From IMG/VR virus record IMGVR_UViG_3300020469_000021, positions 1-64,000 of that record: a stretch of DNA of 64,000 bases. One strand, written 5' to 3'. A program made the translations under genes and the position numbers. The notes beneath the pieces were generated by a model. That model saw only the letters and a list, made by a program, of their open reading frames with translations. It did not search any database and was not told the origin of the DNA. Below, in pieces: positions 1-64,000 of this stretch. The stretch is from a virus. Each line of letters begins with the position of its first letter. Positions within the stretch are counted from its first letter, which is position 1.

Positions 1-48
1 ACCCCAACACCCACTCCAACACCCACCCCAACACCTACTCCAACGCCA
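1..48 (+). repeat. Thr-Pro coding repeat (partial)
   Basis: ACNCCN hexamer array running off the window start. Confidence 0.9.
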
Positions 49-3000
49 AGCCCATCAAACCCACCTCAGCCAGACGCGGGAACACCAAGCACTTTTTCTG
101 GAGGAGGAAGCCTTCCGGGTAATACAGATTTAGGGCATAGTATCTCTACAGAAGTTTACTTCTGGGCAATGGGGTATTCAAACCCAAGGTTTGCCGCAAG
201 GTCAACACTAACCCATCTGGTTGGAAATGATAGCACTTATAGGATTCAAGTTCAAGAGTGGGATTCAAGTTCTTCTAATTATGTAGACCTTCGAAGTACT
301 CAGGCAACTTCCGGCCCACCAAGTGGATCGACTCCGGGTGATACTTGGATGACTGGCAGCAGCTTTCCGCAAAACAATGAGGTTGACGGTCCACAGAGAA
401 TTAGATATAGAAATTATTCTTCTGGTGAGTTAGATTGGTCCGACTGGTTATACTATGATAGGCCCGCAGGCTGGGAATCAATAACATCTACCCCAACACC
501 CACTCCAACACCTACCCCAACACCTACCCCAACACCTACCCCAACACCCACTCCAACACCTACACCTACTCTCACCCCAACACCCACTCCAACACCCACC
601 CCAACACCTACTCCAACGCCTACTCCAACGCCTGCCATATTAATAGCCCAAAGTACTCTGTCTGAAGCAGCTTCTGTAGGAGAAACGTCATTAACAGTTT
701 TAGACGAGTCTGTCTTTCTAGTGGGAGATACTATTGTAATCAGCGAAGGAACTGCACAAGAAGAAACTAATAGCATAACGGGCTTCGGATCCTTATTGAT
801 AACAAATTCACTTCAATTTAATCACTCGATTGGTGCAGTAGTAACAGTAACCAATCGACCGGTAAATCCAGCAAAAACATCTTCTAACTCAGGCTCAACG
901 ACATATTCTTTTTCTGCACTCTCTAATGATTGCGTTGATACAGATAAAGAGCAATTAAACTTTACTGTTGACGGAGGACTTTCAGACTCCTTCTCTCTTG
1001 GAATTGTATGGGGCGAAGCAGATGCAGGCGAATCAAATTATCAAGATTGGGACAATTTTTCATTTTTTGATAGTACTACTTCCGGCAGGTGGGTTGTAAC
1101 TACAGACCAAAGTTTTGCATATCAAGCTCGTGAACTTTCTAGTGATACAACTTATTTTTGGAGGTCTATTTTAACTATTTCAGGAACTACTTACTGGTCT
1201 TCTTCTCAAACTTTTACAAAATTAGATTGCGCTTGGATGCCTACTTATTTTATCGGAAGAGATTCTGATGGAAGTTGGAAAGAAGTTTCTTCAAATATAG
1301 TTTTAAAAGAAGATGGATCGTTTATTGTTCAAAATGGGTTATTTGTTGTAGGGAATAATGAAGAATATTATGACCTACCTAGCTTCATTAAAAATACTTC
1401 GAAAACAATTGAAGATCACACGCTTAATTTGTCATCTTTTGCAACACAATTAGCTCAGGGCGGCACTACATTAGCTTCCGCAGGGATATCTGCAATAACT
1501 GAAGATAGTAGCGGCAACATAGGCATCGGTACTGACAGTCCTAGTCATAACTTACATATTGCTGGTGGAACTCCAGAAATGAAGCTAGAAGGCTCCCAAC
1601 CGAGAATATTTTTGAGTGAAACTGATCAAACAGATTTAAACAACTTGATTAGAAACAACAATTCTGTTTTTCAAATTGATACAGTAACTGACGATGATAG
1701 TTTCATCGCTAATAGATTCAGTATTAACAACACCTCCGGCAATGTCGGAATCGGAACAGATAGTCCTGAAGAACTATTAGATGTTCGTGGATCAATAAAA
1801 ACTAAAAATGGTAATGACGACAGTGAAGTTAAACTAGTTTCAACAGGAGGAATGCCGTACATAAATCTTCAGCGTGGATCTTCTGCCCTTGGTGACTGGA
1901 AAATTAAAGCCAAAGGTAATGGTAGTCAGCAAGTCTTAGTTACTTCGGTTGGTACATCTGATTTAATGACTGTTCAGGCAAACGGTAATATAGGTATTGG
2001 TACTGCGAGTCCTCGGGCTAAATTTGAGGTGGCTAACTCAGCATCTAATTCTGCGCTATTATTTAATTTAACAGGCTCGCAAAAAGCTGCCATTCAATGT
2101 GTTGATGCTGATTCTATCGCAAACAAAAGACCTTTGTTATTGAATCCGGACGGAGGCAATGTAGGTATTGGTACTACGAGTCCTGATCTAGCAAAATTAC
2201 AAATTGAAGGTGATAATGATTTGCTTAGACTTATTTCAACACGGTCTGGTAACTCAGGAGCAGAAATTGCTTTAATACAAAATTCTGATTCCCCTGCAAA
2301 CGAAGATGCGCATGGTATGATTAATTTTATCGGCAACGATACAGATGGTTCAGACCCTTTAGCAAAAACTTTCTCTTCAATAAGGGGTATTACGCATGAC
2401 GCTGCAAATAGTGTGGGGCGGCTAGGTTTATTCACAAGAAATGGAAGTTCATTTTCAGAAGATTTATCTATTGTCAAAGGCAACGTAGGTATTGGTACTA
2501 CGAGTCCTGATGACTTACTGGAAGTTGGAGACGGTACGGCCTCCGCAAATGTAACAATCAACCACCTTGGTGGGACAGGTGCTAATTTCAGAATTAAAAA
2601 TGATGGCGATTTAATGTGGCAGATGGGTATTAATACATCTGGAAATATAAATAACGATTTCGTCATTGACACTTCGATTGATCCAGACAACCCGAAGTTT
2701 ATTATAAAGTCGAGCGGCAACGTAGGTATTGGTACTGCGAGTCCTAGTAGTCCATTGCAGGTAAATACATTTAAGGATGTTACATTAGTAAAGGTAACAT
2801 GTACAAACGGGGAAACCACAATATCTCTGTCAGAGGATTTAACCTCTGTGCTTTCAGCAGGAAATGTAATACGATTTAATAATTCAGGTGGAGGCGATCT
2901 AAGTACTAAAGAATATGAAATAGAGAGTATTACTGATTCATTATTAACATTGACAGAGGCTTTAAATTTTACCGCTGCATTACATATTTCCAAGATCCTA

Positions 3001-3378
3001 CCAACTTTAAATGTTAAATCAGGCAATGTCGGAGTCGGAATAGATAGTCCTATCTCGACACTTCATGTTAAATCATCACTAGATGGTCCTATTTTCGATA
3101 GTGGTGGCACAGACAATGCAAATCATGCATTTCTTGTTCGTGACAATTCTAATAATCAGTTGTTGCGCGTAGAAAACAACGGCAATGTCGGTATTGGTAC
3201 TACGACTCCTAGTGCTCCCCTTGAGATTTCCTCCACATCTGGTGGTCTTATTTTACCTAGAATGACAGCTTCTCAGAAAAATGCTATAACAAGCCCGACT
3301 CGTGGTGAGATGGTGTTTGATGATACAGATAATACGTTTTACGGCTACAACGGAACAAGCTGGGTAGCCCTGCACTAA
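1..3378 (+). CDS. Tail-fibre/adhesin-like structural protein, 5'-truncated by the window edge
   Basis: Frame +1 is open from base 1 (TPTPTP...YFWA) into the ORF at 169. Two PT linkers, eight GN(V/I)G(I/V)G(T/I)xxP repeats, and C-terminal GLILPRMT...GEMVFD...YNGTSW fibre domain. Confidence 0.8.
490..633 (+). repeat. Thr-Pro coding repeat, 48 codons
   Basis: ACNCCN array with one Leu interruption. Confidence 0.95.
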
Positions 3379-3427
3379 GAGTTTAGCTTTATAGATTTTT
3401 AGATATATTATTTCCTCTAAAAAAATC

Positions 3428-3456
3428 TTGACATTACAGAAATTATAGTTTATAAT
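3428..3456 (+). promoter_or_regulatory. Consensus sigma70 promoter
   Basis: TTGACA-17nt-TATAAT exactly, upstream of ATG 3479. Confidence 0.85.
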
Positions 3457-3478
3457 TGGGCATAACTTAATTATAATT

Positions 3479-4033
3479 ATGCTTTCAATATATAAACCAA
3501 ACAAAAGCAATACAGGTTGCGCCTTTCAATTTCAAATAGGTAGAGACAAAAAAAACGAAGAGCACATTCTTTTCATAAGCGCTATCTTGCAGTCGGGGTG
3601 GGACCAGAAGACTCGAGTCGGATCATTTAAAGGCAATGCGGGTAATCCAGAAAAGTCAATTAATGTAAAACTTGGAGAATTTGAACTTGGAGCAATTAAA
3701 AGTTCCATAAAGAACAGACAGCCTTATTCGACTTTTCATCAACACGAGTCAAATCAAACTACAATCCGCTTCACTCCTTGGGATAAACCTTCTAAGATAT
3801 CAATTCTAAATCCTAAGACAAAAAAGCTAGAGGAACAGAGCTTAGTTCTTCCCGCCTTTGGCCTCACCATAACTAGGCACGGAAATAATTCTTTTAGAAT
3901 AGGTCTTGAGCCCGGAGAAGTAGAAGCTTTAAATGCACTCATTGACTTTTACTTCAGCAAACTTTATGACCAAAGACTTCGTAAACAAATTAAAGATTTA
4001 AAAAGAAGAAAAGACGAAAGAGAAGAATCTTAG
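3479..4033 (+). CDS. Putative Whirly/PC4-fold ssDNA-binding protein
   Basis: Two beta-rich units, each ending in a helix (VKLGEFELGAI; IGLEPGEVEAL); fold is inferred from the pattern only. Confidence 0.4.
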   Translation: MLSIYKPNKSNTGCAFQFQIGRDKKNEEHILFISAILQSGWDQKTRVGSFKGNAGNPEKSINVKLGEFELGAIKSSIKNRQPYSTFHQHESNQTTIRFTPWDKPSKISILNPKTKKLEEQSLVLPAFGLTITRHGNNSFRIGLEPGEVEALNALIDFYFSKLYDQRLRKQIKDLKRRKDEREES

Positions 4034-4038
4034 TCTAG

Positions 4039-5952
4039 ATGAGGAAGAAAAAAATCCTTTTTCATTCTAATCACAGTAAAGTCTTTACTGGGTTTGGTAA
4101 AAATGCAAAAAATATTTTAAAGTATTTGTTTAATACTGGAAAATATGAAATAATTGAAGCTGCAAATGGTTTCGCTTATGGTGATCCGTCTTTAGAGTTT
4201 ATGCCTTGGGAAGCGGTTGGCACTCTTCCCAATAACCCAGCCCAGAGAGCCCAAATTAATAAAGATCCCGGCTTAGCAAAGCGAGCAGCTTATGGATCAG
4301 AAATGATAGATCAAATAATAAAAGAAGTTAAGCCTGATATTTATATTGGGGCAGAGGATATTTGGGCGTTTGATGGATATTGGGATAGAAAATGGTGGAA
4401 TAAATTAAGCTGTATGATTTGGACTACATTAGACAGCTCTCCTATTTTACCAATGGCAGTCAACGCAGCTCCAAAAATAAGTAATTTTTACACATGGGCT
4501 TCGTTTGCATCTGATGAACTGAACAAGCTAGGACATTCTCACGTTAAAACTCTTCATGGCAGTATCGAAACCGATCACTTTTTTAAAATTAAAAATTCTG
4601 ACAGAGAAAAATTAAGAAATAAATTTAATTTAAATAATAATAAATTTATTATCGGTTATGTCTTCAGGAACCAGCTTCGCAAAAGCGTTCCTAATTTACT
4701 CGAAGGTTTTAAAAATTTTTGCAAAGAAAATAAGTCTGCAGATGCAGCCCTACTTCTTCATACTCATTGGTCTGAAGGTTGGGAGATCCCAAGGCTCATG
4801 AAAGAATTTGAGATTCCAGAAGAAAGAGTTTTGACAACTTACTTGTGCAATAAATGCAAAAGGTTTGAAATAAAACCTTTTTCCGGCCAAGATAAGGACT
4901 GTCCTTACTGTAAATCAAAAAAAACTCAGCAAACATCAAATGTTAAGTGTGGCGTTTCGGAAGAGCAATTAAATCAAATATATAATTTGATGGACGTGTA
5001 TTGCCACCCTTTTACTTCTGGTGGTCAAGAAATTCCAATTCAAGAAGCAAAACTTTGCGAGCTTATAACTTTGGTCACGGATTATAGCTGTGGCACAGAT
5101 TCAGTTGGCGAAAGTTCAGGAGGTATGTCACTAAATTGGTCTTCCTATAGAGAACCCGGTACGCAATTTATAAAAGCTACTACAGACCCAATAGACATAT
5201 CAGAAAAGTTGACGCAAGTTTTTCGTATGTCAAAAAAACATAAGTCTAAAATGGGCAAAGATGCTAGAAAATTCGTACTAGAACGTTATGACACAAAAGT
5301 GATAGGAGTGCAGCTAGAAAAAATTATAGATGAGTTACCTTTTTGTGATTGGGATTTTGATTTTTCTGAGAAAAAACGCAATCCAAATTATACTCCACCA
5401 GATATAGAAGACAATGGAGACTGGCTGTGCGACCTTTACAAAAACATTCTTAATACTGATATTGACTCGAACGATGAAGGATATAAGTATTGGATGTCTC
5501 AGTTCTCTGCAGGCAAAGATAGAGAAACGATACTGACTTATTTTAAAAAAATTGCAGCAAAAGAAAACCAAGAGAATTTTGGAAAAAAAGATCTTTCTGA
5601 TTTTTTAGATAATGACGAAGGTAAGAGAATAGCCTTTGTCATGCCTGAAAGCGCTGGGGATGTTTTTATGTCAACGTCTCTTTTATGCAGAATTAAAAAC
5701 CTATATCCAGATCATAATATTTATTTTTTTACTAAGCCACAGTTCTTTTCTTTACTAGACGGAAACCCTTATGTACATAAAGTAATTCCTTACTCTGAAT
5801 CTTGCGAACAACTTCTTTTCCTTGAAGGCGCTGGACCTCATAAAGGATTTTTTGAAGTAGCCTATTTGCCACACATAGGCACTCAAAGACAATTAAACTA
5901 TCTACACAATGGTAAGGACAAAATAGAACTTGATTTAAAATGCACATCTTAG
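4039..5952 (+). CDS. GT4-like (GT-B) glycosyltransferase with Zn-ribbon insert, DUF4214-like and GT9-N-like C-terminal parts
   Basis: TGFG, RNQLRK, YNLMDVYCHPFTSGGQEIPIQEA; CNKC..CPYC; LYKNIL..DEGYKYW; SAGDVFMSTSL..LDGNPYV. Confidence 0.8.
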   Translation: MRKKKILFHSNHSKVFTGFGKNAKNILKYLFNTGKYEIIEAANGFAYGDPSLEFMPWEAVGTLPNNPAQRAQINKDPGLAKRAAYGSEMIDQIIKEVKPDIYIGAEDIWAFDGYWDRKWWNKLSCMIWTTLDSSPILPMAVNAAPKISNFYTWASFASDELNKLGHSHVKTLHGSIETDHFFKIKNSDREKLRNKFNLNNNKFIIGYVFRNQLRKSVPNLLEGFKNFCKENKSADAALLLHTHWSEGWEIPRLMKEFEIPEERVLTTYLCNKCKRFEIKPFSGQDKDCPYCKSKKTQQTSNVKCGVSEEQLNQIYNLMDVYCHPFTSGGQEIPIQEAKLCELITLVTDYSCGTDSVGESSGGMSLNWSSYREPGTQFIKATTDPIDISEKLTQVFRMSKKHKSKMGKDARKFVLERYDTKVIGVQLEKIIDELPFCDWDFDFSEKKRNPNYTPPDIEDNGDWLCDLYKNILNTDIDSNDEGYKYWMSQFSAGKDRETILTYFKKIAAKENQENFGKKDLSDFLDNDEGKRIAFVMPESAGDVFMSTSLLCRIKNLYPDHNIYFFTKPQFFSLLDGNPYVHKVIPYSESCEQLLFLEGAGPHKGFFEVAYLPHIGTQRQLNYLHNGKDKIELDLKCTS

Positions 5953-7130
5953 AACAATATGCTTTGAGTTGCGGTTTAAAAATAGGACAACCGCATATAG
6001 AGACACTTTTTTACCCAACTGGCGTTGATAAATATATTACAATTCATAATAGTAAAAAGTTTGAATCTAGAAACTACGATTATTTTGGGGATTCAGTTAC
6101 TTCCATGCTACCTTTTTTAAAAAAAGAAGAAATTTCTATTTTTCAAGTTGGTATCCCCGATGACCCACTAATTCCTTACTGCAAAGACTTGAGAGGCAAA
6201 ACAAATTTAAAGCAGCTTGCGTATGTTCTCTCAAAAAGCTTGCTACATATTGGTATAGACAGCCTGCCAATACATCTAGCTTCTCATTTTAAAGTTCCGG
6301 TTGTAGGCCTTTACTCTAATATGTATAAAGAACACTCTGCGCCGTACTGGAAAGAAGATTCTACCACTGTTTTACTAGAAAGCGACAGGAAAGGGTTGAA
6401 ACCTAGTTATGCAAATAAAGAATCTCCAAAGACAATTAACATGATTTGTCCAGATGACATAGCATCTAATAGTTTAGATTTATTAAATATAAATCACGAT
6501 TTAAAGAGCTTGGATTGTTTTTATGTAGGTTCCGATTTTTGCAACATTAGCATTGATGTCGTTCCAAATTTTTTACCCAATGCTCATTTTTCTGGGTCTG
6601 AAGTTTGCATAAGAATGGACAAGTATCACACATCAAGCAATTTAGCTTCTTGGTTAAGCTGCTGTAAATGTAGTATTATTTCTGAAGAACAAATCGACCT
6701 TGCGACAATTTTTTCTTTTAAAAATAATATTAAAAATATTACTTTTATTATATCTGGAGAGCAAGTTAAAATCCCTATAGACTATTTAAAGCTTCTACAG
6801 TCTTCGGGCATTTCTTTTGAGCTTAAGACTGAAGATGAAGATTTAATATCCTCTTATAGAATGCATTATTTTGACTGGAAAGTATCTTCTGTAAAAAAAT
6901 ATTCAAAGAAATGTGTTGACAAATTAGAAAAAATATGCGATACTACTTTCTTTAAAACATCAAAGATTATATTCTCTAACCAAAATAAGTACGCAAGTGA
7001 AGCTCATCAAAAAAAAGAAATCCCAATGCCTCCCCCAGATTCAAAAGGGCCAAATGGAGGAATCCAAATACTAGATGAAGATTTGTTTTGGGAATGGGCT
7101 CCATATTATAAACTATTTAATACTAAATAA
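5940..7130 (+). CDS. GT9-like glycosyltransferase domain protein
   Basis: DLRGKTNLKQLAYVL..LHIGIDSLPIHLA..VPVVGLY. Confidence 0.7.
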   Translation: MHILEQYALSCGLKIGQPHIETLFYPTGVDKYITIHNSKKFESRNYDYFGDSVTSMLPFLKKEEISIFQVGIPDDPLIPYCKDLRGKTNLKQLAYVLSKSLLHIGIDSLPIHLASHFKVPVVGLYSNMYKEHSAPYWKEDSTTVLLESDRKGLKPSYANKESPKTINMICPDDIASNSLDLLNINHDLKSLDCFYVGSDFCNISIDVVPNFLPNAHFSGSEVCIRMDKYHTSSNLASWLSCCKCSIISEEQIDLATIFSFKNNIKNITFIISGEQVKIPIDYLKLLQSSGISFELKTEDEDLISSYRMHYFDWKVSSVKKYSKKCVDKLEKICDTTFFKTSKIIFSNQNKYASEAHQKKEIPMPPPDSKGPNGGIQILDEDLFWEWAPYYKLFNTK

Positions 7131-7132
7131 AA

Positions 7133-7897
7133 ATGCCAACAGCAAAAAATAAAACAGAACCGCCCTTAAAGCGCGGTAGAGATAAAAACGGATTAATTAC
7201 AGGCGTAGACCATGTTTTTCAAGAAGATGGATTCATCGACTGGAGAGCAATGATAAAACCTGAACATTTATTTCCCAATAAAAATTATTTTGAAACATAT
7301 GACAAGCCAATACCTCAAAGCATCGATGGGCTAAGCGATAATAAACTTTTAATCAAGCTCAGCGGGATTAAAGAGCTTGCTAGGCTAAGAGGCTTTGATT
7401 TGGTAGAGTACAATTTTATAAAGTGTGAACACGACCACGTCGCAGTTTCTTGCAAAATTCGTTTTATAGGTAATTATGAAACAGAAGGTAGCTCGGTAGT
7501 TTTTGAAGATGCAGCAAATGCGACCTTAGATAATACTAGTTCTTTCGCCACCAAGTTTTTAGAAACAATAGCCTGTAATAGAGCTTTTGTAAGATGCGTC
7601 AGAAATTTTTTGAATATTCATATTGTGGGTGTCGATGAAATAGATTCTTCTTCAAAGGATTCCCCAAAACAATCTTCTAAACCCAGTTCTAAAGTCAATG
7701 ATATTTCTCCATCTTCAATACTATCTTCTCATGCCAAAGACAAGCTCGGCTGTAGTAGTTTTGAAGAATTTAAAGATGTTCTTAGAGAACTCTGGAAGAG
7801 CAATCGCTATAAAAATGACTTAATTCAAGATTGGCATTCCTTTGAAGACATTCCCGCAAAAGAAGCTAGAATATTACTTACGCATATAAATTCTTAA
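7133..7897 (+). CDS. Putative single-strand annealing protein (Rad52/Erf/RecT-like fold)
   Basis: IKLSGIKELA, beta hairpin, LETIACNRAFVRCVRNFLNI, low-complexity linker and helical tail. Confidence 0.5.
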   Translation: MPTAKNKTEPPLKRGRDKNGLITGVDHVFQEDGFIDWRAMIKPEHLFPNKNYFETYDKPIPQSIDGLSDNKLLIKLSGIKELARLRGFDLVEYNFIKCEHDHVAVSCKIRFIGNYETEGSSVVFEDAANATLDNTSSFATKFLETIACNRAFVRCVRNFLNIHIVGVDEIDSSSKDSPKQSSKPSSKVNDISPSSILSSHAKDKLGCSSFEEFKDVLRELWKSNRYKNDLIQDWHSFEDIPAKEARILLTHINS

Positions 7898-8227
7898 AGC
7901 TATAGAAGATAGGCTTGGCCAAGAAAAAGCCGAAAATATTATATAGTAAAAAGGCAAATTAAAGTATTGCTGTATCGCTGTAGATATTAAAATACTTAAC
8001 CAAAAGCCAAAGCATAGACAGCATGTTAACATTTCTCCAAAAGCTCCCCAATTTTTAAATACGTAATCGTCAAAGTCTTCTAGAGTTATTACTTGATGTT
8101 CTTTTTTTAGAATGAAAAACAATATTTCGAAAAACTTTATCTTTATAGAGCTTGAGTAAAAAGTAATTATTAAATTTATACAAACAAGCAATCCCCACAA
8201 GTAAAATTCAAAAAAATTCTCTGTCAT
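7874..8227 (-). CDS. Small membrane protein (DUF1360-like)
   Basis: Hydrophobic segments and MLTCCLCFGFW motif. Confidence 0.55.
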   Translation of the reverse strand: MTENFFEFYLWGLLVCINLIITFYSSSIKIKFFEILFFILKKEHQVITLEDFDDYVFKNWGAFGEMLTCCLCFGFWLSILISTAIQQYFNLPFYYIIFSAFSWPSLSSIALRIYMRK

Positions 8228-8412
8228 TTTCCGTTTAGTTTTTTAACTATTAATGCTTCAAACTTCGCTCTTAGTCTTCTGGCTTTACACCCAGAGCATC
8301 CCCCGGAATTTCTTTCTTTTATGTATTGATCTTTCAAACTTCGCAGACAAGGATCTCCACAATCAGAATCATCATTTCCAAAAAATTTTGCATTAATTTG
8401 TTGTAAGCTCAC
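8224..8412 (-). CDS. Small Cys-containing protein
   Basis: GCSGC; overlaps next gene by 4 nt; GTGTA motif 13 nt upstream. Confidence 0.65.
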   Translation of the reverse strand: MSLQQINAKFFGNDDSDCGDPCLRSLKDQYIKERNSGGCSGCKARRLRAKFEALIVKKLNGK

Positions 8413-8471
8413 GATATGATTACACTTTTTTTCTTGACTTGTTTTTAGAATTGCTATATATTATATTCATC

Positions 8472-9035
8472 ATGAGGAAAGTTATAAATAAAAACGGCCC
8501 CAACGCTTTAGAAGGTACAAAAACTTATCTAGTTGGACACATGCAGTATATAAGTGGTCGCGATTGGAGGGAAGATATTACTGAAGATTTAGAGCCTCTA
8601 AAAATTACATGCTTCAACCCTTACGATAAACCTTTCATTAAAGACGTTGAAGAAGACGAGGCAACCAGACAAGAAATGGATGTCTGGATGAAGACAAAAC
8701 AATACGATAGGGTAACAGATAGAATGAAAACAGTTAGAGCTTATGATCTAAATTTAGTTGATCGCTCAGATTTTATTGTTGCGCATTTAGTCCCAGATGT
8801 AGCCAGTTGGGGCTCTGCTGAAGAGATCGTCACAGCCGTAAGAATGAAAAAGCCTGTATTTGTCAGCATGGAAGGTGGCAAAGCTAAGACTCCCTTATGG
8901 ATGCTTGGCATGTTTCCTCATAAATATATTTATAATAATGTTGACGAAATAGTTGATATGCTTTATGCTATACATAATGGCGAAAAAGACATTGATAGCG
9001 ATAGGTGGAGATTACTTAGAAAAAGATATAGATAA
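8472..9035 (+). CDS. Nucleoside 2-deoxyribosyltransferase/N-glycosidase-like protein
   Basis: YLVG, WRE, FNP, DLNLVDRSD, GSAEE motifs. Start moved to ATG 8472, after TTGACT(8434)-17-TATATT. Confidence 0.7.
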   Translation: MRKVINKNGPNALEGTKTYLVGHMQYISGRDWREDITEDLEPLKITCFNPYDKPFIKDVEEDEATRQEMDVWMKTKQYDRVTDRMKTVRAYDLNLVDRSDFIVAHLVPDVASWGSAEEIVTAVRMKKPVFVSMEGGKAKTPLWMLGMFPHKYIYNNVDEIVDMLYAIHNGEKDIDSDRWRLLRKRYR

Positions 9036-9047
9036 GGAGATAAAGTT

Positions 9048-9122
9048 ATGGAATTATTATGGGTTTTATGGTCAGTTGCCATCGGGGTTTATTGGCTTTT
9101 CATGCATAGTTTTAAATGGTAA
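9048..9122 (+). CDS. 24-aa hydrophobic peptide (not in ORF track)
   Basis: AAGGAG upstream; MELLWVLWSVAIGVYWLFMHSFKW. Confidence 0.45.
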   Translation: MELLWVLWSVAIGVYWLFMHSFKW

Positions 9123-9787
9123 TAGTAAGTAGTATAGAAGAGCTAGGATATATTCAAAGGTTGCAGGAACCTACTGAAGAACTTTTGAACAATCTTGTGG
9201 ATCAGTTTATTTCTAAATTTGGAGTAGATTTTTTTTCTTCTGCTTTTACAATAATTATATTGTGCAACGATAATTTTTTTCATGTAATAAAGAGCTCTTC
9301 GAACAGACCTATACCGTATGAACCTATTTGTAACTTATCAACTTTTGTCCAGTCATGAGCGCTGAAAAAGTTAAAGATGATGTATTAGAGCTTGATGATA
9401 TCAAGCTCGTTAATGATATGGATTCCACTTGGGGCGTAAACTATGTTCTAGTAGAAATAAAAGGCAAAGAAAAGATTTTATCTCGTAAAGTTTACGAAAA
9501 CATTATTAAACAATTAAAAAATAAAAAAAATGACTGAAGCATCATCTACCACCGAAACAGCAAGCCAAGAAAAAATCCTCGACGAGGACAAAGAAAAGCT
9601 TATTATTCCTATTGCCAACAACATACTTAATAACGTAACTCTTTCTGCAGCCTTCCAAGTGCTAAGAGATCAGTCTATTGTCGCAGCCAAAGACAAAATT
9701 AAAGAATCCTCAGATGAAGAAATTCTAGAAATGCTTAAGCAATTCTCAGAAGCAGAGAGCGAAAATTCTTCACCTCCGGACAGTTAA
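9116..9787 (+). other. Three overlapping hypothetical ORFs (9116-9358, 9355-9537, 9530-9787)
   Basis: Tightly coupled ORFs with no recognised motif. Confidence 0.6.
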
Positions 9788-10492
9788 GTGAACAATCCAC
9801 TAGATTTCTTTGAAGGAATCTATTGCATAACTCTTTCCGAGAAGGGAAAGAAAAATGCTGAAATTGAATCTAAAAAATTAGGAATTTCTAGTAGGGTAGA
9901 ATTTTTTTCTCCACCATCTTTTTCTAGCTTTAATCTAGATGAAATATCAACTCTCGAAGCAAAGATTTTTTATTCCTATAGGCACCTTCTAGAGAAGGCT
10001 TACAGAGATGCAAAATCTAATGCGCTTGTTTTTTTAGATAGTACTAAGTTTATAAACTTATCTTCTATAGCTGGAGGATTAAATGATCTTTCCGAAAACT
10101 TCCGACTTTCTCGTGGCAGTCATTGGGAGTTAATTTTGCTCGGAACTTATCCTAAAGATAATCTAGTAAATATCACCAGTAATTTAGTTCATGTCATACG
10201 GGGTTGCTCAGTTTATTGCGCTGGCTTTAACCATACCTTTATGTATCCATTTATAGAAAATATTGGATCAACCGAAGGAGACATAATAAAAACTATGACA
10301 CAGACTGGCGTAAGACTGAATGCTTTTGAAGACTGGATACAAAGATATAAGTTTGCTTTTAACTTGCTTTGTATCAGCCCATTAGGCGCTTGTGTCAATT
10401 CGAATATACATTATAAACAATACCCCTCTATTCAAGAGCAAAAAGAAAACTTTAATTTTTTTTGCGGCAGATCAATTCTTGAAAGCATTTAA
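9788..10492 (+). CDS. Degenerate GT25-like protein
   Basis: FEGIYCITL, SYRHLLEKA, WELILLG; the expected EDD appears as LDS. Confidence 0.5.
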   Translation: MNNPLDFFEGIYCITLSEKGKKNAEIESKKLGISSRVEFFSPPSFSSFNLDEISTLEAKIFYSYRHLLEKAYRDAKSNALVFLDSTKFINLSSIAGGLNDLSENFRLSRGSHWELILLGTYPKDNLVNITSNLVHVIRGCSVYCAGFNHTFMYPFIENIGSTEGDIIKTMTQTGVRLNAFEDWIQRYKFAFNLLCISPLGACVNSNIHYKQYPSIQEQKENFNFFCGRSILESI

Positions 10493-10789
10493 TCTTGATA
10501 TAACTCCATTCAAAGAATACTCATCTATTTTGTTTATTAGTATGTTAGCAATTTCTATTTCCCCAGAACCAATTCTTATTCCTTCTTCTTCTCCAAAGCT
10601 TAAAATATCTCTGATGAAATCCATGGCGCATCTTCTTGTTAACCATTCCCAATATAAATCTATACTTTCTTTATCACACTCCACTAAAACATCAGCATCT
10701 AAAAATACATCAGCATAAAGAGTTAAATCTCTAAAGCAATATACAGAGCTCGGAGGTTCACTTAACGACCCTTCTATAAGTACAATCAT
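10472..10789 (-). CDS. Hypothetical protein, weakly HAD-fold-like
   Basis: Start at ATG 10789, with GTGTA 15 nt upstream; MIVLIEGSL lacks the DxD. Confidence 0.55.
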   Translation of the reverse strand: MIVLIEGSLSEPPSSVYCFRDLTLYADVFLDADVLVECDKESIDLYWEWLTRRCAMDFIRDILSFGEEEGIRIGSGEIEIANILINKIDEYSLNGVISRLNAFKN

Positions 10790-10807
10790 TTTCAATATAT
10801 ACACATA

Positions 10808-11473
10808 ATGTGGAACACAATTAACATTTTTGATGATGCAACGCAAAGCGACTCAATGATAATGTGGTTTGAAGATTTGGCTAAAGACCACTCTCGTCGC
10901 AAAGGTTTAGATTCGGGCTCTATAATGAAAGGCGTAACAGATTTAGAATCTCTAAACAAGCCAGAGAGAATATATTCTGGAGAGTTATTAAATAATATTA
11001 TTTTTAATTTAATTAAAGATCGAGCAAAGCATTTGTTTGATCCAATTATAGATAAGATAAAAAGCATAGAATTTTGGATAAATTTTCAAACCGTAAATGC
11101 ACCTACCCCAAATTTTAGATTAGACCTTGAAGAGAAGACGCTAGCGTGGGACGATTTATGCAAGAATATTTCCAATCCAGATGGAGAACCAATGCTTAAG
11201 AAGATTGACATCGCTTCTTCACTTCCTTTATGGTCTTGCTGTATCTTCATAACTCCAGATGAAGTTATAGGCGGGGGAATATCTTTATGCGATTCATTTG
11301 AATGCCTAAAAGATAGACATCCTACGGAAGATTCTATAAACATTCCACATAAATTTAATAGAGCAGTTTTTTTCGACTCTTCTTATCCATATTTAATTAA
11401 TCCACACCAAGGATCAAACATTAACGCTACCTTGCATTTAAATTTTTGGGATAAAGAATTGATTAAATCTTAA
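10808..11473 (+). CDS. Degenerate 2OG-Fe(II) oxygenase-fold protein
   Basis: IEFW, GGGI, KFNRAVFFDS, LHLNFW; HxD reads RLD and the distal His reads Tyr. Confidence 0.55.
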   Translation: MWNTINIFDDATQSDSMIMWFEDLAKDHSRRKGLDSGSIMKGVTDLESLNKPERIYSGELLNNIIFNLIKDRAKHLFDPIIDKIKSIEFWINFQTVNAPTPNFRLDLEEKTLAWDDLCKNISNPDGEPMLKKIDIASSLPLWSCCIFITPDEVIGGGISLCDSFECLKDRHPTEDSINIPHKFNRAVFFDSSYPYLINPHQGSNINATLHLNFWDKELIKS

Positions 11474-11478
11474 AATCA

Positions 11479-11494
11479 GTGTATAATACATATT
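11479..11494 (+). promoter_or_regulatory. GTGTA-class putative phage promoter (example of about 12 copies)
   Basis: GTGTA at 11479, 13957, 20131, 22855, 30335, 32035, 33701, 34778, 59680 (+) and 8425, 10804, 44857 (-), mostly 13-17 nt before a start codon. Confidence 0.65.
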
Positions 11495-12538
11495 ATGTAC
11501 GGACTAATAGGAACTAGCGAAATTCTTCTGGAAGAAGACTCCTCTAATGTTTTTCAAGGCATGACTCGTCGAGAATTTGACGAGCTAGGAAGTGAGGGTG
11601 GTGATGCGGAAGCGCTTTCAAAGCTTGAGAGTGTTATAAATCATAATCTATCCCTTACAAAGAAAATTATCTCTCATTGCGCAGAACTAGGCATCGTAAA
11701 CTATAGGCTTAGCAATTCAATTTTTTCTCTAGTTTCCGACCCAACTGTAAATATTTCGCTAGGAGATTTACCTTCCTACAACACCATAGTTGACAAGATT
11801 AAAGACATTGGTAAAGGCGCCAAGAGCGTAGGTATATCATTGTCAATTCATCCAGATGGATTTAACTCCTTGGCCAGCGAAGCCGAAGAAATATCTGAAA
11901 AAACTATTAAAGAGTTTAATTTTCATGCTTGGTTTTTGGACATTTTGGGCTGTCAACAAAATTTATCCTCGCCGATATGTATTGAGATCGGTGAGCAGGT
12001 TAGCGTAAACGACAAGGGTGAGTACTATCACGATGACTTCATACAATTTGTAGATAGATTTTATTCTTCATTTAAAAAATTAGACAAAGGCGCTCAACGC
12101 AGAATTGCTCTTGATTGCGATGATCAAGGAACTTGGAATTGCTACAGGTTATTCAAGTATTTTCATGTTTATTGCTTAGAAGAGTATGGGCACGGCTTTG
12201 CGTTGGTTTATGACAACCTTCATGATAAATGCAACCCCTCTGAGCTTGTAGACAAATCATTAGATCAAGAAGTTAACATAGGAGCTTTTCACGAGACATG
12301 GGGAGGAGTAATTCCTTTATTTCGCTGGAGCGAAGGGGTTTCGGGAACTGCAAAACACGCAGACTATCTTTCCACTCCAGTACCTACGTTTGATTATCAA
12401 ATCAAATGGGAATGCGATGTAAGAAAAGGCGATCTTGCAATTGCAAAAATGATGGAGCCTGAGCCAGAAGAAAAGCTTACAGAAGAAGAGCTAAGAAAGC
12501 TAACCAGAGAACGTTATAACGCAATCTATGACCAATGA
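11495..12538 (+). CDS. Diverged UvsE (UV-damage endonuclease) paralog
   Basis: YRLS, HPD, YDNLHD.CN, WSEG, HADY; several expected ligands substituted. Confidence 0.8.
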   Translation: MYGLIGTSEILLEEDSSNVFQGMTRREFDELGSEGGDAEALSKLESVINHNLSLTKKIISHCAELGIVNYRLSNSIFSLVSDPTVNISLGDLPSYNTIVDKIKDIGKGAKSVGISLSIHPDGFNSLASEAEEISEKTIKEFNFHAWFLDILGCQQNLSSPICIEIGEQVSVNDKGEYYHDDFIQFVDRFYSSFKKLDKGAQRRIALDCDDQGTWNCYRLFKYFHVYCLEEYGHGFALVYDNLHDKCNPSELVDKSLDQEVNIGAFHETWGGVIPLFRWSEGVSGTAKHADYLSTPVPTFDYQIKWECDVRKGDLAIAKMMEPEPEEKLTEEELRKLTRERYNAIYDQ

Positions 12539-13166
12539 TCAGCAGGATTTTAATATCCTATCTATAGATGTTGATTTTTGCAAAGACGAGAAGAGTTTTA
12601 GGGATATCGTAAGGCTTTTTACGGATATTATTTCCAAGCGATGTAGCTCGACACATAAACAGCTGCCAAATATTTCTTTTTCTCAAACTCATTCTGACAT
12701 ATTATCGTGCATAAGCGGGCGTTCTTTAGTTAGCATATACAACATAGACGACCACCACGACATTTATTATGAGCCAGAGGACATGATTGGTTTTGAAGAT
12801 GGAGTAGTATGTGAAAGCAATTGGGTAGGCTGGACAATGAGATCTGGATTCTTAAATGAATATCATTGGATTAAAAATAGAAGCTCTGAACTCCTCCCTC
12901 AACAAGATTTACTTTCTTTGCAATCCCATTCTTTATCTTACGGAAAATTCAACTCAAATATATTAAAAGATGGCAGGGCAGAGCAAGAAAGATCGATTTA
13001 TTTTTATAACTCAATTTGTGACGCTAAATTAAGAGAAAAAAGTTTTGCAGAAGTATTTATTTGTATGTCTCCAGAGTATTTAAACAAAGATTTCCATTAT
13101 TTATATTTTTTACTTATAGATTTAGCTGAAGATTTCTTAGGAAAAGACTCATTCAAAATTTTTTAG
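12528..13166 (+). CDS. UPF0489/arginase-deacetylase-fold protein
   Basis: ILSIDVDF, NIDDHHD, SNWV, CMSPEY. Confidence 0.6.
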   Translation: MTNDQQDFNILSIDVDFCKDEKSFRDIVRLFTDIISKRCSSTHKQLPNISFSQTHSDILSCISGRSLVSIYNIDDHHDIYYEPEDMIGFEDGVVCESNWVGWTMRSGFLNEYHWIKNRSSELLPQQDLLSLQSHSLSYGKFNSNILKDGRAEQERSIYFYNSICDAKLREKSFAEVFICMSPEYLNKDFHYLYFLLIDLAEDFLGKDSFKIF

Positions 13167-13202
13167 ACTTGACTTTTTATTTTTTAACAGTTAACATAAG
13201 GT

Positions 13203-13490
13203 ATGTCAGATATTATGGAAAGATTAGAATTTGGTAACTCAATTGAGGGTGAAGTCTTTTATGGTATTCACTTTACGAAAGATGAACTTTCTATTCTTAA
13301 AAAATCCCTAGAAGATAGGCTTAAAAACTTGAAGCACACAGTAGATAGATGGTCTAACCCTATATATAATCCCGGAACCGGATTTGCAAAGCAAGAAGAT
13401 TTAGACTTTCACAGAGAAAGGGCGCTACGAGAACTCCATTCTGAAATAGAAGAGATAAAAAATATAGAATCTCTTTTATTAAAAATTTAA
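13203..13490 (+). CDS. Hypothetical protein
   Basis: ORF 5 nt after TTGACT(13169)-17-TAACAT. Confidence 0.65.
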   Translation: MSDIMERLEFGNSIEGEVFYGIHFTKDELSILKKSLEDRLKNLKHTVDRWSNPIYNPGTGFAKQEDLDFHRERALRELHSEIEEIKNIESLLLKI

Positions 13491-13549
13491 AATAATTTTT
13501 TTATAAAAAAATATCAGCGAAAAATTTAAACTCAAGTGGACGATATACA

Positions 13550-13714
13550 ATGACTGAAGTCTTAGAATTTATTTTTTCAAGTTTCTGGACTTGGTCTGGA
13601 ACATGCATGCTAATTATTAGTTTTGGCTGGGCCGCAGCAGTTCCATTCAGGGCTTGGTATATGCTCAAGCAACTAAAACTTAATAGAAGCGTAATGTCCA
13701 AGTATTATAATTAA
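13550..13714 (+). CDS. 54-aa membrane protein (not in ORF track)
   Basis: MTEVLEFIFSSFWTWSGTCMLIISFGWAAAVPFRAW...; stop abuts ATG 13716. Confidence 0.6.
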   Translation: MTEVLEFIFSSFWTWSGTCMLIISFGWAAAVPFRAWYMLKQLKLNRSVMSKYYN

Positions 13715-13715
13715 A

Positions 13716-13964
13716 ATGAATTGTAGCGCAGAAGTTTTAGATTGTGATTGCGAGAACATGGCGGGAAATTTTTATGAAAATTCTTCAATTCTTAGTCTTG
13801 AGCCGGACATGCTTGAGTTCAAGAATAAAGAAGGCGGTATATTAGGAGTAATAGCAAAGCCTCACAGTATTTTTGGCCAAGATTGCATGTTTTTAAGCGG
13901 GACTCTTGTCAGGAGTGGAAATCTAGAGCAAATAAGGCTCAGAATTACAAATTTTAGTGTATAA
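13716..13964 (+). CDS. Hypothetical protein
   Basis: ORF only. Confidence 0.55.
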   Translation: MNCSAEVLDCDCENMAGNFYENSSILSLEPDMLEFKNKEGGILGVIAKPHSIFGQDCMFLSGTLVRSGNLEQIRLRITNFSV

Positions 13965-13987
13965 ACTATAGTTCCTTGAAAATTTAT

Positions 13988-14425
13988 GGGGGTGTTCTGG
14001 ATTCGACTGATGTTGGATTCTAGCGCTGCAAGCCGGAGATGTGTCAGGCTCCGATATCAAGACACAAAGCTGTACATGGCGAAGGTTATGATAGCATTGA
14101 AGAGCTTCTTGAAGCTGCTCGCGAAGAGTACGATAATCTCGTACAATTCGAGCAAGCTGAAGAGCTTGAGATGGTAGCTTAAGGCTGCCCCCTCGCTTTT
14201 ATTGACGCAGATATTTAAAATGCGAGGACGACATCTGCAAAAACAGAAAAGGTTTACCTGTTAATAAACTGTATCGCTGAGTATTCGGAGACCTCATTTT
14301 GAGTGAATAATTGTAACAGGGAGTTGGATGTCAATATCATAACTTTAAAAAAAATTGACTAAACTTGTAGATGTGCTAGCTTGAAAGCACTCAGGACGCG
14401 GGTTCAACTCCCGCCACCTCCACCA
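13988..14425 (+). ncRNA. ssrA: tmRNA
   Basis: 5' GGGGGTG..GGATTCGAC; 3' GCGGGTTCAACTCCCGC-CACCTCC-A-CCA with G3:U70; pseudoknot 1 (CGGAG/CTCCG, GTGTC/GACAC); tag frame 14078-14182. Confidence 0.97.
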
Positions 14426-14436
14426 TTTTCAAAAAA

Positions 14437-16479
14437 ATGTATTTTCTTTTTGTGAAGTTTTTATTATTATTTTTTCTTACCTCTATTTTTTGTTTTGGTT
14501 CCACCCTTTATTTTAAGGATGGAAATTCTGTTGAGGCTAAAATATTAGACGCGAATGATACTCACGTGAGAATTGCTAAGGATAAAGACCTGCAGCAATT
14601 TAGATTTAAAATAGAAGCCTTAACGATTGATAGTCAAAAACAAATTGAGCTATACCACTCCAAAGATAGGTATAGCTCTATACCTTCTTCAAAAATACCT
14701 TTGGACAAAAGAATTTTAAATAGCTATGTTGCATATATTGATGAGCTTATTGATCAAAATTTAAGAAGCAAACGCTTGCAGAAGACCAAACCTTTGGATG
14801 ATTACTCCTACGCAAGAAGGCTTTATCTTACGGTTGTAGGAAGAATACCAACGCAGGATGAATTATTGTCTTTTATTAATGACAGAGACTCATCTAAAAA
14901 AGATAAATTAATACAAAAATTATTAAATTCATCAGGTTATACAAATCACCAGATTAATTGGTGGAGCGATATGCTTAGAGTTAAAGACAGAATTAATGGC
15001 TCAAATATAAATGTAGGTTCTGTTTATAGAAAATGGCTTAGAAACTCAATTGAATCAAAAAAACCTTACGATCAAATGGTTAGAGAGTTAGTTGGGAGCA
15101 GTGGAAAACTTTTAGATGGCGGAGAAGCTATAAGTTATTATTTGCGAGATCGAGGCATGCAGGAAGACAATCTTTCACATACAATAAGAATTTTTCTGGG
15201 AACTAGGCTTGAATGCGCAATGTGTCATAATCACCCATTTGACAAATGGAGTCAGCGTCAATTCTATGAAATGACTGCTTTCACATCAGGTATCGGCAAT
15301 GTTAGACTTAGAGACCAAGGGAAAGCAATAGGCAGCCTTAGTCGAGCCATTAATGAAGATGGAGATGTAAACGCTGGGCTTTTTAATAACTGGAGAAATA
15401 TAGTAAGAGATTCGATTCAATCAGGAATTGAAAACAATGGAACAGGCACAATAAAACTTCCCATAGATTTTGCGGAAGACGACGGTAAGCCCGGAGATAC
15501 TATTTTTGCCAAGGCAATTTTTACCCCAAAACCTACAAAAGTTATTGAGGGTAATAGCAGAAAAGTTTTTGCAGACTGGCTGGCAAGCAAAGACAACCCC
15601 AGATTTACCACTATGATTGCGAACAGAGTTTGGAAAAGAATTTTCGGCGCCGGATTAATAGAACCCATAGATACTATGATGGACGACACGGTAGCAAGTA
15701 ATCAAAAACTAATGAAGTACTTAGAGCGCCTTTTAGTTTCAGTTAATTATGACTTAAGAGAGTATGAAAGAATTCTTTTGAATACTAAACTATTTCAAAG
15801 GTCTGCCAAAAAACAAGATTACAAAAGCCTTGAAGAATATAATTTTGAAGGGCCAATTCTAAGAAGAATGACGGGGGAGCAGCTTTGGGATTCTTTAGTC
15901 ACTTTAGTTTACAATAATATAGACTCTGCCGAAAGAGTTTATTTATACAACCAACAAGATTATTCGGTAATTTACCATCGATATAAAGATATGACTGGAG
16001 AACAGATTTATGCAGACTTCAAAAAACTTGCTCAAGAAAATGATGGCAACAGGAATTTGCTAGCAATTTTAAGCACTTATCAAACTAACAATAAAAATTT
16101 TAAAGACAAAAGTTTAGTTCGCAGCAGTTACTTGCCATATCCTGCTCCGGGAGGACATTTAATTAGGCAGTTTGGGGGTAGCGACAAAGAACAAATAGAC
16201 AATAGTAATGCAGAGCCCAACACGACTCAAGTGTTGAATTTGCTAAATGGGTTTGTCGAGTCAAACATTTTAAATAAAAAGGATGCAGATTTTATAATTA
16301 AAATGCAATCAGAAAAAAGCAAACAAAAACAAGTAGAAAATGCTTTTCTCTCAATTTTATCGAGAAAACCCATGTCGAACGAATCGACATTACTTAAAAA
16401 ATATGTCGATGAAAAGAATGGATTTAAACATGTATCTTGGATTCTTTTAAATGCACACGAATTTATATTTATTAAATAG
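14437..16479 (+). CDS. Secreted DUF1549/DUF1553 protein with N-terminal SHD1-like domain and CxxCH
   Basis: Signal peptide, DGNSVEAK, RRLYLTVVGRIPT, ECAMCHNHPFDKW, NPRF..ANRVW..FGAGL, RRMTGEQLWDS. Confidence 0.9.
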   Translation: MYFLFVKFLLLFFLTSIFCFGSTLYFKDGNSVEAKILDANDTHVRIAKDKDLQQFRFKIEALTIDSQKQIELYHSKDRYSSIPSSKIPLDKRILNSYVAYIDELIDQNLRSKRLQKTKPLDDYSYARRLYLTVVGRIPTQDELLSFINDRDSSKKDKLIQKLLNSSGYTNHQINWWSDMLRVKDRINGSNINVGSVYRKWLRNSIESKKPYDQMVRELVGSSGKLLDGGEAISYYLRDRGMQEDNLSHTIRIFLGTRLECAMCHNHPFDKWSQRQFYEMTAFTSGIGNVRLRDQGKAIGSLSRAINEDGDVNAGLFNNWRNIVRDSIQSGIENNGTGTIKLPIDFAEDDGKPGDTIFAKAIFTPKPTKVIEGNSRKVFADWLASKDNPRFTTMIANRVWKRIFGAGLIEPIDTMMDDTVASNQKLMKYLERLLVSVNYDLREYERILLNTKLFQRSAKKQDYKSLEEYNFEGPILRRMTGEQLWDSLVTLVYNNIDSAERVYLYNQQDYSVIYHRYKDMTGEQIYADFKKLAQENDGNRNLLAILSTYQTNNKNFKDKSLVRSSYLPYPAPGGHLIRQFGGSDKEQIDNSNAEPNTTQVLNLLNGFVESNILNKKDADFIIKMQSEKSKQKQVENAFLSILSRKPMSNESTLLKKYVDEKNGFKHVSWILLNAHEFIFIK

Positions 16480-16490
16480 AAAGTTATATT

Positions 16491-17762
16491 ATGAAAATTT
16501 TAGATGAATTATCTCGCAGACAATTTGCAAAAGAAATAGCCAAGAGTTACCTTGGTGTCAGCGCCCTCGTTTATGGTTCTGAAATTATAGCTAAAACAAC
16601 AAAAATACCAACTGCTCGGCACGTTATTTTTCTAAATATGAGAGGAGGCATGACTCACATAGACACTTTCGACCCTAAGCCTGAAAATAAAGATGTCATG
16701 GGAGATACTACCGCCATAAATACTTCTGCAGATGGCATACAGCTAGGCAATTGGCTCCCTAAAACTGCTCAACAAATGCATCTCGCTTCTTTAGTTAGGT
16801 CTGTTAATAGTAATCAGGGGGCGCATGAACAAGCAAACTATTTGCTTCATACCAGCTATCAAAAAAGAGGCACAATTATTCATCCAAGCATGGGAAGCTG
16901 GGTTAGCAAAGTTTGTGGTAAACTAAATAAAACTCTGCCTGACAACGTAAAGATTAATGGCGGTAGCGGCATCATAGGAGCTGGTTATTTTGAAAGCAAG
17001 CATGGCCCGCTGCCATTAGGCGACCCAAATTCCGGCATACAGAATGTAAAGAAGTCTGATTATGTTCAAGAAAATTTATATCATCAACGCCTAGACGCCG
17101 CAGACACTCTTAACAAAAAATTCTCAGAATCTTTTCCTCAAAAACAAGTAAGAGCTTATTCAGATCTATATGATAATGCAATTAGCTTAATGAAGAGTAA
17201 AGATTTAGAAGCTTTCGACTTAAGCAAAGAGCCTGAATCGCTTAGAGATAAATATGGCAGAGATAATTTTGGCCAAGGTTGTCTTTTAGCTAGGAGGCTA
17301 GTAGAAAATAAAGTTAGATTTGTCGAAGTTTCTTATGGAGGCTGGGATATGCACAATGACGTTTTCGGAAACATGGAAACAAGAGGTGCAGTTTTAGATG
17401 CAGGCTTGAGTTCTTTACTGGAAGATTTAAGTTTAAGGGGTCTACTTTCTGACACGATGGTTGTCGTAGCAAGCGAGTTTGGAAGAACTCCAGAAGTTAA
17501 AGCTGGTAGGGTAGGAAGGGACCACCACCCCTCTGCATTTAGTGTCTTATTTGCTGGGGGAGGAGTAAAACAAGGCTTTGTCTACGGTCAGTCTGATGAT
17601 AGAGCCCATTATGTAGAAGAAAATGGGGTTGATGTTCCATCTATAAATGCCACCATCGCACATGCGATGGGCCTAAGCATAGAGAAAATTACATACTCTC
17701 CTAGCGGCAGGCCATTTAAAGTCTCAAATGGAGAGCCTCCAATTTTCGACATTTTATCTTGA
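16491..17762 (+). CDS. DUF1501 family protein (sulfatase/alkaline-phosphatase superfamily) with Tat-like signal
   Basis: SRRQF, GGMTHIDTFDPKP, FGQGCLLARRLVE, GGWDMH, SEFGRTP, GRDHHP. Confidence 0.93.
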   Translation: MKILDELSRRQFAKEIAKSYLGVSALVYGSEIIAKTTKIPTARHVIFLNMRGGMTHIDTFDPKPENKDVMGDTTAINTSADGIQLGNWLPKTAQQMHLASLVRSVNSNQGAHEQANYLLHTSYQKRGTIIHPSMGSWVSKVCGKLNKTLPDNVKINGGSGIIGAGYFESKHGPLPLGDPNSGIQNVKKSDYVQENLYHQRLDAADTLNKKFSESFPQKQVRAYSDLYDNAISLMKSKDLEAFDLSKEPESLRDKYGRDNFGQGCLLARRLVENKVRFVEVSYGGWDMHNDVFGNMETRGAVLDAGLSSLLEDLSLRGLLSDTMVVVASEFGRTPEVKAGRVGRDHHPSAFSVLFAGGGVKQGFVYGQSDDRAHYVEENGVDVPSINATIAHAMGLSIEKITYSPSGRPFKVSNGEPPIFDILS

Positions 17763-17806
17763 CACAAAAGCATTATCGTGCTAATATCTTTCATATATAA
17801 AAAATT

Positions 17807-18049
17807 ATGAAAGAAAATCAAAAAATATTCGAATCAAAATCTCAATTCAATACAGTGTTAGACTATTGTGCAAATAAGTATTGCCCACTATTTATAATTG
17901 GCTTATTACTCATTACATCATTTTCTATTAATGACTGGCGCATGTATGTTATTGGTGGTTTAGTTTTATACGTTCAACACTTTAATTGGAAGGTTGGTTA
18001 TAGCGTAGGCGTTTGTGAAAAACATGGATTAATTCCCGAAGAGGATTAA
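17807..18049 (+). CDS. Small membrane protein
   Basis: Two hydrophobic segments; TTGACA(17759)-17-TAATAT upstream. Confidence 0.6.
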   Translation: MKENQKIFESKSQFNTVLDYCANKYCPLFIIGLLLITSFSINDWRMYVIGGLVLYVQHFNWKVGYSVGVCEKHGLIPEED

Positions 18050-18092
18050 AAAGCTTGACAATAAAAGATTTTTGTGCTATACTAGCCTTTTT

Positions 18093-18338
18093 ATGAATCT
18101 CAAAAAGTCCATACAAAAAACTTTAGAATTGCTCTCAAGCAAACCTAGATACTATGTAGTATATAGAAATAGTGACAATAAAGTCAAGACTTATCAGATA
18201 GGAAAAATAGATTTGTATAGTTCTTTTGGAAACAAAAGTGACGAAAGAAAAAATGTTGGCTTTAGAGCATACTGTTATGGCAGAAAAGCAGTAAGATCTT
18301 TTAGGCATGACAGGATTATATCATTAACAAAAAAATAG
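18093..18338 (+). CDS. Stand-alone WYL-like domain protein
   Basis: YRNSDN..AYCYGRKAVRSFRHDRI; start after TTGACA(18055)-17-TATACT. Confidence 0.7.
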   Translation: MNLKKSIQKTLELLSSKPRYYVVYRNSDNKVKTYQIGKIDLYSSFGNKSDERKNVGFRAYCYGRKAVRSFRHDRIISLTKK

Positions 18339-18340
18339 TT

Positions 18341-18754
18341 TTGCCTAAAGATACTAAAGTTTTTGACTCTAATAGTCAAACTCACGTCCTTGGATGTGTT
18401 TGCAATATAGAAGAAGAAAAATTAAAAGATAAAAATGAATTCTATACCCTTCTTTGCCAAGACCTTTGTAGCGCTTTAGGTTTGAATCTTTTAAAATGCC
18501 AATCTCACTGCTTTAATCCTTGTGGATTTACTCTTGTTGCTCTGCTTTCAGAGTCCCATTTAAGTTTTCATACTTGGCCAGAAAAAAAAGTTATGTTTTT
18601 CGATTTGTTCACCTGCTCAGATGTAAACCAAAGGTTGCTATCTAGTTTAATTTTAGGTCGCTTTACGGAAGAAGGCCAAAGTCAAGCTTCAGTAACAATG
18701 GAAAGCTTTCGTAGAAAAATCGGTAAAAATATAAAAAAGATTCCTTCATTCTAA
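18341..18754 (+). CDS. speD: S-adenosylmethionine decarboxylase proenzyme
   Basis: FNPCGFT..LSESHLSFHTWPE..DLFTC. Confidence 0.85.
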   Translation: MPKDTKVFDSNSQTHVLGCVCNIEEEKLKDKNEFYTLLCQDLCSALGLNLLKCQSHCFNPCGFTLVALLSESHLSFHTWPEKKVMFFDLFTCSDVNQRLLSSLILGRFTEEGQSQASVTMESFRRKIGKNIKKIPSF

Positions 18755-19540
18755 ATGAATACTCCTTCATCATTTTTTACTCATTGGAGATTCAATGAGG
18801 AAATGCAAACAGGGCGGTCGGTAAGCATGCCTTTACAATTAAACTGTGTAAATAATGACAAGTTAATACTTAATGCTAATACTGTGTCAGGCCAAAAGCT
18901 CAGTCTTTACAGGTCTCCGATGGGGCATCTCCGTGTTTTTATAGATGACGAATACCAACTGGGGGTTTCTCAGAACGAAGAAGAAGAATGTTATGGAGAT
19001 GAAACGCATTCGATTTATCTAAGCGCCTTAAAAATGCTTGAAAGAGATATTCCCTCAGATAGAATATTAATAATTGGGGGAGGAGACTTAGGATTAGCGT
19101 CGCTTCTTTTAGATAATGGAGCCACAGGAGTTAAATGTTTTGAATTAGACCATCAGTTAGTTACAATTCTTTCAGAATACATTTCTTTTACTAATAAAGC
19201 TCTCAATAATCCAAATATTGACATAACATACGGCGACGGCTTTGAGTTAATCAAAACTTGCGAAGAAAACTCTTTTGATATAATTATAGGCGACCTTACA
19301 GATAAAGGAGCTTTTAAATTTAATGATTCAGAAGTTCGTAAAGAGCTAATCAGAGTCTGCAGTCCAGATGCAGCGATAATGACGCACTATTGCAGTGGTA
19401 GACTAGATTTAAATGTTATCTTTGCTAATTTCCACCAAGATCATCGCCCAGATTTTCTTTGCATAACAGATGCAGACCCAGACCACAGATCTTTATGGTC
19501 AACTAACCAAATTGAGAGAGTAGATTACCTTGCTTCATGA
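18755..19540 (+). CDS. speE: Spermidine synthase-like aminopropyltransferase
   Basis: ILIIGGGDLG, FELD, GDG, FDIIIGDLTD; adjacent to speD. Confidence 0.75.
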   Translation: MNTPSSFFTHWRFNEEMQTGRSVSMPLQLNCVNNDKLILNANTVSGQKLSLYRSPMGHLRVFIDDEYQLGVSQNEEEECYGDETHSIYLSALKMLERDIPSDRILIIGGGDLGLASLLLDNGATGVKCFELDHQLVTILSEYISFTNKALNNPNIDITYGDGFELIKTCEENSFDIIIGDLTDKGAFKFNDSEVRKELIRVCSPDAAIMTHYCSGRLDLNVIFANFHQDHRPDFLCITDADPDHRSLWSTNQIERVDYLAS

Positions 19541-20112
19541 TTAATATAAATTTTTTTGTAGAACTTTTTTTGTTGGGGGTTGTAATAATGTTGTTATTTT
19601 TCCTCTTCAGATTAAAGCGTCAGGATAAAGAGTTTAATTCTAATACAAATTTAATACAACAACTTAAACAAGAAATTAGTGAGTTAAAAATAGAGGTAAT
19701 TAGCCAAGAACTCGAAAAAGAAAAATCAGAAAACGTTTCAAAAATCAGAAAGCAATTTTTAGAAGATGAGCGAACTCATTCTAAACATATCGAAAAACAA
19801 TTAGAAGAAACTGAACAAAAGCTAACAGAAGAAATAGAACAGCGTAAGAAAGTTTTATCTCAAAAGAAAAGCGGTGAAGTTAGACTTGGAAATATTGCTG
19901 AGACGTTGGCGCCCTTCTTAGATCAATTTAAATTTGACCCAGAAAACTGCATATTTTTAGGCAGACCTATAGATTATATTTCATTCGATGACGAGCAAAT
20001 TACTTTTATTGAGATTAAAATGGGCAAAAGCCAGCTTAGTTCAAAGCAAAGGCATATCAGGGACTTGATAAATGACAAACAAGTTTACTGGAAGGAAATA
20101 AGGATAAATTAA
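19537..20112 (+). CDS. Membrane-anchored coiled-coil PD-(D/E)XK Holliday-junction-resolvase-like nuclease
   Basis: N-terminal TM; GNIAETLAPFL, FLGRPIDYI, FIEIK, QLSSKQ. Confidence 0.8.
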   Translation: MININFFVELFLLGVVIMLLFFLFRLKRQDKEFNSNTNLIQQLKQEISELKIEVISQELEKEKSENVSKIRKQFLEDERTHSKHIEKQLEETEQKLTEEIEQRKKVLSQKKSGEVRLGNIAETLAPFLDQFKFDPENCIFLGRPIDYISFDDEQITFIEIKMGKSQLSSKQRHIRDLINDKQVYWKEIRIN

Positions 20113-20144
20113 TTTAATTAACCTTTTCCTGTGTATATATCTAT

Positions 20145-20375
20145 ATGGATTATGATTCTCAAACAGATGCTTTTAGATTTGATTTAGACTCTATGGTCGA
20201 CAGGTATCTTGAAGAGTTTGACATTAACTCTATAACTATCATAGGAGCACTACAAGAAAAAGTATACGAGTTATCTCAAGGCGGGAACATTGTATTTAAA
20301 ATGGATTCAGAATTTTGGGAATTTGATTTTGATGACATAGAAGATTCTGACGATCTTATCGAAGAAGACTCTTAA
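20145..20375 (+). CDS. Small very acidic protein
   Basis: D/E-rich; GTGTA 14 nt upstream. Confidence 0.7.
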   Translation: MDYDSQTDAFRFDLDSMVDRYLEEFDINSITIIGALQEKVYELSQGGNIVFKMDSEFWEFDFDDIEDSDDLIEEDS

Positions 20376-20428
20376 TTTTTGTTTTATTTTGCTTGACATT
20401 TAAACTTGTTCGTGATAAGATTATCACC

Positions 20429-21532
20429 ATGGCAAGAAAAAAAATTAATGCTCAAAAAAAATTTCGAATAAAAACCTTTGCAACTCATCAGTATTGGAAT
20501 ATAAATTATACCGAACATTTAGCCGACCGCTCACAAAAAGATTTTAAAGTTTTTATAAAAGCAAAATCTTACGAAGAAGCTAAAAACTTACTTCAAGATA
20601 GGCTTAGCCACCAAAATCCACCTGCCACAGCAAAAGCTATACAGGGATTTATGTTTCATAAAAATTACAAAGGTAAAAACAATGTTCGCCTAGGAATAAA
20701 ACAGTGGGAACAGATAAGAAATGCTTCATTTCCTAATGCAAATAATTTGTTATATAAATTAGAAATTCCAAGATCGCCAGAAAAGAGCAATCGCTTTAAC
20801 GCGACAGACCACCATCACCTTTCTAAAATTGGATTTAAAAAAGGAAAAGAAAACTGGTCGACTAAACACCGAAAAGGTATCATTTTGCCCCTTGAAGACA
20901 GGGAAGGAATGATATATCACGGCAAGTGGGTTAAGTGGAATAAAGCTGCAAAAGATTCGACTCGCAAATCTTTAATAAGCGCGCTAGTTAAATGTAATGG
21001 AAACCGGTCTAAAGCAGCTAAAGAATTAGGAATTAGTAGACATAAAATTTATTGCTTAATGCAGAAGTTTCCATCTATTGATTGGCAAAAAGATTACCCT
21101 CCAACAAAACCCTTTTCTGGCGCCTCTAAACCAGATAGAAAACTTCTTTCTATTGTGCAAAAAAAAGTCATGAAAAAGAGAATGGCAGAAGGATATAAAC
21201 CATTTAATTTGTCTCCAGATTTAGAGCAAAAAAGAATAGATAATCTCAAAAAATCTCGCAGACAAAAGAGAGAAAAATATTTAAATTCTATAATTCCCAA
21301 TATTAAAGAAGCTCTTGTCCGTTTTTCTAATCATAGAACTCGAGCAGCAAAATATTTAGGGATGAAACCCTCAACTCTTTGGAAAATCATGAGAGAGTGT
21401 TCTCACATAGTAAACTGGGCAGAAGAATATCCAGTTTCACACAACCTAAAATACAAATCGCTTTTTCCTTCAGACTATCCAGAAAGACCGTTACGCACGG
21501 TTAAAAGACTTAATAAAATTAATAACACATGA
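20429..21532 (+). CDS. Basic protein with two Fis-type HTH motifs
   Basis: ALVKCNGNRSKAAKELGISR and ALVRFSNHRTRAAKYLGMKP; ATG 7 nt after TTGACA(20393)-17-TAAGAT. Confidence 0.75.
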   Translation: MARKKINAQKKFRIKTFATHQYWNINYTEHLADRSQKDFKVFIKAKSYEEAKNLLQDRLSHQNPPATAKAIQGFMFHKNYKGKNNVRLGIKQWEQIRNASFPNANNLLYKLEIPRSPEKSNRFNATDHHHLSKIGFKKGKENWSTKHRKGIILPLEDREGMIYHGKWVKWNKAAKDSTRKSLISALVKCNGNRSKAAKELGISRHKIYCLMQKFPSIDWQKDYPPTKPFSGASKPDRKLLSIVQKKVMKKRMAEGYKPFNLSPDLEQKRIDNLKKSRRQKREKYLNSIIPNIKEALVRFSNHRTRAAKYLGMKPSTLWKIMRECSHIVNWAEEYPVSHNLKYKSLFPSDYPERPLRTVKRLNKINNT

Positions 21533-22674
21533 GAAATCAACGAGAATATTTAAATTCAAATCTAATATCCCTTGACATTAATGGCAAATTCTTAAGCAAA
21601 CAAGATAGACAAAAAGAGCATATTAAGGCGTCGTATGGGCTTAAAACCCCAATACCCACACCAACGCCAATACATATCAAAAAATTTAATGACTTCTTGA
21701 ACCTTTACCAAGAAGATATAAATAAAATCATAGGGAAGTATAGAGGCGACAGACACTATCTCTCTCATGAAGAAATTGTTAGTGAAGTAAATTTATCTCT
21801 TTTAAAAAAGAGAGACGAGTTAATCCATAAATTTAATGGAGATTTTTCTTGCGCAGACTTTCGCAAGTTAGCTTTTTCTTTTGTTAGAAACATTTGCCGC
21901 TGGACATATAGCAGAATACATAATCAATCTTATGTAAAACGCAGGATAGATAAAACGCATCACACTGAAGATGGCTTCAAAAGTTCTTTTGAATTTGCCG
22001 TAGACTTTAATGGAGAAGAAGATCCTTTTTTTGAAGATTTCGATAGAAACGCTAGATGTGAGTACTTAATTAAAATGCTCAAAGAGTATTCTGGCATTCT
22101 TACAGATCAAGAGATTACAGTTTTATCTATGCTAGAAAAGGGAATGAAACAAGAGGAAATTTCAGAAATTCTAGGGGTAACTCGCCAAGCAGTCTCCGTA
22201 ACTCAGATTAATATTTTTGAAAAAGTCAGGCATTACTTCAGTAAATCTGTAATTAATGACCATTCTTTTGACAGTGTCTCAAAAGGATATGAATCAATAA
22301 AAGATTTCTTTTCTGAAAACTCTGGATACTGCAGAATGCAAGATGAAGATAAACCTCTTTTAAAATCTTTTTTATTAAAAAATGCTAAGAGACTTACCTC
22401 GAAAGAAATTTCTGAACAATTTCTGAAGCAAAAATATTCTAAAAGACAGATAGTTGCTTTTGCCGTAAAAAATAAACTTTCTTTTTGCTTAATTAAGTCT
22501 CATCCAAAAAAATACTCAGAAAAAGAGACTAAAAAAGTTTTAAATTTATTTTTAAATGGACATACCACTAAGGAAGTAGCAAAGATCATTAAGAGATCTA
22601 CATCTTCTGTTGCTGGTAAAAGAGCAAATTTTACCTTTTTAGGTTTACTTCCAAGAATTAACAAGAAAAGATGA
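21529..22674 (+). CDS. Sigma70-like factor with extra C-terminal HTH
   Basis: Region 2-like EEIVSEVNLSLLK..F..LAFSFVRN; region 4 LTDQE..MKQEEISEILGVTRQAVS; GHTTKEVAKIIKRS. Confidence 0.65.
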   Translation: MRNQREYLNSNLISLDINGKFLSKQDRQKEHIKASYGLKTPIPTPTPIHIKKFNDFLNLYQEDINKIIGKYRGDRHYLSHEEIVSEVNLSLLKKRDELIHKFNGDFSCADFRKLAFSFVRNICRWTYSRIHNQSYVKRRIDKTHHTEDGFKSSFEFAVDFNGEEDPFFEDFDRNARCEYLIKMLKEYSGILTDQEITVLSMLEKGMKQEEISEILGVTRQAVSVTQINIFEKVRHYFSKSVINDHSFDSVSKGYESIKDFFSENSGYCRMQDEDKPLLKSFLLKNAKRLTSKEISEQFLKQKYSKRQIVAFAVKNKLSFCLIKSHPKKYSEKETKKVLNLFLNGHTTKEVAKIIKRSTSSVAGKRANFTFLGLLPRINKKR

Positions 22675-22678
22675 CGGC

Positions 22679-22855
22679 ATGAGGCCTTGGTCGGATTTAA
22701 ACACCACGGGTAGGCTTCTTTTTATCTGCACTATAATAAATGTTTGGGTTACTATAGCTTTTATTTTTTATGCGAATATCTTAGCTATTTTTTCAATTTC
22801 AATGGCTATGTTTTGCGGAATTAGTACTTATAATTCTAGATACGATAAAAATTAG
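22679..22855 (+). CDS. 58-aa membrane protein (not in ORF track)
   Basis: MRPWSDLNTTGRLLFICTIINVWVTIAFIFY... Confidence 0.55.
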   Translation: MRPWSDLNTTGRLLFICTIINVWVTIAFIFYANILAIFSISMAMFCGISTYNSRYDKN

Positions 22856-22868
22856 TGTAATCACTTGT

Positions 22869-23114
22869 GTGAACGACAAGAGATTAATGCATTTTTTAGG
22901 GTTTTTATGCGCTTTTTTATTATATCTTTTATATGTCGAACAAAAAGAATCTAAAAACCTTGAAGATACGATATATAAACAAGGAGAGGCGATTAAAGCA
23001 CAATCTTTATATATTCGATTTTTAGAATATAGAGGAAGTGCAGATCACCCTAGTTTTATTTTACCCCCTAACACGCCTTTAGAAAAATCCCCAATTTACA
23101 AGTTTCCAATATGA
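22869..23114 (+). CDS. Small N-terminally anchored protein
   Basis: TM plus coiled coil; GTGTA 14 nt upstream. Confidence 0.6.
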   Translation: MNDKRLMHFLGFLCAFLLYLLYVEQKESKNLEDTIYKQGEAIKAQSLYIRFLEYRGSADHPSFILPPNTPLEKSPIYKFPI

Positions 23115-23581
23115 CATTACGAGAGTTAATTAATTGCAATGCCTACAAAAATGTTTTTAATTTCCTATATAAAATTTATTATAAAGATAAAGATTCAAGT
23201 GAAGTTGAAAAATTTGATGTAGCATATCTTGACGTATGGAATAATCTTATTAAAAAAAAATTAAATCTTAAAAAAGATTATAAAATTTTAATAAAAGAGT
23301 TTCCAGCCAATCCAGAAGATGAGTTCAGCGAAAGCTTTATTGATGTCTGCCTAGAAGAAAAAGGAGAAATTTTTTCAATAGATTTAGTTATTTGGAATGA
23401 TCTTATTGATGTTGAAGTTTGTAAAAAAGCGGATATTTGCGATGCAGAAGCGCTCGCCCATATTCTTTGGGAGATAACTTTTTATGGTTTTAGCGAGGCG
23501 CAAATAGAAAATTTTAGAAAGTCATTAGACAAATTGTCTAAAGAGAATGGAGAGTCTATAGACTTGGAAGACTTGTTCTAA
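23111..23581 (+). CDS. DUF6557-like hypothetical protein
   Basis: LAHILWEITFYGFSE. Confidence 0.55.
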   Translation: MTLRELINCNAYKNVFNFLYKIYYKDKDSSEVEKFDVAYLDVWNNLIKKKLNLKKDYKILIKEFPANPEDEFSESFIDVCLEEKGEIFSIDLVIWNDLIDVEVCKKADICDAEALAHILWEITFYGFSEAQIENFRKSLDKLSKENGESIDLEDLF

Positions 23582-24253
23582 ATGCCCCTTTTAAGAAAGT
23601 ATAAATCTATTTTTATCCACATTCCAAAATGCGGAGGCAGTAGCGTTGAATCTGTTTTATTTCCTGAAGAAGATCGTCTCCCGAATAATTTATGGATGGG
23701 CATAGGCTTAGGGAAAAACCCAGAGTATTGTTTGAGCGGGCTTGGCTTCAGAAATCAATATGGCATTACCGGAGGCTTGCAACACCTGCCTGCGAAAACT
23801 ATAAAAAGAGTTGTAGATAAAAATCTTTTTGATTCTTATTTCAAATTTTGCTTTGTTAGAAATCCATATGAAAGAGCGGTATCTCAGTTTTTTTATTCAA
23901 AAAATTTTAGGTCGGACTTATGTGAATGGATTGATCTGCCACAAAATGGCGAGTTTAGTTTTACAGATTATCTCAATGCTATAATCTCATCACCTACTCA
24001 TGTTCAATTTCAGCCTCAGTGTGATTTTATCTTTGAAGGTCCAAATCTTTTAGTTGATTTTGTTGGCAGGGTAGATAACTTTCAGGAAGATTTTGATTTT
24101 ATTTGCAACATGATAGACATCCCTTCTAAAAAAATTCCGCACGCCAACAAAAGTAATAATTTACATTATAGAGATATGTATTCTCTTTCTGACAAAAGGC
24201 TTGTAGAAAAAATATATGAATGTGATATAGACTTCTTAAAATATTCTTTTTAA
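23582..24253 (+). CDS. Sulfotransferase family 2 protein
   Basis: HIPKCGGSS; FVRNPYERAVS. Confidence 0.9.
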   Translation: MPLLRKYKSIFIHIPKCGGSSVESVLFPEEDRLPNNLWMGIGLGKNPEYCLSGLGFRNQYGITGGLQHLPAKTIKRVVDKNLFDSYFKFCFVRNPYERAVSQFFYSKNFRSDLCEWIDLPQNGEFSFTDYLNAIISSPTHVQFQPQCDFIFEGPNLLVDFVGRVDNFQEDFDFICNMIDIPSKKIPHANKSNNLHYRDMYSLSDKRLVEKIYECDIDFLKYSF

Positions 24254-24254
24254 C

Positions 24255-24872
24255 ATGATTAGCCACTCAAAAAAATTTGCCTTTCTTCATTTGCCAAAAT
24301 GCGCAGGGACTTCCTTGCGTTCAGTTCTCGAGCCATATAGAGACGAAGAAAAAATGGCATTGGGCCACCCTAGGCTTAGAGTCATAATGGATGACTACTA
24401 TCTAATTAGGCCGTGCGGGCAAGAAATTTACATAAACAAAGATTCCTACAAAATATTTACCTTTGTCAGAAATCCTTTTGATAGGCTCGTTAGCGCTTTT
24501 TTTTATCTAAAGTCTGGAGGGGGCAATGATTTGGATTCAAAATTTTCTAAAGATAACAATCTTTTATATGCAAAGTTTACTGATTTCGTGAAAGAGCAAC
24601 TATGCCAATGCAATTACATTCACTTTCGCAAGATAGTTGGAGATTTGATTTTAGAAAGAGACCTAAAGCACATTGATTTCATTGGAAAAATTGAGACTTT
24701 CAACTCAGACTGGGAGTTTCTTTGCTCAAAAATAGGCATCCCTTATTCTGAAATTCCTAACAAAAATTCCAGTAACCACAAAGATTATAGAGAACACTAT
24801 ACCGATGAGACTCGGGCGATAGCTCAAGATTACTACTCCAAAGATATAGAATATTTTAAATATGAATTCTAA
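24255..24872 (+). CDS. Sulfotransferase family 2 protein
   Basis: HLPKCAGTS; FVRNPFDRLVS. Confidence 0.9.
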   Translation: MISHSKKFAFLHLPKCAGTSLRSVLEPYRDEEKMALGHPRLRVIMDDYYLIRPCGQEIYINKDSYKIFTFVRNPFDRLVSAFFYLKSGGGNDLDSKFSKDNNLLYAKFTDFVKEQLCQCNYIHFRKIVGDLILERDLKHIDFIGKIETFNSDWEFLCSKIGIPYSEIPNKNSSNHKDYREHYTDETRAIAQDYYSKDIEYFKYEF

Positions 24873-25656
24873 TTTTATAGATAATTTTGAGATAGTTGGC
24901 TTTGGGGATGGGCGCTTTAAACGCATCGCCCTAAACTGGGCGCTTCATTTAGAAGACCTCGGAATTAAAAACTATTCAGTTATTTGCATGGATGAAGAAA
25001 TAAATGATTACCTAATCAATCATAACATAAAAACTACAATTCTTAAAAAAGAAATCTTTTCTGATGGATTTAAAGCTGATTGGGGCGCGCGTTTTAAAGA
25101 GCTTTTTAGATTAATTAATTCAGGTAAAAGTATTATCCACTCAGATTTAGACGCAGTTTGGCTTAAAAATCCCAAAGACTATATAATTGAAGGCTATGAT
25201 ATAATATCATCTGTGGGCAATATGCCAGATTATACTCGGTTTTTTAAAAAATTTCACTGCTCAATATGCATGGGCTGGATTTGTGTACGATCAAACGAAA
25301 AAACTATAAAACTTTTTGAATCTATACTGGAAGACCCAAAACTTCATAGGACAGGAAATTTTGATGATCAAATTGCATTCAATTTTAAACTTTTAGATGA
25401 GCAAGAAACTTTAATTCATGTTGTTAAAGATGAACGCTCTATACAAGAAGCAGAAGATTTTATTTGCGGAAATCTTAGCGTTAGACTTTTAAAGCAAAAA
25501 GTTATTAACCGACACGATCAAAATATTTCTGAATGTTTTATATCTCATCCAATCCCCCCCTATTCTGGATTTAAAACCTTAAAACTATATGACACTCCTT
25601 ATCATCTTGAGTCATTCTTCAGAGGTATAGGATTGTGGCATAACAAAATAATCTAA
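24862..25656 (+). CDS. Nucleotide-diphospho-sugar transferase (GT77-like)
   Basis: HSDLDAVWLKNP, CMGW, DDQIAFN. Confidence 0.75.
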   Translation: MNSNFIDNFEIVGFGDGRFKRIALNWALHLEDLGIKNYSVICMDEEINDYLINHNIKTTILKKEIFSDGFKADWGARFKELFRLINSGKSIIHSDLDAVWLKNPKDYIIEGYDIISSVGNMPDYTRFFKKFHCSICMGWICVRSNEKTIKLFESILEDPKLHRTGNFDDQIAFNFKLLDEQETLIHVVKDERSIQEAEDFICGNLSVRLLKQKVINRHDQNISECFISHPIPPYSGFKTLKLYDTPYHLESFFRGIGLWHNKII

Positions 25657-25662
25657 AACAAA

Positions 25663-26172
25663 ATGAATTTATATAATTTACCGATTCATAAAGAATCCCC
25701 AAAAATCATTAACTGTATTGTAGAAATACCTAAAGGGACTAACGCAAAGTATGAATACGACAACGAGTTAGGAGTTTTCTTTTATGACAGAAGCTTAACC
25801 TCTGCTTTTATGTATCCTTGCAGTTACGGGTTTATACCAAATACGCTTGGAGGAGACGGAGATGCATTAGATGTTTTGGTATACAATCACTCTCCAATAG
25901 ATAGGGGCACTCTCGTAGAGTGTACTCCTTTAGGTTTACTTGATATGGAAGACGATGGTATGAAAGATTATAAAATTTTAGCTACGCCCACCTGTCATAT
26001 AAACAAATATACATGCCTAGACGATGTAAACTCTTTATTCTTAAAAATTTGCTCTAATTTCTTTCAGCATTACAAAGATTTAAATGGAAAAAAGGTTGAA
26101 GTGTTTGATTGGCACGAAAAAGAAATGGCATATCAAATTGTAAACGAAAGTATTAAAAATGATCAATCATAA
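25663..26172 (+). CDS. ppa: Inorganic pyrophosphatase (family I)
   Basis: EIPKG..KYE, YGFIPNT, DGDALDV, DYKIL, FFQHYK. Confidence 0.95.
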   Translation: MNLYNLPIHKESPKIINCIVEIPKGTNAKYEYDNELGVFFYDRSLTSAFMYPCSYGFIPNTLGGDGDALDVLVYNHSPIDRGTLVECTPLGLLDMEDDGMKDYKILATPTCHINKYTCLDDVNSLFLKICSNFFQHYKDLNGKKVEVFDWHEKEMAYQIVNESIKNDQS

Positions 26173-26719
26173 AAACAAATTTATTTTTATTCATATCCCT
26201 AAGTGTGGCGGCAATTCTATAAAATCTCCTCTCGGCATCAAAGGCCACCATCACAGCGCAATCAGTGAAAAAAAATATTCTAATCACATGGATTATTTTA
26301 AATTTACTTTTGTCAGGAATCCGTGGGATAGGTTTTTAAGCGCATATTCTTACTTAAAAGCCGGGGGTTTCGGCAATAAGCTAGATCTTAATTTAAAACA
26401 AAAAATCGAAAGCTACGATTCTTTTGAAGAATTTATTCTTAAAGCTCCGTTTTTAACATACCTCCACTTTGAACCTATGTTTAAACTCATACAAATCGAT
26501 GGAGAAGACCGAATGGATTTTATTGGTAGGGTAGAGAATTATCAAGAAGACTTTGACATAATCTGCGACAAAATTGGTGTTCCACGCAAAGAACTTCCAC
26601 ATACAAACAAAAGCAAACACAAACACTATACAGAATACTACAACGATCAAACTCGCAAACTTATCGCGCAATTCTATTCGAAAGATGTGGATTATTTCGG
26701 CTACAAATTTGGAGAATGA
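26159..26719 (+). CDS. Sulfotransferase family 2 protein
   Basis: HIPKCGGNS; FVRNPWDRFLS. Confidence 0.9.
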   Translation: MINHKNKFIFIHIPKCGGNSIKSPLGIKGHHHSAISEKKYSNHMDYFKFTFVRNPWDRFLSAYSYLKAGGFGNKLDLNLKQKIESYDSFEEFILKAPFLTYLHFEPMFKLIQIDGEDRMDFIGRVENYQEDFDIICDKIGVPRKELPHTNKSKHKHYTEYYNDQTRKLIAQFYSKDVDYFGYKFGE

Positions 26720-26722
26720 GAA

Positions 26723-27250
26723 ATGACGAGTGCGAAATGTAAGTTTATTTTTGTGCATGTGACAAAAACAGGGGGTACATCTATACAGCGCGCATTAAAT
26801 ATAAGAACAGATCATGTACCTGCAAGTAAAATTAGAGAAAAAGTTGGAAAGAATAAATGGAGTAGTTACTTTAAATTTAGTTTTGTTCGGAATCCTTTTG
26901 ACAAGATAGTCTCTCAGTACCACTATAACGGTTCTGACTTTGGATTTAAAAATTCAACCTTTAAGCAGTATGTAAAAGCATGGAGCGAAGGCCATAGAAT
27001 AAGCTGGTACCCCCCATTTAACTTATTTTACATAGATGAAAAACTAGATTTTATAGGAAGATTTGAAAACCTGCAAGAAGACTTTGATATCGTCTGCGAC
27101 AAAATTGGAATTGCAAGACAACAACTTCCTCGCGCAAACAAAAGCGAACATAAGCACTACACCGAATACTACGATGAAGAAACAAAGCAAATTGTTGCAG
27201 AAAAGCATGCAAAAGATATCGAGTATTTCGGCTACAAATTTGGAGAGTAA
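26723..27250 (+). CDS. Sulfotransferase family 2 protein
   Basis: HVTKTGGTS; FVRNPFDKIVS. Confidence 0.88.
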   Translation: MTSAKCKFIFVHVTKTGGTSIQRALNIRTDHVPASKIREKVGKNKWSSYFKFSFVRNPFDKIVSQYHYNGSDFGFKNSTFKQYVKAWSEGHRISWYPPFNLFYIDEKLDFIGRFENLQEDFDIVCDKIGIARQQLPRANKSEHKHYTEYYDEETKQIVAEKHAKDIEYFGYKFGE

Positions 27251-27321
27251 AATGAAAAAAACAACTTTAAAAATAATGTAATAGTCCAGAGCTGTATGGG
27301 CAAAAACGCAAAGGTTTACAA

Positions 27322-27951
27322 ATGATAAGTCATAAACATAAATTTATATATACAAGAGTTGCAAAAACAGGGTCTTCCGCCCTACTATCTGAGCTTAAGA
27401 ATTATGTGAGTGATTTTCAGAGGGCATTCAATCAAAAAAGTTTTGACTATGATTTCAATCATATTTCAACTCCAGATATCAAAAAAAAAGTGCCTGATGA
27501 ATTCGATGAATATTTCAAATGGGCATTCACCAGAAACCCTTGGGATCGATTAGTTTCTGTTTGGGCTATGAATAAGCAGAAAGAAGGGTTTGCCTGCACC
27601 TTTCCTCGGTGTATTTCAGATTTTCCTGATTTTGTTAAATCATTAGACAACTTAGATTGGATACCTAAAAAAAACAGATTTACAGAAAGCAATAAAAAAT
27701 ATTTTAATTACACCTTTGGAAATGTTTCTGACTTTACTGAAGGATCTGATTTTATCGGTCGTTTTGAAAACCTTCAAGAAGACTTTGATATCGTCTGTGA
27801 CAAAATTGGAATTCCGCGACAAGAACTTCCACACAGAAATGCTACAAAACACAAACACTATACCGAATACTACGATGAAGAAACAAGGCAAATCGTTGCG
27901 GAAAAATACGCAAAAGACATTGAGTATTTCGGATATGAATTTGGAGAATAA
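27322..27951 (+). CDS. Sulfotransferase family 2 protein
   Basis: RVAKTGSS; FTRNPWDRLVS. Confidence 0.88.
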   Translation: MISHKHKFIYTRVAKTGSSALLSELKNYVSDFQRAFNQKSFDYDFNHISTPDIKKKVPDEFDEYFKWAFTRNPWDRLVSVWAMNKQKEGFACTFPRCISDFPDFVKSLDNLDWIPKKNRFTESNKKYFNYTFGNVSDFTEGSDFIGRFENLQEDFDIVCDKIGIPRQELPHRNATKHKHYTEYYDEETRQIVAEKYAKDIEYFGYEFGE

Positions 27952-27954
27952 CAA

Positions 27955-28794
27955 ATGAAAAATAAAAAACAAAAATGGTGGAAAAATAAATTCTCATCCA
28001 CAATAGTATTAAAAACTTTCTTATTTAAGGTGGAGCTCTCTGGCAACGCCGATGGCGGCATATTAATATTCAAATCACTTCTATCTAAAACACCAAGCGC
28101 TTTCCTTAAATTAGACCCTGAAATAATAATGAAATTCGCAAATGATGTCTGCATGAAAATGCATAGATTTGGCGAAATTGAAAGTATACCCGAAGATAAA
28201 ATTATAAACTTACATGAAAATTACTTCTGCGCAGAGACGATAAGAGACATTTATTCAAATATCATCTCAGACCTACAGGCTGACAACAGCGGACACAGAA
28301 CAAATAATATTGTTTCATTCGGTCACGTGTTGAAAAATAAGCCTGAAAGAATAAAATACATTGAAATGTGTGAAAACTCTGCTTTTTTAGACTATATACC
28401 AACTAAAAAATTTAATACATATTCTAAAGATACTGCGGAATTCAAAAGCGTATTAGATCTAAAAAAGAGTCATAAATATTTCATTGACCTAGCAGGCCAT
28501 ACCTACAGTACTAAATCATATCTATTTCTTGCGTCTAAAAGAGTTTACTTTTCTTCCGAGCATCCTGAGGTTTTTGAATGGGAAAAAAACCACCTAAAGC
28601 CTTGGGAAAATTACGTTCCAGTTAAAAGCGATCTTTCAGATCTTATGGATAATTATCAAATCATAGAGTCAGATCCAAAACTATATGAAAAAATTATTCA
28701 AAACAATATTAATTTATTACAAAACCAAATCTCTCCAGAATTAATGCTAGATCAAGTAATAAAAAAAATTGCATCTCATGTAAAATTTGCGTGA
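27955..28794 (+). CDS. GT90/CAP10-like glycosyltransferase
   Basis: KYFIDLAGHTYS, LKPWENYVPVKSDLSDL. Confidence 0.75.
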   Translation: MKNKKQKWWKNKFSSTIVLKTFLFKVELSGNADGGILIFKSLLSKTPSAFLKLDPEIIMKFANDVCMKMHRFGEIESIPEDKIINLHENYFCAETIRDIYSNIISDLQADNSGHRTNNIVSFGHVLKNKPERIKYIEMCENSAFLDYIPTKKFNTYSKDTAEFKSVLDLKKSHKYFIDLAGHTYSTKSYLFLASKRVYFSSEHPEVFEWEKNHLKPWENYVPVKSDLSDLMDNYQIIESDPKLYEKIIQNNINLLQNQISPELMLDQVIKKIASHVKFA

Positions 28795-30305
28795 ATATTT
28801 CTCTCTATACGCTGCTAATCCCAAGAATGGAGCTTCCATTCATCGAAGAATGGATTGAGCATCACCTAAGTCTTGGGGTGGATAAAATCTATATCTATAA
28901 TAACGGCGACGCCCCCTCTGATAGCGATGAATATCTACAGGCTGGAGCTAGAGAATTATCAAGGCAAGAAAAAAATATTAAGTGGGCAAAAAAACCAGAC
29001 GCAGAATATTGTTTAGAACTTACTTCTGAAGAAGCGCTAAAACAACTTAATAAAATACTCGAAAAGTACAAAGGCAAAGTTTTTTTAAAATCTTGGATAT
29101 ATGGCAAAGATCATTCTACTGCATATCCAGAATCACAAATTACTGGTTACAAAAATTGCGCGGAAAATAACTATTCGGATTGGTGGCTATTCATGGATGT
29201 AGATGAATTTTTGTTTTTAAATAAACATAAGAATATAAAAAGTTTTTTATCCGATCAGCCAGATTCTAACCACAGCTTAAGATTAGAATTTCCTCAGAGA
29301 GTCTTCAATAAAAGAGTTAAAGAAAAATCGGTTAGAAAAATATTCGACTGGGGCTACGATCATTTGACTCAATTCAAATCTATGATTAAAGGCATCAAAT
29401 TTAGAGATGGCAATGACATTTGCGATGTACACAGTATAGGAGGCGAATGCGTAGAGAGCATTGCGGTACCTTTTGAAGTTGCAAGGTACCACCATTATAG
29501 AGGAGATCCTAGCAAAATGGGCGGTCCAGCGCACAGGCGCATGGGAAAAGTTAGTTTTAACAAATTTGATATTTCAATGTCCAAATACTTCCAAAAAACT
29601 GGCATAATAACCCCCATCATTGGAGATGCCTACGACAGTCAAGTTAGGCTTGGCATGATATCTAAAAACATTTATTGCAGAAGAAATAAATACGAATTGA
29701 TCATCCCCAAAAAAAAAGAATACGAAAAAATTCAAGACCCAAATAAGCGCCCCGGCTGGGTTAAAGTAGATTGCTTGATAGAAAACTACTATAAATACAA
29801 TCTTCTTTTTCTGAGCGACGCAGATGTTTGTATTATGAATTTTGACTTTAACCTTGAAAATTTAGCGAAAGAATTTACAGAAGAAAAACTTATGTTAATC
29901 ACAAAAGATCGCAACGGAATAAACAGTGGCAATGTTTTAATTAAAGGAGGGAGTCAAATAATGTACTACTATCTAAACAGGTGGCGAAATCTACTTGGAG
30001 GTCAATATAAATATGTAGGATATCAAGACCAACCCGCTTTATCTTATATGATTCATGAGACTGATTTTAAAAAACATGTCAAGATAGTCGACCAGTCTCT
30101 AATCAACAGTTACCCTAAAAATATAGCCCACAAAGGAGACAAAGCTTACAAAGATGGGGATTTCTTAATTCATTACGCTGGATACAATACTAGCCCTCAA
30201 GAAGAGGAGCTTAATTTATCAAAAGCTATGGAAAAAGATTTCCATAAGTCCATGGGCATTAACAATGTAAGCTGTAAAGAGATCATAGAATCCAAAAATT
30301 ACTAG
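28791..30305 (+). CDS. Two-domain glycosyltransferase (GT92/GT2-like + GT34-like)
   Basis: EWIEHHLSLGVDKIYIYNN, MDVDEF; WVKV, SDADVCIMN, INSG, DQPAL, GDFLIHYAG. Confidence 0.8.
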   Translation: MNISLYTLLIPRMELPFIEEWIEHHLSLGVDKIYIYNNGDAPSDSDEYLQAGARELSRQEKNIKWAKKPDAEYCLELTSEEALKQLNKILEKYKGKVFLKSWIYGKDHSTAYPESQITGYKNCAENNYSDWWLFMDVDEFLFLNKHKNIKSFLSDQPDSNHSLRLEFPQRVFNKRVKEKSVRKIFDWGYDHLTQFKSMIKGIKFRDGNDICDVHSIGGECVESIAVPFEVARYHHYRGDPSKMGGPAHRRMGKVSFNKFDISMSKYFQKTGIITPIIGDAYDSQVRLGMISKNIYCRRNKYELIIPKKKEYEKIQDPNKRPGWVKVDCLIENYYKYNLLFLSDADVCIMNFDFNLENLAKEFTEEKLMLITKDRNGINSGNVLIKGGSQIMYYYLNRWRNLLGGQYKYVGYQDQPALSYMIHETDFKKHVKIVDQSLINSYPKNIAHKGDKAYKDGDFLIHYAGYNTSPQEEELNLSKAMEKDFHKSMGINNVSCKEIIESKNY

Positions 30306-30348
30306 TTAGATTTTTGGGGCGCTTGCAATATTTGGTGTATACATATGT

Positions 30349-30495
30349 ATGAGTGATTATGATTACAGAAAAAGAGTGGAACTTGAAGATAGAATTAAGT
30401 TCCTATTAAATGAGAATAAAAAACTTCAAAACGAATTATCAATTTTAAAATCGTCAGTCAAGTGTGGCTGCGACAAAAATAAGGCAAAAAAATGA
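30349..30495 (+). CDS. 48-aa coiled-coil peptide with CGC (not in ORF track)
   Basis: GTGTA 14 nt upstream; ATGA overlap with next gene. Confidence 0.6.
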   Translation: MSDYDYRKRVELEDRIKFLLNENKKLQNELSILKSSVKCGCDKNKAKK

Positions 30496-30614
30496 AGAAA
30501 TATATCGCTATTTTATTTGGCATCTTAGTATCCGCATGCAGTTCTCCCAAAGCTGCCTGCGAATGCAGTAATGAATGCGTCGATTGTGATAACTGCAAAA
30601 ATTGCAGTTGCTAA
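30492..30614 (+). CDS. 40-aa Cys-rich lipoprotein (not in ORF track)
   Basis: MKKYIAILFGILVSA-CSSPKAACECSNECVDCDNCKNCSC. Confidence 0.7.
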   Translation: MKKYIAILFGILVSACSSPKAACECSNECVDCDNCKNCSC

Positions 30615-30629
30615 TCTTAAATAATCAAA

Positions 30630-31838
30630 ATGAAAAAGAAAACTTCCCTCCCAGACTTTAAAGTCGAAGAGGTCTTCACTTCGCTTTCTCAATCTCTTGA
30701 CTGGAGTTTGAAATATCAGAATATTCCAGACACTTGGAAAGTAACTCAAGGAGAAGGAGTAACTATTGTCGTAATAGATACAGGCATGCCTGATCACGAA
30801 GACATAGGGGACAATGCAATAGAAGGCGAAAATTTTATACAAGAAGAAGATATCTTTGATTATAACGGACACCAGACTCATTGCGTAGGAATAATCTGCG
30901 CCAAGAATAATAAAAAGGGTTATGTAGGTGTAGCGCCCAAAGCTAAATGCATATGCATAAAAGCTTTAAGCAAAAATGGTTCAGGCAGCTACCAAGGTTT
31001 AGTCAATGCGCTTGAGGCCGCAAAACAACTTAAGCCAGATATTATATCTATGTCTCTTGGTGGCTCAGCTCCAGCGCCTAGAATGGAAAAAATTATAAAA
31101 CAATTAACCGATGATATGCACATTCCTGTCGTTTGCGCTGCGGGTAATTCCGGGTTCGGTGGAGTAAATTATCCAGCTGCTTTTGAATCTACTATAGCTG
31201 TCGCAGCCTATGACAAATACGGAAGAGTATCTTCTTTTTCTTCTCGCGGTCCAGAAGTAGACTGGGCGGCGCCCGGCTCTAATATATCTAGCACTTTTTT
31301 AAATAATTCCTATGCATCGCTTAGTGGAACCTCAATGGCTTGTCCTTTTATCGCTGGAGTTATTGCCTTAATGATTTCGAAACATAGAAAACAAGAAAAA
31401 GAAACAGGTAAAAATGATTGTAAAACAGTAGCTCAAGTTAAAGAGCATTTGTTAAAATACACCAATGATAAAGGCACTATAGGCAGAGATAATGACTGGG
31501 GCTACGGAGTGATAGATGTTAAAAAAATGATCACAGAAGGAGAGCCCGAGCCAAAGCCCGAGCCAAAGCCCGAGCCAAAGCCCGAGCCAAAGCCCGAGCC
31601 AAAGCCCGAGCCAAAGCCCGAGCCAAAGCCAAAACCTTTACCTGTAAAACCTCCTCCTTCTCCACAAAAACCTTCCTTTTGGAAAAAAAATATAGCATGG
31701 GTGGTTGTAGGTATTTTTGCACTTGCTTTTATCGGTGGGATAATATATAGCTTAGTATCTGATGTTTCAGCTAAAGAATCAGATCTTAATAAAAAAATTA
31801 TAAACGATCTCCCCTTGATGGAGATTCCGAAAAAGTAA
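30630..31838 (+). CDS. S8 subtilase with PEPK linker and C-terminal TM anchor
   Basis: IDTG, GHQTHC.G, AAGN, SGTSMA. Confidence 0.93.
   Translation: MKKKTSLPDFKVEEVFTSLSQSLDWSLKYQNIPDTWKVTQGEGVTIVVIDTGMPDHEDIGDNAIEGENFIQEEDIFDYNGHQTHCVGIICAKNNKKGYVGVAPKAKCICIKALSKNGSGSYQGLVNALEAAKQLKPDIISMSLGGSAPAPRMEKIIKQLTDDMHIPVVCAAGNSGFGGVNYPAAFESTIAVAAYDKYGRVSSFSSRGPEVDWAAPGSNISSTFLNNSYASLSGTSMACPFIAGVIALMISKHRKQEKETGKNDCKTVAQVKEHLLKYTNDKGTIGRDNDWGYGVIDVKKMITEGEPEPKPEPKPEPKPEPKPEPKPEPKPEPKPKPLPVKPPPSPQKPSFWKKNIAWVVVGIFALAFIGGIIYSLVSDVSAKESDLNKKIINDLPLMEIPKK
31545..31628 (+). repeat. Perfect 12-bp tandem repeat CCCGAGCCAAAG x7
   Basis: Read directly; encodes PEPK. Confidence 0.97.
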
Positions 31839-31909
31839 TTTTAGCAAAAGTCAAATCGTTTTAGCTTATATGCTTGCGCTTGGCTTAATTTTAGGAGGAG
31901 AACTATAAA

Positions 31910-32029
31910 ATGAAAAAATTTTTAAAAGATTTGCTGGCTCCTTTGGCGTGCTTTTTGGGCATTCTATTGGGATATATATTGATAATGATAGGCTTACTAA
32001 TGACGATTAAAACACTTTCAGAACTCTAA
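31910..32029 (+). CDS. 39-aa hydrophobic peptide (not in ORF track)
   Basis: AGGAGG upstream; single TM segment. Confidence 0.5.
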   Translation: MKKFLKDLLAPLACFLGILLGYILIMIGLLMTIKTLSEL

Positions 32030-32048
32030 TACTTGTGTAATTATATTT

Positions 32049-32453
32049 GTGAGTGATAAAAAATTAAAACACAAACATTTATTAGTGAACGCTACTTTTC
32101 AAAACACGCCTTTTGTCTGTGTCGATTTTACTGAATCTTGGATCAAAATGCTGGTTAAAAAGATAGGCATGGAAATACTTTATGCGCCAAAAGCGGTAAT
32201 CTGCGATAAAGAATACAACGAAGGCATAAGTGCATTTTGCCTTATTACAACTAGTCATATAAGTTTACATTCTTGGGAAAAATCTAATCCAAATTTAGTC
32301 CAACTTGATGTTTATAGTTGTAAAAATTTCGATCAAAGCGTCATTTTAAATGAATTGAATAAATTTAATCCTTTATTTTTGGGTTGTAAATTTCTTGACA
32401 GAGAAATAGAAAATACAAAAGGCTGGAGAATGTTTGGCGAAGATTTGGCATGA
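32049..32453 (+). CDS. Second SpeD-family pyruvoyl decarboxylase (TSH variant)
   Basis: HKHLL, GIS..ITTSHISLHSW, QLDVYSCK. Confidence 0.8.
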   Translation: MSDKKLKHKHLLVNATFQNTPFVCVDFTESWIKMLVKKIGMEILYAPKAVICDKEYNEGISAFCLITTSHISLHSWEKSNPNLVQLDVYSCKNFDQSVILNELNKFNPLFLGCKFLDREIENTKGWRMFGEDLA

Positions 32454-33232
32454 GAATATATTTCAGACATTATTCTGGGGCAATCATGGAATACGATTAT
32501 CTTTTTTTTGACTGCATGGCTCGCGTTCCTGCGGAAGATGAGGATAAAGCATTAGTTGAAGGCTGGTTACCAGATGACTATTTTAACCCTAAAAATGATG
32601 AAAAATCCCATTGGTATCAAGCTAGACAAACAAGAATATGCTTAAGTAAATTTCTAGATAGCAAAAGCAATAAAAAGACAAGAAAAAAATGCAAAAACAT
32701 ATCAACTAAAGTCATTAGGGCGCAAGATGTGAATATGGATATCTTGAATTCTATTTTTGAGAAATATATAAAATATAGAAATTTTAAACCTTGGAAGCTT
32801 GAACCCCTAATTGAGCTAGAAGTAGATCGTAAATTTTTTATAATATACTACGCTAACTCATCGGAAGGTGGTCTGCATAACCCAATAGCATTTACATATA
32901 TGAGAGACGTAGGAAGTAATAGCGTATTTTCCACACAATTTGCTTGGGATTACGCAAACCCCAAATTATACCTTGGCAAATATGCGAACCTAGCAGAAAT
33001 AGACTACTGCATTAAAAACAATAAAGAATACATGTATGTAGGCGCAGGATACGAAAATTGTTGTGCATATAAAGCAGATTACGCGGGCTTTGAGTTCTGG
33101 ACAGGAGAAAAGTGGTCAGATGATTCGGATCACTACCGCTGGCTATGCGAACGCGACTCGAAGGTCGAAAAAACTAAAGATTTAGATAAAATAAAGAAGT
33201 ACGATGATAAAAATTTTTTTATAAATGATTGA
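32450..33232 (+). CDS. ATE1/Bpt-like aminoacyl-tRNA-protein transferase
   Basis: LVEGW, RICLSKF..SKSNKK, LGKYANLAEIDYC..KEYMYVG..YK. Confidence 0.65.
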   Translation: MRIYFRHYSGAIMEYDYLFFDCMARVPAEDEDKALVEGWLPDDYFNPKNDEKSHWYQARQTRICLSKFLDSKSNKKTRKKCKNISTKVIRAQDVNMDILNSIFEKYIKYRNFKPWKLEPLIELEVDRKFFIIYYANSSEGGLHNPIAFTYMRDVGSNSVFSTQFAWDYANPKLYLGKYANLAEIDYCIKNNKEYMYVGAGYENCCAYKADYAGFEFWTGEKWSDDSDHYRWLCERDSKVEKTKDLDKIKKYDDKNFFIND

Positions 33233-33677
33233 GGATTACATAGAATATGTTTCACTAAAGAGAAAAGAGCTTGGCGGCCATGCAATTTGCCCTTTTGCAA
33301 AACCTTTTCTTGATAAAATTCAAATAATAGAATCGGCTGACATTTGGCAAGATGCGGTAAAGTGCATGAGCAATGAAGAACATCCAATGCTTTATTTATT
33401 GTATGCAGATAAAGATAAATATGATACAGATTGGCTAGATTGGTTTTGTTCCATTCATGAGAAATATTCTAGGAATAGAGATCTTTGGTTAATTTGGGAT
33501 CACCCCGACCAAATTAATAAAATTAATGGTATAAAAACCAGCAACAATGAATATGCAATTCTTTTCATACAACCTCTGTCGGAATTGAACAAATACGCAG
33601 ATCGATTAAGCAAGACAAATTACTATAGTTTTTGGGATAAAGACTATTACTTAAAAATTGTTAAAAATAGAAATTAA
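33225..33677 (+). CDS. DUF1415-like protein
   Basis: ICPFA, DHPD motifs. Confidence 0.5.
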   Translation: MIEDYIEYVSLKRKELGGHAICPFAKPFLDKIQIIESADIWQDAVKCMSNEEHPMLYLLYADKDKYDTDWLDWFCSIHEKYSRNRDLWLIWDHPDQINKINGIKTSNNEYAILFIQPLSELNKYADRLSKTNYYSFWDKDYYLKIVKNRN

Positions 33678-33717
33678 ATACTTTAATTTTTTATAAGTTT
33701 GTGTATAATAAATTGAT

Positions 33718-34386
33718 ATGAAAGAACTAGACTTTAGTCAAGAAATTAGGGCTCAGCTCAGAGATGCTGAAGGCACTGAAGAAGAATTAACGCAAGAAGC
33801 TTGGGCTGCCGAAGAAAATAAAGGCAAAAAACTTAACAAACCTTTTAGAACTCCCAAAGGCCCAAAGAAATTTTCTGTATATGTCAAAAATGAAAAAGGC
33901 AACGTAGTTAAAGTTAATTTTGGCGATCCAAACATGGAGATAAAACGTGATAGCCCTGAGCGCAGAAAAAGCTTCCGAGCTAGGCATAATTGTGACAATC
34001 CCGGCCCCAAAACTAAAGCTCGTTATTGGAGCTGTAAAATGTGGAGCAAAAATAGTGTAAAGAAAGTAACAAAAGGAGAAGAAGATCACGAAGATGAAAT
34101 GGTTGAATTTCTTGATGAGTCAGATGCTAAAGGCAAAGGCTTGTGGCATAACATTCGAGAAAAAAAGAAAAGGGAAGGCAAGAATTACAGACCTGCAAAA
34201 CCCGGAGACAAAGATTATCCAGATCCCAAATCTTTAAAAAAAGCTCAAGAATCCTCAAAGAAAAAGAAAAAGAAAGAGAAGTCTAAGGCTGAACACGAGG
34301 GAGGTTACCCACCTAATTGCAAACCGGGTTATATGGAAAAAGATGGGCAGTGCGTCCCTAAACCTTCTGCAGATAGCAAAAAGTAA
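33718..34386 (+). CDS. Modular basic phage protein (FRARHxC..ARYWSC domain plus GLWxNI module)
   Basis: VKVNFGD..ERRKSFRARHNCD..ARYWSCKMW; GTGTA upstream. Confidence 0.7.
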   Translation: MKELDFSQEIRAQLRDAEGTEEELTQEAWAAEENKGKKLNKPFRTPKGPKKFSVYVKNEKGNVVKVNFGDPNMEIKRDSPERRKSFRARHNCDNPGPKTKARYWSCKMWSKNSVKKVTKGEEDHEDEMVEFLDESDAKGKGLWHNIREKKKREGKNYRPAKPGDKDYPDPKSLKKAQESSKKKKKKEKSKAEHEGGYPPNCKPGYMEKDGQCVPKPSADSKK

Positions 34387-34392
34387 ACTTTT

Positions 34393-34758
34393 GTGCAGAA
34401 AAAAAACACTATTTTTTGCGATATTGACGGCACTCTATTTAAGTATAGAAAATTTGAGACTTATTTAAGTTCCAAACCACAGCTTTTATTTGGGGTCAAA
34501 AAAAAATTAGATTATTGGCGCGAGTGCGGACATATGATTATATTAACTACCGCTCGTCCAGAATATTTGAGAGATCACACAATTCAAGAGCTTGCTGAAC
34601 ACAATCTTCCTTATGATAGGCTTATAATGGAAATTGAAAGAGGCCCAAGATTTTTAATCAATGATATGGATCCTGCAAAGCCCGGAGCTAGGGCAATAGG
34701 AATAGATCTTCAAAGAGATGAGGGTTTGGGTTCAATTCAGTGGCCTAAAGGTATGTAA
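34393..34758 (+). CDS. HAD-superfamily phosphatase
   Basis: FCDIDGTL, LTTAR, IND. Confidence 0.8.
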   Translation: MQKKNTIFCDIDGTLFKYRKFETYLSSKPQLLFGVKKKLDYWRECGHMIILTTARPEYLRDHTIQELAEHNLPYDRLIMEIERGPRFLINDMDPAKPGARAIGIDLQRDEGLGSIQWPKGM

Positions 34759-34837
34759 TCTCTTAAATTACTTTTTTGTGTAAATATCTCCGATTATATT
34801 TTATAATAAATTATATTAACATTTAATTAAATTTAAA

Positions 34838-35630
34838 ATGACAGACAAATCTAAATCTAAAACAAAAACAGAAGCTCCCGCAGAGGAAGTGAAAGTTACT
34901 TCTCCAGAAGCTGGAGTCCAAAAGCCTGTTTCTACGCCTGCAAAAGGGCAAAGACTTAAAGGTCGCTGGGTTTAAGAACACAATATATTATCCTTGACTT
35001 TTTTCTTGGATTGTGTTAATATAGTTTATATGACTATAGCTGTTTCTGTTTGTGAAGAATTCTCTAGCGACATTTGTGTGTCGACTATTATGTATCAAGC
35101 CGAAAGCGACGCTCAAACTCAATGCGAAGAGATTAAATGTAAGCTAGGCATCAGCTATTTGACTGCGTTAATAGAAAGAATGGCTCAAATTGGCTATTGC
35201 TGCACTCAGGTTCAAAAAGATTTGCGGCTTGATAGTTGCACAGTTTGGTTCGAACCGATTAGTATAAAATGAAATCAAAACCTAAACAAAAAAAATCAGA
35301 GAAACAAATTGTTAGAGATTTTAACAGTAAATATAATACTCAGGCAGGAAAAGGAGACCAACCTCGAAACATTTTTTCGGAGCAGTACAGGGAAAATTTT
35401 GATTCAATCTTTTGCAAAAATTCAAAAACCAAAAAAAATATTCGACATAGGAATAAGTTATAGTGGACGATAGACAAAAGAAATATGCCCTAACAGAATC
35501 GGGAAAAAAAGCTCTTACGCGCGCGCGTAAGAAATATGATGAAGAAAATTTAGAAAAACGGAGGCAGCAAAAACGAGACTATATGCGAAAAAAAAGACTT
35601 GAAAATCCAAGTTATTGTAAGTGGAAATAA
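34838..35630 (+). other. Four small ORFs (34838-34975, 35030-35272, 35269-35463, 35463-35630)
   Basis: First and last read by eye; TTGACT(34994)-17-TAATAT precedes ATG 35030. Confidence 0.55.
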
Positions 35631-35636
35631 ACATTA

Positions 35637-36557
35637 ATGAAGTTTTTTATTTACAAGGAAAATTTAAATTTCTGCGCAGAAAATGCCGCCCAAAAATATG
35701 CAAAAGAGATTATTGAAGCTTTAAAAAACACGACCCACGAAGAAACTTTAGACCCACTAGAAGCAAAAGTTTTTTTTACAAATATTTCTAACGAAAGAAA
35801 TTATGAAAAATTTACCTCTTCAGGTTTTGGAGAATTAAAGCCGATCAATTATTTAAAAATTTGCCAAAAAGTTGTTTCATCAAAATATTTAGAACTTGGC
35901 CCGCATTTCACTTTTTTTCATCGGCTAGATAACAAAGATTATTACCCCGTATTAAACCACAAAAATGTAGTCAATATCCCTTATCATAATCCAAATTTTC
36001 AGCCTCTTAAGGATTTTATCATATCTCCCCCTGCGATAAAAAAAGTTTCTTTTAATGATAGTCTACTAAAGCGTTTTCTGCTTTCTTTTAAAGGCCACTG
36101 GGGAATAAGAAGTATTAAAGGGCGAGATCACAGGTGGGGCTGTCTAGATAAAATCTCTAAGTTAAATAACGATCACATTATAATTATAGATAGCAAAGAT
36201 GACCGACATAATTATATTGATTTAATGAGTAATTCTCTCTTTTCTTTAATTACCGAGGGAGATGAACCTTGGTCCTACAGATTAAGCGAAGCTATATGTG
36301 CTGGATCAATTCCTGTGTTATTGGAAAAAGATTGGCACAACCTTCCATATAGTAACATCATAAATTATGATAATTTTATTATAAAAATAAATTATTTAAA
36401 TCCAGAAATGGTATACAGTGCAATTATGAACTGTTCTCTGGAAGAGATATCTACAAAAATTAAATACATGAAATCGATTAGACATTTATTTTCGTCAAGA
36501 AGAGATCAAATGCAATTGCTCTTAGATTTTTATGAAAAATATCAAGATAATGCTTGA
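35637..36557 (+). CDS. Exostosin (GT47)-like glycosyltransferase
   Basis: LLSFKG, YIDLMSNSLFSL..GD..WSYRLSEAICAGSIPV. Confidence 0.8.
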   Translation: MKFFIYKENLNFCAENAAQKYAKEIIEALKNTTHEETLDPLEAKVFFTNISNERNYEKFTSSGFGELKPINYLKICQKVVSSKYLELGPHFTFFHRLDNKDYYPVLNHKNVVNIPYHNPNFQPLKDFIISPPAIKKVSFNDSLLKRFLLSFKGHWGIRSIKGRDHRWGCLDKISKLNNDHIIIIDSKDDRHNYIDLMSNSLFSLITEGDEPWSYRLSEAICAGSIPVLLEKDWHNLPYSNIINYDNFIIKINYLNPEMVYSAIMNCSLEEISTKIKYMKSIRHLFSSRRDQMQLLLDFYEKYQDNA

Positions 36558-36599
36558 CAGAAGATTGTTTTTTTGTTAATCTTTTACTAAATAGTAAAA

Positions 36600-37424
36600 A
36601 TGATATTAGTAACTGGCCATAAAGGATATATAGGGAGTCACCTATACAAAAAAGTTAAAATGCTAGGTAAACCTGTAGTAGGAATTGACTTAAAAGATGG
36701 AGAAGATTTGAATGAACGATTGCCTGATGGCGATTTTGATTTTGTATTTCATTTTGCGGCGCTTCCTAGAGTTGAAATGTCTGTGGAATCACCGAGCTAT
36801 ACTTTAAAGCAAAATGTTCTATCTACTTCTAGACTTCTAGAGTGGAGTAAAGACCATGGGGTAAAAAGGTTTATTTTTTCTTCTTCTTCTGCAATCATGG
36901 GGCATGGAGACGGAGTTCCCTTATCTCCCTACGGACTACATAAACGAATGTCAGAGATGGAGTGTGAGCTTTATTCTCGCATATATGATCTTGACACAGT
37001 TTGCTTGAGATATTTTAACGCGTATTCTGAAGATCAGCCATATGGAGGAGCTTATACTACTGCAATTGCAGCTTGGATGGAAAAAATAAGGAGTTGTGAT
37101 CAATTAAGAATGGACGGAGACGGAGAACAGACCAGAGACTTAGTTCATGTTGAGGATATTGTATCTGCTAATATTTTTGTGATGAACAGTGAGCAAAAAT
37201 TTAATGGAAAATATTTCAATGTCGGATCTGGAGAAGCTGTATCAATGAACTATATCAAAAACTATATTGACGAGTACAATAAAGGCGTTTCTTGGAAATA
37301 TGCTTTAGCGAGAAAAGGTGATGCGAGAAATACTCTTGCAGACATATCAGAACTAAAAGCTTTAGGATGGGAACCAAAGGTAAGTATTGAAGAAGGGTTA
37401 AAGAGGTGTTTTAATGCGAGTTAG
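36600..37424 (+). CDS. NAD-dependent sugar epimerase/dehydratase
   Basis: TGHKGYIG, SSS, YGLHK, LRYFN, RDLVHVED. Confidence 0.92.
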   Translation: MILVTGHKGYIGSHLYKKVKMLGKPVVGIDLKDGEDLNERLPDGDFDFVFHFAALPRVEMSVESPSYTLKQNVLSTSRLLEWSKDHGVKRFIFSSSSAIMGHGDGVPLSPYGLHKRMSEMECELYSRIYDLDTVCLRYFNAYSEDQPYGGAYTTAIAAWMEKIRSCDQLRMDGDGEQTRDLVHVEDIVSANIFVMNSEQKFNGKYFNVGSGEAVSMNYIKNYIDEYNKGVSWKYALARKGDARNTLADISELKALGWEPKVSIEEGLKRCFNAS

Positions 37425-37899
37425 ACAGCGTAGAGAGCCTACCCCATGCGAGCAGTACTCAGTTAATATTAACAAAGAAGATTTGATTAATATCTATGTT
37501 AAAGAATGGGTATTGAAATGGTGCAAGAAATATCACCCAGAAGCTTTTGATGAAGCAGAAAAATTTGTCAAAAATAATCTTGACAATTAAATTTTTTTGT
37601 GCTAATATTTAAGAATAGTGAAAATTAAAAGATCTTTAAAATACGCAAAATTTGAATGGGATGATGAAAATAAAACATTCACCATCACCCAAGCAGACGG
37701 CAGTAAAGTTTGCTTAAATAAAGTTTACGCTTTTTCTTTCATGCGCTTTGTTACAAGTATGGCGCAGAGGAATTGGTTTCGCAAGACAGAAAAAACCCAA
37801 ATAAAACAAAATCATTTAAATAGCTTAGCCGAAAGCGGTCAATTCGTTTTTGATGAAGCTTTAAACGTTAATCAAATATTAGAAAACAATGAAGGCTAA
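37414..37899 (+). other. Two small hypothetical ORFs (37414-37590, 37618-37899)
   Basis: Second follows TTGACA(37580)-17-TAATAT. Confidence 0.55.
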
Positions 37900-39025
37900 A
37901 GTTAAAACCACCAATAAAATTAATTCAAATTCAAAAATGATTACAGAAGCCGCAAGAAAACAATCTTCACCATATTTTGAAATGGTAGACGGCAATCTTA
38001 AGCCTGTTCACCGCTTTATATCTTCTTATTATGACCCAGTGCCTGTCTATGTTAATATTAATGGCGAAGAAGCGAAGCATATTTTAGAATATTTCAATGG
38101 TTCCAACCGAATCCTTAGAAAAGCTTTTATAGAAGGACATGCTAGGGCAATGGAGAGAGGGGAATGGAAGTCTGGAAACGATTGTTTAATGTTTACTGAA
38201 GACGGAACTCGTATTAATGGGGAGCACAGACTTACAGCGCTCGTTTTATATGCAGAACGAATGAACCCTAATAATCTTGCTGAAACTTCAGTCCCCTTTC
38301 TTGTTTTGACAGGTCAACCGCCAGAAATGGCAGATATCGTAGATGGTGGGGCGTCAAGATCCCTAGTAGACACCGCAGTTATTAATGGGACTATCAAGAA
38401 AGGGGATACAGTCAGCGCAAAAGCGCTTAAACTTATATATAATTCATTTATAAAAACTAATAGTGGAGAAGGCTTCAATAAGGGCTTATGCACCAAAAAA
38501 GAAGCCCAAGAAATTATGGAAAGAGATTTTCCGTCAGAGCCAAGTAAAACTTATGGTCAAGTAGCGAGAGAAGCGGTTGATATCATAAACCATCAAGACA
38601 AAACGAGACCTCTTTTTGATGGACATCATGTGGCTCTTTTCCAATATATGGAATACTATCCCGAGCAAGCGAAAACTCTCTGGCAAATGCTTACTTCGGA
38701 CGCTGACGGTCTTATCGATCTTCAAAAAGAAGGGGTCAATATTGCAATGCAAGGAGAAGATTGCCCAGATGAAAATGTTGTAGTAGGTAAATTTCGAGAA
38801 GTGTCAAGAGTAAGATATTCTGATAAAATCAAGAGAAAACGAGGGTCAAAATCTCACGGTGGCGGAGCTTTTAGCGGGTTTTATCGAGAAATGTTGTTTG
38901 TTATACAGTGCTATCACAATAAAACTCGAGTATCGCGCCTTAGAGAAAGGTGCTTAGTCACAGAGCAAGAATACAAAGAAAGAGGAAAGGCTAAGACAAA
39001 CTTTCATTGGGGGCTTTTGAAATAA
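37889..39025 (+). CDS. ParB/DGQHR-like domain protein
   Basis: NR.L..AM..GEW, G..INGEHRLTA, D.G..RS..D. Confidence 0.65.
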   Translation: MKAKVKTTNKINSNSKMITEAARKQSSPYFEMVDGNLKPVHRFISSYYDPVPVYVNINGEEAKHILEYFNGSNRILRKAFIEGHARAMERGEWKSGNDCLMFTEDGTRINGEHRLTALVLYAERMNPNNLAETSVPFLVLTGQPPEMADIVDGGASRSLVDTAVINGTIKKGDTVSAKALKLIYNSFIKTNSGEGFNKGLCTKKEAQEIMERDFPSEPSKTYGQVAREAVDIINHQDKTRPLFDGHHVALFQYMEYYPEQAKTLWQMLTSDADGLIDLQKEGVNIAMQGEDCPDENVVVGKFREVSRVRYSDKIKRKRGSKSHGGGAFSGFYREMLFVIQCYHNKTRVSRLRERCLVTEQEYKERGKAKTNFHWGLLK

Positions 39026-39029
39026 TTTT

Positions 39030-39736
39030 ATGAAAAGCATTAAAGCATCATTCGTTACAGGTTCTAGAGAAAAACTAATTGGTCAAACAGAAGAATTTAT
39101 TTCTACCCCAACTAGCCAATCCAAATTAGCATTAAATAGCGAAGACATCGTTTTTGCGACAGATTTTTTAGAATTTTTTTACAAGGACAGTGATTCTCCT
39201 GTAGAAGAAGGCGATCCCATAGGTTTTGAAATGGATATTGGTAAAGAGGTAGAACTAGTTCTTTTTGACAATATCTACTGGAATCCTCAATATGATGAAT
39301 ACGAGGTTTGAAATTCACTTAAATGGGATTTACTTTAGTTACCGCAGAGAGCCAAGAAGAGTTTAATATAAACTTTTTTGAGTGGAGGCCTTTACTCTTA
39401 TTAGGAGAAGCTTATGGATGGAATCCTGCTGGGACTCTTATGGATGTAGATGAATCTTGGGATGGCTCTTATCTTAGCAATGATGGCCAAAAAATAACTG
39501 AAGAAGATTCTGAAAAACTAGCAAAGGCCATCGAAGTTGCCTATGAAGACGTTCCTGCCGAACAAATTACAGATTTTTTTAAACATTTCGGAGAAACTGA
39601 TGACGGCTATGAAGATTACTACGATGCGCTTCATAATAAAGACCACAATACATTAATGATGCACTTTAGCGGTAATAAAACTTTTTTGTCAAAATTTATA
39701 ATTTTCCTAAAAAAAGGAGAAATTTTCATTCATTAA
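39030..39736 (+). other. Two acidic hypothetical ORFs (39030-39311, 39323-39736)
   Basis: ORF track. Confidence 0.6.
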
Positions 39737-39739
39737 TTT

Positions 39740-40270
39740 ATGACGAAATTAGCTGAAAATTGCTATTTCAAAAATATGTCTGATAATCAGGCTAAGATAA
39801 AAAATTTTGTATCCTCAATACATTATTACTCTGATGAAGTTGGTGATATCCTACAAGAGACTAACCTTACTCTTCTCAAAAAACGTGACGATTTTGATAG
39901 TTCGAGAGACTTTTTGCCTTGGGCTTTTTCTATAGCTCGCTTTACGCTCATGGCTTTTAAAAAAAAGAGAGCTAGGCATTTAAGTAAAGTTTCTTACGGA
40001 GCAGAATCTCTTTATGAATTTCTCGTAGATGAAAATGTCGGAGATAAAGTTTTGCACGAAATAGAACAGGAAAGAATCTATTTAATACAAATAATCAGAT
40101 CCAAACTTGGCTCAAAATATTTAATCTTTTTCGATAAAATGCTTGATGGTAAAAGCCCCAAACAAATGTCAAAAGAAACCGGCTATTCGATGCGGGATAT
40201 ATATAGTTATAGGCGCAGGACTGTTAATAAAGCTAAAAAAATTCTGAGTAAATACAATGAATCCAAATAA
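39740..40270 (+). CDS. ECF-type sigma70 factor, Rhodopirellula/Verrucomicrobium-like
   Basis: [18 protein letters not shown]...[11 protein letters not shown]; region-4 [17 protein letters not shown]. Confidence 0.75.
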
Positions 40271-40541
40271 AAAAAATCAAGGAATGGTAGAAGTTGAAGG
40301 TAAAATAACAGCAGTTTTACCAAGTACCATGTTTCGCGCAGAGCTCGAAAATGGCCACGAAGTTTTAGCTCATATATCTGGAAAACTCAGAAAACATTTT
40401 ATTAAAATTACCGTTGGTGATATTGTCAAAATGGAAATGAGTCCGTTAGATTTAAGCAAGGCCAGAATTACATACAGGCTTAAAAATTCTTCTTCAAATA
40501 AGCAAGCCCCTAAAAGAAGTTTCGGCCCCAAAAAAAGATAA
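40257..40541 (+). CDS. infA: Translation initiation factor IF-1
   Basis: [48 protein letters not shown]. Confidence 0.96.
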
Positions 40542-40542
40542 A

Positions 40543-41403
40543 ATGATTCCAAAAATTATTCATCAAAGTCAAAAAAACGAAGACTCGATAACTCAAGAGG
40601 AAAATTGTTATCGCAAACTTTTGCAAGAAAAAAATGCTGGTTTTGAATATAAGTTCTGGTCAGACGAAGATAATTTTAATTTAATTAAAGATCACTACAA
40701 CTGGTTTCTCCCCACATATAATTCTTATAAATGGCCAGTGCAAAAAGCTGATGCTTGTAGATATTTTTACTTACATCGCTATGGAGGAATTTATTTAGAC
40801 TTAGATATGGAGCCAATTCAGCCTATTGCTAAAATGATCAATTTTCTAGACAAAGGAGTCATTCAACCACTCGATAGATCTGGCGCAGGAGCTAAATCAG
40901 TATTTCTTTTTGAAGAATATCCTAATGCTTTTTTTATGCAAAAAACAATTTTTAACGGAGCTATGGTTTCTTCAAAAGGCGATCCATTTTGGCCTTTCGT
41001 TCATTTTTATTTGCAAGCTTACCAATTTTTGCAAGAAAAAAAATTAAACGCAAACTCCCATGTTAACTCAAAGACCCAGAATGTATTAAGAACTACAGGC
41101 CCAAGATTCTTAAGAGAAGCGTATGTAAAATATAAAAACGTGACAGAAGGCTTACCAACTGGCAATGGAGTTAATGTATTCCCTTGGTTTTGCATTAATC
41201 TACCTAGAGTTCCAAGTGTTGATAAAGAAAATCCTTGGGTAGTTTACGATAGTTTTCATCCAAAAAATTTAAGTAAAGTTGATAACGACAATCCAGCTTC
41301 TTCAGTTTGGTCAAGATTTTTACCCTTTACTGCCAAAGCAGAAGATTACCCAAATACTTTTTTTATCCACCAAAGCCTACAGACATGGCATAAAGATTTA
41401 TGA
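40543..41403 (+). CDS. GT32 (DxD) glycosyltransferase
   Basis: IPKIIHQ, ADACRYFYLHRYGGIYLDLD, TTGP. Confidence 0.88.
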   Translation: MIPKIIHQSQKNEDSITQEENCYRKLLQEKNAGFEYKFWSDEDNFNLIKDHYNWFLPTYNSYKWPVQKADACRYFYLHRYGGIYLDLDMEPIQPIAKMINFLDKGVIQPLDRSGAGAKSVFLFEEYPNAFFMQKTIFNGAMVSSKGDPFWPFVHFYLQAYQFLQEKKLNANSHVNSKTQNVLRTTGPRFLREAYVKYKNVTEGLPTGNGVNVFPWFCINLPRVPSVDKENPWVVYDSFHPKNLSKVDNDNPASSVWSRFLPFTAKAEDYPNTFFIHQSLQTWHKDL

Positions 41404-41960
41404 TTGAAATACCATTTAGCCCTACAATGATTGCAGAGGCAAAAAAAAAGGCAGAAGAACTTGGAGAAATAAATAATTCAATAACTAAAGGTGGGGGCAA
41501 TAGAGCTGGCTATTTAGGAGAATTTTCAATTGCAAAACATATTAAGGCAAATAATGTTAGTTGCGAACTTGGTAGATCCAAATATAACAGAGATTTAATA
41601 AAATACAAAGGCTCTACGGAGATTGACCTTGAGGTAAAGACTAAGCGCAGGACTGCCAACCCTAAGTCTTATTACGATGCTTCTATAGCAGACACAAGCA
41701 AGCACCAACAACCTAATTATTACTTATTTTTGAGCATAACTTTTCAACGCTCAACAAAAGAGCATCCTAGACAGTATTACAATCCATTAAGCGTATGGTT
41801 TTGTGGTTTTATGGAAAGAGATGAGTATTTTAAAAAAGCTAAACTATGGAAGAAAGGAGATGTGGATAATAGCAATGACTTTACCACGAAAGTAGACATG
41901 TATAATCTTCCTTATTCTGAATTAATTCATCCAAAAGAATTTTTTAATATATTTAAATAA
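41400..41960 (+). CDS. PD-(D/E)XK-like nuclease
   Basis: GYLGE, YNRD, EVKTK. Confidence 0.55.
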   Translation: MIEIPFSPTMIAEAKKKAEELGEINNSITKGGGNRAGYLGEFSIAKHIKANNVSCELGRSKYNRDLIKYKGSTEIDLEVKTKRRTANPKSYYDASIADTSKHQQPNYYLFLSITFQRSTKEHPRQYYNPLSVWFCGFMERDEYFKKAKLWKKGDVDNSNDFTTKVDMYNLPYSELIHPKEFFNIFK

Positions 41961-41962
41961 AT

Positions 41963-42754
41963 ATGAATCTACCAAGTTATTATCTATCTTTTGCTCAACA
42001 AATGGGTATAGATGTAGCAGATATTGTTAGGCTAGACAAATTTAAGTTCATTAATAAAGATTTTCCATTAGCTTCTATTTTAATATATGAATCACCTTTC
42101 AATAAAATTCGTGTTGGCAGAGATGGAGATGGAGGTTATGTAATTGCAGAGGGTTTGACTTACGATTGCTTAATTAGTGGAGGAGTCAATGACGATGACT
42201 CTTTTGAGCAAGATTTTCTATCTCTCAATGATGTTCCATCTTACGCTTTTGATGGCTCTATAGAGAAGATGCCTACAAAAGATAGAAGAATAAAATTCTA
42301 CAGCAAGAACATCTCAGATAAAAACTCTAAAAAAGAAGATAATTTATCTAACTTGTTGAAAGACTATGATGACATTTTTTTAAAGATTGACATAGAAGGA
42401 GACGAATATATTTGGCTAAATAGCCTTGATGATGACCAGCTATCTAAATTCAAGCAAATCGCCATTGAGTTTCATGAGCCATATGAGCGATACAAATGGA
42501 GGTGCTTAGAAAGATTATCTTCAAGCCATTGGGCAATTCATTTTAATCCCAATAATTGTGGTTCTGTTTGCTATCATGTTAATGATGAAGTTTCCACAAG
42601 AGTTGCCGAGTGTTTTGAAATGACATACATAAGGAAGGCAGACATAAAAGGCGAGCTGAATCTTAATAAATCAACATTTCCAACAAAATTAGATAAACCT
42701 AACGACCCAAATAGGAGAGTCATTAACTATCAGGGGTTTCCCTACTCAATATGA
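41963..42754 (+). CDS. FkbM/Methyltransf_22-like methyltransferase
   Basis: RVGRDGDGGY, SFE, LKIDIEGDE, QIAIEFH. Confidence 0.8.
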   Translation: MNLPSYYLSFAQQMGIDVADIVRLDKFKFINKDFPLASILIYESPFNKIRVGRDGDGGYVIAEGLTYDCLISGGVNDDDSFEQDFLSLNDVPSYAFDGSIEKMPTKDRRIKFYSKNISDKNSKKEDNLSNLLKDYDDIFLKIDIEGDEYIWLNSLDDDQLSKFKQIAIEFHEPYERYKWRCLERLSSSHWAIHFNPNNCGSVCYHVNDEVSTRVAECFEMTYIRKADIKGELNLNKSTFPTKLDKPNDPNRRVINYQGFPYSI

Positions 42755-43422
42755 GCATGCAAAATATCTACATTTCTTTGGGTTATGGATGCCAAATAGC
42801 TGAAAAACTTCGAGATTTAAATTTAAGGAATTTTTCTTTGCCTTTCGACTGGGTAATACCCCACGGAGGAGTTTCAGATATAATTAAAAATAATTTTAAA
42901 AATTTTTTACCTCAAGATAAATTTATAAATTCTAGAGGAGATGAGCATCCAATGAATTTAAACTCTAAATTAATTTTCCCTCATAATGCATTTCCTAGGG
43001 ATGAACAAGCAATGAAAAGAAGAATTCTTCGTTTCATGGAATTGCTTAAACTAAAAGACGATCAATTAATTTTTCTTAAACGAGGTCATTTGGAATCTCA
43101 TCATAATGCAGAATATACGACAAAACATGGTTGGCCTATAAAAAATGATATATATGAATGTGAAGAGCTGAGCGCTTACTTGAAAGAAAAATACCCTAAA
43201 TTACAATTTAAAATTGTACTAATCTTACTATGCTCACTTTGCTTTCAGCATACCGAAACTTCCAATTCAAAAAATATTTTAATATATAATTGCGCTTTCC
43301 CAAATTGCAATCGCCAACAAAAAGACGAAATTGCAGACAAAGCTTTAGTAAATATAATTAAATCATTAAACAAACATGAAAACTATAACAAACAAGATAT
43401 TCAGAAATTGGTTTATTCATAA
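42751..43422 (+). CDS. DUF1796 papain-like protein
   Basis: ISLGYGC, LR..SLPFDW, F.H, RRI.RF. Confidence 0.75.
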   Translation: MSMQNIYISLGYGCQIAEKLRDLNLRNFSLPFDWVIPHGGVSDIIKNNFKNFLPQDKFINSRGDEHPMNLNSKLIFPHNAFPRDEQAMKRRILRFMELLKLKDDQLIFLKRGHLESHHNAEYTTKHGWPIKNDIYECEELSAYLKEKYPKLQFKIVLILLCSLCFQHTETSNSKNILIYNCAFPNCNRQQKDEIADKALVNIIKSLNKHENYNKQDIQKLVYS

Positions 43423-43706
43423 TGTTATCGGGCATCCAATCATACAGATGATGGGAATGCTATTTTGTGGTCATGATTACACTCAGGTTGCTAGCTACGG
43501 CATTGGAGGCATGTGGGAATGTAAAAAGTGCGGCAAAAAAGAGGTTAGAGAACTTGCAGATTTTTATTAACAGACAGCTAAATGTCTCAGAGATGCTTTA
43601 TTGGGTGATTCTTCCATTTGACGCGACAAAAGCTAGTGTAGTCTCAGTTTGGTTTCATGATTCTACTTGCCCAAATAAAAGCCATAAAGACGAGTCGTTT
43701 ACCTAG
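43376..43706 (+). pseudogene. Small phage gene apparently split by a 145-nt insertion carrying a Zn-ribbon mini-ORF
   Basis: HNVIGHP (ends 43438) and SEMLYW..WFHDST.P (from 43587) lie in different frames and rejoin if 145 nt are removed. Confidence 0.55.
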
Positions 43707-43736
43707 AATTTATTTGCCTTAAATATATAATATATT

Positions 43737-44015
43737 GTGAAAAAAGAGAAGCATGAACAACCAAGGCTCTACACCTTCAGGGTTAAATATAACGCGGGTG
43801 CAGGGCATGAAGCGAATGATTCGTTTCATTATTTTAAAGCAATAAGCGCCGATCAAGCTTTAGACTTTCATTTTGCAATGATGGAAAGAAATAATTTCAT
43901 TAGCCAAACTATTAGCGTGGAAAGAAAAGATCCCTATGCGGATAAATGGGTTTTAGAAGAAAGCAAAAAAAATAATAAATGGACAAATATAACGGAAAAT
44001 TGTTTCAAACAATAA
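43737..44015 (+). CDS. Hypothetical protein
   Basis: ORF track. Confidence 0.55.
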   Translation: MKKEKHEQPRLYTFRVKYNAGAGHEANDSFHYFKAISADQALDFHFAMMERNNFISQTISVERKDPYADKWVLEESKKNNKWTNITENCFKQ

Positions 44016-44557
44016 ATGGTGGAGATAAAAAATACTCAAAAGTCCACAGGAGATGTCTCGAACATGATGGGTGTATCGTAGACCTAGGTTGTTTAATGTG
44101 GAATTGGAGCAAATTTTTTATAGGTAAAAAAACCGTAATCGGCGCAGATCCATTTGAAAAACAAATCGAAAAAACTTTATTCTTCGAAGGGCTTGTGTCG
44201 AATTTCGATGGACATATAAACATGAAGAAAAAAGACTTTCTTGCTTCAAGTGATATGTTTGAAGAAGGGGAACACAAAAAAGAAGTTTTATCATGGAAGT
44301 CTTTTTTGAATAAATTTAGTATTAAAGAAATATCTGTATTAAAAATGAATATTGAAGGAGCAGAATACGACCTATTAAGAAGTTTAACTAAAGAGGATTT
44401 TAGCAAAATAGACCAAATAGCAGTAAGCTTTCACGAATGGCTAAACCCGCAATGGACAAAAGATACAGAAGAATGCATATCTATATTAAAAGAAAACAAT
44501 TTTGATATTCTCAACTTAGGTCAGTTTGGGTGGAGATTATGCATAAAAAATGATTAA
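43979..44557 (+). CDS. FkbM-like methyltransferase
   Basis: IVDLGC, GADP, LKMNIEGAEY, QIAVSFH. Confidence 0.78.
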   Translation: MDKYNGKLFQTINGGDKKYSKVHRRCLEHDGCIVDLGCLMWNWSKFFIGKKTVIGADPFEKQIEKTLFFEGLVSNFDGHINMKKKDFLASSDMFEEGEHKKEVLSWKSFLNKFSIKEISVLKMNIEGAEYDLLRSLTKEDFSKIDQIAVSFHEWLNPQWTKDTEECISILKENNFDILNLGQFGWRLCIKND

Positions 44558-44589
44558 ATTAATTATATTTGGCTTTAGATTAATATTTT

Positions 44590-44665
44590 GCCACTTTAGC
44601 TCAGATGGTAGAGCACCTCACTTGTAATGAGGATGTCGTCAGTTCGATCCTGACAAGTGGCTCCA
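44590..44665 (+). tRNA. tRNA-Thr(UGU)
   Basis: GCCACTT/AAGTGGC acceptor stem, anticodon arm CCTCA-CTTGTAA-TGAGG, TTCGATC loop, encoded CCA. Confidence 0.97.
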
Positions 44666-44666
44666 T

Positions 44667-44843
44667 TTAACCGCCATGTTCATTTATTTTTTTTACAATT
44701 TCTTTTTTTTCTTCTTCGGTCAGCTTCTCATATTTTTCTTCAGCAAGCGCCCAAGCAGCTCTAACTCTCACCGCGTAATGGACTTTAAAGCTCTTGTCTG
44801 CCATAATTTCCACAGTCAAATAATCAACTATTCTGTTCCTCAT
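44667..44843 (-). CDS. 58-aa hypothetical protein (not in ORF track)
   Basis: MRNRIVDYLTVEIMADK...; GTGTA 14 nt upstream on the minus strand; stop abuts the tRNA 3' end. Confidence 0.65.
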   Translation of the reverse strand: MRNRIVDYLTVEIMADKSFKVHYAVRVRAAWALAEEKYEKLTEEEKKEIVKKINEHGG

Positions 44844-44954
44844 ATAAAAAAATACACAAAAAGCTTGACTTTGCCTGCCAAATATGCATTATTGTTCTTA
44901 GTTAACGAGATAAAAATCTCAAAACAAAAACAATAAAAATTCAAATATATAAAA

Positions 44955-47156
44955 ATGGATAATACATCGTTTATACAACTCACAGAACTATGGCAAGACG
45001 GCGGCTTTTCTGAAGTCGGAAATATTATTAACGAAGAAAAGTGGAGCGCTTCTAAGGTCGCAGAATTTTGCGCTTATGTTACAAGGTATCTTGGTACTTC
45101 TCAGCTAAATATACTATATAAATTTTTGTAATGGAAACCGAAACCGAAGTGCTTTATTTAAATTCCGCTCATGAAATTATGGAGGCTAGTTTTGTATCTA
45201 GTCCATTTGAAATGAAGTTGGTTGCGGAAGCAATTTCTGAATTTACAAAGAAGCATTATATAAATAATGAATCATTAGATGATTTTCGCTTAAAGCTTCA
45301 ACAGGCATATCAATCCCACCATAATTTACATGAAAATGATTTCGGCTTCATAGAAGAAGATCGACAAGAGGTGTACGGAGCTTTTTAATCGTGAAAAGAA
45401 AGGAGCAAATAGAATTACTATGGATGACCCATGATTTTTTACTAGAAAAAATATATCCTCTTGAAGAAGAAAACGAAATACTTTATGCAAATATAAAAGA
45501 ATTCCAAAAAGAAGTAAACAATCCCCACAAATTACTAACGGCATTTCTGCAAATAAACAAAGATTTAGATTTGTTTTATGGCAAACAATTAATTTGCTTG
45601 GACGATATAATTCCTTTGCATGAAGAGAATATAGACATTCCGCCAGAAAGAGAAATTGACATCGAGACGCTTTATGCTTTGAGATGTGCTACCATTAATT
45701 TATTAGAAAACCACAGGGTCACAGGCGAAGAAATTAAACAATTAATTGACGATTTAAATGAAAGAAATTGAAAACAGGCGCAAAGAAAGGCATATCCTGC
45801 TTAAACTCGCGGAAGAATTGAGTGAGCTATCGGTAGAAGTTTTGCATTGCGTAAATAAACCAAAGAAAGAAAATTTAAATGAAATCTTTTCAGAAATTAA
45901 AGATGTTGAAAAATGGATTTTAAAATTTAAAGAACTTAAAAATTAATTTAAATAAAAATATTATGATGAATGTTATACAAGTAGAAGATGCAAATAATGA
46001 AAAGTATCATATAAACCCGAAGCAGGTTATGTATGTAAAAGAAAAGGTGAGTGGTAGCTCAATTCTTTATAGAATAGCTCTAGCAAATGGAGAGTCTATT
46101 GTTACAAAAAATTCACATGGAATAGAGCAAATTATACGCTCTATGAAAAAATAATTTCAAAAAATGATTGAGCAAATAAGTGAAGAAATAAACTATCAAA
46201 AAGGCTACGACAAAGGTTGGACAGATGCCCAAGAATATCTTGCTAAAAAATTTGAAAAAAGTATGCTAAAAAATAAAACGGAGTCATACGATAAAGGCTA
46301 TCAAGAAGGTGCGAATCAGAAAGATAACCAACCTTGTCTTTGCGGATTTTGGGGTAATAAAAAATGAAAATATCAATTACTAATTACAATAAAACTTATA
46401 GCGTTGAATCTGATGAAGATGTAGATGCAGAAGGCTTGGCAGATATGTTAAAGGGCTTAATGGTAAGCATGGGCTTTCATCCTAAAAATGTAGACGAATT
46501 ATTTAACACAGAATACGAATGGTTCTCCGAAGAAGAAAATGATTAATTGGATTAAAATTGAAGACGAAATACCCGAAGAGGGGAAGAGACTGCTTTACTT
46601 TTTTGAAGGTACAGGTGTTTGGGTAGGTTTTTATTATGGAAGAGATGAAACTTACCCCGACTCAAATAACCATGTGTTCGGTTGCGAGGCAGGATTCTTA
46701 ACAGGAGATGTCACTCATTACTGCTACATTGATTACCCCGAAGGTGGGGAATGGAGAGTCGAAGCAGATAAAGAATTTTCTAAAGAAGCAAAAAAAGAAA
46801 TGCTAGAAATACAAAAAGAGCAGAATGAAATATTCAATAATTTACTTGGTGATTAAAATATGAAAACATTACATAATACTAAAAATTGCAAATACAGAAA
46901 ATACTTGCATAAAAAATTAAAGCACGGCAAAATAAGTGGTAAGTTTTATAAGTTTCTTTGCAGAAGCTTTCCTTATCGACTTACTGCAAGAGAAGTTGAA
47001 ATTTGTGTCACAATGGTTCTTGATGGCAGAATGAGTGAGAACAAAGCTATCACCACTTTGCAAGGAGCAGAAACTGAACTTAAGAGACAAAGAGAGTTGT
47101 ACAAGTCAAATGTAGAGTGCAGAAAAAAAATAGGGTGGAAACAAATAAATAAATGA
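44955..47156 (+). other. Run of small hypothetical genes, including MazG-like (45758-45946) and DUF551-like (46539-46856)
   Basis: KLAEELSEL..EIKDV; WIKIEDEIP..VTHY; TTGACT at 44865. Confidence 0.55.
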
Positions 47157-47578
47157 AAACAGGAATTACATTTTCAACTTTTGACCTTCTCCATGCGGGT
47201 CATATCTTAATGCTAAAAGAAGCAAAATCTGTCTGCGATTATCTTATTTGTGGTCTTCACATTGACCCGCAGATTGAGCGCCCTCAAAAAAATAAACCTA
47301 TTCAAAGTGTGGTCGAGCGCTATATTCAATTATCTTCAGTAGAATATGTTGATGAAATAATTCCTTATAATTTAGAGATGGATTTAGGCGACATTCTTCT
47401 AGGGTATAATATTGATGTTAGAATTATTGGTGCTGACTACAAGGGCGAAAACTTTTCGGGACTAGGCATTTGTCAAACCAAAGGTATTGAAATTTATTAC
47501 AACGAAAGATCACATAGTTTTTCAAGCTCAGAATTAAGGAGAAGAATCGCCAATGCAGAACAAGAGAGGTTGCAATGA
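47153..47578 (+). CDS. Cytidylyltransferase (TagD-like)
   Basis: TFDLLHAGH, KNKP, ER, VDEI, R.HSFSSS. Confidence 0.88.
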   Translation: MKTGITFSTFDLLHAGHILMLKEAKSVCDYLICGLHIDPQIERPQKNKPIQSVVERYIQLSSVEYVDEIIPYNLEMDLGDILLGYNIDVRIIGADYKGENFSGLGICQTKGIEIYYNERSHSFSSSELRRRIANAEQERLQ

Positions 47579-48189
47579 AATTTTTAGAATGGGCATGGGA
47601 TACTATTTGCGTAATTTGCATACTTTGTTATTGCATTTTTGCTAGTTTTAAATTATTATTTACAAATGATGAATAAATTATTATACAATATGTTAAAAAA
47701 CTCCGCACAAGCGGATATAGATAAAGCGAAATTAAGTCTCCATTTACTTGGAGAAAAAGCAGTTGGCATAGGAGATCATTCGACAGAAGATTTCTACAAC
47801 AATGCCAAGGAAGCTCTATGCTTACTCGATGACGCGCAAGGTAGGCTAGAAGTTTTAAAACAATTTGAAAAACATTAATATGTAGAAAAATTAATTTAAA
47901 TAAATTTATTATGTTTGATAGCGGTGTAGATAATCAGTTTGAAGAAGCTCATCAAAAAGGCTTGCACAGAGGCTTTGATCTAGGTTGGTCTTATAAAGGT
48001 AGATACTACCGACAAATAGTTAGAGATATGCTTAATGACAAAGACTATTTAATAAAGTCGGGAGAAGGAACTCTCAAAAGGCTCTTGAAGAAAATGGAAA
48101 GAGATAAAGACAACAGAGAGAACATTACAATAAATAGTTGGTAAATAGTTCTTGACACCTTCGGCTTCTTGTTATATAGTTGAGAAATT

Positions 48190-48708
48190 ATGGCAGAAGT
48201 AACACAAATAGAAGGAAATCTTTTGGACTTCCCAAATGATATTAATAGCATTGCTCATTCCTGCAATACTAGACATATCATGGGTGCAGGTATAGCGAAA
48301 CAAATTAAAGATCGCTACCCCGAAGCGCACGAAGCAGATTGGAAAGCGTTCAATCAAGAGTACGACCACAATGGACAATTTGTTCATTGGCTCGGTAAAT
48401 TCTCAAAAGCCAAAATAAATGGCGACAAATATATATACAATATGTACACTCAAGCGAGCATCGGGACAGGTAGAGAAGTTCATTATGAAAAATTTTGGCA
48501 AGCATTAAAGAGGGTAGAACAAGACCTTTTTGAGATGAATGTAAATAAACATGAATACGATCCAACTCCACCTCCTGTCCTTGGATTGCCTTATGGCATC
48601 TCATGTGGGCTTGCAGGGGGAAATTGGGGAATAATAAAAGCAATGATCGAAGATATTTTTCTTGACTCTCCTATAAAATGCTATATTGTTAAGTTTGATT
48701 TAGCATAA
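48190..48708 (+). CDS. Macrodomain protein
   Basis: GNLL, HSCN..MGAGIAKQI, NMYTQ, ISCGLAGGNW; TTGACA(48152)-17-TATAGT. Confidence 0.88.
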   Translation: MAEVTQIEGNLLDFPNDINSIAHSCNTRHIMGAGIAKQIKDRYPEAHEADWKAFNQEYDHNGQFVHWLGKFSKAKINGDKYIYNMYTQASIGTGREVHYEKFWQALKRVEQDLFEMNVNKHEYDPTPPPVLGLPYGISCGLAGGNWGIIKAMIEDIFLDSPIKCYIVKFDLA

Positions 48709-49091
48709 TGAACATTTTATACATAGTCAGAGGTCTTTCGGGGAGTGGCAAAACCACTCTTGCCCATAATTTATCTCCTGTTGTTTATTCTGCTGATGAT
48801 TGGTTTACAGATCAAGTAGGTAACTACGCTTTTAATCCAAATGAATTAAAAGTAGCGCATGAAAATTGTCAAAGAAATGTCAAATATGCTATGACGCAGA
48901 AAGCCAATGTTATAGCAGTAGCAAACACTTTCTCTCAAGCATGGGAAGCAGAACCTTACTTTGCTTTAGCCAAAGAATTTAATTACTCCCCTTTTGTTAT
49001 TGAGTGTCAAAACTCTTTTCGAAATACACATGGAGTATCACAAGAAACAATTAACTCAATGAAAGATAGATGGGAGTCTAATTTAATATGA
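48708..49091 (+). CDS. P-loop kinase (AAA_33/N4BP2-like)
   Basis: RGLSGSGKTT, SADDWF, AHENC, VANTF, HGV. Confidence 0.85.
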   Translation: MNILYIVRGLSGSGKTTLAHNLSPVVYSADDWFTDQVGNYAFNPNELKVAHENCQRNVKYAMTQKANVIAVANTFSQAWEAEPYFALAKEFNYSPFVIECQNSFRNTHGVSQETINSMKDRWESNLI

Positions 49092-49634
49092 AAGAAAAAG
49101 GATTATATGATAGATTTGATTTAGAAGAAGCAATTCAAAAAATGGGCATGGTAGAAGAGGATATAGAATCAATAATGTATGCTTTTTCTGACGCTCCAAC
49201 GGCTTTTGTTGGGCATCCCTCTGAAGACCAAATATTAAATATGTTGATTGGGGCAAAAGAGTTGCATAAAGTTAGACAAGAAAAACTTTTTCATATTTTT
49301 GAAGATTTAGTTAAAAATAAAATTATAAAATGAATAAAAAAAATGATCCATTCTACGATGAAGATTTTAATATCACTTGCCCCATCACAAATAAAGATGT
49401 TCTTGATGATTGCCATATCGTAATAGAGTTTGGTTATGGTAGTGACAAAGATATGACTACTTATACTTTTTCCGCTGTACATGATGAAGTGGGCAAGAAA
49501 GTTGTAGCTTACATACAATCGCTCATGCCCAAAGGTAACTCCGTAGAAGATTTTAGTACAAATGTCATGGACGAATTGTTTGGGAGCGAAAGTTCTTGAC
49601 AATTATTTTTTTTCCCTCAATATAGGAAGGTATT

Positions 49635-50588
49635 ATGGAATCAGATACAATGTTTAGTGGCTTGGTAGGACAATCAAGCGTCAAAAGAAAGTTAGCTTTT
49701 TATAAATCCGCTTTCAATCAAACTAGCCTATGCCCATTTTTGTTATTCGCAGGTGCTAAAGGCTTGGGCAAGACAGAGTTTGCCAAAGCTTTTGCTAATG
49801 AACTTAACAATCGAAGTGGTAGTAAAAGACCATTGCTAGAATTAAACTGCTCTACATTATCTAATGTTGACACATTTTTTGAACAAGTCTTTCTGCCAAT
49901 TATTAATAATAATGAAGTTTCAATTTTATTTGATGAAGCGCATGAATTACCCAAAGACCTAACCAATGCTTTTTTGACTATTTTTAATACTGAAAGTAGC
50001 CCTAATAAGGAATTCATTTGGCAAGAGTCTGTCTGTCATTTTGATTTTACAAGACAAACCTATATGTTTGCAACGACTGAAACAGATAAGTTGTTTCCAC
50101 CCTTGAAAGACAGGTTGACCCCAATAGACTTTGAGCCGTATTCTTATGACGAGCTTTCAAACATTATGGCTCTAAATATTAGTGATGACATTCATATTGA
50201 TGACGATGCCTTAGAAAGACTTAGTAAGACAACTAGAGGTAACGCGAGAAATGCAGTCAAAAGAGCTAAGGAAGTCCATCTCTATTGCGAGGCTAAAAGA
50301 AAAGATAAGTTTTGCCTTGACGATTTGAGAGATTTAAAAGATACTTTAGATATTCTTCCGTTTGGAATATCAAGAACAGAAAAGGAAATCTTAGAAATAT
50401 TACATAAAGATGGGTGTTGCACATTAACATCTCTATCAGCAAAAACAGGTTTAAGCAAGACTGCGCTAATGCAAGATCATGAAATGTACTTATTGAGAAA
50501 GTCTTTTATTGAGATTGATGGCAAAAGAAAGCTAACTCCAAATGGCAGAAAATTAATAGCAAGAATATTAGAAGGAGAAACAAAATGA
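49635..50588 (+). CDS. ruvB: RuvB-like AAA+ ATPase
   Basis: VGQ, GLGKT, FDEAH, ATT..PLKDR, RGNAR, C-terminal winged helix with E.YL..R.LT. Confidence 0.75.
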   Translation: MESDTMFSGLVGQSSVKRKLAFYKSAFNQTSLCPFLLFAGAKGLGKTEFAKAFANELNNRSGSKRPLLELNCSTLSNVDTFFEQVFLPIINNNEVSILFDEAHELPKDLTNAFLTIFNTESSPNKEFIWQESVCHFDFTRQTYMFATTETDKLFPPLKDRLTPIDFEPYSYDELSNIMALNISDDIHIDDDALERLSKTTRGNARNAVKRAKEVHLYCEAKRKDKFCLDDLRDLKDTLDILPFGISRTEKEILEILHKDGCCTLTSLSAKTGLSKTALMQDHEMYLLRKSFIEIDGKRKLTPNGRKLIARILEGETK

Positions 50589-52167
50589 TTGATATAATAA
50601 AAACTTGGCAAGCGCCCGATAAAATTGCTTTAGAAATAATTGACTTAGCTTTAACTCACATTAAAAAAGTTGAGCTTAACCCCGAAGTCGAAACCGAAGG
50701 AGATAACTTTGACTATTGGAATAGTTATGATTTGGGAGATGGTAATTATATAGATTATAATATTCATTGTGGAGACGAGTGGTGCGAACTTAAACAAGAT
50801 AGCTCGGGAGAGTATGAATATACTGATCCTAGCACATGGTCTTGGGATGTTGCTTGTTATGCAGTTAATCCACCAACTGAAGATAACCCCTATCATCAAA
50901 TAGATACAGATAGAGAGCAATACTTATTTAGTTATAATAAAAAAGGAAATAGAGAGGTGGAGTTTGAAAATGAGTAATGGCAATTATTACGATAGAATTG
51001 ATTTAGCTAAAAAGAATACTTATGTATTCAGCGTCCCCGCAACTTACTTTTATGAAGTAGATGCAGATTCCGAAGACGAGGCTAGAAAACTATTAGAAGA
51101 AGAAGGGGGCATGGACATCATGGGTACTCTTGGAGAAATCACCCACAAGGATTATATGAATGCTACTCTTGAAGAGACTTGGTCAAGTGAATAAATATAA
51201 TAATATGAAATTTTTTTTTGAGTTACTTATTATTGCAACTATTACCATTCTTTTGTGGTGTTTAGTATTTTGATGAACGAATTTCACGACCCAAAAGATA
51301 ACTCTTGGAGTAAAAAAGATATTTTTTTGTTGACATACGCTATCGTTATTAATATACTCACCCTTAGTTTTATATTATACATTATACTTTAAATTATGAG
51401 TGGAGAAGGTTTATCAGTTAGTTTTAGAAGAACGAAAGCGACTACCAAGTCTAATCAAGAACTCCTTAGAGAGTTTCAAAAGATTATCTATGCTAGTCGA
51501 GTGACTACCCACATGAAATGGTATGGTGAAGCTCATAGTGTTGACATACTAGAGCATGGTGACGACAATCGACCAAAGTTTCAACAAGAATATGTTGCGA
51601 TTAAAGATACTTTTCAATTTGAGATTAGCGTTTATGATTCTTGGTATCAAGATGCAGACCTATATGAATCCCATGAGAGAGAAGATAGCTTTGTTTCTTT
51701 TGCTAGAAAATTTGCCGAAGATAATAATTTAATGTATTTCCCCGATGGTTTTCCTGCTGAATGGATTGAGCAAGAAATAATTGATGGAAAGAAAAATTGG
51801 AATCATTATAATGTAAAACCCGATGACAAAAACATTGACAAGATATGTGAAGTGTGGTATAAATATGGTATGAAAAAATTACAAAACGATTCTGATTCCC
51901 TTTGGTATAATACTAGAGATGAAATAAAAGAATTAATGGAGAAAAAAGAACATGAATATAGTAGCTGATGTAAAACATGACTCAGTAGGGAATGACGATG
52001 GTTCTTTTGGTGGAGAAGATTTTGTTTTAACAGGTGGAAACGCTTGGCTTAGAATAGATGGATATTCTTTAATGATTAGCAACCATGAAGACAGAATTTC
52101 AATTGCGCTCTTCCATCTTGGGAAAGAAGCTGACGATGAGCTTGAGAGTTTTGATTATTTTAAATAA
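50585..52167 (+). other. Small acidic hypothetical genes (50585, 50964, 51396, 51952)
   Basis: ORF track; 50964 has the VxAxSxxEA motif also seen in 56940. Confidence 0.55.
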
Positions 52168-52209
52168 TATCTTGACATCACCTTAAATGTATGTCAACAT
52201 TATTGAGTA

Positions 52210-53403
52210 ATGAAAAAACTAGACACACTATATAAAGTAGATACCAAAGGTAAATTGCGTGAATGGACTATGCACATTGATGGCAATTCATTCTATGCAG
52301 TCAAGGGTCTTGTCGAAGGCAAAAAGACCCAAGACAAAGCTACGACTACAATCGCTAAAAATGTTGGCAGATCAAACGAAACAACTCCCGAAGAACAAGC
52401 GGAGCTTGAAGCGCAAGCAAAGTTTCAAAAGAAATTAGATTCGGGCTATGCGCTTAATGAAATAGACGCGCAAGACAAAAAGTTCTACGAACCAATGCTT
52501 GCACATAATTATAAAGATCGCAAGAGTGAAATTGAGTACCCGATCTACTCCCAACCAAAGCTCGATGGCATTCGTTGTATCGTTCGCATGGAAGGTGATA
52601 TGCTCGTAGGACGCACTCGTAATGGCAAGGAGATAGAGTGTATCCCTCATATTCTCAAAAGCCTCAATAGCTTCTTCCTTGACTACCCAAATGCCATTCT
52701 TGATGGAGAGTTGTATAATCACGACTTGAGGGACAATTTCAATAAGATTACTTCACTTGTTCGCAAACAAAAACCAATTAAATCAGACAAGATGAGCGAT
52801 AATGCTTTCGCAAAGAAGGTTGCTGATTACGAAGACAGGCTTGCAGAAGCAGAAGAGACGATTGAATACCATGTGTATGATGTACCTTATCTTAATCATT
52901 ATTGCACAGAGAATACTACATTCGATATGCGCTTTAATCAACTTGAAAACGCTTTCAACAAAAGTGCAAACATTATTCAACATAATGTGTTGCTTGTAGA
53001 AACATCTAAAGTCGAGAATGAACATGAGCTTGACAATTTGTATGGTCAATATATCGACTTAGGCTACGAAGGTCAAATGGTTCGCAAGGACGAATGCTAC
53101 GAGAACAAGCGCAGTAAAACTCTTCTTAAACGCAAAGAATTTATTGATGCAGAATATCGAGTTATCGACATTGATGTGGGCAATGGTAATCGTAGTGGGA
53201 CTGCAAAGCACCTAGTATGCTTTTGCGAAAATACTCAAAAAACTTTCAATTCAAATATTAAAGGTTCATTTGATTACCTTAAAGAAATTTATGATAATCG
53301 CAAGAATTATATTGGTCAGTTAGCGACCATCAAATTTTTTCAGCTTACACCCGATGGAATACCTAGATTTCCATATGCAATCGGATTTAGAAATTATGAA
53401 TAA
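52210..53403 (+). CDS. ATP-dependent DNA ligase
   Basis: PML, QPKLDGIRC, LDGELY, YD, YEGQMVR, LLKRK, GIPRFP. Confidence 0.93.
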   Translation: MKKLDTLYKVDTKGKLREWTMHIDGNSFYAVKGLVEGKKTQDKATTTIAKNVGRSNETTPEEQAELEAQAKFQKKLDSGYALNEIDAQDKKFYEPMLAHNYKDRKSEIEYPIYSQPKLDGIRCIVRMEGDMLVGRTRNGKEIECIPHILKSLNSFFLDYPNAILDGELYNHDLRDNFNKITSLVRKQKPIKSDKMSDNAFAKKVADYEDRLAEAEETIEYHVYDVPYLNHYCTENTTFDMRFNQLENAFNKSANIIQHNVLLVETSKVENEHELDNLYGQYIDLGYEGQMVRKDECYENKRSKTLLKRKEFIDAEYRVIDIDVGNGNRSGTAKHLVCFCENTQKTFNSNIKGSFDYLKEIYDNRKNYIGQLATIKFFQLTPDGIPRFPYAIGFRNYE

Positions 53404-53415
53404 TTTTTTTATATT

Positions 53416-55287
53416 ATGCACTTAGACAATTCACCAACACACAAATATATTTTGATTGACACATCTTTAAAGCCTTGCTATGCTTTCATAAGTTCTGCAT
53501 ATTTGACAGAATATGAGGCGAAAACCAAGAACTATGCTTATGCAATGAATCGTGCTAAAAAGAAATATATATTAAAGAAAGATTGGAAATAATGAGTGCA
53601 AAAAATAGCCACTTAACAATAAGAGAAGATTTACTAGAAGAAGACCCCAACATCTCTGTTCCTATTCGATTTCTTGACCATCAAGAAGATGCTTGGATTG
53701 GAGATAGTGATACTTTATATATAGATGAAGTATATTCTCCCGAAAATGGAGAGCAACTAGATGATATGTGGGGCTACAATATGATTATTAAAATCACCGA
53801 CCCTAACCAAAAAGATCAATATGGCAATGTTTGGAAGGATAGACTAGCTTTCGCAATATCAGCAGATTTTGATTGGAATTAATGTTATGCCAAGTAAAAA
53901 AAATCAAGCAGTAGCAAATTGGAAAGACATAAACGGAGATAATTTAGATAGCCCCAAACCGAAAGAAGTTATAATGGAGTCTAATAAAAAGTTTTACAGA
54001 GAGCAAGTAAAAACTATAATGATCGCAACGACAATGTTTTTGCAAATTATTATTTTTTTAAAAGTATTTAATTTAATATGAGTATGACAATGAGTGGAGC
54101 AAGACTCCGAGGCAATGTAGACAAAGATAAAATTTTAAGAAGGTTTGAGAATGTCTTACAATTAGTTTACATGAATTGTTTGCCAACAAAAGATGGCAGT
54201 TATAAAATTCCTAAAAAAGTTTTTGAATCCGTTCAAACTGAATTAGACTTTAATCCACCATCAGAAAATGTTGAAGAGCAAATAAAAAAACGCTATCGAA
54301 AAAGAGAAACTTATCGTTTTTGGAAAGAGTTTTTGTGGGCATCAAAAATAGGCAATCAAATTGACGCAAAAGAATATCTAATGAAAATATATACCCTTTG
54401 TGATAATAAAGGTGTTTATGGCAGTATGACGCATTCTCGCTACGCTTTAGAGACAATGACTCTTGCGCTAGATGATTTGTACGGAACAAATGAAACAATC
54501 ATATCCCAAACCCCATTTAGAGTAAATAAGAAAAAAGTAATTATACCTATTGTTGGCGGTCAAGGTATTGTTTACAAAAAAAAAGAAACTGAGCAGGACG
54601 ATCCTGCGGATCAAGTTCCATTTTGATCTTGACTATATAAAAACAAATAGTATTATAAACATAAATGATTACCGAAAACATAAGTACAGAAAAGTTAGAA
54701 CAACTATCTCACCAAATAGTAGACTCATGGGACATGGATACCTTAATAGAGTTTGCTTTAGATAAAGTTGAGGTAGGGTTAATGAGTTTGTCAGATGAAG
54801 AATTTAATGAAGAATATGAAAGGTTTTTCAATGACAGATAAAAGTGATTTAAATAAAATAATTTTAGATTCTTTAATTTCTCTTAAAGCAAAGCAAATTA
54901 ATCTTGATTCTGAATCGGGCAGACAAATAGTTGCAGATGTAGTTGAAGAAAAAGTTCAACCATATTTTTTTGATCAAATTGAAGCAATCGTTACTCCGCA
55001 AAAATCATACGCTTACTCTAAAAATGTTTGATAAATGGCAGAGCGATGACTTAGAAATAAATAAGTTGGTAGAGAATGTTTCTCATTTAATTAATAATTG
55101 CTTACAAATACTAGATGAAAATGATTTAATTATTGTTCAAAAGAGAATGAATAGCTTATTAAATAATGGTTTTTTTTGGATGCGTCAAGACAATAGAGAA
55201 AGATTTTATTATGATTTAAAAGATTTCGCAAATTGGTTGTGTGACTTTATTGCAGAAAAAGAAAGAGAATCTTGGGATAAGTCTTGA
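53416..55287 (+). other. Small hypothetical genes
   Basis: ORF track plus 53416-53592 and 54665-54841 read by eye. Confidence 0.5.
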
Positions 55288-55323
55288 CATTTATTTTTAT
55301 TTATGGCAGAATAGTATTATATT

Positions 55324-56319
55324 ATGAAATTAGGTTTAACTTGTATTAGTGAAGAATTAAAACAGAAGGATAAGAAAAAGTATTCTTTTAAAACTATGAC
55401 TCGCAAAAGATTTAACGATCTTTGTGTAAGAGATGGCAAAGATGAAGCCATTAAAGAACTATCAGAAAGGATTCTGCATAATGTTCGTACTACTCGCTAT
55501 ATTATTCGCCATTGCATTAGTAATAACATCCTACATTATCGTCTTAGCTCTGCTCTTTTCCCTCTTGTTACTGACGAAAAGACAGAAGTTGCTTTCGATG
55601 ATTTACCCGATAAAACTTCAATACAAGAAGAGTTAGATTTTGCGGGTAAAATCGCTAAAGATTTTGGCATATCTATCGGTTCTCACCCCGATCAGTTCAA
55701 TGTTCTTGCCTCTCCCGATAGAGAAAAAGTTACTCGCACAATTAATGAGTTAAATTTTCAAGCAAGCGTTCTTGATATGTTGGGTCTTCCACAAGATCAT
55801 ACTGCGCCAATGAACATTCACATAAACTATACTCCAAAAGCAGATGAAACGCTAGAGTTAGTTGCTACTAGATTCTTTCGTAATCTTTCTATGTGCGATA
55901 AAGGAGTTTACAAACGACTTACTATTGAGAACGAAGATAAAGGCTTCTTCAATGTAGATAATTGCATTAAATTTAGCGACTATTTATTTAAAACATTTCA
56001 AGCAAATATCCCTATTTGCTATGACAATCTACATGACTTTTGCAATCCATCAGAAGATCACAATGTCATTTTTCAAGCAGAGCGTTGTGCATATACATGG
56101 GTGAATCAAGGAGAAGGTGATAATAATTTTCTTGCTCCTGTCTTTCATTGGTCAGAAGGTAAGCCCGAAAAACCTCGCTCTCATGCAGAGTATTTTGCTT
56201 TGGGTAATATTCCACCTGTTATTGCTATCGATCCAAATAAAGAAGTCAAGTGGGAGTGCGAAGTAAAGCAAAAAGACAAAGCTATCCGCTTAATGAGAAA
56301 AAACTTAGCTTTTGCCTAA
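55324..56319 (+). CDS. uvsE: UV-damage endonuclease
   Basis: YRLSS, HPDQF, NIH, IENED, DNLH, HWSE, H, EVKQKD. Confidence 0.92.
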   Translation: MKLGLTCISEELKQKDKKKYSFKTMTRKRFNDLCVRDGKDEAIKELSERILHNVRTTRYIIRHCISNNILHYRLSSALFPLVTDEKTEVAFDDLPDKTSIQEELDFAGKIAKDFGISIGSHPDQFNVLASPDREKVTRTINELNFQASVLDMLGLPQDHTAPMNIHINYTPKADETLELVATRFFRNLSMCDKGVYKRLTIENEDKGFFNVDNCIKFSDYLFKTFQANIPICYDNLHDFCNPSEDHNVIFQAERCAYTWVNQGEGDNNFLAPVFHWSEGKPEKPRSHAEYFALGNIPPVIAIDPNKEVKWECEVKQKDKAIRLMRKNLAFA

Positions 56320-56362
56320 AAAAGTCTTGACTTTTTAATTAATTTACTTTAGTCTTTTGGAT

Positions 56363-59124
56363 ATGAGTGAAAAAGATACAATAGATAAAATTAGAAAACT
56401 TCGTGCTGATCGTGCGGAACGATTAAGACAGGCTATTTCTGAGCATAATCCCGAAGCATTATTCGCTGATGGTTTTGATGAGTCGATTATCGGTTATTCT
56501 AGTGATGGAAAAGTCATCTATTCTGTTGATATGATCGTAGGAACTCTTGTCAACAGAGATGGCATGACTCCCGATGAAGCGATAGATTATTTTAATTTTA
56601 ATATGGAGTGCGCTTACCTTGGCGAATATACTCCAATCTATATGTACGAGGAATAAATAATGAATAAAGGATTATACACAGAAATAGTTTGGTCTAAAGG
56701 TAGAACAAAAGAAGAGATGGTGAAACAAACATCTTGGTCTAGTTCAAAAGATTATAGTGGGCTAAGTGGTTTGAAGTTCCATTGTTACTCTTTTAATAAT
56801 GATGTTCAAATTACTGCAATTACTAGCCAAGGAGTTAGCCACAATAAATATTTACAGATTCCTGTTGACAAGATCGAAGAAGTATGTAAGACTCTCATGC
56901 GATCAAAGAAACTAATGGAGAGTAATTAAATAAAGACCTATGAAAAGAGAATATTGCGTTGGAATTAAAATTATTAACTGCTTTTATGTTGAAGCAGAAA
57001 GTCGAGAGGAAGCAGAGGAAATAGTAAGAGAGTATGACCCATACAAGACTCTTGACGATTGTGATTTTAATATTGAATATGCTGACCCTACAAATGGGGA
57101 AACTGCATGGAAAATAAAAGCAAATGAAATTGATTGGTCTGAACTTTGTGATGAGCATGATAATTATCTTGACAAGCGCATAGATGATCTTTATGGTGAT
57201 GATCCTACTTACGAAACAAAATGAATAAAAAAGCTATGGAAGGTTTAAAGAAAGAAGAAGAATTAAAAAGCGAGATAAGAGATGCTTGTTCTCATATTAA
57301 AGACTTAGAGGCAGAATTGGAATGGATGCACTCAAGAGAACCCCATGAAGTAGAATATATTGCTAGGCTACAAAAAGTTTTAGATGAACAATATGCAATA
57401 ACTACAAAACTAGATGTTGAATTTCTCGCAACAAAAGGAATTAAATAATGAGATTAACAAAATATCAAAAAGCTAGATTATTAGAATATAATTGGGATGT
57501 AATAACTAATGAAGTTGATGGTAAAGAGCAAAATTGCTCTTGGATAAGTATCTCTCCCGAAGATGGTGCAATTTTTGGTCAAGTTGTTGAGCATTTTAAA
57601 TTGACAGGAGAAGGTGAAGATGTTAAATTGTTAGTTATTGGAACGGCTGAAGAAGAATGAGAACTACACAAAGAGAACTTAGACAAGGCAATCCTACTAT
57701 CCACGAAATGAGATATGATCTTGCCGAACAAGAGGCAATGAACATGAGTGTTACAAATATTATTGATATGCTTGTAGATGGGTTCGAAGGATTAGATAAT
57801 TTACCCGACATTGAGATAAGAGAAGAATGGGAACAAATTTTCGGTGAATTAAAAAATTGGGAGACAAAGTAATGAATTTTAAAGAAGCACTAGGAATCGT
57901 AGTGAACGAGGCAGAAGTTTCTGCTCTTGGGGAAAGGACAGATGAACATTTAAGAATTTTGAAAGCGTGTGAGATCGTTCAAGAATTTCTGAATCATTTA
58001 GAAAAAAATGATATATTATTTACAAATGATGAATATATATCAATAGGACAAACTAATGAATGAGGCAAGCGTATATATATCAAACTTGCTAGAAGAAAAT
58101 AAACTTTCTTACTCTGAAGCGCAAATTTTTCTTGACTATGCTTATGATTTGGTATTAGATGGGTATGGTGATCTTGAGATAGAGAAACTTATCACAGAAA
58201 ATATCAATCAAAAATTAAAAGAAAAAAAATAAAATGAACAATTACTTCGCAAATCAACCGATTCATTGGAATCAATTTAGTTCTAGGGACATCTATTTCA
58301 AAAGCAATGCTATAACCAAAAAGCTATTGCCCGAAGATAATATTTTGTCTTGGAAAACAAAGGAAAGTAGGCATAATGAGGTAGCAAGTAAAACAGGCGC
58401 TACTGCCCAAACGAGCAGGGGTTGGAATGGGCAAGTTCATACTTACTACTCTAGGGATAGCTACAAAGGAGTTTTTGTTCAACTTACGAATGTTAAGAAA
58501 GAATATGTTACTGCAAATTTAGACTTCATTAATTATAAACCGAAAAAAGATAGTCAAGGCAATCACCTTGCAGGTCTTGACGCTCTAGTTTACATTGGTT
58601 CTTTCCATGATAGGCATGAGTGGGTAAAAGACTCAAGCGGTAATTATAGTATGCAAAAGACAAACAAAGTGTCCCTTAATGATTACGAAGGTTATAGAAT
58701 TGCGTATGGGGGTCAAGGAGATAGCAACTATCTAACTCACAGAGAGTTGATAGAGATAGCCGACATTAGCGAATCAGTCAAAAAATTCCTTATAGACATG
58801 GTCTTGCCACTTAAAAGGGGTATTCTAAATAAAGATTTGGCTCTAGTCGCATAATGGATTTTTCTGATATATTGCAAATGAATTTTACGGCAATAACAAT
58901 TACATTAGTTATTTTATTTTTGTTAATAGTTTCTTCCTATGATTAATTTGTTAAAAAGATTAGTGCGTTTGTTTCGTAAAGAAAAGCAATCTAAATTATC
59001 AGTTGCCCAAATAGATGAGTTAATTGAAACAAATAAAAATGTATTAGCGCAGTTAGGTGACGAAGCAGATTATGATGGCATGGGAGATTGGGGAAGATTC
59101 CCGCCAATTAAAAAGAAAGAATAA
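56363..59124 (+). other. Array of small, mostly acidic hypothetical genes
   Basis: ORF track; overlapping starts and stops. Confidence 0.55.
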
Positions 59125-59501
59125 TGGATTTACAAATATCAGACTATTTACAACTTATAGTAGGAATTTCTATTCTCTCTGTTTGGCTTCTTCACGCTCA
59201 TGTGCCAACCAATTTCAGAGTTGGTCAAGCTCAAACACTAAGAGAAGAGGTTACAGAAGCAGGTTTGCCCGATTATGTTTATGATGTTATGAGAATAGTT
59301 AAACCTATTTTTGCTTTCTTTTTAATCATGGGCATACTATGGAATCCCATTACCTTGCCCTGCATGGCATTTACAACTATTTTCATGGTTGGCGCAGTTG
59401 TTATGCACATTAAAGTTAAAGATAATTTATTTAAAATGATTCCTGCCTTGACATTGCTTTTATTTTGTTTTATTATATTTACTTGTCCATCAAAATGGTA
59501 A
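59124..59501 (+). CDS. DoxX-family membrane protein
   Basis: LREE...GLP, four hydrophobic segments, MVGAVVMHIKVKD..KMIPA. Confidence 0.8.
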   Translation: MDLQISDYLQLIVGISILSVWLLHAHVPTNFRVGQAQTLREEVTEAGLPDYVYDVMRIVKPIFAFFLIMGILWNPITLPCMAFTTIFMVGAVVMHIKVKDNLFKMIPALTLLLFCFIIFTCPSKW

Positions 59502-59693
59502 ACTATATAACGACAAATGACTTTAAAAGATAAAATACAAAAAGAAATTGAAAGGTTAAGTAGCGACCATAGCGAAGAAACTATCAATCTCATAAATAAT
59601 GTGTTGCTTCCAATGTTGCAATACATCAGAGATCACGAAAAAATTTTACGAGATATTGCTAGGATTAGTGGTAAACATGGTGTATAATATGTT

Positions 59694-59987
59694 ATGCGCT
59701 ATTTATTATTTTTACTATTATTGACAGGATGTGGTCAACCCACTATTATTGAAACTGAATCAGAAGACATTTCAAAAGAAATAAACGATCTTTTGGCTCA
59801 AGACAAGAAAAACAAATTACTTGAATTGGAATATTTAGAACAAATTAGAATCGCTCAAGAGAACAATGATACCGAAGCCTTTGAATTTTTTCTACAAGAA
59901 TATATTGATGTGGATAGATTACAAATTCCCGAAGAATTAAAAAAAGACCCAAATTATTTCCAAGGTGGACAGAAGGTTAAATATTGA
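59694..59987 (+). CDS. Lipoprotein
   Basis: LLLTG-C lipobox; GTGTA 14 nt upstream. Confidence 0.7.
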   Translation: MRYLLFLLLLTGCGQPTIIETESEDISKEINDLLAQDKKNKLLELEYLEQIRIAQENNDTEAFEFFLQEYIDVDRLQIPEELKKDPNYFQGGQKVKY

Positions 59988-60883
59988 TATGAGCCAACCC
60001 ATGCAACGGCAAATTAATTTCATTAAAAATATATCCAAGTTAATTAAGCAACAGACAGATAGAAGAAATCAATGAAAACATATTTGAGTAAAGTTTTCTA
60101 TTTTTTAGGAGACTTAGTTTCTTATCTTTTGCATTATAATATAACAAGCATAATTTTTTATCCATTGTATAGATGGTTAATGTTAGTTAGTATTAGCCTT
60201 GACAAAGATAGCATTGTATGGGAGAATGTAGAAAAGAAAGAAAGCTCAAGAGCAGATTTAATTTTAAAAGTAAAAGATGAAAATAGATTTAGGAGTAAGA
60301 GGTAGTGAGGATGCGATAAATCATATATTACTTAGAGTAAACAATGATTTTATTTTGCAGACTAAAGACAATTTATTTTTTTCGGGAGAAGAAGGTAGAG
60401 ATAAAACAGGGAAAAATTTAGTTGAGTTATTAGAAACTTTATCTAAAGATCACGAAATATCTGTTCGCAAAAATGTTGCGGAAGAAATTGAAAGAGAATT
60501 AAATTTAAATGGAGAAATAATTAAATATGTCTGAAATAAAAGAATTATGGGATTTATCGTGGACTGATGGTTTATTGTTGACATTTATGTTGATGGCGCT
60601 ATATACTTATAAGGTTTGGATAGATAATAAATTTAAGAAATAAATAAGACAATGGCACACGATGAATTTAATAGCGGAGCAAGACATGGATTCTGCATGG
60701 CGAAACTTGCGGTCAGAGATATTGACAGAACTTTAGAGTATCCCAATGAAGAAGATCACACGCAAAAAAGTTGGTGTTTAGCATACGAAAAATATCATGC
60801 AGAAAAAGATTTATTACACAAAATATATGAAGCAATTAACAAATCAATGGAAGAAGAAGTAAGTGAAAACGATTATTAATTTC

Positions 60884-60912
60884 TTGACATAATCCAAAAT
60901 TTAGTCTAGTGT
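60884..60912 (+). promoter_or_regulatory. Sigma70-type promoter (example of about 20 copies)
   Basis: TTGAC(A/T) with a 16-17 nt spacer at 8434, 13169, 17759, 18055, 20393, 34994, 36554, 37580, 48152, 52172, 54629, 55284, 56327, 60884, 61435, 62694. Confidence 0.75.
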
Positions 60913-60919
60913 TTTAATC

Positions 60920-61438
60920 ATGGACACAAATGACGCAAAAGCACTTGCCCTACTTCACATGGACGAACATGGGCTTTTTGACGAACTTTGGCATTTTGAT
61001 TTTGAAGATTGCAAACGCTCTCTTGGTCGATGTCATTATACAAAAAGAAAGATTTCTTTGTCTGAATGGTATGTCGAGCTAAACAACGAAAAAGATGTAG
61101 AAGATACCATCCTACACGAAATTGCTCACGCTTTATCGTGGACAAGATATGGCAAAAAAGCCAAGGGTCATGGCAAGCTATGGAAACAGGTTTGCATAGA
61201 GATTGGCGCAACTCCGCAAAGATTGCACAAAGGTATTATAACATATCCTAACAATCATTACAAATATATAGATACTTGTGGTTGCAATATTACTTATAAA
61301 AGGCATCGTTTAAGTGAGTTTAGATCATATCGTTGCCCAAAATGCAGAGAACCTCTTTTTAATTCCAAAAGAAAAAAAGAATGGTTATCTTCAAAAGTTA
61401 CTGCTGATTATTTAATGGAAGAACTTTTTGGGGCTTGA
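60920..61438 (+). CDS. SprT-like Zn metalloprotease
   Basis: LGRC, TILHEIAH, GHG..WK, C-terminal Cys cluster. Confidence 0.88.
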   Translation: MDTNDAKALALLHMDEHGLFDELWHFDFEDCKRSLGRCHYTKRKISLSEWYVELNNEKDVEDTILHEIAHALSWTRYGKKAKGHGKLWKQVCIEIGATPQRLHKGIITYPNNHYKYIDTCGCNITYKRHRLSEFRSYRCPKCREPLFNSKRKKEWLSSKVTADYLMEELFGA

Positions 61439-61469
61439 CAATTAGATAAACAATGTTATTCTAAGGGTT

Positions 61470-62690
61470 ATCAGTTACGAAGATTTCTATAAGGAGTTTG
61501 GTTTTGATAGGTCTGTCTACGAAGATAAGACGCTATACCAAGGCAAGACTAGAACACAATGGTTGAGAGATACAAAAATTATGACAGACAATCCAATTAG
61601 CATAAAATTTTTTGAAGAGTGCGGGAAAATACAAAAGCCCTTCAAAAATTATGGTATTGAAAAAAATGGAAATTATTATCCAATAGACAACAGAACTTAT
61701 GTTTCTCATTCCACTTACGATGGGATTGAACCTTTAGTAAAGCATTTAGATTTTTATTTTGCAAATTTTGCTGACAATCTTTCAAAGAAGCATACAAGAA
61801 AAGATTTCATAAATTTTGCTTTAGATTTAAATAAGTTTATGGGTGAGATCGATTTCTATTTTATTTTATCAAAAATAATGCACTTGCGAAACGCTTGTCA
61901 ATTTCAAATTCAGAAAGAAGTCTCAAGAGATGCTTTGTTTTGTGATAGCTCTCAAATAACTAGCGTTTCAGATATACCTTGGTTTCATCATAAAGTTATT
62001 GAATTTTTCTTTGAAGATTCAGATTTACCTACTTTTTTAGTTTACAGAGGTTCTTTTGATGGATTAGTAGATGAGTTTAACATTCCGCATAAAGTTGTCG
62101 GCAAGCAAGAAGAAGGAATTCATTTTTTTGCAGAAACCCCGACTTTAGGTTCGGTTCTATTTAGCGTAGATAACGAGACTTTGCCCCTTTTATTTTCAAG
62201 AAATTACAATGAATTACTTTCAGTCGTAAATTCTGACACAACTTCCAAATTAACGCTCAACTCAAAAGAGGGTGCAGAACTCACGAAAGAGGAAATCCCC
62301 CATCTAGTTAGTGGAGTCGTTACTTGTTTGAAATCTATGGTTTATGCGCATTGCGATCCTACGCATATTCGACATAATGCACCTCAATCCACTCTAAAAG
62401 ATGGCAAAGCAAAGATAAAGGGTAGACCAAAAAGCGAAGTGAATAAAATTATTTATGTACCTAAAGTTCAATATGAGAATAGCGCCTCTTCAAATAATGC
62501 CTCAAAAGAAAAACGAAAATTTTTAGGCAAGTTACCTTATTTTCGCATTTACAAAAATGACAGGTATGTGAACATGGAAAAGGATAAGAAATATTTTTAT
62601 CCTAAAGTGTTGGGCGAAAACGGAGAAGACCCTGTTGAGCGTGAGTACACGAAATATATTGCGAGAAAAATCAATACTCCTTTCAAATAA
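61470..62690 (+). CDS. Hypothetical protein, start uncertain (ATC 61470, TTG 61563 or ATG 61581)
   Basis: Frame is open from 61446. Confidence 0.6.
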   Translation: MSYEDFYKEFGFDRSVYEDKTLYQGKTRTQWLRDTKIMTDNPISIKFFEECGKIQKPFKNYGIEKNGNYYPIDNRTYVSHSTYDGIEPLVKHLDFYFANFADNLSKKHTRKDFINFALDLNKFMGEIDFYFILSKIMHLRNACQFQIQKEVSRDALFCDSSQITSVSDIPWFHHKVIEFFFEDSDLPTFLVYRGSFDGLVDEFNIPHKVVGKQEEGIHFFAETPTLGSVLFSVDNETLPLLFSRNYNELLSVVNSDTTSKLTLNSKEGAELTKEEIPHLVSGVVTCLKSMVYAHCDPTHIRHNAPQSTLKDGKAKIKGRPKSEVNKIIYVPKVQYENSASSNNASKEKRKFLGKLPYFRIYKNDRYVNMEKDKKYFYPKVLGENGEDPVEREYTKYIARKINTPFK

Positions 62691-62729
62691 TTCTTGACAA
62701 GTACGGAAAAACAATCTATTGTTCCCTTT

Positions 62730-64000: not shown

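What the first reader, a model, noticed from the sequence alone, without database searches (positions are those of the whole stretch)
23582..30305. Sulfated-glycan synthesis island with eukaryote-type glycosyltransferase families
Seen: five sulfotransferases interleaved with GT77-, GT90-, GT92- and GT34-like genes and a pyrophosphatase. GT47, GT32, an epimerase and two FkbM-like methyltransferases follow at 35.6-44.6 kb. No signal peptides are evident, and the fibre gene has long Thr-Pro tracts. Established: marine Verrucomicrobiota specialise in sulfated, methylated algal polysaccharides, and Thr/Pro linkers are common O-glycan acceptors. Inference: the phage may coat its virion with a sulfated glycan that mimics host food (bait) or shields the particle, or it may alter the host surface. 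No PAPS-synthesis gene is in the window.
Basis: inference. Interest (0 to 1): 0.75.

Follow-up and report, generated by a model that had tools for sequence, protein, structure and literature searches.

The report
Phage sulfated-glycan synthesis gene island
An uncultured marine jumbo-type phage carries five intact sulfate-adding enzymes packed among sugar-adding enzymes; they most likely build a variable, sulfated sugar coat, possibly on the phage's own threonine/proline-rich fibres, and no such coat has been described for a bacterial virus.

Summary
Window 23582-30305 encodes five Sulfotransfer_2 proteins, a GT77-like transferase, an inorganic pyrophosphatase, a GT90-like protein and a GT92+GT34 fusion. 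All pass Pfam's cut-offs, and all five sulfotransferases keep the PAPS-binding and catalytic residues. GT47, epimerase, GT32 and two FkbM genes follow. GT4 and GT9-like genes sit directly behind a tail-fibre gene with long (Thr-Pro)n tracts.

All these enzymes are predicted soluble. The 105-kb record has no exporter-type membrane protein and no PAPS gene. It lacks replication and tail genes, so it is probably about half of a roughly 200-kb genome. Four relatives carry an APS-kinase-like/adenylyltransferase fusion 2-11 kb from their sulfotransferases.

The nearest relative keeps the flanks at 88-99% nucleotide identity but swaps a 2.7-kb core: two sulfotransferases and the glycosyltransferase are replaced. 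Relatives hold 0-11 sulfotransferases.

Best reading (about 0.45): a cytoplasmic pathway that O-glycosylates and sulfates the phage's own Ser/Thr/Pro-rich virion proteins. Main rival (about 0.3): remodelling of host surface glycan. The link between sulfotransferase number and such tracts is only a weak trend. The "bait" idea is untested, and a Verrucomicrobiota host has only indirect support.

This scan has flagged similar phage glycosylation/sulfation cassettes on other DNA. I found no published description.

The parts
1..3378 (+). Tail-fibre gene that runs off the contig's 5' end. It has three (Thr-Pro)n tracts (1-54, 490-567, 574-633) and is the candidate glycan acceptor.
   Evidence: PHROG tail-fibre families, E 1.7e-24 and 1.4e-22. 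Translation. Tract scan.
4039..5952 (+). GT4-type glycosyltransferase (Glycos_transf_1) with DUF4214, just downstream of the fibre gene (one 184-aa ORF of unknown function, 3479-4033, lies between).
   Evidence: Pfam 35 bits. PHROG glycosyltransferase E 1e-20. Soluble.
5940..7130 (+). GT9-like (heptosyltransferase-family) protein.
   Evidence: Pfam Glyco_transf_9, 38 bits, partial match. No PDB sequence relative.
22869..23114 (+). 81-aa protein with one N-terminal TM helix, the first gene of the island's gene string. A GTGTA promoter-like motif starts 14 nt before its start codon.
   Evidence: Hydropathy. Motif scan.
23111..23581 (+). DUF6557 protein of unknown role, conserved with the island in the close relative.
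   Evidence: Pfam 50.8 bits. 82% identity in G005.
23582..24253 (+). Sulfotransferase ST1 (223 aa).
   Evidence: Pfam E 2e-13. PKxGG(S/T)S and RNPxxRxxS motifs. Orthologue in G005.
24255..24872 (+). Sulfotransferase ST2 (205 aa).
   Evidence: Pfam E 1e-19. Motifs. 91% orthologue in G005.
24862..25656 (+). GT77-type nucleotide-diphospho-sugar transferase (264 aa).
   Evidence: Pfam Nucleotid_trans, 58 bits. Soluble.
25663..26172 (+). Inorganic pyrophosphatase (169 aa). It would pull PPi-releasing steps such as APS and NDP-sugar formation.
   Evidence: Pfam E 3e-47. NCBIfam inorganic diphosphatase E 6e-47. Homologues lie beside glycan, ST or APS-kinase-like genes in G001 and G002.
26159..26719 (+). 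Sulfotransferase ST3 (186 aa); the hypervariable core starts here.
   Evidence: Pfam E 6e-19. AF2 model pLDDT 90. The top 22 PDB matches are all PAPS-type sulfotransferase-fold entries; the best are HS 6-O-ST (Z 10.8) and HS 2-O-ST (Z 10.7).
26723..27250 (+). Sulfotransferase ST4 (175 aa). It has no orthologue in the close relative.
   Evidence: Pfam E 2e-14. Tree.
27322..27951 (+). Sulfotransferase ST5 (209 aa). It has no orthologue in G005; its nearest relative is the single ST of G001.
   Evidence: Pfam E 9e-18. Tree support 98/94. Depth spike and contig ends at its 3' end in four runs.
27955..28794 (+). GT90-like glycosyltransferase (279 aa). G005 has a GT2-like gene in its place; G002 keeps it between STs.
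   Evidence: Pfam 27.3 bits. POGLUT1 E 2e-7. G005 swap. G002 homologue at 60% identity.
28791..30305 (+). Two-domain glycosyltransferase: GT2_4/GT92 in the N-terminal part, GT34 in the C-terminal part (504 aa; the true start may be at residue 13).
   Evidence: Pfam. 97% identity in G005. The nearest Atlas clusters are phage GT92 and GT34 proteins.
35637..36557 (+). GT47 (exostosin-type) glycosyltransferase.
   Evidence: Pfam 60 bits.
36600..37424 (+). NAD-dependent sugar-nucleotide epimerase/dehydratase.
   Evidence: Pfam E 5e-46. GalE-like by NCBIfam, below cut-off.
40543..41403 (+). GT32-type glycosyltransferase (DXD sugar-binding region).
   Evidence: Pfam 68 bits.
41963..42754 (+). FkbM-type methyltransferase 1 (weak call).
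   Evidence: Pfam 23.2 bits against a cut-off of 22.7.
43979..44557 (+). FkbM-type methyltransferase 2.
   Evidence: Pfam 37.5 bits.
44590..44665 (+). tRNA-Thr (anticodon TGT), directly after the second glycan block. It might help translate the Thr-rich tracts; this is inference only.
   Evidence: ARAGORN.

Best explanation
The island is the core of a phage-encoded cytoplasmic pathway that builds a multiply sulfated, probably also methylated, oligosaccharide.

Proposed steps:
- Soluble glycosyltransferases extend a glycan from host or phage nucleotide sugars. These are the GT77-, GT90- and GT92+GT34-type enzymes, helped by the GT47, GT32, GT4 and GT9-like enzymes elsewhere in the window. The epimerase adjusts the sugar donors.
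- Five deeply diverged PAPS-type sulfotransferases each add sulfate at a different position or sugar.
- The embedded pyrophosphatase pulls the PPi-releasing steps (APS and NDP-sugar formation).
- PAPS comes from the host, or from an APS-kinase-like enzyme of the kind four relatives encode.

The most likely acceptor is the phage's own Ser/Thr/Pro-rich tracts in virion proteins: the tail fibre, and a head-module protein at 103033-103686 of the record. That would give a mucin-like sulfated coat, and its structure is diversified between strains by exchange of a sulfotransferase/glycosyltransferase cassette.

Shown: the gene content, the intact motifs and fold, the solubility, the absence of export genes in the held DNA, and the cassette swap.

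Inferred: sulfation activity, the product, the acceptor and the timing.
For: Enzymes:
- The Pfam calls all pass their cut-offs.
- In all five STs the Lys of the 5'-phosphosulfate loop and the RNPxxRxxS 3'-phosphate motif are invariant. A His is invariant across 27 family members.
- The ST3 model has pLDDT 90. Its 22 best PDB matches are all PAPS-type sulfotransferase-fold entries, led by the heparan-sulfate 6-O and 2-O enzymes (Z 10.8 and 10.7).

ST and GT work together:
- A 647-aa phage protein elsewhere fuses Sulfotransfer_2, GT25 and Sulfotransfer_4.
- The GT90-like gene sits between STs again in the distant relative G002.

Cytoplasmic, with no export machinery of its own:
- No ST or GT has a TM segment or signal-like N-terminus.
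- No protein in the 105 kb has more than 4 TM segments.

Possible protein acceptor:
- The tail fibre has (TP)n tracts, with the GT4 and GT9-like genes close behind it.
- The head-module protein has a (TP)17 N-terminus and two extra S/T-rich insertions that homologues lack.
- The best solved relatives of the GT90-like protein are protein O-glucosyltransferases.
- S/T/P tracts of 12 or more codons occur in 4 of 5 lineage records of at least 100 kb with 5 or more STs.

Timing: the same GTGTA(T)AAT promoter-like motif, 14-20 nt before the start codon, precedes the island's gene string and two head-module genes next to TerL (96953 and 99043).

Diversification:
- Against G005, nucleotide identity is 88-98% at 24.1-26.2 kb, 36-70% at 26.2-28.9 kb and 91-99% at 28.9-31.6 kb.
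- ST4, ST5 and the GT90-like gene are replaced there by non-orthologous STs and a GT2-like gene.
- Relatives carry 0-11 STs.

Sulfate donor: four relatives encode an APS-kinase-like fusion 2-11 kb from ST genes (Z 17.6 to CysC, rmsd 1.8 A).
Against: - No biochemical or proteomic data exist.
- The link between ST number and S/T/P tracts is weak. G262 has about 10 STs and no tract in its held 116 kb. G275 has tracts and no ST. Among records with 2 or fewer STs, 2 of 6 have tracts. Most records are incomplete, and G000 and G005 are not independent.
- The island lies 20 kb from the fibre gene, not inside the structural operon.
- The large Thr-rich ORFs of G002 and G004 could not be shown to be virion proteins.
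- The promoter-like motif also precedes non-structural genes (PhoH, the SpeD operon, tmRNA), so it does not define a strictly late class.
- No PAPS gene is in the held record.
Confidence: 0.45

Rival explanations
1. Host-surface remodelling. The soluble phage GTs and STs act at the cytoplasmic face on the host's lipid-linked LPS, capsule or EPS precursors, and the host's own flippases or exporters carry these out. The changed, sulfated surface blocks superinfection, keeps progeny from sticking to debris, or alters grazing or aggregation of the infected cell.
For: - The phage brings no export machinery of its own, so host export is a simple route.
- GT9-, GT4- and GT25-type enzymes are typical LPS and capsule enzymes.
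- The literature on GT-rich marine phages assumes host surface modification (PMC12801897).
- PVC-type bacteria make sulfated exopolymers with GT/ST/methyltransferase clusters (PMC7356697).
- A hypervariable ST/GT cassette is what surface-antigen loci look like.
Against: - No priming transferase, Gtr-type or acyltransferase-type membrane component was found.
- This reading does not explain the lineage-specific TP and S/T insertions in virion-module proteins.
- The GT4 and GT9-like genes lie just downstream of the fibre gene.
- The GT90-like protein's solved relatives are protein O-glycosyltransferases.
Confidence: 0.3
2. Another acceptor: a soluble sulfated oligosaccharide or glycolipid (signal, osmolyte, decoy), a secreted phage protein, or glycan-hypermodified phage DNA.
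For: - Viral GTs can hypermodify DNA with glycans (Pyle et al. 2024, cited in PMC12619734).
- A nucleoside 2-deoxyribosyltransferase-like gene lies at 8439-9035.
- The phage exports PSCyt2/PSD1 and DUF1501 proteins.
Against: - No thymidylate-synthase-family hydroxymethylase is present in G000, G005 or the three complete relatives G001-G003.
- Five STs and at least eight GT domains are far more than any known DNA sugar modification needs.
- No lipid or secondary-metabolite scaffold genes were seen.
Confidence: 0.1
3. Direct protein sulfation. The STs sulfate hydroxylated residues of fibre-like proteins without a glycan in between, as predicted for bacterial dioxygenase/sulfotransferase/PAPS-synthetase operons with tail-collar or collagen-like substrates (Iyer et al. 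2010).
For: PMC2938197 predicts such systems with phage tail-collar-type substrates. The Pro/Thr-rich tracts are plausible targets.
Against: - No 2OG-Fe(II) oxygenase (PF13640) is present in G000, G001, G002, G003 or G005.
- The STs are interleaved with, and elsewhere fused to, glycosyltransferases.
- The best structural matches are carbohydrate sulfotransferases.
Confidence: 0.07

Closest known systems
Mycobacteriophage virion glycosylation (Che8, Corndog, Myrna; Freeman et al. 2023, Cell Host Microbe 31:1216, PMC10527164; known here through the reference lists of PMC12619734 and PMC12801897)
   Same: Phage-encoded cytoplasmic glycosyltransferases. Ser/Thr-rich extensions on virion proteins serve as acceptors. 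Glycosyltransferase genes lie next to structural genes.
   Different: No sulfotransferases or methyltransferases are involved there, there are only one or two GTs, and the hosts are actinobacteria. There glycosylation was measured; here it is inferred.
Animal glycosaminoglycan and mucin sulfotransferases (heparan sulfate 2-O and 6-O-ST, CHST family; Pfam Sulfotransfer_2)
   Same: The same Pfam family and fold (Z 10.7-10.8) and the same PAPS-binding motifs. Several position-specific enzymes act on one glycan.
   Different: The animal enzymes are roughly 300-400-aa type II Golgi membrane proteins (own knowledge). The phage ones are 175-223-aa soluble minimal domains, 14-17% identical to the HS 2-O/6-O structures, and their nearest relatives are other phage proteins.
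Bacterial sulfated exopolysaccharide clusters (for example the putative sulfated GAG-like cluster of Pontiella sulfatireligans, PMC7356697)
   Same: GT, sulfotransferase and methyltransferase genes clustered together; marine PVC context.
   Different: The bacterial STs are of the Sulfotransfer_3 type (PF13469, PMC7356697). Such clusters normally come with priming and export functions (own knowledge); the phage record has no polytopic membrane protein.
Single sulfotransferase genes already annotated in phages (Synechococcus phage ACG-2014f, Stenotrophomonas phage DLP6; OM43 phages, PMC10580990)
   Same: Homologous Sulfotransfer_2 genes at 25-27% identity. The literature states that their function in phages is unclear.
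   Different: Those are single genes. Here five paralogues (up to about 11 in relatives) are interleaved with GTs and a pyrophosphatase, with a hypervariable core.
Chlorovirus and giant-virus encoded glycosylation machinery (own knowledge, not tested here)
   Same: Virus-encoded soluble GTs from families named after eukaryotic enzymes glycosylate virion proteins in the cytoplasm, independently of host pathways.
   Different: Those are eukaryotic viruses and their glycans are not known to be sulfated by viral enzymes.

Membership tests
PAPS-dependent sulfotransferases, Pfam Sulfotransfer_2 (PF03567) | Profile match above the curated cut-off | tested here: met
   Five proteins score 51-72 bits against a cut-off of 22. 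The whole-record search agrees.
PAPS-dependent sulfotransferases, Pfam Sulfotransfer_2 (PF03567) | 5'-phosphosulfate-binding loop with catalytic Lys, and the 3'-phosphate motif R-x-P-x-x-R/K-x-x-S | tested here: met
   K16, R93, N94, P95 and S101 are invariant in all five. K15, H32, R53 and P55 are invariant in 27 family members.
PAPS-dependent sulfotransferases, Pfam Sulfotransfer_2 (PF03567) | Sulfotransferase fold | tested here: met
   The ST3 model has pLDDT 90. Ranks 1-22 against 48,161 PDB chains are all PAPS-type sulfotransferase-fold entries, Z 7.1-10.8.
PAPS-dependent sulfotransferases, Pfam Sulfotransfer_2 (PF03567) | PAPS-dependent sulfate transfer to a carbohydrate | not testable with these tools
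   Needs an enzyme assay.
Phage virion glycosylation systems (Freeman-type) | Glycosyltransferase genes adjoining virion structural genes | tested here: met
   GT4 (4039-5952) and GT9-like (5940-7130) follow the fibre gene closely, with one 184-aa ORF between. In relatives L013 and L020, STs follow TerL, directly in L013. The main island itself is 20 kb from the fibre.
Phage virion glycosylation systems (Freeman-type) | Ser/Thr-rich acceptor extension on virion proteins | tested here: met
   (TP)n tracts in the fibre. A (TP)17 tract plus two S/T insertions in a head-module protein, absent from homologues.
Phage virion glycosylation systems (Freeman-type) | Glycan demonstrated on virions | not testable with these tools
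   The phage is uncultured.
Seroconversion / O-antigen modification modules (Gtr, Oac type) | Polytopic membrane components (flippase, membrane GT, acyltransferase) | tested here: not met
   No ORF in the 104,956 bp has more than 4 hydrophobic segments. Caveat: the record is probably only about half the genome.
Phage DNA glycosylation (hydroxymethylpyrimidine route) | dCMP/dUMP hydroxymethylase (thymidylate-synthase family) | tested here: not met
   PF00303 is absent from G000, G005 and the three complete relatives G001-G003.
PAPS supply (CysC / CysDN / Sat) | APS kinase and sulfate adenylyltransferase genes in the phage | tested here: inconclusive
   None in G000 or G005. G001, G002, G003 and G262 carry an APS-kinase-like domain (Z 17.6 to CysC) fused to an NMNAT-like adenylyltransferase. 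Its substrate is unknown.
Hydroxylase-sulfotransferase protein-modification operons (Iyer et al. 2010) | Linked 2OG-Fe(II) dioxygenase | tested here: not met
   PF13640 is absent from G000, G001, G002, G003 and G005. Other dioxygenase families were not searched.
CAZy-type GT77 / GT90 / GT92 / GT34 / GT47 / GT32 families | Pfam domain match above the cut-off | tested here: met
   GT90 is marginal (27.3 against 24) but is supported by POGLUT1/2 hits. Donor sugar and linkage cannot be tested here.

The most novel reading that the evidence does not exclude
An abundant marine jumbo-phage lineage makes its own sulfomucin.
- Thr/Pro-rich tracts on fibres and head proteins are O-glycosylated and then sulfated at several positions by phage enzymes.
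- The sulfation and sugar pattern is reshuffled between strains by cassette exchange, much as receptor-binding proteins are.
- The sulfate donor comes from a compact phage PAPS-synthase analogue: an APS-kinase domain fused to an NMNAT-like adenylyltransferase.

The coat would act in host recognition (for example by binding the sulfated-glycan uptake proteins of PVC bacteria) or as a shield.
Probability: 0.3. Interest if true: 0.85.

Novelty: new variant of a known kind. Interest (0 to 1): 0.7.

Why it matters
Published work says the role of sulfotransferases in phage genomes is unclear (PMC10580990). Virion glycosylation has been measured only in a few mycobacteriophages.

This lineage is common in marine metagenomes:
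- At least 594 IMG/VR stretches encode a TerL relative; the 80 best are 69-87% identical.
- More than 3,400 90%-identity clusters of the small sulfotransferase exist.
- The exact island was re-found with 0 differences in two runs of a 2020 study, separate from the two runs flagged as its possible source.

If these phages make sulfated glycans, that adds three things:
- a new kind of virion or infected-cell surface chemistry;
- a viral contribution to marine sulfated-glycan pools;
- a set of very small soluble carbohydrate sulfotransferases and GTs that could serve as tools.

The cassette swap gives a natural experiment linking enzyme content to glycan structure.

Tried and rejected
I therefore could not fetch the 209,452-bp contig that carries an identical ST3 protein, and the missing half of the genome stayed out of reach.
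- A PDB sequence search with ST2 gave only noise. Foldseek gave no hit at E <= 1e-3. The wide structural search was needed.
- There was no DNA-level match to 50,697 GenBank phage records. TerL is at most 27% identical to cultured phages.
- PHROGs and Pfam did not recognise the portal or capsid candidates, the (TP)17 protein, or the Thr-rich ORFs of G002 and G004. BLAST found no homology between those ORFs and the G000 fibre.
- A strict (TP)6 pattern wrongly suggested that only G000 and G005 have tracts. A broader T/P/S-codon pattern corrected this.
- Sigma-70 promoter and terminator scans of 19.5-32.5 kb were at chance level.
- The closest genome-collection hits of the ST family are spread over many phyla (47% or less identity) and give no host signal.
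- 251 Verrucomicrobiota genomes had no DUF1501 match at E <= 1e-140, i.e. none better than the 50-53%-identity hits.
- The moraphage paper (PMC12619734) describes a jumbo-phage lineage with predicted Bacteroidota hosts and mentions neither sulfotransferases nor DUF1501; I did not compare it with this lineage.
- No RNA holder was listed among the sequencing runs, so nothing can be said on expression.
- Short-sided joints between ST paralogues in metagenome contigs were not used as evidence of recombination.
- One mistyped call (18) and one over-long query (44) were corrected.

Full report
**1. Observation**

Pfam places five ORFs in Sulfotransfer_2: 23582-24253, 24255-24872, 26159-26719, 26723-27250 and 27322-27951, at 51-72 bits against a cut-off of 22. 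Interleaved with them are:
- a GT77-type Nucleotid_trans protein (24862-25656);
- an inorganic pyrophosphatase (25663-26172, E 3e-47);
- a GT90-like protein (27955-28794, marginal at 27.3 against 24 bits);
- a 504-aa fusion of a GT2_4/GT92 domain and a GT34 domain (28791-30305).

The same sulfotransferase model hits none of 14 control genomes. Five copies in 4.4 kb is therefore not chance.

GT47, a sugar-nucleotide epimerase, GT32 and two FkbM methyltransferases follow at 35.6-44.6 kb. I also found a GT4+DUF4214 protein and a GT9-like protein just downstream of the tail-fibre gene. The fibre ORF (PHROG tail fibre, E 1e-24) runs off the contig's 5' end and has three (Thr-Pro)n tracts.

**2. Are the enzymes likely to work?**

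- The five sulfotransferases are only 31-41% identical to one another. All keep the Lys of the phosphosulfate loop and the RNPxxRxxS 3'-phosphate motif. A His is invariant across 27 family members, the five included.
- An AlphaFold model of ST3 (pLDDT 90) was aligned to 48,161 PDB chains. The 22 best matches are all PAPS-type sulfotransferase-fold entries. The leaders are heparan-sulfate 6-O-sulfotransferase (Z 10.8, rmsd 3.4 A, 168 residues) and 2-O-sulfotransferase (Z 10.7).
- They are minimal domains of 175-223 aa with no TM segment or signal-like N-terminus, as are all the glycosyltransferases.
- No ORF in the whole record has more than four hydrophobic segments, so there is no flippase, polymerase or priming transferase.

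**3. What genome is this?**

- The window is the first 64 kb of a 104,956-bp linear IMG/VR record (CheckV 79%).
- The record has TerL, PhoH, rIIA and a head-gene module at 87-104 kb. I saw no replication or tail-tube genes.
- Relatives that CheckV calls complete are 184-222 kb.
The record is therefore probably about half a genome.
- The lineage is abundant. At least 594 IMG/VR stretches encode a TerL relative; the 80 best are 69-87% identical. No cultured phage is close.
- Host: the phage carries an exported PSCyt2/PSD1 protein and a Tat-type DUF1501 protein. Among five genomes tried, the best cellular DUF1501 homologues are in two Verrucomicrobiota (50-53% identity, E 1e-136). A Pirellulaceae genome gave 38%, a flavobacterium 35%, and a gammaproteobacterium nothing. 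None of 251 sampled Verrucomicrobiota matched at E <= 1e-140. A PVC host is plausible but not shown.

**4. 'Eukaryote-type' families**

The label follows Pfam and CAZy names. The nearest protein clusters of the GT92/GT34 fusion, and of GT77-type and sulfotransferase proteins, are 54-100% viral and mostly tailed phages. The small sulfotransferase has more than 3,400 90%-identity clusters in mostly marine metagenomes. Bacterial genome hits are 47% identical or less and are spread over many phyla. These genes belong to a phage gene pool.

**5. Evolution of the island**

- The closest relative, G005 (102.7 kb), has the same layout. Nucleotide identity is 88-98% at 24.1-26.2 kb, falls to 36-70% at 26.2-28.9 kb and returns to 91-99% at 28.9-31.6 kb.
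- In the tree, ST1, ST2 and ST3 have G005 orthologues. ST4 and ST5 do not, and G005 has two other sulfotransferase lineages instead.
- The GT90-like gene is replaced in G005 by a GT2-like gene.
- The paralogues are deep lineages, not recent duplicates.
- Sulfotransferase number in lineage records ranges from 0 to about 11.
- The GT90-like gene recurs between sulfotransferases in the distant G002.
- One unrelated phage protein fuses Sulfotransfer_2, GT25 and Sulfotransfer_4. This ties sulfation to glycan synthesis.
- Contigs identical to the window, variable core included, occur in two marine runs of a 2020 study, separate from the two runs (2014 and 2018) flagged as its possible source. A strain 4-6% diverged occurs in a 2024 run.
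- The 3' end of ST5 shows a depth spike and many contig ends in all four runs. This is expected if many other community contigs share this conserved coding end.

**6. Sulfate donor**

- The record has no APS kinase, CysD-type or ATP-sulfurylase family.
- G001, G002, G003 and G262 each encode a 270-310-aa protein with two domains.
  - The first 147 residues model as a complete APS-kinase fold: Z 17.6 to M. tuberculosis CysC, rmsd 1.8 A over 127 residues, 28% identity. The APS-kinase-type Arg/Phe/Arg motif is conserved (its APS-contact role is from memory). Nicotinamide riboside kinase scores only Z 10.7.
  - The C-terminal domain is NMNAT-like (GRFQPFHxGH, ISATxIR; Z 10.2).
- The fusion lies 2-6 kb from a sulfotransferase in the three complete genomes, and beside the pyrophosphatase homologue in G001.
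- It could make or complete PAPS, or it could serve NAD salvage. I cannot tell which.
- The pyrophosphatase inside the island fits either APS or NDP-sugar formation. This is inference.

**7. What is the acceptor?**

For a virion-protein acceptor:
- The fibre has TP tracts, with GT genes close behind it.
- A 217-aa protein in the head-gene module (103033-103686 of the record) starts with (TP)17 and has two further Ser/Thr-rich insertions. All three are absent from 157-159-aa homologues in relatives.
- The best solved relatives of the GT90-like protein are protein O-glucosyltransferases.
- The island's gene string starts behind the same GTGTA(T)AAT motif that precedes two head-module genes next to TerL (the motif was first noted in e1-6008257).

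I then tested co-occurrence. Runs of 12 or more T/P/S codons occur in G000, G005, G002 and G273, and not in G262; those are the records of at least 100 kb with 5 or more sulfotransferases. G002 has poly-Thr tracts, including a run of more than 130 aa at a contig end. Such runs also occur in G004 (2 STs) and G275 (no ST). They are absent from G001, G003, G272 and G274. That is 4 of 5 against 2 of 6. It is a trend, it is not significant, and it is weakened by incomplete records and by G000 and G005 being close kin. The Thr-rich ORFs of G002 and G004 could not be identified as virion proteins.

Against the alternatives:
- No hydroxymethylase is present for DNA glycosylation.
- No PF13640 dioxygenase is present for hydroxylation-dependent protein sulfation (Iyer et al. 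2010, PMC2938197).

Host-surface remodelling through host export remains fully possible.

**8. Verdict**

The product, a multiply sulfated glycan made in the cytoplasm, is likely (about 0.8). The acceptor is open: virion Ser/Thr/Pro tracts about 0.45, host envelope precursors about 0.3, other acceptors the rest.

Literature:
- Single sulfotransferases in phages are noted, with 'function unclear' (PMC10580990).
- GT-rich marine phages are known (PMC12801897).
- Virion glycosylation has been shown for mycobacteriophages (Freeman 2023, cited).
- I found no report of multi-sulfotransferase islands or sulfated phage glycans.

This scan has flagged similar 'phage sulfomucin' or glycosylation/sulfation cassettes on other DNA. 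Those are unchecked notes. They agree with this reading but do not support it independently.

Noticed in passing
window 14437-17762: A PSCyt2/PSD1 (DUF1549/DUF1553) protein with a signal peptide, followed by a DUF1501 (sulfatase-clan) protein with an SRRQF Tat-like N-terminus. DUF1501 is kept at 68-94% identity across the relatives found with it. This PVC-type gene pair is an unusual phage auxiliary gene set and the only host clue.
   Followed up: partly
L126 12511-13332 (-), L123 13861-14733 (+), L127 5008-5817 (+) (relatives G001, G002, G003; also G262 40043-40285): A 270-310-aa fusion of a complete APS-kinase-like domain (Z 17.6 to CysC) and an NMNAT-like adenylyltransferase. It lies 2-11 kb from sulfotransferase genes. 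The family has 137 50%-identity clusters at E < 1e-30. It could be a compact PAPS-synthase analogue or an NAD-salvage enzyme.
   Followed up: partly
window 44590-44665 and 13988-14425: A tRNA-Thr (TGT) lies directly after the second glycan gene block in a phage with long Thr-Pro tracts. A tmRNA gene with a long acidic tag lies at 13988-14425.
   Followed up: no
record 103033-103686 (outside the window; L023 19033-19686): A head-module protein that starts with MS(TP)17 and has two further Ser/Thr-rich insertions, all absent from homologues in relatives.
   Followed up: yes
window 1 and record end 104956; G005 and G002 contig ends: Contigs of this lineage tend to break inside Thr/Pro or Thr/Ser repeats: the G000 start, both ends of G005 and the G002 end. 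The G000 3' end is a different repeat of about 33 nt. Completeness estimates and 'linear' calls for these records are therefore unreliable.
   Followed up: partly
window 18341-19540: An AdoMet decarboxylase and a spermidine-synthase-like gene. Together with the SpeD-variant operon at 32049-33677, the phage carries two polyamine-type gene sets.
   Followed up: no
window 30630-31838: A subtilase (Peptidase_S8, E 1.5e-46) with an acidic repeat region. In more distant relatives this gene sits directly upstream of TerL.
   Followed up: no
L021 7466-9409: A single 647-aa phage protein that fuses Sulfotransfer_2, GT25 and Sulfotransfer_4 domains.
   Followed up: no
window 27612-28145: In four marine metagenome runs, summed contig depth is 3- to 25-fold higher here than in the flanks and many contigs end here. 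The conserved 3' coding end of the sulfotransferase genes is shared by many other contigs.
   Followed up: partly
window 8439-9035: A nucleoside 2-deoxyribosyltransferase-like protein (Pfam 31.7 bits) of unknown role.
   Followed up: no

What the first reader, a model, noticed from the sequence alone, without database searches (positions are those of the whole stretch)
32035..33677. SpeD-variant / ATE-Bpt-like transferase / DUF1415-like operon
Seen: three overlapping genes behind a GTGTA motif. The middle protein has the C-terminal ATE/Bpt signature but lacks the N-terminal Cys ligands typical of these enzymes. Established: ATE1/Bpt move amino acids from aminoacyl-tRNA onto protein N-termini (N-degron pathway), and some marine phage SpeD homologs are arginine or ornithine decarboxylases. 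Inference: either a phage N-degron writer that, together with the unusual tmRNA, reprograms host proteolysis, or an unknown tRNA-dependent amine/peptide modification pathway.
Basis: partly seen in the sequence, partly recalled or inferred. Interest (0 to 1): 0.7.

Follow-up and report, generated by a model that had tools for sequence, protein, structure and literature searches.

The report
Phage aminoacyl-tRNA transferase and haem-like partner
An uncultured marine phage carries a tightly packed three-gene unit (an amino-acid decarboxylase, a stripped-down relative of the enzymes that move an amino acid from charged tRNA onto an amine, and a small probable haem enzyme) that recurs across ocean phages and looks more like a pathway building a modified arginine/polyamine-type compound than a tagger of proteins for destruction.

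Summary
Three overlapping + strand genes lie at 32049-33677, between two GTGTA(A/T)A promoter-like motifs.

- **Gene 1** is a SpeD-type pyruvoyl decarboxylase. It is closest to the pelagiphage clade whose HTVC201P member is an experimentally shown arginine decarboxylase.
- **Gene 2** has the whole ATE1/Bpt fold (Z 17.1 to human ATE1 over residues 1-260). It keeps the catalytic Lys/Tyr/Trp and the Glu of the arginine pocket. It lacks the four metal-binding Cys and the Arg that reads acidic N-termini.
- **Gene 3** is a remote DUF1415 relative with invariant Cys22 and Asp92-His93. Its best structural match is AglA, a Cys-ligated haem guanidine N-hydroxylase. Profile alignment puts Cys22 on AglA's haem cysteine.

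The conserved core is genes 2+3. They are adjacent in 29 of 31 viral loci, in three different arrangements. SpeD joins them in only two lineages.

In argolaphos biosynthesis an Arg-tRNA-dependent ligase (AglC) feeds AglA. My best reading is therefore a tRNA-dependent amine-acylation plus oxidation pathway, not a classical N-degron writer. No function has been tested.

Follow-up agents of this scan reached the same reading on other genomes.

The parts
32035..32045 (+). GTGTAATTATA promoter-like motif, 10 nt upstream of the GTG start of gene 1
   Evidence: Read directly from the sequence. The same GTGTA(T/A)A motif lies 8-17 nt before other starts in the window. The overall GTGTA count is not above chance.
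32049..32453 (+). SpeD-type pyruvoyl-dependent decarboxylase (134 aa), probably an arginine decarboxylase
   Evidence: Pfam AdoMet_dc E 1e-9 and phrog_3125 E 2.6e-13. The Ser69-His70 processing site, His74 and Cys91 are kept. Its only matches among deposited phages are 12 records (11 Pelagibacter phages and one uncultured phage), including HTVC201P at 40% identity. The HTVC201P enzyme was shown to be an ADC (PMC9992855). It aligns with the true AdoMetDC of S-PM2 at 31% identity over only 61 aa.
32450..33232 (+). ATE1/Bpt-fold aminoacyl-tRNA transferase (260 aa) that lacks the metal-binding Cys and the Arg for acidic N-termini
   Evidence: ATE_C at 27.8 bits; 77 of 89 family members hit ATE_C. 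The AF2 model has pLDDT 94.6. Foldseek gives human ATE1 at E 2.4e-9 and VIA gives Z 17.1 with 224 residues aligned over 1-260. K208, Y207, W166 and E183 are conserved.
33225..33677 (+). P150: a small alpha/beta protein of the DUF1415 superfamily (150 aa) with invariant Cys22-Pro-x-Ala and Asp92-His93-Pro; a candidate thiolate-haem enzyme
   Evidence: phrog_10325 E 3e-18. The AF2 model has pLDDT 90.6. The top structural match among 48,161 chains is AglA (9ub3) at Z 6.8 with 136 residues aligned. hhalign gives E 1.6e-5 to DUF1415 and E 3.5e-4 to YqcI/YcgG with Cys on Cys.
33701..33709 (+). Next GTGTATAAT motif, which starts the following transcription unit (gene at 33718)
   Evidence: Read directly from the sequence.

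Best explanation
The window belongs to an uncultured marine T4-like myovirus (IMG/VR record of 104,956 bp). The three genes form one translationally coupled unit.

Shown:
- Gene 1 is an intact SpeD-type pyruvoyl decarboxylase of the pelagiphage arginine-decarboxylase clade.
- Gene 2 has the complete ATE1/Bpt two-domain fold and keeps the catalytic-site residues of aminoacyl-tRNA transferases.
- Gene 3 belongs to a large phage family (over 1,500 database proteins) that is remotely related to DUF1415.
- Genes 2 and 3 are neighbours in nearly every phage that has gene 2.

Inferred:
- Gene 2 takes a basic amino acid, most likely arginine, from charged tRNA. The Glu of the Ate1 arginine pocket is kept in 66 of 89 family members.
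- It puts that amino acid on an amine that is not an acidic protein N-terminus.
- Gene 3 is a small Cys-ligated haem oxygenase like AglA and oxidises (N-hydroxylates) either the acceptor or the product.
- In this clade the decarboxylase supplies or raises the amine pool (agmatine or polyamine).

The pair would then work like AglC + AglA of argolaphos biosynthesis, where an Arg-tRNA-dependent ligase makes an arginyl-amine and the haem enzyme N-hydroxylates its guanidine. Product and target are unknown.
For: - Fold and sequence of gene 2.
- Active-site mapping of gene 2 onto klAte1 residues taken from PMC9351520 and counted over 89 family members: Lys304 to K208 in 88/89, Tyr303 to Y207 in 78/89, Glu277 to E183 in 66/89, Arg80 to Leu/Ile, Cys95/96 to Trp/Tyr.
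- Linkage: P150 lies within 1.1 kb of the ATE-like gene in 29 of 31 viral loci and in 7 of 12 lineages at 60% identity. It does so in three arrangements (ATE then P150, P150 then ATE with overlap, and convergent), which argues for selection rather than inherited order.
- P150: C22, P23, A25, D92, H93, Q116, Y134 and W137 are invariant in 139 members.
- P150 against known structures: the top hit of 48,161 chains is AglA at Z 6.8 over 136 of 150 residues, and the next hit is Z 4.4. The order of secondary-structure elements in the model fits the AglA description.
- P150 against YqcI/YcgG by profile: hhalign of P150+DUF1415 gives E 3.5e-4 and places Cys22 on the family Cys. Thirty column-shuffled controls gave no E-value below 0.05. 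That family Cys is AglA Cys44, the haem ligand.
- Precedent: AMPn-Arg, the substrate of AglA, is made by AglC with ArgRS and tRNA. The cluster holds a YqcI/YcgG gene together with GNAT aminoacyl-tRNA ligases.
- SpeD clade. A SpeD gene also sits next to P150 in the distant lineage L013.
Against: - No biochemistry exists for any of the three proteins.
- The AglA match (Z 6.8) is in the range the tool calls common for models without a clear match. hhalign probabilities are low (5.7-37%).
- P150 is 150 aa against 243-274 aa for AglA. It lacks AglA's C-terminal substrate loop, and I could not show equivalents of AglA's haem-propionate-binding Arg/Lys.
- No ferredoxin or reductase partner is in the phage record.
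- Co-occurrence is asymmetric. P150 occurs alone in at least 30 deposited phages (S-PM2, Syn1, S-RIM44, HMO-2011, CRP-345), while the ATE-like gene is in none of 50,697 records. P150 therefore does not need the transferase, unlike AglA, which needs AglC's product.
- The two SpeD genes attached to the pair are of different types: ADC-like here and canonical AESH AdoMetDC-like in L013. A specific agmatine acceptor is thus not supported.
- The mapping of Arg80 and the Cys ligands rests on a weak N-terminal alignment (1.5 bits), backed only by the full-length fold match.
- The full-length resemblance to ATE1, which is a protein-modifying enzyme, rather than to small-molecule ligases favours a protein or peptide acceptor.
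Confidence: 0.4

Rival explanations
1. Classical N-degron writer. Gene 2 is a phage Bpt/ATE that adds a destabilising residue to N-terminal Asp/Glu (or oxidised Cys) of host or phage proteins so that ClpS-ClpAP degrades them. P150 prepares the N-termini, as an oxidase or amidase does in the eukaryotic Arg/N-degron pathway.
For: The full-length fold match is to ATE1 (Z 17.1). ATE_C scores over its cut-off. The catalytic Lys/Tyr/Trp are conserved. In eukaryotes an oxygenase or amidase acting before ATE1 is established (PMC9351520), which would explain an obligatory partner.
Against: The equivalent of Arg80, which is essential for acidic N-terminus recognition and conserved in Ate1 and Bpt, is Leu/Ile in the family. 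The C4 metal site is absent. Short forms lack the N-terminal domain entirely. No ClpS is in the phage record. P150 is not a cupin thiol dioxygenase and shows no similarity to Nt-amidases in the fold searches.
Confidence: 0.13
2. Protein modification with a non-canonical acceptor. The pair aminoacylates and/or hydroxylates a particular phage or host protein, at a non-acidic N-terminus or a Lys side chain. The target could be a virion or baseplate protein.
For: Gene 2 resembles the protein-modifying ATE1 over its whole length. In most distant phages the pair sits among structural genes: baseplate hub, tail tube, portal, virion structural protein. The P150 homologue of S-PM2 lies just before gp25. 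The N-terminal part of gene 2 weakly hits a PHROG annotated as tail fibre assembly (E 2.4e-4).
Against: The context is not constant. In this window the neighbours are glycosyltransferases, a subtilase and a HAD phosphatase. No candidate substrate gene travels with the pair; the flanking clusters c2, c3 and c9 each occur in only some lineages. Adjacency of SpeD in two lineages is not explained.
Confidence: 0.2
3. P150 is not a haem enzyme. Its invariant Cys22, Asp92-His93 and Gln116 form a thiol catalytic centre (amidase, transferase or thioester carrier) or a metal site, or P150 is a non-catalytic subunit that stands in for the ATE N-terminal domain in the short forms.
For: Cys, Asp-His and Gln are invariant in 139 members, as in Cys-His-Asp enzymes. 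The P150 gene overlaps the short transferase gene in most loci, which suggests a complex. The haem inference rests on weak scores.
Against: The best and only near-full-length structural match is the haem enzyme AglA. The profile alignment puts Cys22 exactly on the haem-ligand Cys, with an E-value beyond all shuffles. No papain-like or transglutaminase-like fold appears in the searches.
Confidence: 0.2
4. The genes are neighbours without working together: independent auxiliary genes that happen to sit in a variable region.
For: P150 occurs without the transferase in many cultured phages. SpeD is a common marine phage gene (PMC9992855). Some MAG contigs have the ATE-like gene without P150.
Against: Genes 2 and 3 are adjacent in 29 of 31 viral loci, across 25-36% protein identity, with three different gene orders and frequent start/stop overlap.
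Confidence: 0.05

Closest known systems
Eukaryotic ATE1 (arginyl-tRNA-protein transferase) and bacterial Bpt (Asp/Glu leucyltransferase)
   Same: Same two-domain fold over the whole protein: Z 17.1 to human ATE1 and 15.8 to K. lactis Ate1. Pfam ATE_C matches. Equivalents of Lys304, Tyr303 and Trp260 are conserved, and so is the Glu277 of the arginine pocket. The size is that of Bpt, about 250 aa (the Bpt size is from my own knowledge).
   Different: There is no C4 Zn/Fe-S site: all four Cys are absent. There is no Pfam ATE_N hit. The Arg80 that reads acidic N-termini is replaced by Leu/Ile. A widespread short form has the GNAT core only. It is nearly always next to a P150 gene. It was found only in phage or phage-like contigs.
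AglC + AglA of argolaphos biosynthesis (Streptomyces monomycini)
   Same: A GNAT-fold aminoacyl-tRNA-dependent ligase is paired with a small Cys-ligated haem enzyme. AglA is the top structural match of P150, and its haem Cys aligns with Cys22. The arginine theme is shared: AglC uses Arg-tRNA, and gene 2 keeps the Ate1 Arg-pocket Glu.
   Different: By the cluster table, AglC is most likely one of the two FemAB-like GNATs (AlpF, pfam13480, or AlpO, COG3146), not an ATE/Bpt protein. I did not compare its sequence. P150 is about 100 residues shorter than AglA and does not hit Pfam YqcI_YcgG. There are no phosphonate genes here. P150 often occurs without a transferase.
DUF1415 (PF07209) and DUF6875 (PF21780), bacterial families of unknown function
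   Same: They share the N-terminal helix, the CPFA motif and a His-Pro motif. hhalign gives E 1.6e-5 over 123 columns. Twelve of 20 P150 members give weak DUF6875 hits, and CRP-345 gp78 hits DUF1415 at 5.7e-4.
   Different: The window protein itself gives no Pfam hit. It is 150 aa against about 190. The bacterial DUF1415 genes examined have unrelated, variable neighbours and no transferase.
Pelagiphage HTVC201P SpeD homologue (pyruvoyl-dependent arginine decarboxylase)
   Same: 40% identity. It shares the HKHLL N-terminus, the T-S-H processing site and the PxxVQLDVY insertion.
   Different: The window protein has a C-terminal extension (TKGWRMFGEDLA). Its substrate is untested. In HTVC201P the gene sits by ribonucleotide reductase, not by a transferase.

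Membership tests
ATE1/Bpt aminoacyl-tRNA-protein transferases | ATE_C (GNAT) domain recognised by the family profile | tested here: met
   PF04377 at 27.8 bits against a cut-off of 25. 77 of 89 relatives hit it, best E 3.7e-17. The family profile hits ATE1 PDB sequences at 4e-10.
ATE1/Bpt aminoacyl-tRNA-protein transferases | Two-domain fold, including the N-terminal domain | tested here: met
   VIA Z 17.1 (rmsd 4.2, 224 residues aligned, model 1-260) to human ATE1; Z 15.8 to klAte1. Foldseek E 2.4e-9.
ATE1/Bpt aminoacyl-tRNA-protein transferases | Conserved active-site Lys304/Tyr303/Trp260 (klAte1 numbering) | tested here: met
   K208 in 88/89, Y207 in 78/89, W166 in 60/89 plus Y in 19.
ATE1/Bpt aminoacyl-tRNA-protein transferases | Four-Cys metal (Zn or Fe-S) site in ATE_N | tested here: not met
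   There is no ATE_N Pfam hit. The positions of Cys95/96 are Trp55/Tyr56 (W in 71/89, Y in 53/89). There is no CxxC near the N-terminus.
ATE1/Bpt aminoacyl-tRNA-protein transferases | Basic residue (klAte1 Arg80) that recognises an acidic N-terminal residue | tested here: not met
   The aligned position is Leu40 (L 51, I 12, A 7 of 89). This part of the alignment is weak and is backed only by the fold match.
ATE1/Bpt aminoacyl-tRNA-protein transferases | Transfer of an amino acid from aminoacyl-tRNA to a protein N-terminus | not testable with these tools
   Needs an in vitro assay.
Class 1b AdoMetDC/SpeD pyruvoyl enzymes | AdoMet_dc domain with the self-processing Ser, plus the His and Cys of the active site | tested here: met
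   PF02675 E 1e-9. Ser69-His70, His74 and Cys91 are invariant in the alignment with HTVC201P and S-PM2 enzymes.
Pelagiphage pyruvoyl arginine decarboxylase clade (HTVC201P type) | Closer to the ADC clade than to true AdoMetDC | tested here: met
   40-46% identity to HTVC201P and HTVC115P against 31% over 61 aa to S-PM2 AdoMetDC. The only matches among deposited phages are 11 Pelagibacter phages and one uncultured phage. No tree was built and the substrate is not testable here.
DUF1415 (PF07209) | Match to the family profile | tested here: inconclusive
   The window protein has no Pfam hit even at E 10. Family-to-family hhalign gives E 1.6e-5, probability 79%. This indicates a superfamily relative, not a member.
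YqcI/YcgG thiolate-haem N-hydroxylases (PF08892; AglA, DcsA) | Sandwich fold of a four-stranded sheet between helices | tested here: inconclusive
   AglA 9ub3 is the top hit of 48,161 chains: Z 6.8, rmsd 3.6, 136 residues aligned, next hit Z 4.4. By the tool's own calibration, Z below 8 can be a chance similarity.
YqcI/YcgG thiolate-haem N-hydroxylases (PF08892; AglA, DcsA) | Conserved haem-ligand Cys (AglA Cys44) at the equivalent position | tested here: met
   hhalign puts Cys22 on the family PC motif (E 0.0067 and 3.5e-4; shuffled controls 0.05 or higher). The family Cys is AglA Cys44.
YqcI/YcgG thiolate-haem N-hydroxylases (PF08892; AglA, DcsA) | Family profile match, haem-propionate-binding Arg/Lys, and haem binding itself | tested here: not met
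   No PF08892 hit in any of 20 members. Equivalents of Arg166, Lys196 and Arg200 could not be assigned. Haem binding is not testable here.

The most novel reading that the evidence does not exclude
Marine phages carry a previously undescribed two-enzyme system: a metal-free ATE/Bpt-type arginyl-tRNA transferase with a miniature thiolate-haem N-oxygenase. Together they make an N-hydroxyguanidine-bearing aminoacyl-amine (for example a hydroxylated arginyl-polyamine) during infection. This would be the first tRNA-dependent secondary-metabolite-like pathway in a phage and the first assigned function for the DUF1415 superfamily.
Probability: 0.2. Interest if true: 0.85.

Novelty: new variant of a known kind. 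Interest (0 to 1): 0.62.

Why it matters
ATE1 and Bpt are known only as writers of N-degrons on acidic protein N-termini in cells. Here a phage-specific branch has lost the parts that define that job but keeps the catalytic core, and it travels with a partner gene.

If the partner is a thiolate-haem enzyme, three things follow:
- The large, function-less DUF1415/DUF6875 group would be tied to the newly recognised YqcI/YcgG class of non-P450 haem oxygenases.
- Phages would be shown to divert charged tRNA into chemistry other than translation.
- The family is common in ocean metagenomes (207 clusters at 50% identity for the transferase, over 1,500 proteins for P150), so its product could matter for infected SAR11-type or cyanobacterial cells.

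All of this is directly testable with three small soluble proteins.

Tried and rejected
- **Deposited phages:** tblastn of the long and the short transferase against 50,697 phage records found nothing. No cultured model phage with the pair was found.
- The contigs of the 76 close homologues could not be surveyed, and synteny rests on 31 IMG/VR loci and 7 MAG loci.
- **Fused forms:** a search for long or fused forms of P150 found none. This is weak evidence.
- **P150 against PDB:** Foldseek found nothing at E 0.001 or better, and the profile against PDB sequences found nothing meaningful. BFVD gave only uncharacterised phage proteins.
- **Bacterial DUF1415 neighbourhoods:** five loci had unrelated neighbours (aquaporin, amino-acid kinase, GntR, GGDEF, GlnRS, LysE, FolD, TrmO) and gave no functional hint.
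- **DUF6614:** I tested whether the DUF6614 gene downstream of the short transferase is a split-off ATE_N domain. It is not (hhalign E 0.0038 over 23 columns).
- **Own phage record:** no ClpS, no 2Fe-2S ferredoxin and no tRNA-Arg. It has only a tmRNA and a tRNA-Thr. I saw no link to the tmRNA.
- **L042:** this CPR MAG relative (23% identity) lies between MraY-like and Mur-ligase genes. It looks like a Fem-type cell-wall enzyme, so I treated it as an outgroup.
- **GTGTA:** as a bare pentamer it is not enriched.
- **Literature:** searches for a phage ATE/Bpt found no paper on it.
Full report
**What is there.** The window is 33% G+C, nearly all genes are on the + strand, and it carries a tmRNA and one tRNA. 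It belongs to an IMG/VR virus record of 104,956 bp that CheckV rates 79% complete.

ORFs lie at 32049-32453 (134 aa), 32450-33232 (260 aa) and 33225-33677 (150 aa). They overlap by ATGA and by 8 nt.

A GTGTAATTATA motif sits 10 nt before the first start. A GTGTATAAT sits 9 nt before the next gene at 33718. The three genes therefore look like one transcription unit. The bare pentamer is not enriched in the window: 44 copies found, 57 expected. The extended motif does recur 8-17 nt before several starts and before the tmRNA.

**Gene 1.** It hits Pfam AdoMet_dc at E 1e-9 and phrog_3125. The self-processing Ser69-His70, His74 and Cys91 are all present.
- Among 50,697 deposited phages it matches only 12 records: 11 Pelagibacter phages and one uncultured phage. 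HTVC201P is among them.
- It is 40-46% identical to the HTVC201P and HTVC115P proteins. It aligns with the proven AdoMetDC of S-PM2 at 31% over only 61 residues.
- The HTVC201P protein was shown to decarboxylate arginine, not SAM (PMC9992855).
- Gene 1 is therefore probably an arginine decarboxylase. This is inferred from similarity and is untested.

**Gene 2, sequence evidence.** Pfam ATE_C scores 27.8 bits (cut-off 25) on residues 147-216 only.
- A full HMMER scan of 1.84 billion representatives gave 207 relatives, mostly 220-270 aa and matching full length.
- 77 of 89 aligned relatives hit ATE_C and one hits ATE_N.
- The family profile finds ATE1 structures at 4e-10 and the best acyl-CoA GNAT at 2.7e-4.

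**Gene 2, fold evidence.** The AlphaFold model has pLDDT 94.6.
- It matches human ATE1 at Foldseek E 2.4e-9 and VIA Z 17.1 with 224 residues aligned over model 1-260. K. lactis Ate1 gives Z 15.8.
- Next come other aminoacyl-tRNA-dependent enzymes, on the core only: aminoacyl-phosphatidylglycerol synthases at about Z 15, FemX at 13, Sba18/Sbb17 at 12.
- Acyl-CoA GNATs score 13 or less.

**Gene 2, active-site mapping.** I mapped residues studied in klAte1 (PMC9351520) through the profile alignment and counted them in 89 relatives.

| klAte1 residue | Role | Window residue | Count in family |
|---|---|---|---|
| Lys304 | active site | K208 | 88/89 |
| Tyr303 | active site | Y207 | 78/89 |
| Trp260 | active site | W166 | 60/89, plus Y in 19 |
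| Glu277 | only charged residue of the Arg pocket (Gln in Bpt) | E183 | 66/89 |
| Cys95/Cys96 | metal site | W55/Y56 | W 71/89, Y 53/89 |
| Arg80 | reads acidic N-termini; conserved in Ate1 and Bpt | L40 | L 51, I 12, A 7 |

There is no CxxC near the N-terminus either.

The N-terminal part of this alignment is weak by sequence (1.5 bits). It leans on the fold match and on motif resemblance: GFRRSG against GWLPDD, and CCRLYTIR against WYQARQTR.

The picture is an active aminoacyl-tRNA transferase, probably with a basic donor. Its acceptor is not an acidic N-terminus.

**Gene 3 (P150).** It has no Pfam hit and matches phrog_10325 at E 3e-18. The family is large, with 1,540 database proteins at E 1e-3 or better. 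Eight residues are invariant in 139 members: C22, P23, A25, D92, H93, Q116, Y134 and W137.

Relation to DUF1415 and DUF6875:
- Twelve of 20 members give weak DUF6875 hits, and one cultured-phage homologue hits DUF1415 at 5.7e-4.
- hhalign against eight bacterial DUF1415 proteins gives E 1.6e-5, probability 79%, with CPFA on CPFA.
- 'DUF1415-like' is therefore right at superfamily level.

Relation to AglA and the YqcI/YcgG family:
- The model (pLDDT 90.6) has no Foldseek match in the PDB.
- Aligned against 48,161 representative chains, its top hit is AglA (9ub3): Z 6.8, rmsd 3.6, 136 of 150 residues. The next hit is Z 4.4.
- AglA is the first solved YqcI/YcgG enzyme. It has a four-stranded sheet between helices holding a haem whose iron is bound by Cys44, and it N-hydroxylates the guanidine of AMPn-Arg (PMC12866846).
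- I fetched eight YqcI/YcgG genes from bacterial genomes. Their invariant Pro-Cys is AglA Cys44.
- hhalign of the P150 family against them gives E 0.0067. The merged P150+DUF1415 profile gives E 3.5e-4 over 72 columns. Both place Cys22 on that Cys.
- Controls: thirty column-shuffled runs gave no E-value below 0.05, a reversed control gave 0.024, and unrelated families gave 0.12-0.22.

Each of these lines is weak and they agree. I put the haem-enzyme reading at about one in three to one in two.

**Linkage.** A scan of IMG/VR gave 31 loci encoding relatives of gene 2.
- Three loci are close (70-92% identity) and carry SpeD, the transferase and P150.
- The other 28 loci are 25-36% identical. They encode a short transferase of 134-164 aa that covers only the GNAT core.
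- Profile searches find P150 within 1.1 kb in 29 of the 31 loci. One exception is cut by the contig end.
- At 60% identity the loci form 12 lineages, and 7 of them have the pair.
- The order differs among lineages: transferase then P150 here; P150 then transferase with overlapping stop and start in most; convergent in four loci.
- Neighbours are otherwise inconsistent. They are baseplate hub, tail tube, portal and DUF6614 in the distant T4-like phages, and glycosyltransferases, a subtilase and a HAD phosphatase here.

SpeD is attached only in the window's clade and, in a different place and of the canonical AESH type, in L013.

P150 occurs alone in cultured cyanophages (S-PM2 p080, Syn1, S-RIM44), HMO-2011 and Roseobacter phages. 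The transferase is in no deposited phage. The transferase therefore appears to depend on P150, and P150 does not depend on the transferase.

Seven MAG contigs also carry relatives. Two marine ones have the pair. One CPR contig has a 23%-identical relative between MraY-like and Mur-ligase genes, which looks like a Fem-type enzyme.

**Mechanism.** The closest worked example of a GNAT-fold aminoacyl-tRNA ligase paired with a Cys-haem enzyme is argolaphos biosynthesis. AglC, with ArgRS and tRNA, makes AMPn-Arg, and AglA then hydroxylates it.

By analogy I propose three steps:
- Gene 2 arginylates an amine.
- P150 oxidises the substrate or the product.
- The decarboxylase feeds the amine pool in this clade.

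Points against this reading:
- The scores that tie P150 to AglA are weak.
- P150 is small and lacks AglA's substrate loop.
- No redox partner is in the phage record.
- The direction of dependence is opposite to that of AglA on AglC.
- Two different SpeD types are attached to the pair.
- Gene 2 resembles a protein-modifying enzyme over its full length.

I give the pathway reading 0.4. The rivals are modification of a non-canonical protein acceptor at 0.2, a non-haem role for P150 at 0.2 (this overlaps with the others), a classical N-degron writer at 0.13, and coincidental adjacency at 0.05.

**Novelty and earlier notes.** I found no paper on phage ATE/Bpt homologues. DUF1415 has essentially no literature. 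After I had reached this reading, a look-up showed that follow-up agents of this scan came to the same one (AglC/AglA analogy, arginine-type pocket, loss of acidic-end recognition) on related cassettes in other genomes. This is agreement, not independent evidence.

The cassette is a new variant of known enzyme kinds with unknown chemistry. It is common in ocean phages and easy to test.

Noticed in passing
window 11479, 13957, 20131, 30335, 32035, 33701, 59680 (+ strand): An extended motif GTGTA(T/A)A(T/A) lies 8-17 nt upstream of start codons and 31 nt before the tmRNA gene. It looks like a phage promoter that gives near-leaderless transcripts. The bare pentamer is not enriched.
   Followed up: partly
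window 33718-34386; L009:9235-9510; L033:1596-1826; L034:1133-1369: Residues 17-109 of the 222-aa Lys-rich protein just downstream of P150 (phrog_7595) have homologues within 1-3 kb of the P150 gene in HMO-2011, CRP-345 and one IMG/VR locus. This may be a fourth loosely linked gene or simply a common marine phage gene.
   Followed up: no
L002:7006-7838: In one close relative, a QueF-like gene and a DUF2452 gene are inserted between the transferase and P150.
   Followed up: no
L009-L029, directly downstream of the short transferase: A DUF6614 gene of about 110 aa follows the P150/short-transferase pair in 14 loci. It is not an ATE_N homologue.
   Followed up: partly
L042:3896-4555: A 23%-identical relative in a Candidatus Magasanikiibacteriota MAG lies between a glycosyltransferase family 4 (MraY-like) gene and a Mur ligase gene. 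This suggests a Fem-like cell-wall aminoacyl transferase.
   Followed up: no
window 30630-31838: A subtilase (Peptidase_S8, E 1.5e-46) with a long PEPK repeat stalk and a C-terminal hydrophobic segment lies directly upstream of the unit.
   Followed up: no
window 28791-30305 and 35637-36557: Glycosyltransferase families that are mostly eukaryotic (GT34 GMA12/MNN10, GT92, exostosin GT47) flank the region.
   Followed up: no
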